DNA of 55,499 nt from the NCBI GenBank assembly GCA_030167865.1, contig JALAGF010004545.1, positions 62,001 through 117,499 of the forward strand, written 5' to 3'. Made by a program: the position numbers and the translations under genes. The stretch is from Craspedostauros australis (lineage: Eukaryota). Below the pieces are notes generated by a model that had not been told where the DNA came from, made no database searches, and saw only the letters and a program-made list of their open reading frames with translations. Below are positions 1 through 55,499 of this stretch, in pieces; the first letter of the stretch is position 1, and every line of letters begins with the position of its first letter.

Positions 1-2
1 TC

Positions 3-3000
3 TTCGGAGGCCAAACCACGGCGGACGGATACGCGCAGCGCGGGGTGGATATCTCGTACGAGCGCAACATCCCAACCGACGAACCTGACGGCGGAAAGAA
101 GCTCACATTGTTCCGGTGCACCATGCGTTCACAGCAGAAGTGGTGGTTCCTGTCCGAGGCAGATGAAGAGCAGCCCGGTACCGACCGTGACATTGACTAC
201 TACCAGCACAAGTCGAAGCAGGAAGAGGAGACGCAACCTCCACCGAGAGGGTGGGCAACCTGCCGCAACTCCGGAATTGACCCGCCACCCCACCTGCTTC
301 GTGAAGGATTGATGGTGCCTCCTGGCCAGGAATTCCAAACCCTGGAGCATCAGCTGGCGAAGTGGGCGATCGAGAACGGCATCATCGAGCTGGTTTTGGG
401 CGACTCGGTGCACCGTGAGATTGTCGCAAGATCTACTGCGCTGATGAAGTTCCTCGCAAGCATGTGCGATCGCGATTCCCACATCCCACCGGACCCCAAC
501 TCGCCCGTTCAGCCCAACCAGTTCTGCCTGCAGACTTCCCACTTGCTGCTTGCTTGGAAAACGTGCACGAAGAAGGCCGATGCTGCTGTCGCCACGCAAG
601 TGTACCAGCTCCTCGTGACCATCCTTCCAGCGTGCCCCATCGACAAAGCCGTGCCACTGCTGCAGGCGATCAAGACTTCGTTGAACGATCCCGAACATGA
701 CAACTTGAACGAAGTGGCCGAGTTTTGCGCGGCCTTGGCGGCAAGCGCAAGCGAGGCCAACGGTAACAACCCGAAGGCAAGCAGCACCTACTTCCAACCC
801 GAGACCAGAACGCAGATTCTGGAGCTGTTCTGGGCCGTGTTTATACATCCCGAGGCACATTCGCTGAAGACGTATGACTCGCTCAAGGAGTTCGTTACTG
901 CCGAGCTGGGCGTGGAACCAGCCGGTAGATCGCACCGTGAACGATACCTCAAATCCTGCATCGAATCCTTGGAGCAGAGCATCGCGGCAGCCCCCGCACC
1001 TGCCAGCGCAACCGCCGAGACCCAGATCTTTCGCATGATCAAGCTCATGCATTTTGTGCTGGAGGCATGTCCTGCGGATCACGCAGCGCAGCTAGTCGAG
1101 GCAGACAACGGAACACTGGCAATCCTCTTGTTCAGGGAGCTTGCCGCAGTGCTGGCTCGCCGGAAGCAGAAGTTGGGCGCAGCCGGAGTGGCTGCTCAGA
1201 AGGTAAGAAGTGATTGTGTTGGAATTTCGCGGTTGTGCGCGTGTATGTGTGTGTGTACGTGCGCGTTTGTGATGCCTTGCGCGCCCAATGATAGAACGTA
1301 TCTCTGCGAAGAATCGCACACGGTTTGCACCATGTGCATGCAGCGAGGCTTGCGTTCACTCGTTCACCAGCTGGGCCACAACATCCGTTGCCAATCTTGC
1401 TGCTCCACCACACAATACAAGTACATTGCATCTGACTGGCCCTGTCATCATTACTCACATTTCCAAACTTGTTGCGATGTCTATCTGTCTCTCTCTCTCA
1501 CACACACACATACATTGTGTAATTATGACTCTCGTTTTCTCCGCCTCAGCTCTCCGCCGACGTGAGCGATAGTGACAGACAGCAGGTGTCAGAACGGCTC
1601 CGTATCCTTCGCAACGTCTACGGTCTGTCAGGAAAGATCTTCATGTCGAGCGAGCAGCTGCAAGAGCTGTGGCAAAACTGCAGCTCCCCGAATGACTATG
1701 AAGAGGTGATGATCTTCGTCGCCAACGCATCCAGACCAACCCGAACTCCTTTGGCGGGCACGTTTGCAGGAGCAGCACCATCAACTGCGGCAGCATCAGC
1801 GACGTCAGGAGCATCAGCACCGTCGTCCGCGGTGTCCAACGGAACAGGCCCCGCAGCACAAGGCTCATCAGGTCAGCCTTCGAACAGCAATGCCAACGCG
1901 TGTTATCCTGCATTCACTGACGAAGTTTGCAATTTCGCCTTCCTTCAGTTGTTTTGTTCGCCAGCCATGAATTTCGATTCGTTGGAGACCAGCGCATACA
2001 CCAGCTTCCAATTCATGTTCCAGAAGATCCAGTCTGCGGGTGGTGGGGTGGTTGATGCCGATCGCATTTCCAATGACGCCATCGATGCCATGTGGCGAAT
2101 CTGTCTTCGCGCCCGAAGCGATGCCGTCGCTGCGCAGGCCATGAATGATCTCCTTGCTGTGTACACCAACCGCAAATCCGTCATTTTGTCCAACGGAGGA
2201 GGAGGGCTGCCTGGCAAGGTCGAAGCAGAGCTATCGGCCGTCGTTGCGGATGCGATGCAGACGGAGGGCATGGTCAAAGAGGAGACCAGCTTCGCAAAGC
2301 GAGTTTTCGGCTGCCTCGATGATGTGCGGAAAAGCTTGAGCGCCAACGATGCCAACGCAGAACTGGCGGCTGAGCGGTGTTTGCGAATCCTGATCGCTGC
2401 TATCGGTCAGAATGCACCTGGAGATTCATCACGATCGTTATCTACTGTGCACAGATTATCGAGCCTTCCACAACCCACGACCTTGGACGTCGCAACGTCG
2501 TACCTCCCTCATGGAATGCGAGGCCAATCGCAGTACCGCAAAATCAATGTCACATATCGCCGACCACCTGCCCATGCTCAAACGCAACAGCAGCAGCAGC
2601 AACAACACGGACAGCAGTCACAGCAGGCTCCGTTTGAAGCCACGACTCAGAATCGGATGCAAACCACCAAGCTGATCCTTGATGTCCACCCTCTCGAGAC
2701 CATGGCATCGATCAAGCAGAAGATTGCAGCTCGCAGCGGATGCTCTGTCTCGGCCGTTCGACCTGTGCAGGTTAACGGCAGAGTCGCGCGTCCGGCAGCG
2801 AAAGCGGCCGGAGCGGAATCCACATCCAACGGAAATCTCTCGCCGCAGCGCAACGCCGCAATCGTGGACGAAGTGGGCATTGTCGATGGATGCGAGCTCG
2901 TTGTTGTGATCACCGAGCGCCCAAATCCGCAGGCGGCTGCCGCAGCCGCTGCCATGCCATCTCAACCAACATCGTTACGAAAAGCTCCAAACCAGAACCT

Positions 3001-6000
3001 CGGCGATCTGTTCGTCGAGGAGGGCGGGGATTTTGCCGACCGGCTGTTCCAAGCACTTCTGGATGTTTTGGCGGCGTTGCCGTGGAGAGACCCTGATGCC
3101 ATGACAGATGCCGCCCGACCATCAGTCGATGTCCACGCTCTCGTGTGGGACTTGCTGCTCGCCATGCCCACCAATACGATTGTGGCGTCACGAGTCCGCG
3201 TGACTGCGAGTGGTGGTGATCTTTCGGCAGACGGAGTCGATGCCATGGAAGTCGACTCCAAGCAAGATCGATGGGCAAAGCTGTTGGACCTCAATAAATT
3301 CCACCGCTCCGTATACGTCCTCTTGGCCATCGATGCGTTCTTGCAGCCGGCACCTGAAGTCTTTTCGTGCCTTCCAGAGGAGCAGAAGGCAGCTCTCGAG
3401 ACGGAGATGACGGCAACGTCGGCACGCTTTTGCCAGGGTTTCATCGAGTCAGGCGGGTTTGATGCCGTCGTGCGTTTCTTCTCCGATGCCGGGGGTAGAC
3501 ATCAAGGCAAAACTAGAATGGGAAATGCTGTGGCACTCCGAATTCTCAAGTGCTGCCTTTTCGGAGAACCGACGCCGAGGCAGCCACGATCTCCACCAAG
3601 AAGCAACGTGCTTGGCGACGTCGGCACCCGATTGTTGCAGTCGCTGGTCAACGCGTCAGGCCTCCTCCAAAGTCTGGCGTCGATGGTCGTTTGCGATCCA
3701 GGCATATCAACAGCGACCATCACTGACGTGCTGAAGTTCCTGGAGCTGCTGTTCCGATCCCACGATACAGCGCAGGCCTTCGTTGCGCTGCCCGATTCAA
3801 CAGCGGAGAAGTTCCTCACCACGTTGCTTCTTTGGGAAGGATCCGATGGCTCGCCACGATCTGTTGCCAGCATCAACGCAGCGCAGAAAGTCCGAAAGAG
3901 CGCGCACGACTTGGTTCTCCTCACCCCGCAGCTATCGAGCCATGCACTTCCTTGGCTGATACGTGCCTTGGGTTCTGTGCAGGTGGATGCAGATTCCACG
4001 ATGGAGTACTTCGACGTCCTGAAGCAGCTTGTCAGCGCCGAGCGATCCAGCCAACGGCCGCCCTCCGTCAACGAATTGACTTCTCTGTCCACCGTGGTGT
4101 GCAAGAAGCTGACATCATGCCAACGTCCCACCAAGGAGAGCACTTTGATCGACCATCCCACCGGCGTCCTCAGCGGGTGCTTGGCGTTGCTCCGAGCTCT
4201 CATCGAAAGCGGTGGCGGAAACGTCCTCCAGGACGGAACGTCGATCCTACTGAGCGAGCTCAAGACAGACAAATGGTCGCAGCTGTTGGTTCCTGAGGGA
4301 TTGCATCCCCGCCCTGAAAACATCGTCCTGATCGATCTGATGGGCGTGGTGTTCGATGGGTTCCTTTCGCCTGGCGGATCGACCTCCGTCGTGGCCATAT
4401 GCTGCGACAAGGAGTCGCGTCAGCACGGATTTGACGTCGTGGGTGCCGCTGCGCGTTCCTGCGGCAACAGCGACGGTTACACAGCCCTCGTTGGCCGAAT
4501 CAACAACCTCGTCCAATCAGCCGCACCGTATCTCAGACACCGATGGGGGCAGTTCGGCAGCGAGGCAGCTGGACGTCAGAACAGGAACTCCTCGAAGTAT
4601 TCCGGTCTGCGCAACCAAGGCTGCACATGCTACATGAACTCGGTTCTCCAGCAGCTCTTCATGATGCCGGAGCTCCGGACTTCCATGTGTGCCGCACCCT
4701 TGCCCGCTACCCTGCGTTCGGCTGGTGGCGCTGTATCCGCAGAAGGCGCGGCGCTGGTGGGAAAAAAGCTGGCGATGCAATGGGACAACGGGGTGTCGTA
4801 TGATGCCATGGTGGAAGCGTTCGACGAGCGCACTGGAATGCACACCATTCGTTACTGCCCGATTCACGTGGCGACAGTCACGGGTAACAGCCACACGCAG
4901 GTGCAGGCCGATGACGTTGCGAGGCTGCCCATAGGCCTACCGGATGAGCTGTTTCTGTCGGAAGGCCGGCCAGGCAAAGAAACGGGCGTGTTCACAGTCG
5001 TCAAGACTTCCGTCGACACCAGCCCCGGTGCAGAGCAGCCGATGAGCGGGAGCAAGAGCATGCAAGTCGAAGAGAGCGAGGACGAGCTCAACTCCCGGCA
5101 TCTGTTGGAGGAGATGCAGCGCACGTTCATCCACTTGGATGAGGGGTCGAGAGGACGTTGCTTCGATCCGCGAGCCTTAGTGGAGGCCTGCGCCTGTCTC
5201 AAGCTCGAGTTCGACGTTTGGCAGCAAAATGACGCATCGGAATTCGCAACGAAGTTGCTGGATCGCCTCGAGACCTCGTTGAAGCGATGGGCGCCGGATC
5301 ATTTCCGGTACCTGGACCATACGTTCGGCCTGAAGCAGACGAAGCAAAAGATTTGCAAGGAATGTGGCTTGAAGACGAACCGCAAGGAGAAGCTCCTGAG
5401 CGTTGACTGCCAGATCCGCGGCAAGGCTGACATCCATGAGGCACTTGCGTCCATGACGGAGGTCGAGATCATGGATGGAAACAACCAGGTCTTCTGCGAC
5501 AGGTGCAAGAAGAACACCGACACGGTGCTCAAGACCGCCATCTCGTCTCTCCCCAACATGCTCATCCTGTCTCTGAAGCGTTTCGATTTGGATTACAACA
5601 CCTTCGAGACCGTCAAGCTCAACAGCCGCTGCGCCTTCGGGCAAACGCTGAATTTGAAGCGGTACACCCTGGAAGCGATGGAAGCGGCCGAGGCGACCCA
5701 GCAGGCTGCTGATCAGGACGCAGACGCGAGTGCCGACAGCGGCGATGACGCTGAACCGATGGACACGGGCGGCGCCTCAACATCGACATCAACGGCGCCA
5801 CTCATTCCAGCTGCTGCCGCACAGCAACTGGTCGATGAAGATTACGAGTACAATCTGGCAGGCGTGTTGGTGCATGCAGGTGTGGCTCAAGGTGGACATT
5901 ACTACAGCTTCATCAAGGATCGCAACGAAGAGACCCAGGGCAAGTGGTTCCGATTCGACGATGAAGATGTGACGCCGTTCGACCCAGCAGCCATCGAGGC

Positions 6001-8884
6001 GGAGTGCTTCGGCGGCAAGCTGAAGAAAGAAACGAAGTGGCCAAACGGTCAAGTCCAGACCGTCGAAAGCGAGCAATATGCCAACGCGCTGATGCTTTTC
6101 TATGAGAAGGTGAAGAAGACCGAAGTCCCGCCGGAGGACGAGGATGATGAAAGCGATGAGGAGACGAACGACGGCGAGAAGGATGAGGAGGACGAAGAAG
6201 CCAAGAAGAAGGCGCTCGAAGAAAAGAAGAAGAAGGCCGAAGAGAACAAGCCTCCCCCGATCCCAAAGGATCTCACAATGTCCTCAGGTTTCGACGTGTT
6301 CGAGCCCGACGTGCGAAGGTCAAACACGACGCACCGTTGGCAGACGCTGCTGTTCGACAACGAATTCCAGATGTTCCTGAAGGGCCTGCTGGGTCTATGT
6401 CGCATGAAGAGCAAGGACGATGTGATGATGGCGGTCTCGCCGGATTCGTCGCCCGTGCAAGAGCCTTCATCCCAGTCATGGCGCTCCACCGTGGTGGACA
6501 TGCTCCTCTCCTTCGTCTTTGACGTGTTGCTGTACTCGACAGAACGCGTGGCTTTGACAGAATGGGTGCGCATGCTCAACGAGACACTGCGCAGAGATCC
6601 GTTGTGCGCGGCCAATTTCATACGCCAGGTGGCAGGCAGAACCCGCACCGTGAGTGCTAACTGGCTGCGAACGTACCTCCTGGACTGTCCCGACAGCAAT
6701 GCTCGTGACGCTGCTGTGGATCTATTCACGGGTGCTCTGGATGCAGCCTTTGACGACCCCACACGTGTGCAATCCTTGCGCGATTGGACGCAGGCATGGA
6801 CGCAGCAGATTACGGAGATCGGCATCCCGAAAACAGCAGTGCCGTGTCAGCTGGAGGGCCGGTTCCAAGTCCATGAAGATCTTCGTCTGGAAGCGACCGG
6901 CAAAAGTTCATCGATCGGTGTGATCCTGTCTCATCTCAACACTTTGCTGGAGGCATTGCCGAGAACATGGCGGCAGTGCATCGATATCAGCAAGCTGATC
7001 CGCAACCTCTCCATGATCAAGTCTGCTGACGGCATGTTCGGGATGACGTCGGCCCTGATCGCCGCGCAAATCCCTGCGCGCTTGATCTGCTTCGTCGCCA
7101 GGGACAAGGTCCCTGACAGCCTCAAGGTCGCATTCCCAGGTTCCAGCGTCTCCGTGGAGGTCGCCGAGAGCCAGACACGTGCCGAGCACAACCCAACAGC
7201 ACATCTGATGCCGTTGGGCGGGGCGGGCCAGGTGATGAACAATTCCGACATGAACTACCGTGGCGGCACCAGCCCGGCCGACAACCTGTACGTGTTCGAA
7301 GCTCTGTGCTGCCTCCTCGGAGCTCCAGGTGCTATCCAAGCCGCAGTCGTCGAGGAGCTCCCGCGTGGACGGCAACGCCACAATCTCACGGATGCCGCGA
7401 AGAAGGCGCTGGCGGAGATCTTCAATGAGTTCTGCGCACCGGGTGCGCCTGGCATGGGCCATAAGGAGATCGAGGAGTACCTGCAGCGCTGCGGAATGGA
7501 CTCCGCGGCGATCCCTCCGCAGAAGATCAACGACATCATGAGCCGGTACCCAATCGAGGCTGATGACGAGAGCCAGATATCATCCTACCTCAGCCTCGAA
7601 GGGTTCTACGCGTATTACAGAGACGCCACGGCAACCAGCGACGAACGTCTTCGATGCGATTTAAACAGCTTCGGCTTCCGGCCGGATTTGAGTCGCAGAC
7701 AGCGAGACACGTACATCGTGGAGAACAACAACCATGTGCGATGGCGCAACACCAACGAGAGCGTGGCAAGAGACATGGCGGTGCACTTCAAGGACGGTGC
7801 CCCGAGCCTCGGCCAGCTGGCTGACGCGGGCCTTTCTTGCTTCCAGCTCTACGGCATCGCCTCCATGTCCGACATCATGTGCGAGCTTCTGCTCGCGGCT
7901 GTCGTCCACGACAGGAACTGCGAGATGCTGATCATGAACACCCTGAGATCGCTCTTCAACGCTCCGTCAGGGTGGGGTGGCAATGAGGTCCTCAACACTT
8001 CGCTGCTCGTGCTGCGCGCGCTCGTGTCGTCGTCGGACGACAAGCAGACAGAACGGATCGAGTTGATCATGACCTGCACCGAACGTGGGTCGCAGCATTT
8101 GGACAGCGGCATCGGGTTGCTGCTGGCGGTTAGAGCCTTCTTTGAAGCCAGGTCCGACCAGCACTACTCGAATGAATACCACCATGGATACGACCGGTAC
8201 GTCTCCGTGCTCAAGGAGCTCATGCTGAACGAGGCGTCGTCGATTTGGCTGGAGAGCAACCGCGATCAGTGGAAATGGATGAGCAGCGACTTGCTCGATC
8301 ACTACACGCAACCGCACTCCCCCAACCACGCCCATCGTGGTGGAGATTACGGCCGTCGCGAGGCGGAGAGCGACGCCGTGCTTGATGGCGACAGGCATTT
8401 GGAACCACAGCATCAGCACCAACATCAGCAGCATCAGCATCCGAACCATCCCTCCGATTCGGATGTCCACCCCATGAACGACTCTGAGGAGGAGGACGAT
8501 GAAGACTCCCAATTCGACGAGCCGCCAGCGTTCCTCATCGTGGAAGATGCCGGCACCGAAGAGATCAACGGACGGTACGCGCAAGATGGCTATTTCGAAA
8601 AAATCCAGAAGTACAGCCGCCATGGCCAATACCAAGGTTCGCCGGTCGTGTTCTCAGTGTTCCGATGCAACGTGAGCAATAACACAAGGCACTGGTACAT
8701 CTCCATTGTGCCCAAAAGCGGTCTGCCAGGGACCTCTGGCGACATTGACTTTTACTCTGCACCAGCCACGGATCACTGCCTGAACTACCCACCTCAGTCA
8801 GGATGGACGAGAGCGAACGTCGGTATTGAACCCACCCCAACAATCGTCTACGTTGACCATGATGCCACCGACGGAACCGTGTAG
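3..8884 (+). CDS. Large ubiquitin C-terminal hydrolase (peptidase C19, USP9/USP24/USP34-like); 5' end lies upstream of the window; two visible exons (<3-1202, 1550-8884)
   Basis: Cys box GLRNQGCTCYMNSVLQQLF (catalytic Cys codon 4628), QQNDASEF, CKEC...CDRC Zn finger, LKRF, His box GVLVHAGVAQGGHYYSFIKDR (His codon 5897) and WFRFDD. The frame is open from nt 3. A phase-0 intron AAG|GTAAGA...CCTCAG|CTC joins ORF 45.. to ORF 1562..8884 in frame. Confidence 0.93.
1203..1549 (+). other. Spliceosomal intron (347 bp) of the USP gene
   Basis: GTAAGA donor at 1203, pyrimidine tract and CAG acceptor at 1549. Contains (TG)n, (CT)n and (CA)n microsatellites. Removal keeps the reading frame. Confidence 0.88.
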
Positions 8885-11800
8885 GGTAGGGCAGGCGTCA
8901 CTGCCTGACCGATTGGCCGATCGGTTGGCTGACACAGTGTGTGCATGTCACATGAACGGGTTGGTGTCCATCGGGCGATGAGGCGGCGGATCAAAATACG
9001 ATGCAGAGGTCGGCGTCTGCGTCTGCGTCTGCGAGTACCAGCATTCGTGAACGGCTACACTCAAACAAGCGCGCCCAAACAGACGAAGAAAACAAGAACA
9101 ATTGTAAGAAAATAGAACTATGACGAGAAAAGCAAAGCAAAGCGACGAAAGCAGGTGGGTGCAATCCCTATGCAGAGTGCTGCTGGTACGAGCATGAGCA
9201 ATTGTTGGGTACCATAAAGTAGACTCCCGGCGTGTTTGTGTGAGCCTACATGGTATGTAGGATTGCAATGTGTGCACGAGGTGAAGATCCTCCGCGAGCA
9301 TCTGTGAGACTTGTCTTTCCCAATACGATCGTCCATCATCCCCGTCGTGCTTGGCTCATGTTCGTGGCGCATCCATCGTCAGGAAATGATCAACGGTGTG
9401 GCAGCAGCATTGACACGAAAGAAGGTGTTGTATAATGCGGGGCTCAATGTTGGTTGTTTGTCTACGATTACAGCAGAGTGCTTCGCTCCTGCTGTGACAC
9501 GATCGCATCATGACACTCCTGGCGTGATTATTGCTCGTACTCCGCAAGCCACGCGACTATTCAAATCTTGTCGTTCTGCAGGTGCTTGCGATGTTGTTGC
9601 CGACCTCCTTATTGCGTCTCGTGTGCTCCCTTGCCGATGCTGTTGCTCGCTGTGTTTTCATTTGTTCCGTCGTGTCCGTACTGTGGCGTTTGGGTGAAAG
9701 ATCCGACGTCGGCATTGATGCTGTTGTGAGTTGATTCATGGGATTATTAAGCGTGGAAACAAAGTGAAGTGTACTCGCCGCAGCGTGTCGTAAGTGATTG
9801 CGCCATGGCGGAGATGGCGGTCCGTCCCGTTGCCGATCAAAAGCGCTACACTCTCTTACGTTCGCACCAGGCTACCTGCCGCTGGGGTGAGCTGCTTGCT
9901 TTTCGGTTGGTAGGATGCAAAGGTAAGAGAATCTAACGCTGGTGAAGAGCAAGGGGATAGATCGTCAGCCGCCGATTCGTTTTGCGCATCATGTTGCGTC
10001 CATGAGTCTGTTTGACTGCAGACCCCGGTATCAGATGATACTTGCCACGCCATGTCATGGCATGCAACGCGGCGTCATGCGCGCTGGTTCCCCATTCCAG
10101 GATGCCATTTTCATTCAGTTCAATGCGGTGTCATGTTCGCGCCTTTGTGTGTGTGTTTTTGTTTGTTTGCTTGTTACGCTCAAACGTATCCATGAATTTC
10201 CTCTCTCAACGGCAGATGAAATCCTTCGCCGCATTGTCAGAGCGCGGCAAGCCCCAACAGAGAGCAACGATTTGGGCAGAGCAGCAGAAAAGGGAAAAAT
10301 TACGCAGTAAGGGGGTTGCAGCGCTGCAGAACGAGAGCGTCGCACAATGAAGATGTTCGCAGAACTTGAGGCAGCGGCAAGAGAAGTTCGCATTTGCGGG
10401 TAGCCTTTTGTTACGTGGCGAGCAATGATGAAGTTGAATGAAAAAGGCAGGCAGTTGGGTGAGTTCTGAAGAGACAGGAGGCAAAGGATTCATCATGGCG
10501 CACGGCTCTCTCCACGCGATGGATTGTTGCTTCGCACCGGATTGTTTGCATCATTGCGAGGCAGCATTGCTCGGCGATGTGCTCACTCGTACAATCGATG
10601 AAGGACGATGGCCATGGTCATGGCCGGTCGGAATGCCCGCCGCAGTTGATCTTGCACGTTGCAATGTTGTCGCGGGTGTGGGTTGCTGCATTCAGGGATG
10701 CATGCGCAATGGCCAGAGCGTGCTCCCTTGCATGCTGTACCGGTACTTACTTGTTTGCTTGCGTGCTTGTTCGTGTTGAAGATCTATCAACTTGTTTGCT
10801 TTCTCTGTTTTGTGTGCTGATTCATTGACGCAGGTCCGTTTTGTGTCATTTGATGAGGTGCGAAGCGAAACGGTGCGAAACCAAACGGCATGTGAGGAGG
10901 CATGAGAACAGGCACAGAATCGAAGTTCTGTTGTTCGTGTTTGTCGCATTTTGTGCGGTGTTTCGCGTGCGGTAGGCACCAGAGTCATTGTTCCGCTGAG
11001 CGTGTGTTGTGCGCGTTGAATCGGCGGCCAAGATACCCCACCCAAGCGCCAACCCAAGAGGAACAGATTTAGACCATTTGAGGCTACTTTCGAGCCTAAA
11101 AAGGGGCTAAGGCCATTCCGACGCCACGTCAATGGCCGATTTTTCACTCGCCTTGTGAGAAGCATGACAAATAAGCCCCTTTGAGACAGCGCCCTGTTCG
11201 CGACTACTCGCCCGCTGCGACATCTTGTGTGGGTGAGTGTATCGAAGAAGGACGCTGGTACACACCCGCGTGATGACTTGGCGCTTAGTCGACCACGGTG
11301 TCCATGATTTAAGTACAACCTCGGTTCGCAATGGAATGTTTGGTTGTTTGTGCAACGAGAACGATGTTTGGCAAAGACGATGTTTGGCAAGAACGGTGTT
11401 TCGGAGAAATGCCCGCTTCGTTTATGTAACCTGATGAAGGACCAGATCCCCACGTCAGCACCGTCGCAACACGTTGGTACCATGAAGAGCATTGCCATCG
11501 AAGAACGCGTGAAAGCAGGAGAGGAGGAATGCATCAGAGGATCTCCACGATGCGAGGCGGGTTGATGGAGTGTTTCCTCGTGCTCGTACCCGCATGGTAC
11601 CATGCGCTGGGCACCACCATTGGAGATGTTGAGGTGGTCGAAGAGAATGAAGAGAAAGAGAAGAAGCAGGTTGGTGTCAGCTACTGTATTGCTGTTGCCA
11701 CGGTGTAAATCGCTCCCATTACCAAGATGTACACTTGCGTAGTCTTGCGTACACAATGTTCACACATGCACAGAGTAGTCTACAGAGGAGGGAAGTTCTG

Positions 11801-12114
11801 CTCATCCAATTCAACTTGGTTGGCGTGCCAGTATTGATCGTAAGAGTCCTCGTCGCTTGGCCTACGGTGCTATACGTACTGATTGTAGCAACACGGCTTG
11901 TGTAGAGTAGTGTGTGTAATCGTGTCAAATGCGTGTTGGTGATGTTATCACTTCCCAGTGATGTTTGGATTGAACCAAAGCTCGTACATGATACAAGATT
12001 AGATACATCTAACATGTTTCGGGGGGTGCCCGCTGGTCCGCTCCAACCATGTCACCTGATGGTGGTGATAGGTTGAACTATCCTTGAGATAGAGCGCAGC
12101 ACGTGTGCCCACCC

Positions 12115-12732
12115 TCAGAAGAGAACAGTCGATGGCGAGCTCGCAAAGTCGCGCTGGAGTATCTCATCGGCATCTTGGTACTTCGCCGGTGCAAGTCGCG
12201 ATGGTGACGACGACGACCTCGGTACGTTGATGGTGGTCGATGTCTGCGTCGATGGCACGGCCAGCAATCGACCGTTGGAGGCCGCAAGCGTGATGACGAA
12301 GAACAGCGATGCTGCTACGGCCAGCAGATTCAGGCTCTGGAAGGCATCGAAGTCGCTGCCATCGTTGGAGGCAGGTGGCGTGTTTCTGCCTGATTGTGGT
12401 GATATCCTCCCACCATCGTCATCATCAGTGTCCCAAGAAGGACGGTGGGAACGCAGCAAGAGGGGCGATGCACTTTTTCGAGTCATCAACCTCCCACACC
12501 CGCTGCGTTCATCTCGGAATCCTTGCGGCGTCGTCACCGCCGAAGCATACCTTTGTGGGATGAGCGCTGTTCGGGCCGAAGGCATTGGCGATGTCGATGT
12601 CAACGGCGATGAAAACGCATCAACCACAACAGCGGCTCGCAGCACCATAGCTGCGAACAAGAGACGCGCAGCGATGCTTAGGCCATTGCGATGAACCGCA
12701 ACGTGGTGATCATGAAGTGATGACATCATCAT
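12115..12732 (-). CDS. Hypothetical plastid-targeted single-pass membrane protein (~205 aa)
   Basis: First ATG at 12732. A hydrophobic signal ends in VVDA|FSSP (ASAFAP-like, Phe at +1). It is followed by a S/T/R-rich transit-like stretch, one TM helix (LNLLAVAASLFFVITLAAS) and a short tail YQDADEILQRDF. Confidence 0.65.
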   Translation of the reverse strand: MMMSSLHDHHVAVHRNGLSIAARLLFAAMVLRAAVVVDAFSSPLTSTSPMPSARTALIPQRYASAVTTPQGFRDERSGCGRLMTRKSASPLLLRSHRPSWDTDDDDGGRISPQSGRNTPPASNDGSDFDAFQSLNLLAVAASLFFVITLAASNGRLLAVPSTQTSTTINVPRSSSSPSRLAPAKYQDADEILQRDFASSPSTVLF

Positions 12733-12880
12733 CAAGTCTCTTTTTGATGTCTGCAACCTCTTTGTGGCTTCTGTGAGACATCACCAAACCTTCAGCAACT
12801 TCGGCCTTTGCTTCCGACCTTCTCTTTCTTTCCGATTGTTAGTTTCGACTTGTTCCTGTCGTGTCTAAAATCTTCGAAAG

Positions 12881-12908
12881 GACGTCACCATTGACGTCAT
12901 GCGACGTC
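12881..12908. promoter_or_regulatory. Cluster of three GACGTC (bZIP/CRE/aureo-box-like) motifs upstream of the plastid-targeted gene
   Basis: GACGTC at 12881, 12893 (full TGACGTCA at 12892-12899) and 12903, about 150-175 bp upstream of the ATG at 12732. Confidence 0.4.
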
Positions 12909-13261
12909 TACCATAGCACATTCGCCTATTTGCTGTCGTTGTTTTGGGGGTTGATACGAGTCATTTTGGGGTGCTTCGGTGATGCACGTTTCGTTTAGTC
13001 GTACGAATCAACATACGCTGTTTTTGCCGCCAATATCGTTGCCAGAGAAATGAAGCAAGAAGATGGAGTCGACATCGATCCTTGTCGATAGCGACAGCAC
13101 TCTCTCACGTGCATGCAGCCTGAAGAGGGAGAAGCATGTATGGCCCGTATTGTATTGGGGTGTATGGTCAACGTGCATTCAAAGTATAACTCTATACGTG
13201 TCTACTCTACCCGTACTTGAATGGCTCGCACCATGCTGGCACGTCCCCCTGTGCGATGGCT

Positions 13262-15799
13262 CTACTTTTGTTCGAGAAGTTTCTTGAGTTGGTAGGCATC
13301 GGTAGTTTGCATCAATTGGCGAAAGAAGGATGGCTGATTCTTCTTCTGCTTCTCTGGCTTTGGCTGTTGTTCAGGCATGACTTCATCCACTGTCGTTGTT
13401 GGTTCTGGATTGGAGATGGCTTTGTCGTCTTCCTTCGGTTCTTGTTGCGGCTGTTCTTGTGGCGAAACTTCATCAGTCATCTCCTGTTGCGGCTCCTGTT
13501 GCGGCTCCTGTTGTTCCTGCTGTTCTTGTGGCGTAACTTGATCAGTCTTCTTTGATTCCTGTGGTTGTTCTTGTGGCGTAGCCCCATCAGTCGTCGTCTT
13601 CTCCACCTTCAACTCCTCGTGCTGCTGTTGTGGAATTGATGTGGCATTGTCGTTTTCCTTCAAAGTTTCCGTCTGTGACGTCGACACTTCCTGCCTTGGC
13701 TGTTGGACCACATCCACCAATTGCTGATTGTCTGACAGCGAGGTATCGGACAACGCCGTCTCGGGTTCGTCAGCTGTGAGATGGCTGACATCGCTGTGAT
13801 CGAAGGACGTGGTGACGATGGGGACCGCTGGCTGATGATGTTGCACGACGACTGGCGTCTTCTCTGGCGTCACCTTCTCTGGCGTCGTGTGTGGTGTGAT
13901 CGGTGGCGTGTTTTGCGGCGATACGCATCTGCGTTTCTCTGCAACCGGTGTCTTGGATGAGGCGGTGGCATTGTTGACCGTCGTGGCGGTTGTGGATTCT
14001 ACTGTCATCGTCGTTGCCTTCTTCTTCTGCTTGGCCTTGTTCCGCCTGCTACCGCCGAACATGGATCGCAGGTTGCGACGAGATGACTTTGTGTTCTTGA
14101 TTGTCGTCGTCTGGTTCGCTTTTTGCGACGACTCCGGCGTGAGGCCTGTTTGCTGGTACGAGGAGCCGGAGAAAGGCGTTTCGATGGAAGTGTCGGAGAG
14201 GTTGCTCATGTTGTCGATCTGCATGGTGAGCGGATACGGTTGATGCAGGAGCAGTTCGTCATCATCGTCGTTGTTGCGAATGTTGCTGTTGTTGCGGGAG
14301 TGCAGTGACCGCGGTTTGTTTGTGGCCTGCCTATGCTGCGCGTTGATGGCGTACTCCTTGACGAGCTGCTGCTGATGCAATTTACATTGGTTTGTGAGGA
14401 TCTCCACCTGCAGCTGCAGATCATCGGCGCGCTTCGTCTGCTTGTCGACGAGTTCCTGTCGCTCCTGCAGCTGGTGCTGCAACCGCCGTTGGAACTTGAT
14501 GCTGATCTTGAGATCGGACTCCACCGTGCCCAGCGCCTTGAGCCTTGCCGTGAGCATCTGCACCTGGCGTTCGAGGTCGTCGATACGGGATTGCTTGAAC
14601 TCCATGAGGCGCTCGTGATGATCGGAGGCGCGCTCTAGCTTGTGCAGCAGCTCCTCCTGCACGTCGCGCGCCTGCGTGAGCTCTATCTTGCAGATGGCAT
14701 GTTGATCGACCATCTGCGACTGGTGCACGACCATCTGGTTGAGCTGGATCGTGCGATCCTCGGCCTCCAGGATGCACATCTCCATCTGCTGCAGCTGCGA
14801 CATCTTGTTGCGCAGCATCTCCATGCTGCGTTTCATGAGGGCGTCGCGTTTGGACAGCTTGGTCTTTGGCGGTTTGCTGTCATTGCTGCTGCGGCTACGG
14901 TTGCTGCGACTGCGTTTGGGCGATCCTGCCGAAGCTCCTGACGTGGATGACACCGATGCAGCCGAAGACAGTGATGAAGACAGTGATGAGGACATTGAGG
15001 AGGAGGAGGATTGACGCTTGGATAGCGCCATCCTTTGCTGAGCTTCCGTCAGCGGTTCATCCTCCGAAATGACCGCCAGCGGCAGACCCACCGAAGCGGC
15101 CGTGAGCGTGCTGCAGCTGCTGGCACAGTCATCCACGCAGGCATGCTTCGTCATCGTCGTGGCAGACTTGTCCGCATCATCATGATGCTGCCGCCCATCC
15201 TGACGCAACAGAGAATCTTCGAGATCCTGAATCTTGATGAGGCTCTTCTTCATGCGCTCCATGATGGGTCCCACCCGCTTGCGAACCTCCATGCTGCGTG
15301 ACATCTTGCGGCGTTGCCTCTCTTCGGCAGTGTCGATTGATATAGCGGATGCGGAGGACGGCGAAGGAGTTGATGATGATGATGATGATGGAATGGAGCA
15401 CTTCGCACAACCGGATCTGCGAGAATGTGATCGAACGGATGGCTTGATGGGTTGCACAGTGGTCGTTGCCGGTGGTGCTGCTGCCACTGGTGTGAATGCG
15501 GATGCGGAGCTTGCGGACCAGCCTTTGTTCTTGACGCTGCTCTTGACGCTGGTATTGGTTGATGCGTTGGTGTTCACTCTTGTGACTCTTGCGACAGGCC
15601 TTGCTCTTGGTCTTGGTCTTGTGGTAGTCTTTGCAACAGTATTCGCAGTTATCTTTGTCTTTGCATTCGCCCGCGCAAGTATGCTGGCCTTCGCTTCGAT
15701 GTTGGCTTGGATGATGGTCCTTATCTCTGGATGGGTTCGGAGTGCTCTCGCCTCGCTTCGGTTGTCGCATACTCGCACCATCGTCATCATCCTCATCAT
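13262..15799 (-). CDS. Hypothetical low-complexity coiled-coil protein (~845 aa; start uncertain, ORF open to 16060)
   Basis: 932-codon uninterrupted ORF with a central heptad-rich Q/E/L/R segment (MEMLRNKMSQLQQMEMCILEAEDRTIQL...LQLQVEILTNQCK), Ser tracts, and C-terminal TPQEQPQ(Q)E-like repeats. Confidence 0.75.
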   Translation of the reverse strand: MMRMMTMVRVCDNRSEARALRTHPEIRTIIQANIEAKASILARANAKTKITANTVAKTTTRPRPRARPVARVTRVNTNASTNTSVKSSVKNKGWSASSASAFTPVAAAPPATTTVQPIKPSVRSHSRRSGCAKCSIPSSSSSSTPSPSSASAISIDTAEERQRRKMSRSMEVRKRVGPIMERMKKSLIKIQDLEDSLLRQDGRQHHDDADKSATTMTKHACVDDCASSCSTLTAASVGLPLAVISEDEPLTEAQQRMALSKRQSSSSSMSSSLSSSLSSAASVSSTSGASAGSPKRSRSNRSRSSNDSKPPKTKLSKRDALMKRSMEMLRNKMSQLQQMEMCILEAEDRTIQLNQMVVHQSQMVDQHAICKIELTQARDVQEELLHKLERASDHHERLMEFKQSRIDDLERQVQMLTARLKALGTVESDLKISIKFQRRLQHQLQERQELVDKQTKRADDLQLQVEILTNQCKLHQQQLVKEYAINAQHRQATNKPRSLHSRNNSNIRNNDDDDELLLHQPYPLTMQIDNMSNLSDTSIETPFSGSSYQQTGLTPESSQKANQTTTIKNTKSSRRNLRSMFGGSRRNKAKQKKKATTMTVESTTATTVNNATASSKTPVAEKRRCVSPQNTPPITPHTTPEKVTPEKTPVVVQHHQPAVPIVTTSFDHSDVSHLTADEPETALSDTSLSDNQQLVDVVQQPRQEVSTSQTETLKENDNATSIPQQQHEELKVEKTTTDGATPQEQPQESKKTDQVTPQEQQEQQEPQQEPQQEMTDEVSPQEQPQQEPKEDDKAISNPEPTTTVDEVMPEQQPKPEKQKKNQPSFFRQLMQTTDAYQLKKLLEQK

Positions 15800-16546
15800 G
15801 TCCTGTCCGACTGTTGCTTGCCTCTTGGAATTGTACCATTCCATACTCAATCCAGTCTCCCTCTTTGTCCCTCTCTCATGCATGCAAACCCACCCAACGG
15901 CGTGCGGTCCGCAAAAATACTCGCGACACATTGCCGATTTCGTCACACAAAATTGTGGAATGCGTGACCTCGGGACCATTCTTGTCCCACTTTCCGTTGC
16001 GTCATGTTGCCCCAAATTTCTTGGTCTTGGTTCCCGCCAAATCTTTGCCTCCACTTTCACAGTGAGGTTTCAACGCTTTGTAACGGATGGACGAACTGTC
16101 CAGTTGCTTTCGCGCTCCTCTCCGAGCGCGGCGATGCGACAACAGTGTTCGCACTTCCATCCCTTGTGTTCTCGTGTTTGGCCGCGCTTTGCTTTCTTGT
16201 GCGTGGCGATGATTGTTCATTCCATACACGCAATGCGCGTCTGGTGTGATCGCGCCCATGTGATCGATGGTGTGCGTTGTCGCAACGACGCTGTGGGTCA
16301 CCAATCACGGACTCCACTAGAGCTCCAAGATTGCAACGCAATAGTACTACGATATCGCATGAGTATCCTTGTAGTATATGTTTGCGTATGAGGTCTATAT
16401 TTGTTACAATGTGGTGTCATGTGTGCTACTACTGTATAGGGTGGTGCGGGCGCAGCGATCGCCCCGCACCTGGGTGGAGAAAGGTCTGAGCCTCCTGGTG
16501 TGGTTTTGAGAACTGAATGGGGGATGATTTGCGAGTATGTACCGCT

Positions 16547-18127
16547 CTATGCGGAGGCCCCTCGAAGCTTGCGGAATGAAGAAGGCACCGCCTCTGCTGG
16601 CGTGTCGCTGTCGGGCACGCACTGGTCGTCGCAGTGCAGGATGAACGTGTACTGCACGGTTGGGCGTGCAATGTCTTCTGGCTCTGGGTGACAGCAATGC
16701 GGGATGGTGGCATCGTCAGCGACGGCGTCGAAGTCATCATCTGCGATGAACAGATCAACGACAGTGGTGTTCTTGCAGCTCATGCACGAGGCGGTGTACG
16801 TGAACTCATCGGTGGTAAGGACGTCCTCGTTGAGGGCGCAGACATCGGCGTCGAGCCCGTTCTCGTGGTAGACGTAGTACGAGTCGATGCTTGGTGTGGC
16901 CCAGGTGTGCTTGACCTTGAAGGTGACGGACTTGCCGGTCTGCTCGATGATCTCGAATGGGAGCTCGCCGGTCCACGTGGTCTGTCCCTGCTGCTTGATG
17001 AACTTGACGTTGTTCTCGATTGGGCAGTCGCATTGCGGAAGAGGTGGGAGTGGGCAGGTGTCAACTGGGTCGAATGGGTAGTTGTGGAACTCGGTACCCT
17101 GTCTTTCCTGGATGAGGTCACCACCGACGATCACGCGTCCCTGGTGTCCAGGGAAGGAGTAGCGAAGGTCAGATCTTGGAGCAAGGAGGGTTCCCGCGAT
17201 CTGTCCGTTGCCAATGGCGTTGTTACCGAACTCGACGTATTCAGCGTCTGGGAAGTTCCACAAGATGGAGGCTCCGGTGGCTGGGTCGAGCTGGATGCCG
17301 AAATTGCCGTTGGTGTCCAAGAATCCGGCGATGTTGTCCACGAGGGCGACGCGGCGTGGCTCCTGGGGTGTAGGGTCGAAGGCGGCGACGTTGAAGATCA
17401 TGGTCTTGCCGGCAAGGTTGGCGTTGAGGTCTATGACGAAGCCGAAGGCTTCGCCGTTGAGGAAATCCGCGGGGAAGTTGAAGACCTGGAGGCATTCGTC
17501 GTCTCCGGCAGAGAGTCTGTAGTATCCACCAGCTTCGCGGACGAACACTCCGTTGCCTGGGAGGCTGCCGTAGTACTGGGACTTGACGTCGAGCTCGGAC
17601 ATGAGGTTGCTGTATGCGGTGAGGTCGAGGTTGGGGTCATGCACGATGGTGCCTCCCGCGCCGATTTGCCAGCTTCCGCTGCCGACGACCGGTCCCTTGT
17701 GGGTGACGGTTCCGGCTCCGTTAGGTCCTGGGAAGGCGACGATGGAGACGAAGCGCTCGAGGGTGACTGAGCCACCGATGCGAAGGATGTCACCTCCGTT
17801 TGGGAACACGCCAGATCCCTGTCCGACCTGGACGAGGGAGTTGAGGCCGCTGGGCTCGACCACCATGTCACCCAAGATGACCATGGCGCCCTCGACTTCG
17901 GATCCAATGCGGGAGATGAAGTTACCTCCGACGAAGAAGGCAAGGTTGTTGTCGAAGCCGTTGGCGCCAGTGATCCCGTTGGTGAGGGGTGGGTAGGTCA
18001 CGCCATCTGGAGGGGCGATGGCGTCTCCGAGGTTGGCCTCGCAGGTGGAGCCATCCTGTGCTGTGGCCGTGCTCGCGAAGGTGGCCACGATGGCACCGAA
18101 CATGGCTGCGATACCTTGGAACTTCAT
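16547..18127 (-). CDS. Secreted choice-of-anchor-A (CAA) domain protein with a C-terminal Cys-rich domain; diatom adhesive-trail (trailin-like) candidate, 526 aa
   Basis: Signal peptide MKFQGIAAMFGAIVATFASTATA|QD. CAA-type motifs AFFVGGNF, EVEGAMVILGD, ILWNFPDA, GTLLAP, GRVIVGGD, GTEFHNYPF. C-terminal CP...PFEIIEQ...SVTFKV...C...CCHP...YTFILHC domain. Strongly C/G-ending codons, no intron. Confidence 0.85.
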   Translation of the reverse strand: MKFQGIAAMFGAIVATFASTATAQDGSTCEANLGDAIAPPDGVTYPPLTNGITGANGFDNNLAFFVGGNFISRIGSEVEGAMVILGDMVVEPSGLNSLVQVGQGSGVFPNGGDILRIGGSVTLERFVSIVAFPGPNGAGTVTHKGPVVGSGSWQIGAGGTIVHDPNLDLTAYSNLMSELDVKSQYYGSLPGNGVFVREAGGYYRLSAGDDECLQVFNFPADFLNGEAFGFVIDLNANLAGKTMIFNVAAFDPTPQEPRRVALVDNIAGFLDTNGNFGIQLDPATGASILWNFPDAEYVEFGNNAIGNGQIAGTLLAPRSDLRYSFPGHQGRVIVGGDLIQERQGTEFHNYPFDPVDTCPLPPLPQCDCPIENNVKFIKQQGQTTWTGELPFEIIEQTGKSVTFKVKHTWATPSIDSYYVYHENGLDADVCALNEDVLTTDEFTYTASCMSCKNTTVVDLFIADDDFDAVADDATIPHCCHPEPEDIARPTVQYTFILHCDDQCVPDSDTPAEAVPSSFRKLRGASA

Positions 18128-19840
18128 CTTGGGTTTGGGTTGAGTTGAGTGTCTGTGGTTGTGATTGTTGTTGCGCGTTGGTGTGTGCGTGGCTTTGATC
18201 AGGTTTGACCAGCTTTGGTTTTTATGGGTGTTGTGATGGGCGAGAGTGGAGGTTTGGTTTTGGTGCGCATTGTGTGCGAGCAAGAACCGCGGGTCCGTGG
18301 TCGTTTCTGCTTCTCGGTGATGGATGAACCAGTCGCAAAAGGCAGAGAAAGTGGGTTCAGAACGCCTTGTTCTGACATTCCGCAGGGTGCGGACATGGGC
18401 TGCGATCTATGGTGCTCCGCAATGACGGCACCACCACAAGAGCACCAGAATCACAAGCCTCCTCACTCGCAAACACGCGGGCGACTCCTCTCAAAGCGAT
18501 TGTTCATGTGTTCGTCTTCTCTCTTCGTTGGGTGTGCGCCTCAAAATGGTGCGCGTTACGCAGGAAAGCAACAGCCCACCATCGTCCCCTACCAGAATTC
18601 AAGCAAAACGTGAGGGGGCATCACACGGCACCACTTCGCGCTAATTCACATTATCGACAATCCCAAACACAAAATCCATGACCACCCATCACGACTACGC
18701 ACGTTCAAATCTATTGTGTGCAGTTTTGGCGTGTGTCGCTGCGCGGTCCGAGGCAATGACATTGATTCACGCATCCATAAAAGGTGGACACAGCGACGCT
18801 GTGATGAAAACTCGGTTTACGAGTATATATCCCCCCAGTTGTTTCGTATATATGACATGTGACACCCAATGCGCTCTCGCCAATAGATCTGGAGAACTGT
18901 GAACGAAGACCACAGACACAATGGTGTATCCCGAATTCTTTTGTTTCTCGCATACATAATCGCAGATGCGACACTCAATCACCTCGGCTCCATCGAAGAG
19001 AAAGCGGTATCTGTTGCTATTCTACCTATAATCGTGCGAGCGTGGTGTTCGTTCGGCACAAACTATCACTCGATTGAAGCACAAAGACACAAAGAGCAGC
19101 AATCCCAGAAGTGCATGCTACCTGCACTTACCGCGCACGTGTTGACACCACAAATGAGCGATCGACGCAGGTAGTGCAGGCGAAGCGTGATTCTGTTCCG
19201 ATCACATCGACTTTGCCTTTGTACGTCCGTGTGCGGAATTAATCGGTTTCACGCGGACCTGGCTCCTGTTTACACTTGTGGTGGTGCGATACATACTGGC
19301 CTGAGGTGTCGCGGGTCCTGGTGACAACATCACCCTCTTCGCTTGCTCCATGCGGAACAGACATGAAAATTCCTGCACGCTCGCTCTCTTCACCAATGAT
19401 AGTGTGAGTCCCGATGATTCGTGCAAATGGTCCATCCTGATTCGTCAACGCATTAAAGCCACCTCCGCAATGGATCATCAACGAGCGATGTGGTCGTGCA
19501 TGTTTCATTTCTTCGTCGCTCTGAAATAGACTTTCTTTACACAAGCGGTGGAATACAAGAATGCTGTATTTTGTTTAGAAGTTGTTGCAACTTACTCGTA
19601 TGTCTGTCTGTTCGAGTATTGCGTCTGTTTGTCTGCGTCTAGTTGCATTCATGGCTTGCTGTCTGTTGAGAAACTGCACGCGTCGGCACATGCGGAGACA
19701 CATCGCTTCCATCACCAGTGCTCAGCCCAGCACTCCACTCCGTACTCTACTCAGTACGTGTCATGGATGGATGGACGCAGACAATGTTGCTCTATTGTGC
19801 ACCACTCTCATCATACTATACATAGAATGCAAGTGATACC

Positions 19841-21076
19841 CTATGCATATCCCAGCCACATTTGCGCGATTGTGGGCTCCGGGATGGATTGTCGGAGATG
19901 TTGCTGTTGCGATCGTTGCTCCTGCTTGCGTTGTCGTTGCTTTTGTTGCTGCCGTGACGTCTTGGATCTGCTCCGCGATGATGACAACGCAGGCTGACGT
20001 TGGATGGAGGACAGCCAGTTCGTCAGGACGCATTTGGTGCTGCCTTTGTCGAGATGATCCTTCAGGCTCAGCACGGGAACATGCAGGGCATTCGCGAGCT
20101 CGTGCAGCGTCCGGACGGAATCCGAGATGATGATGTGCGTGGCGGTCCTGAAATCGTCGCTGACAACATTGAATCCTTTCCTCACCGCAACACCGCTGAG
20201 AATCTTGATGCGCTGCTTCGACATGTCCTGTCCGAAGGGGCAGAAGTACACAGTGACTTCATGTGCGCACAATGATGCTGATGGCACGGACGCTGATGTT
20301 ATGCGTTCAGGCAAGGCTAGCGAAGCTGATGACGATCTCGCGCATAAGGAGTCTGGGGCGGGTGCTGCTGTTGACGTTGATGCTGGTGCCACAGCTGGAG
20401 CTTCGCTTGTGTTGGCTTGGATTGGAGCCTTGCAAGGTTTTCCCGATTGCATCAATTTGATCCGTGGTTGACGAGGTGCCTCTCTGCGAGCATCACCGTG
20501 CCCATGTTCGTGCTGCAATTCTTGTGTTGGCTTTTTCTCGCGCGCTGTCTGTTCCACTCGCGGTTGTTCCCGTCGTTGGAGTCCACCTTGATCTCTTGGA
20601 TCTCTTATCCGCACGCGCTTTGTCGCTCTTGCAGACTCGCGCTGCGCCATGGGCTGCTGTCCGACCTTCCATGCCACCTTCATGATTCCGCGCTTTGGCC
20701 GCCGTTCCTGCAATGGTGAATCGGGATACGTTCGAGGCGGTGTGCCTGATGCTGTGCGAGATGCAATGGGACCTTCCCTTGGATCTTCACTTGCAATGCG
20801 CTTGTCGCCGTCGCCATCACCGTCTGCGCTATTGCTGCTGTTGCTGTGTTTATCTTGCGTGAAATCCTCGAACGAGGAAAATGATGGCACCGGTGGCCTT
20901 CGTCTGCCTCGTCGTGGAATGATGACCTCGTCCTTGGCTGTCATCGATCCATCCCCCGACGACCAATCAAGACCGCCGTGATCGCTTGCCTCTGCTTCTG
21001 CTAGTTCCACAACATCCTCCCATGCGCTCGCTTGTTGCGGGAGACGCTCCTCCCGTTCAATATCTGCGACCGCCAT
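19841..21076 (-). CDS. Disordered protein with a single C-terminal BRCT-like domain (~411 aa)
   Basis: VYFCPFGQDMSKQRIKILSGVAVRKGFNVV...ATHIII...CVLTNWLSS matches the BRCT pattern (G..V, THII, V...WL) and resembles the N-terminal BRCT of X-family Pol lambda. Start codon uncertain. Confidence 0.65.
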   Translation of the reverse strand: MAVADIEREERLPQQASAWEDVVELAEAEASDHGGLDWSSGDGSMTAKDEVIIPRRGRRRPPVPSFSSFEDFTQDKHSNSSNSADGDGDGDKRIASEDPREGPIASRTASGTPPRTYPDSPLQERRPKRGIMKVAWKVGQQPMAQRESARATKRVRIRDPRDQGGLQRREQPRVEQTAREKKPTQELQHEHGHGDARREAPRQPRIKLMQSGKPCKAPIQANTSEAPAVAPASTSTAAPAPDSLCARSSSASLALPERITSASVPSASLCAHEVTVYFCPFGQDMSKQRIKILSGVAVRKGFNVVSDDFRTATHIIISDSVRTLHELANALHVPVLSLKDHLDKGSTKCVLTNWLSSIQRQPALSSSRSRSKTSRQQQKQRQRKQEQRSQQQHLRQSIPEPTIAQMWLGYA

Positions 21077-24000
21077 TACGAATGCGACCAATCCGCGAGT
21101 ATTGTTCTCGCTACTGCTGTTGCTGCTCGGCCTGCCGAAGTCTTCACTCGCTCATTCGCTTACTTGATGGCTTGTTTGGTCCTTGGCACCTTGTTGAGAT
21201 CATTGGGCATCGACAAACCGAGTCTTCGCACCATCGAGCATCGTCAGTCGAGAATTACGCGAGGCAACGAGTTGTTCTGTTTGTTTTCGTCAATTGTTTT
21301 TGTGGTGATTACGCTTTTGTCGTCGTGCGTTGTTCGATTTGAATGGGTGAGAAATTTCATCGAAACGTCTGATTAACCGCTACAACAACGTCCATTGATT
21401 ATTCGCCAAAATGTTAGCCCAACCGCCTGTAGGCCTCGCGACAACACCAGTTGACTCATTCGACAAAACTATCAAACAATCTTCTCTCTCTTGGGGGGAG
21501 AGTCAGAGAGGTACCGTACGACTGCGAGTCAAGATCACTCCAACATCTCCTTCCATGCACAAGATCAGGATCCAAGGACGAAATCGCAGAACCCGAATAG
21601 GAGTGCGTGGCGACCAAGCAACCACTATGGCAGACTCTGGAGCCAAGGGAGGCGACGGATCACTGAACAAACACCGTGCCGCAGATGTGGAAGTGCGAGT
21701 GCTGTGCGGGTACTCGTGTGGTGATCTTGTTGGGGATGGTGGGAGTGTTGTCTGCTGTGAATATTTCTCCTTTGATGATACCAGCGAACGGTTGGAAGCA
21801 TCGTGCTCGCAGTGCACGTGTCTTGGCGTTGATGGTCTTGGCGTGTGCGGATTCCTCACTTCGTGACTGGCGCCTTCGGTATTTGATATCGCAGCAAGAT
21901 CGCAGCCCACTTCAAATCAGCGCTCGTTTCTTTCACAAACATTGTGTCAAAACAGCTATGTGCTCGTTCGACTGTTGTGCGCCACAGATGCATTGTGCTG
22001 CCCCTTGACGATCGTAACACCAAAGCGTGCCATGGTACCTCGATCCTTCAAATGCTCACTCTCCGCATCACAATCTCACACTTCTTGATTTGGTGATGGA
22101 TTCGTTGTTTGATTCTCTTTCGTGACTTGCTTGCGCTTCCTCCGTTGTTCGTGTTGAGCTCTCTTTTGGCCTCGGTTCGGCATCAACTTCTCTGTCCGTT
22201 TCTCCTTGGGACATCACTCACAATTGCCACAAGCAAGGGAGAGCACCAACTGATTCATCGTGAGGACCATCGTGAATCAAGAATTCGGCCCTTCTTCTTG
22301 GGTACTTGCAGATGATGTTTTTGGATTGAGAACACAACAGAGAAGGAGAACGCGCAGCACTCCAGTTGTCCAACTGGAAGTACGCGCAGTATCTCATGCA
22401 CCCGTAGGGCATGGTGCGCAGAGGTACCAGGACATAGTGTCTTGCCGAACGATCAGACTTCCCACCCGATCAGCCTCGTGGAATGCCAAGATCCAATGAT
22501 ACGCATTCGTGAACGCATCCAACAACAACAACAACTATGTGGATTTATCACATGATGCATCGTCTCACTTTGCGAGCGATCGGAAACCCAAACAGAAATA
22601 GGCGCACATCCATGACGAACAGCAAACGCAGAAGGAAGCAAACTGGTTGGCCTATTTCGTGTGTAGATGACGCAGCCATGGGCGTGTAGTCATCACCTCC
22701 TGAGGCAGCGGTGTTCACTCCAGCACGCGAATCCATGGGAATGATCCCATCCGAAGTCAATAGATGCTCCAACAGGTATATCAATAGCTATGGTAGCCGC
22801 GTGACACGAGGGAACGCATCAAGATGGAAAATGCACAGTGGGCGTTTGCCCCGCGATCTATCAACGAATCACGGGCACTTCGGATTGTACCATACTTCGA
22901 TGCAAACGTGCACTGTTCTGTGTGTCTGCCCGCGTCCTATCCATTGGCATTGGTTGGCAGTATCAAAAGGAGCACCGTGGCACATTTGTCTTTGACTGCA
23001 ATGTTTCTCTTCCTCCCATCATCATGGTTGCCGTCGTCGTCGCCGTAGCCCCCCTGGTTGGTGCCACCGATAGGGTGGTTGCGTACCTTTCTGCACGGTG
23101 CTTGTTCCAACTTCCAACACCCCAATCTAATGCGATGGATGCTCGTTTGTCCAACTGCAACTGACAAGTTCGAACTGAGACTACGGCTACAGCTTCAAGC
23201 GCACCGACATCATCCACCATCAGCAGCAATGGGGGACCGCCACGATGATATTCGCGAGCGTCGCCAGTCTCAGTTCTTGCCCGCGCACCATCCAGGTTGC
23301 CGAACGTCACCGTTGCGAGATGGAGAGGAAGAGGCGGCAACAACGTCACCAGACACAGACCAAGACCAAAACGGAGACACAAACCACCACAACGGTCGCC
23401 ACCACCCCTTCCCTTCATCTATCCTGCCGACACTCCCTGGATACAAAGCGGAGCGGACCACCACTTCGCCAAAGAGAGGCGAAGAGTCTCCGCGTGCGAG
23501 CCATGTACGACAACACGACGGATCTACCACAGAGAACGGCAGGTCGCAGCCGAGAGTGGCGCGCATCATCTGGTCGTAGCTCGCGGTTTTGTGTGCGACA
23601 ATACCCTGTAAGAGTTCTCCACCAGTGACTGGGATGTATCCGTGGACCACTCGTGCGTGATGGGACTGATGCCGGACTATCAGCCATTCCCGCTCTTCAT
23701 CTATCCCATAAGTAGCTTTTGTCGATAGTCGAACAGAAGCGATAGAGAATGAGCGAAGAACAAGCGCAACTATCAGTCGTGCAACCGCGTTGTGAATCAA
23801 AGGTGCTGAAATCGCGACCTGCATCTCAAACCGCTGCAAAATGCCTTCACGCAGATTGATTCGTCCCAGAGCGTTTCTCCGATGTGATGGATCAGGTTGT
23901 CGGCGTTTCTGTGCCTCCCTTCACGCTCGCAAGCGTGTTTCGCTGGGCCTTTGACACCGAAAGCCTGGTGGTCCCACGCGGCACACTGTTGCTGATCATC

Positions 24001-24326
24001 CACCGCCTCACAAGAATTCAAAACGCCTTCCCCAAACCACCGTTGCGGACGCGCAGTCCCACCCACCATGATTTCTCTCCCACAGTTTTTTGACGACTTT
24101 GCTCGTGTTATCGTGACGCGATCGTGCACCATTATGCGCTTGTTGGTCTCGGTAGCCGCAACAACGACAAACAACGCTGCTGAGACAACTTCATCCAGCG
24201 CAACTGCGCCGTTCCCACCTCAGAAATCAAATCCAACTCTTGAACCACAAAACAGAATCATAATTTCATGCAACAGAACAACAAAAGCAAACATCAAATC
24301 ACAAGCAAACAACACAATCCAACACA

Positions 24327-24965
24327 ATGATCACCACAACCAACACCCTCCCCCTCCACAGCACCATCCCAGAACAGCGCCAATCAAACCAACGGCCACT
24401 CGTTCTGCTACTGGTCGCAATGATTCTGGTATCTGGATTCGGATCCATCATCTCGTCCTGGGACTCCTACGTTGTCCAGCAGAAGATGGGACCTTTCATT
24501 CGATCCTCCTCGCCAGCCAACAACGCCAATGCACATGCCAGTGTCAACATCAGCCTCGTCATCGACGATGAGGAGCAGGACATCGCGGACGCCATTTTCT
24601 CTGCACCGACACCAAAACAGCAGCAGCAGCAGCAGCAGAGACATTCCAAGAGGCTCGGCCAGCCAGCCCCCGTCGCATCCGCAACACAAGTTCTCGCTTT
24701 TGCAGAACCCGTTCCACTTCCACAACAACAACAGCAGCAGCAGCAGCAGCAGCAGCAAGGGCAGAGACAATCACATCTCCGAGTTCAGAAAAAGCAAGAA
24801 AGCGCTGCCGATGCCGATACAGACCCCGCCACGGACATTGATGCTGACAACACCAACTCCGACGATGGAGTTCACAGGGTCCCAATCCACAAGGTCGGCC
24901 AGAGAGTGTTCAGCTCCATCCGAAGCTTCAAGGCCCAGCAGCAGTCGCAGACAGCCACCAGCTGA
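24327..24965 (+). CDS. Orphan type II single-pass membrane/secretory protein, poly-Q (212 aa)
   Basis: ATG after a CAA-rich 5' leader; N-proximal TM PLVLLLVAMILVSGFGSII; in-frame (CAG)n tracts. Confidence 0.6.
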   Translation: MITTTNTLPLHSTIPEQRQSNQRPLVLLLVAMILVSGFGSIISSWDSYVVQQKMGPFIRSSSPANNANAHASVNISLVIDDEEQDIADAIFSAPTPKQQQQQQQRHSKRLGQPAPVASATQVLAFAEPVPLPQQQQQQQQQQQQGQRQSHLRVQKKQESAADADTDPATDIDADNTNSDDGVHRVPIHKVGQRVFSSIRSFKAQQQSQTATS

Positions 24966-25877
24966 GCAGGCAGTCTCGCACCATATCACATCCCATCCCA
25001 TCTCAAGCGCATTCGTGCGGATGTACATCAATTGATTGGCGCTGACACAGCAATCAACCGACAAGGCCAGCAAACAGGCATGCCAACAAGCAGGCACGAT
25101 CACATAGATGGCCGAACACGCATCCTTTGAAAGGGCCGTGTCATCGGTATTCTCTCCCCTGAAACCACTCCTACAGCCGCACCGACAGTGACACTTGCAA
25201 CCATGCCATGAGCACCTGGAACAGACCTGTTGAACAGTTCCATCGTTGGTTATCTTGCCATCACGCCCTTCATCATGATGCCCGCCACAATTGGGTCGGT
25301 TCTAACTCGTTCACGAAAGCGAACGACGGAGGCATCATGTCAGGCAGATTCCAGAAGGTACCACGATTAGAATGCTTCTACGTCTCTACCTGCTCCTCTG
25401 CATACCATGTAACACTGTCTCACTCACATGGCAGTGTGACAGCAAGACTACTTTTCTTCGGGTGGTGACGGAAAACGAACCTCTGGTGCGTACCCGCCGA
25501 GGTACAATCCAGAATGAGCACAAGAGCGCAACATGGGCGCCCCCTGGGAGCCTACTACTCTTCCTGTGTTTCTGAAGTTCGGCGTGACGGCAACTCAAAT
25601 GGCTCCGAAGTCATCACCTTCGGATTGGAGCAGAGTGAGCTTGTGTTTCCGACAAACGGCAAGTTGCAGCAAACCCGAACCTAACACTAGCCACATAAGA
25701 GTTTGACCAATAAATCCAAACACGTTGCTCTCTATAGTATTCTAGTATTATATATAATACTATATGATGTTGTACTATAATATCGCCGAGCGCTGAGATC
25801 TATTGCATGATAGTTCGTGGAGCAGTCTCCGTCGGACATTGTAGCGGTGCCTCCAGTTCTGATGGCGAGCATGGCAT

Positions 25878-25908
25878 TGGGCAGGGCAGGGCAGGGCAGG
25901 GCAGGGCA
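25878..25908. repeat. (GGGCA)n pentanucleotide microsatellite
   Basis: About six tandem GGGCA units; the G3 runs are G-quadruplex-compatible. Confidence 0.85.
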
Positions 25909-27232
25909 GAGTAGAGAGCTCTACTTTCGTACGAGTGTCATCCACTGCAACGAGGATCAACTCAACGCGCATACCCAAGCGATGCTTACCGCATGACGTG
26001 TACTCTGCACAATCGTCGAATGCGGTACCTCTATCAGTTTGCACCATACCTACATACACCTCCGTAGTACAAAAGTGTAGTAGAGGAGGAGAGGAGCGCC
26101 ATCAATACGAGGACAAGCGTAACACCATACGACCTACACCTATCGTACCAACACCAGAATCTGTACTCGTGGGCGAGGTCGCAGTTTGTTAACCAAGCAA
26201 CTTGTGACCTTTGCCCAGGACTGTAAGCCACGCCGCCGACACTTCGGAATCCCCAGTTGTCGTTCTTCCTTTTGCTGCTGATCCCGTACGGGGATGACAG
26301 TAGCACAGCTCGTGCCATACGAGCTATATACCCCAACACTGCGGATCCGGATTTTGCTGCTCGCTTCAAGCATGTCTCGGGAAGGCCACCAGAGCTGGCG
26401 AAGGGTTCGGTCCCCCCAACGCAAATGGATCAAAGAGGAGCCACAGAGTCACCATCAACCCCCTCCCGCAATTCAATCTTGGCTCCTTGTTCGTCATTGC
26501 GTGTGAAGGTTTCCAACCGAGTGCGCGTCGCACACCAAAAGCACCACAGCTCGCACGAATTTGTCGAGCCGCATATGCAGGCGATATCAATATAATCGTG
26601 CCTAGATACGTGCTGTACATAGAGTAGTCGATAGTCGCACTCGCCCTGCGTCACTCTCATCGTGGATTACTGCCACACCGAAGTTCAGTCGCCAGTGGTG
26701 ACAAGTCTCATCGACAAGACGCGAGGAAACAAATCGATGCTGAGGAGATGTACGACTACGTTCTCTCCCGTCACTTGTACTCTACACATCACCTTCGTCC
26801 CAAACAGATTCGCCACCGGTGTTTCATTTTCGCGAAGTCGAAGGGGACGTCTGCCATGGCAGACGTGTCGTGTCGCTGGTGATGTTGCATCACGGCGTAA
26901 TCGATCGACACGCAATAAGAGCGCGGTGCCTCTGTGCGAATAGTCGTGCTCGTGGTCGTAGGTCGTACCAGTGTTGGTGTGGTTGCATCTTCATTCGCGC
27001 CAGGGTGGTGGGCATGGTTGTCCTTTTTGGAGCATGATGGCAGAATGGTGCGACCCCATCCGCGCCTCCGTCGACGGCGCGAGGACAGGTGATCTCGTGC
27101 GACCTTGGGAAGAAGAGTGCCGAGAGTTGTGGAGCGATGAACTACAACAGCTCTCGTTTGGCTCATGGGACGCGCTTCGATGACGACGATGTCGGTACGT
27201 GGACGAAAGAGACTAGTTTACGACCCACTTGA

Positions 27233-27378
27233 GTGACGGGACCTGCAGTCCGTCCTGGGATGGTGGCAACATACGGGGTTTTCGACCAAGCCGCCCACAT
27301 ATTAATAAACTAGATAAAAATATAAGATGCACTATGGACGCCGATTTTGCTTTAATGTCTTATTTTAATTTTTATGGA
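27233..27378 (+). repeat. Left terminal inverted repeat (146 bp)
   Basis: GTGACGGGACCTGCAGTCCGTCCTGGGATGG...TTTTATGGA. Reverse complement of 31861-32006 with 7 mismatches by manual alignment; the outer 46 bp are identical. Confidence 0.95.
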
Positions 27379-27808
27379 TCTTCGTAGATTTACGGTCCAC
27401 TTGGTCGAATATGCACGCTGCTCCGTGATGATCGCAAGGCATTTATTAGCTTTTCCCATGCAAACAACGCAATGTGCCCAGACACGTTCGGGAAAGGCCA
27501 TTTTTTGACGGGTTGCGCACGGAATTTGACATTTCAGCGACGTCATTGTTTGGCCCGTCCGAACACGTTTTTGAAATAAGGCGCCGTTGTTGGACGTTAC
27601 GGTCCAAATTCAAAATTTGACTCTCGTCACAGGTCGCAAATCTCCTCACATTTTGCCACCAAATCGAGTTTTGCTTTTCGTGGTGGTGTGCGGTGCTTGT
27701 TGCATGCTCATGCAGCGTCTGTATAGTCGCTCTCTTGCCCTCCTCTTGCTCAGTTCACTTCCATCAATACTACTCATCTCCATCCTCCCATCAGTACCAA
27801 TCAGCATC

Positions 27809-30800
27809 ATGCCTGTCTCTACCACGAAAGCTGCGTCGAAGGACGCCAATCCTTCTCCCTCCAAGAAGCAACGTATGCAATCCTCTCCATCTGTGCGCCC
27901 GTTTCCATTGGATCCGATCGATCGCAAGGAACTGTTTGCGCCATCTACTGGTGAGAAGCTTCTGCCTCCATTGGGTATGGATGGGAAACAACACATTCCA
28001 CCGCCTACAACAAACAAGGTCTTGCCTCCTGCGCTCAAAGGTGCGACCTTCGACAACGAGTGTGATGTTGAGATCCTCACCAACAACAAACAGGTTCGCG
28101 CACTCAATGCAACCAACGAGAAGCTCTTCGTCCGTGTGCACATCACCGCCGACAACGGCATGATTCTTGATACCTCCAAGGTCACTGTGCAGGCCTTCAG
28201 ACACGGCTCCAATGGAGGGACGAAGGTGCGTGTCAAAGTCTGCGTCTCGACTCTGAAATCCCTCCCCGCACCCCTTTCCGCACCGACTATCCAACCAGCA
28301 AAGAAAGGCAAGCGCATCCAACATGGCGACGCTGGCGACTACGAAGCCTACCGCCCCAAGAGACACAACAGAACCAAGACCAGGAAATCAAGCGCGAGAA
28401 GGTTCGGATTCAAACCCAACAAGGAGAGGACTGATGCATTTGAAACCATGCACGAGGTCTTGCAGGAGCTCAGAGTGAAGAACCTCGCTTCTGTTCTTGC
28501 TGCCTTTCCTCGTTGCGGATTTGTATTGGGGCGCAATTCCGACAGGCAAGTGTGGAGCAAAGCAAAGAAGATCTTTGCGGTGGCCTCCAATGTGCTGTGG
28601 AAAGCGCTGATCCCAGCCATGACCTTGCCAGTTCCTCAGATGGAACAGGTGGTGGCGTTCGTGCGCGCGGGAGTGGACTTGCCGCCAGTCAAGCTAGCTC
28701 CCAACCTCTACACGATTTGCCTCGTCGGTGAGAAGAACATCGCACGTACAGCAAGGTGCATTCTTGCCATGTCCGCTTCGCCACGCCAGTGCATGAACCT
28801 CCTCACCAATACAAGAGCGAACTTCCTGACGTTCAGCGTCTTGGCCTCTTGCCACAGCAATACACCATCACACAGGGCCAGTTCCTCACTCTGTGCAACT
28901 ACTACAAGCTGTTGAGCAAGGGCAATGTGCTTGGTGCTGCTGTCTACAACTATCGCGTCAGCGCGTACAGCTTGGCCAGTGTGGTGTCCTTCATCAGCAA
29001 CACTACCACATACAAGGCAGGACTTTGTCACAACATCAAGTGGGGAGGGGTGATATTTGAAAATGTGCCAGTATTCGAATGTGGCAGGACAAGCGTAGAC
29101 AAGCTGTTCCAAATATACAAGACTAGGACAAACAACCCAGTCGGTGAGCCAGCATTCCAACAAATGACAGGCCTGCTCATGCGCAGAGGCAAAGTGGTTA
29201 CTGGTCTCTCCTCTTTTGAAAACTACTTCTGGATGGCAACCAAGACGCTGAAGGAGATGCTCGTGCGCTTGAATGCTCTGCTCAAGGATTCATTCAACGG
29301 TGAAGACGCACGCGACGATGCAGCGATTGAATATATTCAAACCTGTGAAACACTGGTGCACGATCTGGACCTTATGATCACATTCCTCAAGTGGGAGTAT
29401 ACTGCTTTGCACATGCAGATCAAGTGCAAAGAAGACCCCATGCACTGCGCTCATTTCGCCCTTCGCAAGGATTCAAAAATTCGACAGGCTAAGTCTACAC
29501 TCAGCACCGAAAACACAACAGTGCCTGCCAACACCAACATGACATACATGGTCATTCATCCTCACACAGCAACCACAGAGTGTGACGCCAACGCCCTTTC
29601 TCCCATTGCTCACGATCAACAAGGCAAGGTATGCGACAGATGTGGAGAAGCGATGCGATCCATGGATGATCGCGTTGCACCTTTCATCAAGACGCTCAAG
29701 GCCAACCATCTATGCGACCACGCGGATGAACTATGCAGTATGCTGGAGGCAGTACTGGGCTTCAACAACGAGATCACTGTGTACATGGCACACCGAGTGA
29801 GAGCAAAGGTCCAATTCGAGCAGATGAACAAGTACAAGGCCAAGCTCAACAACAATGACAAGTGCACCTATGTCGTCATCAACCATAAGCAGAAGATTCT
29901 GCCAACAGCGCAAGGAGAATCGCAGACAGAGTATTGGGGCAAGAAGGGCATGTCCCTCCTTGGTGTTATGATTGTCACCTGCAAAGATGACGAATTCACG
30001 TATTGCTTTGTTGACATAATTGTTCATGGCCGGCCAACCCAAGACACACTTCAAGTCAGTGGGCTTCTAAAAATAATCCAGAAGAAGGTACGCGATCTCC
30101 TACCATCGGTCACAGAAATCATCCTGCAGTCAGACAACGCGGGCTGCTTTGCCAGCCACGAGCGCATCGCGCTTGTCTCATCGCGGATCAACAACAATGC
30201 GTCACGCAACGGACTTCCCCAATTTTTCATTTGGATCTACACAGAAGCCCAAACAGGCAAAGGGCGAATCGACACTCACTTCGCCTACATCACTATCGTA
30301 CTACAATCCTACATGCAAAGCGGCAGCAAAATTCAAACCGAACACGAAATCTTCGACACGATGCGAATGGGAAATATCAGAGGTACTACCACTGTCTTGG
30401 TTGATGCATCAGGTTTGGAAGGTTGCTGCGTGATGCACAAGACAAATCCGCGCAACAGGTTCCACGCGAAGGGCATGAATGTACGATCAACGCATGAGGT
30501 GCAACATGGAAACGGCTACACAGACTTACTTGCGGCTTCAAATGCCACTGATCCAGTGCGAGTGGAGGAAGCGGAATGGGAAGACTATGACATCATGAAT
30601 TTCGAGGTTCCCATCATCAACGAACACCAATCAACGCAACAACCTGACCTAGACTGATAACTAGCTAGAATATCCTAGTCTCCCAATTGAGTCCAGTCAT
30701 GTATCTACTGTTGCCAGCACTGGATCAAGTCCGGTAACGTCCGTGACTGAGACCAGTCAGTTGAGTCCAACCATGCGAGACTCAACTCAGTCGTAACTGC

Positions 30801-31585
30801 GGGGCCAACATATGGAAAACATGCCACCACCAAACTTGATGCCAAAACATGGAAGCAAGTAAATGAGCGACCAGGTGGCGCAGGTTTGGAATTCAGGCGT
30901 GGTTCTTGGAACAGGCACGGAGTAAGCAGAGACGGCATGGCAGAGTGCGCTACTTGTGGAGTAACGCAAAGTAGAGCAGGTGGAGGCAAGAAGGAAGGAA
31001 GGTAATCATAATCTACAATTATCCCTCAATCGTCTGCTGGCATAAGGCAAGCCCATTCGCCCATACCTGGTGGAAGTGTTGGAGGAGGTGTGCAGAGTGG
31101 CACGCGCGGACCCCAAGAACAGACCGACCGAGTACGAGGCATTCAGGCGGTGCATGGAGACGACCGAAATGAAGACTGACTGGTATGCGCGGGTACACGT
31201 GAACCCAATGCGAGTGAAGCAATACATGTCCGCGTCGTACCAGCGCACGAAACCGAAGGCCGCGAACACGAGAACCCCGGAAACCACGATAAACAAAAAC
31301 GTGACAAACACAACGAACACAACTAACACCCCACCACCGACGAACACGAACAGCACCGACACAGAGATCGTGCCTGCACAACACACAACAGCAGATGAGG
31401 AGGAAATCGCGCTGCAACAAGAAGAAAACGAAGCATCGGAGCAAATTGCGTGCGAGACACAAATAATGAAGGAGAATACGGAATTTCCAGAGTTGGTGGA
31501 ACAAAATGTGAGGACACAATTGTTGCGGCGAGTCAGAGCTGCAATGGAGACAAGTTATTACACACATGAAACCCAATTAAGATGA
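27809..31585 (+). pseudogene. Disrupted transposase in three pieces (27809-~28809, ~28810-30657, 31049-31585)
   Basis: Frameshift near 28808-28810 (LT-aa-YKSELP). The first catalytic Asp reads as Asn at 29881; Asp codons at 30133 and 30271 are intact. Five in-frame stops lie in 30655-30750. The C-terminal piece LEEVCRVARADPKNRP...VNPMRVKQYMS is in another frame. Confidence 0.8.
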
Positions 31586-31860
31586 AAAGGGGTAAAGATG
31601 CAGATTATGAGTCTTATCAATGTCGTACGAGTCTGTGCAACTGCTTCACTGCTGGATCGTCCTTGATTGGTGCACGTGTTCACAGCGTAACGCCAATTCA
31701 ACGGTTTCACANGTATCACGGNTTGGAGGGACTAAGAAAATAAATTAGCACTGCAATTGACATCGATAATTNTTCTTTTGGCGATACGAATCAAGGCACN
31801 AAGACACNGAATCTGGCCGTNGTGCGCTAGTCGTGTCTAGATGAGCGCGAAATCGATGGG

Positions 31861-32006
31861 TCCATAAAACTTAAAATAAGACATTAAAGCAAAATCGGCG
31901 TCCACACAGCATCTTATATTTTTATCTAGTTTATGAATATGTGGGTGGCTTGGTCGAAATCCCCGTATGTTGCCACCATCCCAGGACGGACTGCAGGTCC
32001 CGTCAC
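31861..32006 (-). repeat. Right terminal inverted repeat (146 bp)
   Basis: TCCATAAAAC...GGACTGCAGGTCCCGTCAC; inverted copy of 27233-27378. Confidence 0.95.
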
Positions 32007-32028
32007 ACCAGAAGTAAACTTCTGGTGT
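32005..32028. repeat. Perfect 11-bp-stem hairpin abutting the right TIR
   Basis: ACACCAGAAGT-AA-ACTTCTGGTGT. Confidence 0.85.
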
Positions 32029-32638
32029 TTCTGATAGGTCTGTGCTTCACCGATACGTCGGCGTCGGGCGGATCCGAATTGCGAAGCGGAAGGAAAACGG
32101 CAAGGGGAGAGGAAGGTCGGCAACGGAGGTCACGAGCTTCAGTGGCATAAACGCACGTCAATGTTCCACGACCTGATGCCAGTGTTTCGTTGAATTGACT
32201 CAATAAATGTCCGAGAACACTTCAATCAGGAAAAGCACGGAATATCTATGTGGGCCTTTGTAGAACATGTTTGGACACGCCCAACCGAATTCCATACCAA
32301 CCTGGAAGAAAGAAGAAGTCTGTCTTCTCCGAACACGAATTGACGACACAACTGACGAACCGAACAACCGAACACCTCGACAACACGACAACCGAACAAC
32401 ACGACGACAAACAACGAGGTCCAACACGAAGAAAACCACGACGAAACCACGCAGGACCACACAAACACGACGCAGATCCGTCAACTTCTTTTCACTTCAC
32501 TGTTTGTTTTCCCCATAAATTTCACATTGCTCCAATCGACACTGGCCCTCTGCATTCCACTTCGCTTCATTTTATTTCACTTCACTTCACTTGAACCCAA
32601 TCCAACTCGCCCATCAATTCAATCACAACAACAACACC

Positions 32639-33169
32639 ATGAACACTACCATGAACAGCACCATGAGCGACAGCAGCTCCACCTGCGCGCAATCGCCGAT
32701 CATCATCCACCTGCCAATGGGCCAAGAAGAACAAGAACACGAAGCTGCCGCTCCACAGCTGACCTGCAGCGCCTCCAGAAAGGCATCATCATCGTCCAAG
32801 ATGCTGCTCGGTCTTGTCCTCTTCGCTCTGGTGGCCCTTTTCGGATACGCCACAATGGGGCAGCAAGCAATCCATCCGCCACCATCATCATCATCCATTG
32901 CTACCAACAACAGCAACGACGCTGACATCGTCAGCAACCACCTCCGATCGGCATTCCCCAGCACCAAAAGACAGCTGGACGTTGATGGACTTGCCTTCGG
33001 CGATCCAAAATACGAAGCCGAGTACAAGGAAAAGCTGAAGAACCGCAACATCGCCAAGGAGCACAAGGCCAAGTTCGAGGCGCCCTCGCTGGCCGACGCA
33101 AGCCAGTCGCAGCACGAACATCCACAGTACCAGTCAACGTTCCAAGAGCAAGAGGTGCATTCTCAGTAG
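32639..33169 (+). CDS. Orphan type II single-pass membrane/secretory protein (176 aa)
   Basis: ATG after an ACAACAACACC leader; TM MLLGLVLFALVALFGYATMG; luminal NHLR...KRQL followed by a charged helical segment; C/G-ending codon bias. Confidence 0.7.
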   Translation: MNTTMNSTMSDSSSTCAQSPIIIHLPMGQEEQEHEAAAPQLTCSASRKASSSSKMLLGLVLFALVALFGYATMGQQAIHPPPSSSSIATNNSNDADIVSNHLRSAFPSTKRQLDVDGLAFGDPKYEAEYKEKLKNRNIAKEHKAKFEAPSLADASQSQHEHPQYQSTFQEQEVHSQ

Positions 33170-36100
33170 AACAGTAGCAGGGCGAGATCAGAGCACAGAT
33201 CAGGTCAGGTCAGATCAGAGCTGTGCAACAATTCGCAACAATTCAGAGACCGCACATGCTCACAAAAGAATGCAGAAGAAGGGAAGGAGGCTGGACTGAA
33301 CGAACAGCACCCTCCGGGCAAGACGCTCGCCAACGAGATCATACAACTGCCTGAAGCATTACACACCACTATCCATGCCAGCCACGGCAACAAGAGCACA
33401 AGAGCACATAGAAGAAGCAAGAGTAAACGACTAAAGATGTATATATATATACACACACACACACTACAATGAGCATGGACATGGAAATGGTATTGGCGGT
33501 GGTGATTGCAGTGGCAGCGAGATCGTGCGCTCTGGAGGCTTAGCAGTTTGATGGTGATCAAGCCAACGGTCACTGCCAGGGGATTGGCCTGTTCTTATGG
33601 CACCATAGTACGATCTGCGGGCTGCGAGTATGCACGGGCCACCCCCAGATCCTGTCACCTCCACACTCCATGTTCCAAGAGAAAGAAGCATGACGTGGAA
33701 CCTTTGACAGCACACCACAACCGCGCGAATGACAGCAACAGTAACCGCAACAGCAACTCTCATTCAACAACAAAACAAGCATACATACACGCAGCTGACT
33801 GAGCGCCGCGGCGGTGTATGCGTGTGAAGGTACAAGTAGGGGCGGTACCATTCTACTGGCGCAGCCACAGCGGGTACTCATCTCGACCCGCCCCAACAGG
33901 GTATGTACCCGCACCGCACACACAGGAGTGCACATCGCATCACATCGCATGTGTGTGTGCGAGCGACGTGGCTCATACTCCACATCCGCCAACTGCCATC
34001 AACACACCTTGACCCAAATGCACCCGAGAATTCAGTCTCGCCGGAAATTCTACCGCATCCTCGTGGTGGAAATGGTGGCGTGACTGTTCACGAAGCCGAC
34101 GTGACTGGCGGAGATCCCGTGTCTGAACTTTTTTGGTGACAAATTGGGGTCACAAACTCGCAAGGCTCCCGAACAAGATTGCCATCATGGAGGCGAATGC
34201 TGACGCCACCAGCCCCAGTTCCAGCTCGCGGAGAGGGAGAGAGAAGTCCAAATGATCGCAGAACGACTCGTTCCCTGCCACACGCATGCGCAGCATCCTC
34301 GTATGCAAGACACAGTGAGAATTAGATGCGAATAGAAAGAGATAAGTGTTGAGCAAGCCCCGAAGAAACAGGCATGCCCCACCCATGCCCGCCAACGCGT
34401 CAATCAGTCCGATCGAACGCAAGCCTCTTGCCACCTGTTGGTATTCCAATACACTTTCGAAGCCAAGGTGGAGAGGACAATCGATACCCTCCTCACTCTC
34501 TCTCTCTCTTGGCAGGCCCAAACCACACTCGACCTCGCTGTGAAAACTCCGGTCCCAAAAGGGGCGTGAAACAAAAAAGACAATGTCTGTTGTCCAAGAG
34601 AGAAGCGATGAATGCATCCATCAGTTGTCACTGTCACAGTGCCATACCCGTACTGTGGTGACGCTCCTGCCCTGTCACGAAGTAAGAATGACACCGCCAT
34701 GGCTGGCGCAGACGGCACAGATGAATGAGAGTGTCAGCCACTATGATGTGGTAGCGACTGTCATGGCTGCGGAACAACTGGCTGGAAGGTTGGATGAGCT
34801 GTGGGTGTGATTTGGCTGTGATTTGGCTGTGATAATGACCTGGGCATTGCACACGTGATGTGTTTGCGTACCCAAAAGAGCAAACAAATGAATGACCAAG
34901 CCAGCCCACGAAGAAGGGACGAAGTTGGAAAGAAATGCACCCAGTGACCCTCTCCTCACAGAGACGGCGAATACTTGTGCCTGGCCCGAAACGGCGCAGA
35001 ACGTTCTCATTCCTGATCGACGAGAGAGGAGCTGCAGTGAACGGAAAGCAATCGATTTCCCCGCAATGTTGCCTTCCTCTGCTCTGCTCTGCTTTAGCTG
35101 GACGAGCACTTGCACTCATGTGTCGGCTCGGAGTGCGCATTATTGTGCCATGCCTGTGGTTTCGGAAGCACAGAAACCATCGATCCCCAGTCGTTTTTCT
35201 CCATGTGTTTTGCCTCCCTTGCGTTCGCCCACGAGCTCCCATCACACAGTAGCGAAGGCCGGAACGACCGAGCATCCAAACGCAGTCTACGCTCTGCGAA
35301 CGCAACAGGTGCTGATCGCTCGAGTGTGGGAGCCTTGGAGCCTTCTGCACTTTCTTGCCGCCACAAGAGAAGGATCACAAGGGCTCCACGAAAGCTGAGC
35401 ATAGAGAGGGCTGTGACGCTGTTCCTCGCTGCATCTTGTCTCGCGCATATGCTTCTCCGAATGTCCAAAGGGGCAGAACGCACTGTTGAAGAAAGAGTCC
35501 AAACAAGCAGTCTGCTCTGTACCATGTATTCGCATGCGTAGACCGTAAGAATAATAGCCGCAATTGGCATGAACGACTCGGAGTCCCCTGATGTGGATTC
35601 GATGGAAGAAAAGCACCGAAGGCAGCAAAACCAATAAAGACGGTGCAATTGAGTTGGGAACTATAGTGAAGGGCAGAAGTAGAGAACATACCTCGTGGAG
35701 TAGTGCGGAATGGAATGATCGTTCTGACAGGATCCGATTGACAAGGGTCTTTGTGGTTCCTGCTTGATCTTCTCTCCCCCCTGGTATAGTTTGGTCAGTT
35801 TCTGATGCAGCTGCACGGATCATCAGCCGCTGATGTTGTTGGTTACGCTCGTATTCCAGCTGTCGTCTTTTCCCATCCAGAACGAATCGTACTGCTCTGC
35901 AATGTTGTCCATTTGATCGCATTCGGGGAATCGGCCGAATCACGACAAAAAGTGAGACAACGCCGAACGGAACGAAATTGGATCTTGGTTGGGCCCGATT
36001 GTTCCGTCATTTTATTGCCAGGTCGCTTCTCGTCCTTCGTGGTCGAATTAGTTCCCTTCGAAATTTTAAAACTCACAATGACACTGGCGCCGGCATTAGC

Positions 36101-36895
36101 CACGGTTCTTCTTTTGTGACCTCGCATCTGCGTTGCTGGTGTTACCATTCGCGAGTATGCCTAACTCGCACACGAGTTGCGGATGCGGATCACCCCTCTC
36201 CCGACATTGCTCGCGTCTTGCTGGCACGATTGATTTGTGTCGATTTCCTGCCAGGCAACGACACCACACATGACATGCAACCAACACGTTCTGAAGCGCA
36301 CCATGCAGCGCGAAATGCATCAACTCTGCTTCATTCAACTCAACTCTATTTGGAGGTATTCAAGGATGGCAGGCATGGTGGGCGCTGAGTTTCCACGACG
36401 ATGCTCCACTCTTCTGCCATGACAGCCCAGGAAGCTTCCATGAGGCCCACGCCCGCCAGAGTACGAATACGAGTACGAATATGAATAGCAACGCATGCCC
36501 TGCGAGTGGCCAAAGTTTGCGGTCGGCACAACCAATTGCGAGATTCCAATGTGTCGCACAATCGTGACATCGAGAAAGCGAAGGTGTTTCCTATGGTGGT
36601 CCCGAATGTGTGGACTCGCCCTGACGATCTTCTGTGGTTGTAGGAGCTATACCGGCACCAAAGAGACGGCCGCTCTCGCAAGACTCGGCCAATTGCTCCA
36701 TTCAGATGATGGTCATCGTCGTTGTTGAACGTGGCAACAATGTCCGTTCGCAGCTTGTGCGGTGGTCACAAAGTCGCCGACGATGCTCGCGCCACAATCC
36801 ATTTGCGCCATCCGAGGAAGAAAAAAGACGAACATTCTTCCCTTCGGAGTCCCGTGGTTTGCTTTGTTGATGGCAGAATACTTACGCGAGCACTA

Positions 36896-36931
36896 GTACG
36901 AGTACGAGTACGAGCACGAGTACGAGCACGC
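36896..36931. repeat. (GTACGA/GCACGA)n hexanucleotide repeat
   Basis: gtacgagtacgagtacgagcacgagtacgagcacg; a related array gtacgaatacgagtacgaatatgaata lies at ~36461-36488. Confidence 0.8.
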
Positions 36932-37133
36932 GGAGGGATCAGTATCGCAGCGAAAGCACCAAACAGGTCACAATATTTGAACGTGATACAACAGAAGACT
37001 CCATTCCAAGATAAGAGCATACTCCTTCACTAGCCTCATCTGAGCCACAGCAACAAATACAACCAAACAGCATCAAGCAACAACACACAACACCAGAACT
37101 AGCGACCTATTAGGTTCCAATAAAGTCGCGACA

Positions 37134-38093
37134 ATGACGACAATACCGCATCCCTATCTTGTTCAAGAGTTCCCTCCATGTGGCGCTCCACAACACGATA
37201 GCAACGATGCGAATATGGATGCCGATACCGACGCCGATATTGAGTCCAAGCCTGAGGGAAGGGAGGGTCGTAGGACTTTGCCGCCTGCACTTGATGACGA
37301 GCTCGAGACCAAGACCTTCGCAACGATGCCTCCATCCTCATCGACAACATCTTCTACCTCCACCTTCGTCTGCGTACTTCTGTTCGTGTGCCTTGGGATT
37401 GTCACCTTGATCCAAATCACATGGACGAGCAGCGAAGCACCGCTATCACCATTGGCCATCGAATCGCCGTCACGAGTGGATCAGCTCAGATCGCATCTGC
37501 GGCAGAGACACGATGGCAAGCCATCGCCCGCACTCGCCGAAGGATTGGATCCTCTCGACAACGGCACGATACGCCGGAACACGAACGTGCGTTCTGCCAT
37601 TCGAAGCCGGCAAGTACCAAGTGCAATTAGCGACCAACCTGACGAAGAGGACGACGGACCCACTATCACTACTACGAAGGACACCGATGACTCTCTACCA
37701 GGTCGACGATCACGCTTTCGACTCTCACCCGAGAATCAGACGCATCGTGCACAGAGACTGCACCAGTTGCGTCACGCGACGCATGGAATCAGTGAAAGAA
37801 ACCATGACGATGATCGAAGCAGAGATGCTGACGAAGAGGAACGCGAGAATGAGCCGTCCATGATCAGCCTCAACACGAGCAGCTATGACCGTCCCACAAA
37901 GACACCAAACGACATTCAGTCATCGACTCTGTTGGCCGAACGCGCAATCCAGCACGAAGGCGTGTCTGCCGTCTACGGAGCGACTGACGTAGATGCCTCA
38001 ACGACGCACACAGTCCGGTCAAGTCATCAACCCAATCTTCTTCTTCTCAACTCCGTCCGCAAACTCCGATCGGAGACAGTGAGCAGATCGTAG
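37134..38093 (+). CDS. Orphan type II single-pass membrane/secretory protein (319 aa)
   Basis: 319-codon ORF; TM FVCVLLFVCLGIVTLIQITW; luminal low-complexity region with SHLR and terminal RKLR; AT-rich 3' flank. Confidence 0.65.
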   Translation: MTTIPHPYLVQEFPPCGAPQHDSNDANMDADTDADIESKPEGREGRRTLPPALDDELETKTFATMPPSSSTTSSTSTFVCVLLFVCLGIVTLIQITWTSSEAPLSPLAIESPSRVDQLRSHLRQRHDGKPSPALAEGLDPLDNGTIRRNTNVRSAIRSRQVPSAISDQPDEEDDGPTITTTKDTDDSLPGRRSRFRLSPENQTHRAQRLHQLRHATHGISERNHDDDRSRDADEEERENEPSMISLNTSSYDRPTKTPNDIQSSTLLAERAIQHEGVSAVYGATDVDASTTHTVRSSHQPNLLLLNSVRKLRSETVSRS

Positions 38094-38383
38094 CGTTGCC
38101 TACGCACTGTGTTCGGAGATAACTCGTCGCACTCTGGTCTACACGTAGATTCCTACAATAGAATACTATAATATATAATATATAATACAGCATTGGTACA
38201 ATACAATACAGGTTTATTCCTCCCCACGTGGGGTCAAGTGAAAAGTTATTATTGGTAGGAGAGCCGCATCGCACGATTTCCATGACGATTGTTTCCATTT
38301 GGTGGCCTTGGAACAAACCCAAACAACGAAAATGACCATATTAATATTATATACACCTCAAATTTCCAAAACAGTGCAGCAGC

Positions 38384-38455
38384 GACGGTGTGGCTCAATG
38401 GTAGAGCATTGGTCTTCGGAACCAAAGGTTGTGGGTTCGAGCCCCATCATCGTTA
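38384..38455 (+). tRNA. tRNA-Arg(TCG)
   Basis: Cloverleaf: acceptor GACGGTG/CATCGTT+A, D arm GCTC/GAGC, anticodon arm TTGGT-CT TCG GA-ACCAA (TCG at 38416-38418), T arm GTGGG-TTCGAGC-CCCAT. A T5 Pol III terminator lies at 38467-38471 and TATA-like sequence about 35 bp upstream. Confidence 0.96.
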
Positions 38456-38726
38456 GTCGCCTGGTCTTTTTGGCCATTTTGCTTCCACGTGTGCACGTCG
38501 CACGTGATGCATCAATTTTTCGTGTTGTTGGTGCTCGTGCATGCAGAAAAGGCAACAGAAAACAATGCATTTTTGGCGCTCTTCTCTTTTGTCTTCACAA
38601 CAGCCAATGCTCATGCACAAACACAACTGCGACTTGAGGAGACAATAGCAGAGGAGAACAACATTGTCATCATCATCAACATTGTCATCACCAATACTTG
38701 GACGCCATAACATTACTTTGCACCAG

Positions 38727-39722
38727 ATGACATCTGCTGATAAGGAGTGCGAGGGAAAGCCGATGGAGGCATCGCAACTGCAAGGCTCGCAGGCCGGTGC
38801 TGCAAGTGAAGGCCCGTTGGATTTCAAAACGCCTTCAAACGCAGAATTGCTGGGCAACGAGAAGAACCTGCTCGATGCCGACGTCGAGCTGGAGGGCGTG
38901 CGCAAGATCCTGGAGATGCTCAAGGAGGACGAGATTGATCTGATCCCCGATCTGCGCATGCCGATCCGTCATCTGCGAGCCCAGAAGGGTAATGTGAGCA
39001 AGGCCGCCGACTCCATTCGCGATACGTTGAAGTGGCGCACGGAGTTCCAGATCCAGCGCCTCCTAAAATGCGTGAGGCCCAAGCAAGCGGCAACGACAGA
39101 AGCAGCGAAAGGGGAGGAGCAGGTCGAGGATGACGTGGAGTTCCGAACGATGATGGAGGCAGAGAGCGAGACAGGGAAGAACCAGGTTCGCAACTACACC
39201 AAGGAGGGACGCGCCGTCCTCTTCCTCGACAACTCGCGCAACAACACCAAGAATGATGTGCACAACATGCGGGCCCTGGCATGGAACATCGAGAAGGCCG
39301 TCGCCTGCACGCGCCGCAAGTCCAAGGAGATCACCGGCAAGGCCTTGGACAAATACTGCATCGTCATCGACTTCAGCGCCTTCAGCTTGCGCGCAGCACC
39401 ATCCCTGTCCGTCAGCAAGGAGACGCTGACGATCCTGCAGGAACGCTACCCGGAACGCATCTACCGCATCTTCCTCATCCACGTGCCGATGAGCTTCCGC
39501 ATCTTCTGGAACCTGGTCAAGCCATTCATCGATCCCGTCACGAAGGAGAAGGTCTGCTTCTGCACGCCTGGTTCCAATGACATGAAACGCTACCGTGATG
39601 AGTTCACGGAGGAAGGTTTCGCCCAGCTGGAGGCCTGCTGCGGCGGCAATGAATCAGCGAAGGACTTCAACGCGGAAGCCTACCTCGAGCTTCCATTCGA
39701 TGCTGCCTACGTGGAGATATAA
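38727..39722 (+). CDS. CRAL-TRIO (Sec14-like) lipid-binding protein
   Basis: RHLRAQKGNVSKAADSIRDTLKWR (CRAL-TRIO N), EGRAVLF, CIVIDFSAFSL, LQERYPERIYRIFLIHVP...FWNLVKPFIDPVTKEKV, LEACCGG. Confidence 0.93.
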   Translation: MTSADKECEGKPMEASQLQGSQAGAASEGPLDFKTPSNAELLGNEKNLLDADVELEGVRKILEMLKEDEIDLIPDLRMPIRHLRAQKGNVSKAADSIRDTLKWRTEFQIQRLLKCVRPKQAATTEAAKGEEQVEDDVEFRTMMEAESETGKNQVRNYTKEGRAVLFLDNSRNNTKNDVHNMRALAWNIEKAVACTRRKSKEITGKALDKYCIVIDFSAFSLRAAPSLSVSKETLTILQERYPERIYRIFLIHVPMSFRIFWNLVKPFIDPVTKEKVCFCTPGSNDMKRYRDEFTEEGFAQLEACCGGNESAKDFNAEAYLELPFDAAYVEI

Positions 39723-40187
39723 TTTTTTCTTGGAGGCCCGAGCTTTGGCTGCGACCACGATGACGCAGCGTTGGGGGCCATGGTGGTCAGCAGGACGTAA
39801 ACAGCAGGAAGCATCGTCCAACATATTATATTACACTAGTACACAGACACAATCAGCAGCAATGCAATCGCAGGGGATGGATGAATGGGTGATTTGGTGC
39901 ATGAGTCCATGAAGGATGGTGATTGTGGTATTGGAATGATGATGTTGGCGCCATGGAACAGCACACGAGAACAAAACATAACACGTTCTACTACACCACT
40001 CTACTCTTGCATGCATCGTCGTAGTACTCGCATCCTGAACGGGTCGCCTCCACGCTCATGGGATTATTCATCGACGGGGCAGGGGATCCGCAAATATAGC
40101 CTGATGGGAGCGCACTCGTAGCCGGGCACCGTGCTTGAGCATGAAATGCCGCCTTGTTCCATTCAGACAAAAAGCACCCGCCTTGTG

Positions 40188-41238
40188 CTACAGCAGTGCC
40201 GATGCGCCGACAATGGCACTCGGGATGACCAAAGATAGCAGCAGACATCCAATGTTGCCAAACCAAGGCCGTATCGTGCTTGATGATGAGTCATCGGCTC
40301 TGACACCATCTCTCGTTTGTTTCGAATCGTCCTCGGAACGCTTCGCAGCCTGATCTTCCTGTGAATCGTCTTCGTCGCTCTCACCGTCACCGTTGTCCAC
40401 GATATCGCCACTTTCCGCTGAGGCTCCACTTCCTCCATCACCAGTGGGCGGTTTGCTGCTGTCCCCGCTCTGGCTTGAATCCACGTCCTTGGTTGGAGGC
40501 GTGGTTGGAGATGCCACTGAAGGTGCGGGTTGCGACGAAGTTGGCATCTTGGACGGTGTCGAAGTCGGCATCGCAGTTGGTGTCATGGAGGGAGGAGCAC
40601 TCGGAGTGCCCAAGTTTGGATCTGGGTTCACGGTGACTTCGGCGCAGTTGAAGAATTGCTGATTGGGATACGAGATGGGAGAGATGATTGTTGCGGTGGT
40701 AGTGAAGGGAGCAATAGTGGGCATGCCAATGTTGCGTTTGCAAGTGCAATTTGGACATCATGGCATGGGCAGTGCGATGGCCAATGCATCAACATGTGAG
40801 CGAGAAGCATCATGTGCGAACACCGCAATACTACTACGAGTAGGAAGGCAATGGCAACTTCAATCAATATACCGCACCAATGGCGCAACAGCACCATCGC
40901 AACAACACTGCAGCAAGACCACAACCATTCGAACTCACCTCAGGTCCGCCGTTCATGACCTCTCCACTGATTTTGTACGGGAATGGACAGACTGGCAGCT
41001 GTGACTGCCAAAAGTTGGATGGCAGATGCGAATTGGTGGTGAAGTAATCTTCGTACCCCGGCGGGGAGCAGCTGTTGGCCGTGATATACCTCCATTGGAG
41101 CAGCACCGTGTCACCCACCAGATCCACAGGTAATTGAAATTCCATCTTGAAGATCCGTTCCTGATTCCAACCCGCACCGCCGTGGAAGTAGCCTCTGTCT
41201 GGATAGTTGGGATCTGCAATATGATTGATGAAGTTGGT

Positions 41239-41269
<31 letters not shown>

Positions 41270-41916
41270 AGACGCAGCATGACGTGGGGCAGGGCCAATT
41301 GAGTCAGGCTGATATCCAGTACAATTGCATACCACTCTGCGCCATGAAATCACGCCAGGCAGGAGGCAACACTGGAGATGCGCACGCGCATAGCAATGGG
41401 CATGATCGAGTATCTGCACGCACCTTCTGGCATACCATGCGTGACATCCCTCACAAACATCAACGAATGCTCGTCCATGCATTCCTGAGTGGAATCACCG
41501 CCCAAGGCACATCCCTTGATCTCAAGATGGCCGCCATGATGCACCCATATATCCGAGGTGACCGTGATGACGTCCCCTTGCGTGTATGTCGACTGCGACT
41601 CCCATGGCATACGATGTGGCGGGCTGCGCGCATCGTTCCACACATCGTAGTCCAGTCCACCCTCCGAAACGCCGCACACGCCGTTGTTTCTGTTGAGGCA
41701 GTGCGCGCAGTACTCGGCCGGTGGGATGCCGGCTGAATTCTCGCTCCTGTCCTCCGTTCCTTCGAGTTTGGCAACGTAATTGCGTGATCTTGGCGTCATG
41801 ATATAGCCATGGCCATCGACGCAGGGTATCGTCAACAGTGACAGCCACGATGGTGACATGAGAAGCAGTAGCAGTATTAGCTGCGCCGGCTGGCATGTAT
41901 TCGGATGAGAAAGCAT
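40188..41916 (-). CDS. Secreted His-brace LPMO-like / chitin-binding type-4 protein with a P/T/S stalk and GPI-like tail; exons 41916-41424, 41213-40939, 40658-40188
   Basis: Signal ends in CVDG|HGYIMTPRSRN (His1 codon 41811); HHGGHLE; LLQWRYITANSC; PE-QFFNCAEV. Introns 41214-41423 (GTGCGT..GCAG, phase 1) and 40659-40938 (GTGAGT..TCAG, phase 0) restore one frame. The C-terminus is hydrophobic. Confidence 0.88.
41243..41269. repeat. (AG)n microsatellite within LPMO intron 1
   Basis: About 13 AG units, forming the polypyrimidine tract on the minus strand. Confidence 0.85.
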
Positions 41917-43008
41917 TCTCAATGTTGCCTGACCGACTTGTCTGGTTGGTCGCAGTGTCCGTTCTTGATTGAAGGATTGAATTGTGGATGACACTAATAA
42001 TGGTATAATAGCTGTGGCGCTTGCTCGGAAGAGGTTTGGTGTCTTCTTGGTTGCTGCTGAGGTGCGAGCTACGTCAATGGTACAAAGTGATGAGATGTTG
42101 CAGTAGAACAGAATCGTGTTGTGTCCTTCGCAGTCCAGGTGCGCAAAGATCCTTGCTTGCCGCTGGTGCGCTTGTTGCTCTTGTCATGTGCGATCCCCAT
42201 CTGCCCACGATGCTTCCCATCCATCGCCTCAGTCGTACACAACCAACTCCGAGAGAGTGTGCGATCATTCTTCTCTGTCGGCATGTAATTCGTGGGGACA
42301 ATAGTCGTAGATCGTACTCCCACCATCTTTCCGTTTCTCTCCCTCAAATTCCCACATGCGCCACTTCCACGACCTTTGCATTTGTGTCTGCGCATCGCGG
42401 CGCGCTCACGATGCGCCCTGAGGAAATCACCGTCGCCAGCCAAAGAATGAGTCGCTTCGGCCTTATTTGTGGAGACGGGAAACGACGTCCCAGAGACGTC
42501 CATCGCCATGAATGTATCGGAAGATCTATCACAGTGACAAACCAGAAACGGCCCTTCTCATTTTTTGGTGAGCGACGAAGCATGAACCACCAACCATCAC
42601 CAACTTCAGCATCCCACACATTTGTATCGCAGAACTTCACGAGTATGCTACATACCATTCTAAGAATATAATACGAGATGCTATCAATCTAGAATATTGT
42701 ACTATAATATAATAAGATATAATACCATAGAGAAGTCTACATATCTAAAATATATGTCCATCCACACCCGTGGGTGCGCTCTCGGCCCTATCGAGATCTC
42801 AATGTGTGTATGGTATTGCAATGATTGCGACTGCAAATGCAACGCAAATGCAACCGTCGTCGTCCCCAAGCACTTCAAAAATCCAGGATTGCAATTGTCA
42901 GAATCCTGCCATCTTACCATACCATACGTACTCTGCCATCGAGAACCTGGCCATGCAGGAATTCGAGCTTCGACTTGCAGCCATGACTCGCCACCCGTTG
43001 AGTGAGCA

Positions 43009-46000
43009 TCACGTTCGTCGCACCAAAGCGTACTGCTCCCTGAGCTGCGACGTCTTCCCATCAGCACCCCATTCCGAAAACAATTTGATTGCCTGTTCGA
43101 GGTGGTACTTCGCAGCATCCTCATCATCCTCGATCAGCAGATGTATTGCGAGGCGCTCATTCGCCATGGCTTGGTTCTGGATCATCCCTGCTCGCCCCCA
43201 GGCGCGGATCACAGCCTGGTACTGCTTCACGGCATCGTTGAAAACATCAGGCTTGTCTTTGCCGTGTGCCTTCAGCGCGGAGCGCTCCGCTTCCAGCATG
43301 GCCAGGTAATCCACGGCATTTGGATTGCCCTTCTTCACCACGTTCTGGAGGATCTTGCGTGCTTTCCGCGACAACTTCTTGTATTTGATACGCTTCAATC
43401 GGGAAAGTCCATTCGTCTGCTTGGCGACGATCATGGAGGCGAAGGAAGCGAAGAACATGAACGGCATCATTGCGATGTATCCGGTCGAATTCTTCACATC
43501 GTCGTCGAACGAGTAATGCGCATGCTTCGCCGCTTTCTCGTAGTCGTTGAAGTATACCGAGACGAACACTTTCGCTCGCAGAACGTTGCGTTCGAAGAAT
43601 GTGTCATGCGTCGTTTCGATGTGACCTGCCGCAGCAACTTCATCGAATGCATCGCCGACGAGTAGCGTCCGATGCTGTGATCTCCCTTGGAGATTGAGGA
43701 TCATCTGCCATCGCAAGGCAAGGTTCTCAACGAGCTTCGTTTGGTTGAAATCGATGCTCACGCGCGTGTACTTCGCGTAGTCTGCTTCAACAGTGTTCAG
43801 CGACTTCGCCGTGAACCAGCAGAGCTCGAGGTAGAACAGGATGCACCACAGGCCGGTTTGCACGTCACCTGTTGCCATGCTCAATGAGTATGCCTCCAGG
43901 AGGGGCTGCTTGCAATCCTCTAACTGCCTCACGCTGTTAAGGACAAAGCCATTCGTGGACAGGGTGGCTCGGGCTACGGCAGATTTGTCCTCAATGTTCA
44001 TCGTCCTGGTCAAGTTCAGTGCGTAGCTTCCGTACATCTTCGCTGCCTCCATGTCACCCAGGATGGGGCCCAGCATCAGCGACATGTTCGCGATGGCGTT
44101 CGGTGCAAAATCGGTCTTGCCTTTCGTCATTGTCCGGTTGATGATGTCCGTCAGGATCAGTGGCTGGAGCCCTTGATCGCAGACGAATGCCATCGACGCA
44201 AACTTCCCCAATGTCTTCATGGTGATGGCATCTATCGGGTCCTGCGCAGGCTGCAAGGATTCCAGGTACCCAATCGTCCATTTCTTTGCAGATTTCTTGA
44301 GCTGGATCACGCGCATGATGACATGCATCAAGCGAATCTTGCTGTTCCTGGGGTATCGGTATCCGAGCTGCGCCATCACTTCCTCGCCAACCTTCATGGT
44401 GTCAGTGGCTTTGCTGCCAGTGGCCGTGGCCAGAGCTCCGTCCATCAGCACGTGGTAGACCCTGATCTTCTCAGTTATCGGCCGGTCCTTCAACGAGACG
44501 ACTTGCTTGCCGTACTCATTCATCTCTTGAAACTTGTTGCTCACGAAGGCGCATTCGGTAGCGCACGTGAACAGCTCGAGGCTCATTTCGTAGTGCGAGT
44601 CCCAGTGACCCTCCGGCATCAAGTTGATCGCCGTACGAAGATACTGGAATGCGGCGACAAACGCTGCATGCGACGCAGCTTTGATCCCCGCCTCGAAGTT
44701 CAAGATTGCCATTCGGAAGCGTTTGCACATCGGTGCGATATCCTGGTTTACGGGAGGGTCCGTTTGGGATGTCGGCGACGAAGTCGGGGGCGAAGTCGAT
44801 GGCGACGATGGATATGGTGGGATCAAATCCATGCGACGGTTCATCAAATTTGCCACAGTGTACAGCGACCGATCGAGGTCGTCTGGCGACAGCTGCTGCA
44901 TCAGGGTTTCACCTATGTAGAACTGAAGCTGCGATAGCTGTGACTTGGATGGGACCATGTCAAGGGCAGCCTCTTGCACTTTGTCATGAATGAAAGAGTA
45001 TTCAGACGACACGAGGGTTGGTCTGGACATTCTCTCCTCGCTCCCGTTGTTCCTGGTCGCACCAACGGCCGCGGCAACAGCCTGCTCTGCTTCTGTGCCT
45101 GCGCTTGCATCGGTAGCATCGCCATTACTGGCCTTGATGGCGCTTGCAATGTTCACCGCATTGACTTTCGCGGCTACGATCATGGGAGGATTTGATTGAT
45201 CGTCCGATGCGACATGTTTTGGGCTATCTGAGTATTCATGGCACTCGATGAGACCTTCTTGCTGATACACCTCCAGGATACCAAGCCACTCATCTTCGCT
45301 CTGTGGTGGTGGCCCGCCAAACAGCATTTCGTACAATTCACGGTGGCCTGCCATTTGACCTTCCACGAACCCTCTCATCGTCGCCCGCAGCAGCGACCAC
45401 GAAAAAGTCGATCCCAAGCATGCTGCAATGGGCAGGATGTACTGTGCTGTCTCGATCTGTTGCAGCTTCATCTTCATCAACTCCACCACGTTCATGGTTG
45501 CTGGAGTATCGCGTCTGATCCGATCATTGTCCCACACCCACCTCATCGCACCGATGTTGTAGGAGAGGAGGTTGTCATGTGCGAGCATGGTCATGAACTG
45601 TTGCACAAAGAAGACGTTCCCGTCCGTCTTCTTGTGCACGATCTCGGCGAGCTCGGAGCTGCTGGAGTTGGGTTTGGCCATGTATTGATGACGGCTGGAG
45701 TTGGCTTTGGCCATGTATTGATGACGGCTGTGGCTGCTGTCTGCGTTCAGGCTATCATGGAGATTTAGCAGCTGCTTCAACATTGCGTGGACGTTATCCA
45801 ACGACAGATTGTTGACTTCGAGGTCCGAGTACCGGATGAACCGTTCCTGCCTGTTCTCTCGGATGCAGTCGAGCATTTGGCTGACATGGTTGCTGCTGCT
45901 CGAATTTGAAAGCACGCCTGAAACGTTGGCGTCGTCGCGATTGACGAGGTTGGAGCGGTAACAGACGATGATCATGAGCGAGGAGATGGTCGTATCGAGC

Positions 46001-47730
46001 ATCCATGATTCGATCATGTCCAATGATGCCTTGTCCGCCCATTGGACGTCATCTGACATCCAGACCAACGGGCAGTAGTTGCAGATGATCTTGATGAAGC
46101 GACGGAAGGCAAACTTGAGCGCGATCGATTGCTCCTTGAACCCTTGCATGGATTGCGCACGCGCACCGACGGATACCACTGTGCTTTCATCGTCTCGTCT
46201 GGATGACGCAGCGACTTCGGGCAACAGTGCGTCGTCACCAATGACGTCCCTGAGGTTGGGAATGAGCTTCATGAGGATCAGCAGTTCATCGGTGTTCAGG
46301 TCTCGCAAGATGCACTGTCTGAGCTCATCGTAGCACCGAGTGTCGCCTGTCTCGTTCGATGGTGAGTTCTGCGTCTTCTCGTTTGGGAGGCGGCAAATTT
46401 GAGAGCACAGATCGATCATGGCGGTCCTGAACCCTGAGTAGGGTTCGTCCATTTGCTTCAGATCGAACTTGCCCGTGATGTAGAACACGTTGTGCGCTTT
46501 GCACTTGGGCTTCAACGTTGCCGCCAAAGCGGACTTGCCAGTTCCAGAGTATCCAGAAATGGCCACAAATGACCGAACCGTCTCGCTGTGAGCGGCAATC
46601 TGGATTTGACTTTCGACACTCATTTCATCGTCGATGATGGGCGCTGTTGACTTTGTTTCATCTTCATCTTTGTGCTTCTGCTGCTGATGCTGCTGATGGT
46701 GGTGACGGGGTTGCTGTTTGATCGAAGCCCTCTTGTGTTTCTGTACCATCGCAGAACGGGACGACGGGCGTTGAGTGATCGCTGTTGATTGGACGTTCGG
46801 CGGCACCCTACCGAGGATCTGTTTGAACGCATGGTCCAGAACCCGCTTCTCCCTCTCTCTGCCAACCAGACCGACCGTGGAGAAGTCCAGCATTTGCATT
46901 GTCAATGCCGATAACTTTCCAGCGATGCTCATCCTGTACGTCTCGGTTGCCAATTCCGGTTCCTGTTCGATCGTGGGATCCGCCGTCGATGTCGCCGCGG
47001 GTAGCATGCCGCTGTCGCTATGCTCCTCCTCCGTATCATCTGTGGCATCTCTATTTCGTCGTCTGTTCGCAAGGCTTGCAATGCTCAAGAATAACGATGA
47101 TGAGCCAGTCTCGCTATCGTCGGCGCCAACCGTACGGTCGGTGCGGAAATCACCGCTTCCGTGACTCCCCATGACTTTGGAAAGCTTGATGGCATCTGCG
47201 TTTGGGTTTGGACTTGAGGTTGCACCTCCATCAGCGCCTGGGCTTGGGCTTGGGCTTGGGCTTGGACTTGCGGTGCCTTGCTTCCACTTGACCGAAGATG
47301 AACCGTTGGCCAAGACAGCGTCCAGGTCTGCAGAACCTCTTGATCCTCGCACGTGCGCTCCACCCGATACCGTGGGGGTACTGTGCTCAACGATGGTTCC
47401 GGTGTGATCCACAACGCCGATCATGATCGCTGTTTGATGCTGTAGAGTCGTTGCTCGTCGTTCCCGTTGATGCCGTGAAATTTTCAGCGTGTGTGGTGTT
47501 GTGGAGGTTGCTCCAATTATGTCTCGTGGAATGGAATGCTGCTGTTTGATGGATGGTCCGCCTCCATCCGACAATCGGGCAGCCCTGATTTTCGTTGTTG
47601 TTTTGATGTTTGGGTCGATGTCCCGTGGGGCCTCGTTCGTTGATGGACGTGGGAATGCACAGTTCCTCTCCTTCAAGGTCTGATCGGGTGGTGGTATCGC
47701 TGATTGTGTCTGTTGCGTCGGATTCTCCAT
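43009..47730 (-). CDS. STAND-class P-loop ATPase (AAA_16/COG3899-like) with a C-terminal TPR-like helical region; start may be the ATG at 47424
   Basis: LVGRERE, Walker A GYSGTGKS (46554-46531), GKFD...EPYS, Walker B WMSDDVQWAD, KTDGNVFFVQQF, AACLGSTF, YSFIHDKVQEAA, NFEAG..A, C-terminal A.ANER...F.EWGA..K. Confidence 0.9.
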   Translation of the reverse strand: MENPTQQTQSAIPPPDQTLKERNCAFPRPSTNEAPRDIDPNIKTTTKIRAARLSDGGGPSIKQQHSIPRDIIGATSTTPHTLKISRHQRERRATTLQHQTAIMIGVVDHTGTIVEHSTPTVSGGAHVRGSRGSADLDAVLANGSSSVKWKQGTASPSPSPSPSPGADGGATSSPNPNADAIKLSKVMGSHGSGDFRTDRTVGADDSETGSSSLFLSIASLANRRRNRDATDDTEEEHSDSGMLPAATSTADPTIEQEPELATETYRMSIAGKLSALTMQMLDFSTVGLVGREREKRVLDHAFKQILGRVPPNVQSTAITQRPSSRSAMVQKHKRASIKQQPRHHHQQHQQQKHKDEDETKSTAPIIDDEMSVESQIQIAAHSETVRSFVAISGYSGTGKSALAATLKPKCKAHNVFYITGKFDLKQMDEPYSGFRTAMIDLCSQICRLPNEKTQNSPSNETGDTRCYDELRQCILRDLNTDELLILMKLIPNLRDVIGDDALLPEVAASSRRDDESTVVSVGARAQSMQGFKEQSIALKFAFRRFIKIICNYCPLVWMSDDVQWADKASLDMIESWMLDTTISSLMIIVCYRSNLVNRDDANVSGVLSNSSSSNHVSQMLDCIRENRQERFIRYSDLEVNNLSLDNVHAMLKQLLNLHDSLNADSSHSRHQYMAKANSSRHQYMAKPNSSSSELAEIVHKKTDGNVFFVQQFMTMLAHDNLLSYNIGAMRWVWDNDRIRRDTPATMNVVELMKMKLQQIETAQYILPIAACLGSTFSWSLLRATMRGFVEGQMAGHRELYEMLFGGPPPQSEDEWLGILEVYQQEGLIECHEYSDSPKHVASDDQSNPPMIVAAKVNAVNIASAIKASNGDATDASAGTEAEQAVAAAVGATRNNGSEERMSRPTLVSSEYSFIHDKVQEAALDMVPSKSQLSQLQFYIGETLMQQLSPDDLDRSLYTVANLMNRRMDLIPPYPSSPSTSPPTSSPTSQTDPPVNQDIAPMCKRFRMAILNFEAGIKAASHAAFVAAFQYLRTAINLMPEGHWDSHYEMSLELFTCATECAFVSNKFQEMNEYGKQVVSLKDRPITEKIRVYHVLMDGALATATGSKATDTMKVGEEVMAQLGYRYPRNSKIRLMHVIMRVIQLKKSAKKWTIGYLESLQPAQDPIDAITMKTLGKFASMAFVCDQGLQPLILTDIINRTMTKGKTDFAPNAIANMSLMLGPILGDMEAAKMYGSYALNLTRTMNIEDKSAVARATLSTNGFVLNSVRQLEDCKQPLLEAYSLSMATGDVQTGLWCILFYLELCWFTAKSLNTVEADYAKYTRVSIDFNQTKLVENLALRWQMILNLQGRSQHRTLLVGDAFDEVAAAGHIETTHDTFFERNVLRAKVFVSVYFNDYEKAAKHAHYSFDDDVKNSTGYIAMMPFMFFASFASMIVAKQTNGLSRLKRIKYKKLSRKARKILQNVVKKGNPNAVDYLAMLEAERSALKAHGKDKPDVFNDAVKQYQAVIRAWGRAGMIQNQAMANERLAIHLLIEDDEDAAKYHLEQAIKLFSEWGADGKTSQLREQYALVRRT
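45661..45730. repeat. In-frame 33-bp tandem duplication in the STAND ATPase gene
   Basis: GCTGGAGTTGG(G/C)TTTGGCCATGTATTGATGACG x2 with one mismatch; encodes SRHQYMAK(A/P)NS twice. Confidence 0.9.
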
Positions 47731-48376
47731 CGATCACGATTGCATTTGCGATGCCTGTTGTGACCCGCAAGAGGTAACAACAACATGTGGGGAATGAACA
47801 CCAATGAAGGCATCTGTCTGAAGGGGAGGCGCTTTCGCATTCCTGGCGAATTGCGGCAAAGCCTTCTTCAACTATGTGTTTTGCACTTTGGTTCGTCATG
47901 GACGAACTCAATATTGACAAAAATGTCACTGGCCCACTTATACGACCATCAGACTTTCATAGGTCATAATGACAAAAACTCATGTTTTGGGAGTTGAGTT
48001 AATTACGCAATTCAACGAAATCGACAAAACTAACGTCGGAGTCATCCATTCTAGTCATGTATATGAAGAGGAAACAGAAAAGCAAGGAGCGATACTACGA
48101 ACAAGTGCAGAGCATTCGCTGCGAACAGATGGGTACTACGAATCAGGAGTAGAAACAAACGACAGGCGGAGAGCGTCGCCCAACTCGAGATATTCTATCA
48201 CACTCGTCTGACATGTTATGACAGAAGAGTTTTGCAACTACGAGTGTGTGCTCTAGCGATAGGCTGTTGCTGCTGCTGCATTGCTGTTGCTGCATTGCTC
48301 ATGTTGTTTTGTTGGCGCCATTTAAACCCTCATCCTGACGTGTGAAAGTACGTCGCCATACCTTTCCCGCAATCTT

Positions 48377-51300
48377 TCATGGTCCTTTCTCCCGCTCCCT
48401 TGGAAGGAAATGGCCATGGAATTTGTCGCCGTAGTCGAAGAAGAGCTGTGCAATCCAATGCAAACATGGAAGCAAGGCGAGTATTCGTTGGCAGTGCGCC
48501 ATAACAGAGCATTGCGTGAGTGAGTGAGAGGAGACCAAGAAATGCAGAGAATACTTGCGGATGGCAGATAGAGGAACAAGGGGACGAGGACGAGAAGGAA
48601 GATGCGCAGGTGGGACATTCGAGCATCTATTGCTCTTCCCGCAGCACGAATAGCCGAAAAACAAATGGAACGAATGCATTGCGCCAGACAAACAACGGAA
48701 TGAGCTCACCTCCTCTTGCTTCTTGATGTTCCGATTGGCGTACAGCGCGATCTTGGGATCCCCTTGCACGAACCATGTATCGGGTTGAACATTGTAGGTC
48801 TGGCCATCGTGATTGATCCACCGCGCCATGTTCCCCATGCGGAACGCGTCAATCACCATGTCCGACGTCAAGTCGAAGATGTAGCTGTTGTTGATCTCGT
48901 CATACACTTTGTTGCCAAGATCATCGGCCTTGTTCTGGCTGAGGAGCTCGCCCTTGTACTGCGCACGGGTCGAAGTGCGGGGCGTGTCGAAGAAGGCAGA
49001 ACGGGTTGTACGAGTGGTATCCAGTTCCAATATGTTGCGTGCACAAAGATGTGATGTCGATATCGAGGGATGGATGGGTGGGCGGAGCGGAGCGGTCGAT
49101 AGGTTGAAAGATGGATAGAGAGGTGATTGTGAGAAGATACGCTTCGAGAGATGCGATAATGTCCCTCATGATCTGCGGGAAAATGAGAACATATGATACA
49201 CATTGATTGAGAGGCGACCGCATCACTGAAGGTTTTTCACTGATGCGCCATCGATATCGCAGCTTCTGCAGAACCTACCGAATCGACAAACTGTCCACGC
49301 CGTATGGTCTCCATGGCGAAGCATCCAAAATTGGCCCCAGGAACATCCGATTCACCCTTGCTGAGAAGTGGATGCCTCCTCATCGTGATGTTGTCATTTC
49401 GGCATTGCTGCGTCATGATCGGGCGCCCCGCACGCTCTGAACACGCCCCGCACGCCCTGCAGAGGTTGGGATCGCATTCTCGTTTCGCGGCGAAGCATGG
49501 ACATTGATTGTTGTCGCACCTTGCGTTGCAGGTGCATCCTCTGAAGAAGTTGGGACTGAACTCGGCGAAGCAGCATCGTCTGGTGCAGAAGAAACCATTT
49601 TGCATGCATGTGCAATTTTCCAGAGTGCAAAGTCCGCTCTCCACGTGGTTGCAAGGGAATGGATGTGGCCGTTGGCCGATTTCCTGGCAGTACTTCGCCA
49701 TGTTGCAGTGGTAGTGATTCTTCCTGTTCTTCTTCTTGGACTTCGTCTCCTTGGGATGCTCCAGCGTGTACTGTACCTCTGGCAGCGGCAGGAACTTGAT
49801 CCGCTGCTCGATGATGCTCAATGGTATCCTAGTCGCTTCGGCTATCTTCGCCAGGTTTCCATCGAACAGATACCACAGCGATTGGCACGTCGTGATTTGT
49901 TCTTCTGTCAACGTCTGATCTCGTGGGAACGACGCCGCCGTTTTGTTGCGGGGCTGCAGCGAACTTTGGGAATTGTTGCAATCAGAAGTTTCCGATGCTG
50001 CGTTCCCGATGGCCATCGTCCTGGCGGGGGCGGGAGTAGTGGCAAGCATAGAAGGGACAATCGAAGTGGCGCCAACAACGCTTGCAGCGGTCGCCGTAAC
50101 AACGTTCATGCCTCCCGCTTCGCTTTCCTGAGAGTCAAGTTGTCAAGTATATCACATGTCGAGATGTATCGAGCCACCCCATGACACACCAATGTATTAC
50201 CGGCACGCAATGCAAGATATGACGTGACATGGCAAGGCGAGACAAGACAAGAGAGAAAAATAACAACAGTAGAGAAATGTGGGGATGCCTTTGAGATGAT
50301 GGAGAAACGAACGTGTCGAGTCATATTCAGGTGCCATATTGTGCTGTTTCTGTTGCCATGCATGGCATGGTATGAAACGACACTCACATTTGCATTCATA
50401 TTTGCATTCGCATCTGGATTGGTACGTACCCTGATTTCGTGCCGCTTCTTCGCCAGATGCATCTGATGGATCGGGTCGCTTTCTGGTAAAATGCCATGCT
50501 GGGAACAGCAATACTCAAGGCAGATCGGGCAAAACAGCCGAAAGCTACTCATCGTGTCCTCGTAAATCTCGGCGTAGGACGCTTTGTTCAGCTGATGCCT
50601 GATGCCGCCATCGGCCGTTAATTGCGCTTGGTTTCGATTTTGCCGTTGCCTTTGCCGCCGCTCCCGTAATCTGCACCGCCTTCGCTCCTCGAAATGATCC
50701 GACACCATCTGTTGGACGTAGGAGACCTTGGCCTGCATCAAGAATGCCAAGTAGCGCACGATGCATTCCTGCTTTTGCTGCCAAGTTAGGATCATGTCAC
50801 CGCGATCCAGATGGAGCTCGTCATCTTGCAGCATGAGGTGGTACTCAGATGACATGTGGTTCGCTGCGACCAATGCCTTGGAGACCTTCTCCATCTCCTC
50901 CAGCCGCTCGTAGTAGTACTCCCACGTGTCCATTCGCTCTCTGATGGCGTTCGGCACGTGGAACTGGCCCACTTTCTCATGGAACAGCGCCTCCCTTGGC
51001 GACCTTGCCTGTGGCTTCTCTCCATTGCGTCTGTGTCCGTTTGTTCTCTTGCGCTTCCGATTCCGCTTCCGATACGCAGCTGTGGCTTGGCTTGGATTGT
51101 GCCAACCTGCACGACTGTTCGGGAACCCATCCCGGTTCTGCGTCATGCCCAACCTGCGGATACTCTCGCCGTCGGAGCGATCCCCACCGCGACGAACTAA
51201 CAGTTCTGAACTGCCAATGGAATCGTGGGTTTCTGACGACGACGTCGACGAGCTGTCATCTTCTTCGCTTGTCGTTGCGTAAAGTGGATCATCGATGAAG

Positions 51301-52529
51301 CCACGCTTTCCGTAGCTGCCGATGCCCAGCCGCGCATTCAAGGAATCCTCGTAGCAACGGATGAGCTGCAGGTAGTCATCATCATCAGGCTCCTCGATGT
51401 CACCAAACTCAACAAGCCACCGATCAACGGAATCCTTGAGGTACAGCGCTGCCGACTTGACCTGCCCCGTATTGCATGCGGCCATCTCCAATGTCGTCCG
51501 TGGCAGATAGCCAGCCAGCTTTCCGCGGCACGGTCCACTCTTGGCCGACGGGAGTTTTCCGTCCGCTCTGTCTTGCCGGATTGCCGTCACTATCGTCTCG
51601 ACGAATGCACGGATCTGCCGCATTCTCTTCGAATCCTCTAGAATATCGATCTCAACAGAAGCCACGATTCTGAACGATGGGGATGCTGGCGCAGCAGCAG
51701 CAGAAGTAGTGGCGGCAGCGGCAGGAGACGATGATGACGATGACGTTGATAATGCTGACGGCGGTGAAGGGCGTGAAGATTCTCGCTTTGAATCATACTC
51801 GTCAGCGTGCAGACCCGACGTGGTGGAAAGGCTAGTCGAATCGCTAAGAGTGCTGGAGGAGGAGCCGCGCCTTGTATCGCCGTTTGCATTGCTTTCGTTC
51901 GCGTTGGTTCCATCGCGTTCGGGAGCATCGCCGAGGCTGTCAAGATCGCTTTTCGTCAAGTCGATTTCGTCTACACCGACCTGGTCCGGCACATCGCTGC
52001 TCATGCTCATGCTGGACTCGTCGGTTGTGTCAACACTGCCATAGTTACGTGGAGGAGCAGGAGCTGGGTCATGGGGAACATTGCGGCGGTGTATTCGTTT
52101 GCCTGCATGAACCAAATCCTTCCTTCTTTTCTTCAGAATTCTTTTCCAGCTTTGTGAGCTCGAGCTGCATAGATCTCCTCCATCATCCACTGATGATGAA
52201 TCCGGTGATTCCATGGCGGCCGATGCCGTTGCCGCTGCAGAAGCTCGACCCGCCGACGATCGGCGTCTTCCGTTCGATCTGGGTCTCTTCTCTCCGTTTG
52301 CACCGGGCCTTCGGGATTCAACACCGTCACCAGGAACGCCGCTGCTGCTGCCGCTGGAACCAAGGTCATCGGAGCTGGTGGATTCATCTTGCGAGGCCGC
52401 GCCGCTGCCTGCACCCCCATAGCGCAGCAAAGTGGCCGTCTGGTGCAATGGCAAGTACGAGTTGCGCCCAATGCGATTCGCATCGTCGCCGTGACCCACC
52501 GTCCTCTTCTTGCGTGTCTTCCTGTCCAT
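48377..52529 (-). CDS. E(z): Enhancer-of-zeste-like histone H3K27 methyltransferase (PRC2 catalytic subunit), ~1088 aa; exons 52529-50430, 50127-49279, 48958-48710, 48445-48377
   Basis: LFCPICLEYCCSQH (MCSS-like); CXC domain PCNH...C.C..NGFFCTRRC...FRGCTC...CPCFAAKRECDPNLC; SET motifs FGCF, YKGELLSQ, SYIFDL...IDAFRMGNMARWINH, EELFFDY. Three phase-0 GT-AG introns (50128-50429, 48959-49278, 48446-48709) give a continuous frame. Confidence 0.9.
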
Positions 52530-55499
52530 GGTTGCGCAGAGGTAGGGCGCCTGGTATCATATCTTCTTGAGCAAGAACTTGTGCGTGGAAATGGTGGTTG
52601 CTTGATTGGATGGTTCTGTGGTTGTCACGTTCGGTGTTTTGTGATGTTCTCGGATCGGGTGATTGTGCCTGTCCTCGGAACAGCCTTTTGCCACCGACCG
52701 ATCGTCGTTTGTGACCTTTTGTGGTTTGTGATCCACACACGACCAGCGCGCAATTGTACCGTTGCGGATTTCGAATTTTGGACACCACCAAAGGTGCATC
52801 GTTGACCCGGACCGATGGAGGTTGGGCCTTACTTCTGATGAACAAAATTCCAATCACGCTTTGTCAGTCGTGTTAATAGGCTCATGTATGTATGTCTACA
52901 TTGACATGAATGTATGTTTGTGTGTATTTATGATTGTATGTGTGTTGATGTCTGTTTGTGTGGAAAATTCAAGTGTGTCCTTTATGATCATTGTTTCGTG
53001 TTGTGGTATCAACGAAGGTGTACAATTGATAGTGTATCCGCCTGTGGTATTCGATTATGGCATGAGAGCGGATGTTACTCGGTCGCAAGTGGCTCTCTCT
53101 CTCTCTGGGGAGTAGAGGAGAGTAATCCGCTCGGCCGCACCACGTCGCCATGGTGCTTCACCACACCACACTCGACTCTTTCTACGAATCAGAAGCAGGC
53201 AGAGCATCCAACTCGTACCAATCCCGAGAGTGCCCCTTCAGTGTCGTGTCGGCGTCCAATCCAGTGCCGACGACCAATGGCGTATTACTCGGAATGCAAT
53301 ACTGAAGGCTCCTCGGCTAACCGAGACGTTCAATCTCCGAGCACCATACCACATAATACAGCACGAGTACATACGGATGCCGCCGGCGATGTTTGCGCTT
53401 GGAACCGCATCCGATTGCTCTTGCGATGAAACTGGCGGTCCCAGGTTGTGCAGTGATGGACATCTTCGGTTGGGATACGGCACGGTGCTACTGGCCCTCC
53501 GTATTGTGTTGTATTCTATTAGACTATTCACGCAAAAGAACAACCGCAAGGGAGCCACGGGTCCTCCCAAGGGGCCAAGCCCAGAGAAGTCAACTTTCTG
53601 CATGTGCAGCCCCCCATCGACATTCTGCACATCACGAATAGAATAAAGGAGTTGAATCGTCGATCTGTGGTCCTGACACAGCGAAGGAACAAGATGTAAT
53701 GCTTGGACCAAGTCGTAGCGCCATTTCCATAAGTGTTGTGAAGGGTTCTGCCAGACTTTGCTGCCTTCACTGACTGAAAAATGTGGCGCCGTTGTGTTGG
53801 GATCAACACTTTCATACATATATACATATCGGTTGCTTGGTTGTGTTGCTGCGCGAACGCGCTTCAATTTGTGAGGAGAAGGACCATGCCGCTGCCACAC
53901 GACCACGACCACGAGTGTGCTGCTTGTCATGTTCGCGAGGTGTTGAGCATTGTTGGTCCCTCGGATGCTCTTTCTGGGATTCGTCACAACCACCACACGG
54001 CGATTCGACAACTTCACACGTATGTAGTCGTGGAGCGCGAAGACAGGCGGATAAGTGTGGGAGACGACATTCTTTGTCTGATCGTCACTCCTTGAACGGA
54101 CGTCCATCCCTGGACAAAATACAAGTAAGATGGGCACCGGCAGGGTATCTGTGCACGGATGCGATCCAGAAATGATCTTGTGGTTCCATCATGCATTCGA
54201 GGTTGGATCTGCGAGAGGATCCACAAAGAGAAGCCAACCCCGTTTGTCGAAATGTGGGCGATCGTTCGTTGGAAATGCCTCTCTCTTGTGTCCCAGGGTT
54301 CGTTCTGGGTGGCGCGGTGCGGCCTTCGGTGTGGTCGCGAAATGAGCGCTGTGTGGCGCATGAATCACGATCATAATGAAGCATTCATGACCCAGGGTAT
54401 CTGTGTGGTGTTTCGTGGTTCGGCCTTTTGTGTTTGTTTTTGCCTTGGCGCGGACTGGGCAGAAAGGTCCAACAAGCACCTTCACAGCGCTCAACCCAAC
54501 GCGTCCAAGCCAAGAAGGCAACGATGTCGCCACCAATAGCGCCAACAGCACCAACAGCGCCAACAGCATAAAAAACACGATTCTGGAATCTCTAGTAAGC
54601 CATCGCCCTCTTTCGTCGCCGGCGCTTTTGTGAGTATTGTCGACATGTGCCGATCTGCTCCTGTTGGATCAGTTTGAGGGTCGAGAGCATTCAGCAAGAG
54701 AGTTCCTTGCGCTGACGGGCATGCCATACGTACCATGCTATAGAAATATGCAGGGGGTGTACAATATTGTAAAATGCATATGATCAAAACATGGCATCGC
54801 ATTCTAGATATTGTATGGTGATGAGCTCTGTGTATGAGCAATATATACGCGCACATGTGTATACTCTATTATGTTCTATTGGAGCAGGAGCAATCGTACG
54901 GCGTGGCAGAGGACCGGAATGCTGCCACTCGCCTCTTGTGGCTGCTTCTGCCGTCTGCTCTCGAGCTTGCGGGCAGATCCGCATGAACATGGACGAGTGT
55001 GCCTGTCCTTGTTTGTTCGTGTGCGTTGTCGAGCACTCTCCAAGCATAATGATGACACCGGAAGATGTGTCCATTGGCTCATTCGCTCGTTTGCATGCTT
55101 GTCTGGTTGTCCACTTGGCTACTACCAAGAATTATTGTGCTCGTATGTATTCCTCCGTTCCGAAATGATTGCAACTTATCGTTTTTGTCATCGGTTCGAC
55201 GCCGTGTCGTAGTGGCCGACTTTGGGAGCTGCGGGAGACCCTTTTCCCAGTCGCCTCCCACCCTGACCTGACGCATCCTTGTTGACCTTTGGTACCCATC
55301 GTAGTATCGTCAATAGTTGATATACTAGTGTATGTAGGTACCAATTAAACCGTGCCATACAAACAGAGGACAGCATCTCCACATTTAGACTGCTTGTCCA
55401 GCGCCATGCCTCCGCGTTTCTGTCATTGAAACACTGTGCAAGAGTTGGTTTGTGTGCTTTCACTTGTCCGATTGGTTGGACGGTTAATTCTTATCGTGA

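What the first reader, a model, noticed from the sequence alone, without database searches (positions are those of the whole stretch)
27233..32006. Complete 4.8-kb TIR transposon with a highly divergent Sola3-like DDD transposase in a diatom-like genome
Seen: 146-bp TIRs (7 mismatches, outer 46 bp identical) bracket a transposase. Its motif order is HC..FAL, H...CxxC, AH..R..Q, [D]xKxKxLP...ESQ..xWGKKGxS, SDNAGCF, E.Q.GK..ID..FA and a C-terminal 'VKQYMS' helix. Established: this order matches what I recall for Sola3 transposases, described mainly from animals and oomycetes with TTAA targets and GAG..CTC ends. Inference: this is a divergent, probably unnamed stramenopile family with short TIRs and different termini.
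Basis: partly seen in the sequence, partly recalled or inferred. Interest (0 to 1): 0.75.

Follow-up and report, generated by a model that had tools for sequence, protein, structure and literature searches.

The report
Diatom Sola3 transposon with hairpin scars
This is a dead copy of a large family of cut-and-paste jumping genes in a diatom; one of its ends, and ends of several sister copies, carries a mirror-image scar suggesting that this little-studied enzyme class cuts DNA by sealing the neighbouring host DNA into a hairpin, as the antibody-gene-shuffling enzyme RAG does.

Summary
The inverted repeats and motifs are real, but the copy is not complete and its ends are not unusual. Sister copies place the true ends 11 bp further out (GAC…GTC; GAG…CTC in sister subfamilies) and show a 4-bp NTAN target duplication (190 of 206 intact ends). 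The protein is in register with the published Sola3 profile, compared by eye. This copy is dead: a frameshift, first catalytic Asp→Asn, and a solo LTR insertion. Silicon-transporter genes indicate a diatom host.

The new observation is at the right end, which has lost its tip and gained an inverted copy of the flank. Of 17 damaged ends, 8 share one geometry and 0 of 206 intact ends carry such a palindrome; 3 of 68 background palindromes fit. The geometry is what a flank hairpin would leave: a nick 2 nt into the flank, then attack at the exact end. hAT, Transib, MULE and RAG work this way, and at least Hermes and RAG use an insertion domain that this protein appears to lack. My searches found no Sola mechanism in print. 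The mechanism is inferred from one assembly, without reads or a fold. No earlier scan note bore on it.

The parts
27218..27221 (+). Left target-site duplication, TTAC (NTAN type)
   Evidence: 190 of 206 intact ends have NTAN
27222..27378 (+). Intact left TIR, 157 bp, starting GACCC
   Evidence: Copies share sequence out to 27222 and diverge beyond it
27809..28807 (+). 5' part of the transposase gene (presumed ATG at 27809), ended by a 1-bp deletion frameshift after about 28805-28807
   Evidence: reads through in frame in L034 and L044
28808..30644 (+). Transposase core: Cys/His cluster 29443-29643, HxxR 29788-29814, D1 mutated to Asn (29881), D2 (30133), E of EAQxGK (30244), presumed D3 (30271)
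   Evidence: conservation in A2/A3; Sola3 HMM register
30645..31049 (+). Probable solo LTR, 405 bp, TG…CA, replacing about 205 bp of the transposase; no TSD here, 5-bp TSDs at three other loci (two insertion sites)
   Evidence: 33 genomic matches; flanks
31050..31585 (+). 3' part of the transposase (VKQYMS helix and low-complexity tail)
31861..32006 (-). Right TIR, lacking its outer 11 bp
32005..32017 (-). 13-nt inverted copy of the right flank including the whole TSD; 2-nt microhomology with the TIR; forms palindrome 32005-32028 with the flank, which lacks the first 2 nt of the TSD (inferred hairpin scar)
   Evidence: the TSD read from the palindrome equals the left TSD TTAC

Best explanation
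This is a non-functional copy of a multi-subfamily Sola-superfamily DNA transposon with a Sola3-type DDD transposase (about 1,200 aa, one ORF) in a diatom. Shown: the family inserts at NTAN and duplicates 4 bp. Inferred: to excise, the transposase nicks the non-transferred strand 2 nt into the flank, between T and A of the target. The freed flank 3'-OH attacks the other strand exactly at the element's 3' end. This caps the host DNA with a hairpin and leaves the precise 3'-OH needed for integration. Host nucleases open the hairpin, leaving a 3' tail of 10-16 nt that is an inverted copy of the flank. More weakly inferred: in these ends the tail was not clipped but re-primed, through 1-6 nt of microhomology and nearly in register, on an intact copy of the element (sister-chromatid gap repair). 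The element was thus restored with its tip replaced by mirrored host DNA, which would immobilise that end.
For: Identity: Sola3 HMM register; D-D-D conserved in 134 aligned sequences; sister copy L045 reads TTAA|GAG…CTC|TTAA. TSD: 3 intact pairs match (L031, L043, L045), and nested insertions with an empty paralogue show one 4-mer duplicated (L027+L190 against L058; L006+L126 against the TIR). Hairpin geometry: 8 of 17 non-intact ends read flank-N-T, then N'-T-A-N' and the reversed flank with arms of 8 or more; 0 of 206 intact ends have such arms. One further end fits with a 6-bp arm and one with a single substitution. Background: 3 of 68 palindromes fit (Fisher p 7e-8 for 8 of 9 against 3 of 68). 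In 40 loci fetched after the rule was set, 2 exact fits and 1 near fit appeared. In 3 cases the palindrome predicts the partner end's TSD (window, L040, L032). In 5 of the 8, the loop bases are those of the transferred strand, which snap-back synthesis from the flank's 3' end would not give. Net length change is within ±2 nt in all 8 (permutation p 0.004). Precedent: flank hairpins in hAT, Transib, RAG and MULE (PMC5499845 Discussion; PMC6900584 passages).
Against: One fragmented assembly, with no reads laid on it and no excision footprints seen. No structure could be predicted, so D3 and the absence of an insertion domain rest on sequence (D2-D3 46 aa). The published HMM ends before D3. Hermes and RAG shape the hairpin with an insertion domain that this protein seems to lack. 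Four paired copies have flanks that share at most the TA (L022, L024, L033, L070). L037's partner end does not show the predicted TSD. Six non-intact ends do not fit and L018 needs two substitutions. Near-zero net length change is also typical of replication template switching (recalled), and my anchors cannot see losses deeper than about 20 nt. The first six cases were the discovery set. The same duplex could come from a hairpin with the 2-nt offset on the other strand.
Confidence: 0.68

Rival explanations
1. The element is an ordinary Sola3-type transposon, and the scars come from short-range replication template switching at a transposase-bound or nicked end, with no covalent hairpin.
For: Inserted and lost lengths are coupled (r 0.91) and the re-entry points have 1-6 nt of microhomology in 7 of 8 cases, as template switches do (recalled).
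Against: Both the departure point and the start of the copy are fixed to the TSD in 8 of 8 cases while N1 varies (G, T, A), so no base pairing fixes the switch. Background palindromes rarely fit (3 of 68).
Confidence: 0.17
2. The transposase cuts both strands by hydrolysis with a 2-nt stagger, and host enzymes (ligase or polymerase theta) make the fold-back afterwards.
For: A compact core with 46 aa between D2 and D3 resembles transposases that cut by two hydrolyses, such as Tc1/mariner. The same two bonds would be cut.
Against: Snap-back synthesis after fill-in would put the non-transferred-strand bases in the loop, and 5 of 8 cases show the opposite. Ligation of a 2-nt overhang onto its own end is sterically poor (general knowledge).
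Confidence: 0.1
3. The palindromes are library or assembly artefacts at repeat borders.
For: The assembly is fragmented (6,734 contigs) with N gaps inside copies; four pairs have mismatched flanks; no reads could be laid.
Against: An artefact would not respect a 2-nt offset within the TSD, reproduce the partner end's TSD in 3 cases, or occur in both family groups. Two scars carry substitutions, as old DNA would (L240, L018).
Confidence: 0.05

Closest known systems
Sola3 (Sola superfamily; Bao et al. 2009, not held; profile from PMC5751038 Supplementary File S1)
   Same: Motif order and spacing of the RNase H-like core; DDD; 4-bp TSD; TIR length and element size within the published Sola range (PMC10741241); sister copy L045 has TTAA|GAG…CTC|TTAA.
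   Different: Target is relaxed to NTAN (TTAA in only 15 of 206 ends); the window's subfamily ends GAC…GTC (the TTAA and GAG rule is recalled); D1 context is DHKQK instead of the profile's dwaqk; host is a diatom.
hAT (Hermes), Transib, RAG1 and MULE (Muta1): flank-hairpin cleavage
   Same: Inferred chemistry: first nick on the non-transferred strand, attack on the transferred strand, hairpin on the flank opened by the host (PMC5499845, PMC6900584).
   Different: No sequence match; no room for an insertion domain between D2 and D3; inferred nick 2 nt into the flank (Hermes 1 nt, RAG 0 nt, recalled); third catalytic residue presumed Asp.
piggyBac
   Same: DDD transposase and a 4-bp target centred on TA (recalled).
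   Different: piggyBac puts the hairpin on the transposon end (PMC6900584) and excises without footprints (PMC7351741 listing); no Pfam match.
Sola elements reported in the diatom Cyclotella cryptica (PMC7466962)
   Same: Sola superfamily listed in a diatom repeat library.
   Different: Subgroup, ends and target are not given in the passages read; I did not open Table S6, so identity with this family is untested.

Membership tests
Sola superfamily | DDD transposase | tested here: met
   D101, D185 and D231 are nearly invariant in the alignments. D1 is Asn in this copy but Asp in 10 of 15 other family copies read. Catalytic role is inferred.
Sola superfamily | 4-bp TSD | tested here: met
   3 intact pairs match and 2 nested insertions with empty paralogues confirm it; 4 pairs mismatch.
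Sola superfamily | TIR 11-1124 bp, mostly 2-9 kb long (PMC10741241) | tested here: met
   TIR 157 bp; full copies about 4.6 kb.
Sola3 | Transposase matches the Sola3 RNase H-like profile | tested here: met
   By eye against HMM consensus positions 1-42 and 69-131: D..KvlP…E.q.dyfgkkgisl, lpgikkvllrsdnaGcY, sEaQnGK; D1-D2 is 84 in both. No score was computed and the Sola1 and Sola2 profiles were not compared.
Sola3 | TTAA target (recalled, not found in a held text) | tested here: not met
   TTAA in 15 of 206 intact ends, NTAN in 190 of 206; hence filed as a Sola3-lineage variant.
Sola3 | GAG…CTC termini (recalled) | tested here: inconclusive
   GAG 99, GAC 104, other 3 of 206; the window's subfamily is GAC. 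A metagenome relative also has TTAA|GACCC (L259).
RNase H-like fold | Predicted or solved fold | not testable with these tools
No PDB sequence match; weak rve hits in 4 of 44 homologues, best E 0.0043.
Flank-hairpin transposases (hAT/Transib/RAG/MULE) | Hairpin formed on flanking DNA | tested here: inconclusive
   Genomic scars fit in 8 of 17 damaged ends; no biochemistry.
Flank-hairpin transposases (hAT/Transib/RAG/MULE) | Insertion domain between the second and third catalytic residues | tested here: not met
   46 aa between D2 and the presumed D3; not a member, only works-like.

The most novel reading that the evidence does not exclude
Sola3 transposases excise through a hairpin on the flanking DNA, nicking 2 nt into the target between T and A, using a compact RNase H core with no insertion domain. 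The conserved Cys/His cluster and HxxR helix upstream of D1 may do the DNA-shaping job instead. This would be a further structural solution to RAG-like chemistry and, as far as my searches reach, the first mechanism for the Sola superfamily.
Probability: 0.62. Interest if true: 0.82.

Novelty: new variant of a known kind. Interest (0 to 1): 0.64.

Why it matters
As a catalogue entry it is modest: a large, apparently undescribed Sola3-lineage radiation in a diatom with a relaxed target. The scars matter more. They give nucleotide-level predictions of which two bonds a Sola transposase cuts, for a superfamily where my searches found no mechanism. Flank hairpins are tied to the insertion-domain clade that gave rise to RAG, so the same chemistry in a compact core would mean it arose separately or does not need that domain. 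An intact-frame copy (G000:C66, L043) makes the test direct, and reading damaged ends as records of cleavage could be applied to other unstudied superfamilies from assemblies alone.

Tried and rejected
No fold or fold search was obtained, so the fold question stays open. Pfam gave nothing above cut-off for four window frames or for the L043 core; the PDB sequence search gave one irrelevant hit at E 0.7. The ESM Atlas gave only hypothetical-protein clusters (commonest taxa Cnidaria, Rotifera, Arthropoda), some with DUF7869: a lead only. No sequencing run was listed for the right junction; that is no evidence. No empty allele of the window's left flank is in the assembly. No relative was found in prokaryote genomes: 23 pattern matches, 0 confirmed. 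Bao 2009 and Yuan & Wessler 2011 are not held. The Majorek 2014 supplement is cut before the Sola families, and 12 of 33 supplements of PMC10294476 were searched without a hit; the unseen files may hold Sola3 end and target definitions. The palindrome control had a bug (it kept the widest loop) and was replaced. A 1-bp or 2-bp (TA) TSD was considered and rejected on the nested insertions. Earlier scan notes returned nothing or unrelated bacterial REP/MITE items.

Full report
1. Observation. The inverted pair 27233-27378 / 31861-32006 is real: 146 bp, 7 mismatches, the first at position 47. The listed protein motifs occur in the stated order. The boundaries are wrong. A search of the window's genome with the left end gave 41 matches (40 of 122 candidates scored), and the copies agree 11 bp further out, to GACCC preceded by NTAN. 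The element therefore starts at 27222 after TTAC, and its right end has lost the outer 11 bp.

2. State of this copy. Against three sister copies it has a 1-bp deletion after about 28805-28807, and a 405-bp segment (30645-31049) in place of about 205 native bases. That segment is a separate TG…CA repeat with 33 genomic matches and 5-bp duplications at two other insertion sites, a probable solo LTR. The first catalytic Asp is Asn here; it is Asp in 10 of 15 other copies read, Asn in 4 and Gly in 1. The copy cannot encode an active enzyme.

3. The family. The core protein has 129 matches in the genome (123 of 203 candidates scored), in several subfamilies. Forty-three genomic cores form one clade (support 0.87, midpoint-rooted FastTree) apart from 103 database cores. 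L043 (contig C66) has an open frame of 1,258 codons between TIR arms that are 95% complementary. End motifs match 63 places for the window's group (control 0; 103 with a looser inner motif, control 1) and 220 places for sister groups (control 3). I fetched only part of the latter. There are 1.4-kb internal-deletion derivatives, 82-91% alike. The host has 92 silicon-transporter matches, which indicates a diatom.

4. Ends and target. Of 225 distinct ends, 2 were uninformative (N run or contig edge). Of the other 223, 206 are intact: 190 follow NTAN, 15 of them TTAA; the termini are GAC 104, GAG 99, other 3. The duplication is 4 bp. L031, L043 and L045 match at both ends, and two nested insertions have an empty paralogue with a single copy of the 4-mer; a third was seen by eye (L163/L182). 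Against this, L022, L024, L033 and L070 have mismatched flanks. Age, recombination or chimeric assembly could explain that; none was tested.

5. Classification. Pfam and PDB sequence searches gave nothing useful. HMMER found 871 relatives at E<=0.001; the few names seen were uninformative. The alignments conserve DHKQK, E.Q.YxGKKGMS, SDNA, EAQxGK, LDTHF, an upstream Cys/His cluster and HxxR. The Sola3 HMM in PMC5751038 Supplementary File S1 has consensus D10-waqkvlPkkyrEkqsdyfgkkgisl, sD94naGcY and sEaQnGK. That is the same order, with the same 84-residue D1-D2 spacing as the window protein. This was read by eye; positions 43-68 were not read and no score was computed. Sola is described as DDD with a 4-bp TSD and TIRs of 11-1124 bp and has been listed in a diatom. 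The TTAA and GAG rule for Sola3 is recalled and is not strictly met, so I file this as a Sola3-lineage variant. A metagenome relative has TTAA|GACCC ends (L259), so GAC ends are not peculiar to this genome. No prokaryotic relative was found.

6. The scar. Read from flank toward element, an intact end is F-N1-T-A-N2 followed by the TIR. The window's right end is F-N1-T, then N2'-T-A-N1' and the reverse complement of F, then the TIR from position 12. The 4-mer read from the palindrome equals the left TSD. Eight of 17 non-intact ends have exactly this form with arms of 8 or more (L004, L006, window, L037, L040, L184, L242, L249); no intact end has such an arm (0 of 206). L010 fits with a 6-bp arm and L240 with one substitution. 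L018 needs two substitutions (by eye). L008, L024, L028, L189, L197 and L226 do not fit. Of 74 distinct palindromes in the DNA then held, all 6 at TIR ends fit and 3 of 68 elsewhere did. Forty loci fetched afterwards gave 2 exact fits, 1 near fit and one 7-bp non-fitting palindrome at an intact end (L223). Partner ends confirm the predicted TSD in 3 cases and fail to in 1 (L037, whose partner is itself damaged). The other partners were not available.

7. Mechanism. Shown: the junction form and its statistics. Inferred: the strand running into the element stops 2 nt short and continues directly as the opposite flank strand from the exact junction. This is the covalent joint of a flank hairpin made by a nick between T and A and attack at the element's 3' end, as described for Hermes and RAG (PMC6900584) and for MULE and Transib (PMC5499845). 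In 5 of the 8 cases the loop bases identify the transferred strand, which excludes snap-back synthesis from the flank's 3' end. The mirror reading, with the offset on the other strand, gives the same duplex but would leave donor bases on the transferred end, whereas TSDs are whole target copies. The inverted copies are 10-16 nt, rejoin through 1-6 nt of microhomology in 7 of 8 cases, and change the length by at most 2 nt. I read this coupling as an unclipped hairpin tail re-priming in register during gap repair from an intact sister copy. This is the weakest step: template switching also couples lengths (recalled), and my anchors hide deeper losses.

8. Why it is surprising. Hermes and RAG use an insertion domain to shape DNA for hairpinning. 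Here only 46 residues separate D2 from the presumed D3. No fold could be predicted, so this rests on sequence.

9. Literature seen. Passages: PMC4455052, 10.1101/2021.09.26.461848 (27), PMC3845634, PMC5751038 (supplement search 99, parts 69, 70, 72, 73, 74), PMC3985635 (supplement listing, searches and part 1: 39, 44, 47, 50), PMC5199201, PMC10741241, PMC7466962, PMC5499845 (Discussion whole), PMC6900584, PMC5753468. PMC10294476: supplement search only, 12 of 33 files (98). PMC7351741: search listing only. Bao 2009 and Yuan & Wessler 2011: nothing (recalled). Searches listed no paper on Sola cleavage chemistry or on such scars at retained transposon ends; I saw listings only, and most subscription papers are outside this library.

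10. Verdict. The element itself is a dead member of a Sola3-lineage family with a relaxed target (confidence about 0.9). The hairpin mechanism has probability about 0.62-0.68 and is directly testable. Interest 0.64.

Noticed in passing
window 30645-31049; L044/L057/L098; L197: The 405-bp probable solo LTR sits in Sola-family DNA at three independent sites (here; at the start codon, shared by three copies; in a TIR in L197), among 33 matches of which only 8 loci were inspected. This may reflect targeting or TE clustering.
   Followed up: partly
L068, L124, L163/L182, L006/L126, L027/L190: Family members often insert into each other's TIRs or directly at each other's TSD, sharing one 4-mer between two ends.
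   Followed up: partly
window about 31550-31723: A segment of about 175 bp is present in this copy, L031 and L032 but absent from L033, L036, L037 and the 1.4-kb derivatives; it changes the protein's last residues.
   Followed up: no
G000 genome-wide: 92 silicon-transporter matches, many full length, suggest an expanded SIT family; the number of genes and allelic redundancy were not resolved.
   Followed up: no
L219, L220, L224, L229: Four ends on different contigs share the same flank and a non-TA 4-mer; probably the end of a larger or composite element rather than four insertions.
   Followed up: no
L036:1-2634 (minus strand): A gag-pol-like frame, resembling a Copia-type retrotransposon by eye, lies inside a family copy.
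   Followed up: no
L170: Tandem duplication of a TIR tip (about 43 bp) at one end of a sister-group element.
   Followed up: no
window 1529-8884, 43009-47733 and 48377-52556 (minus strand): Host genes by eye: a large ubiquitin-specific protease, an AAA-type ATPase-domain protein, and a split CXC/SET-domain gene resembling E(z); not verified by a family search.
   Followed up: no
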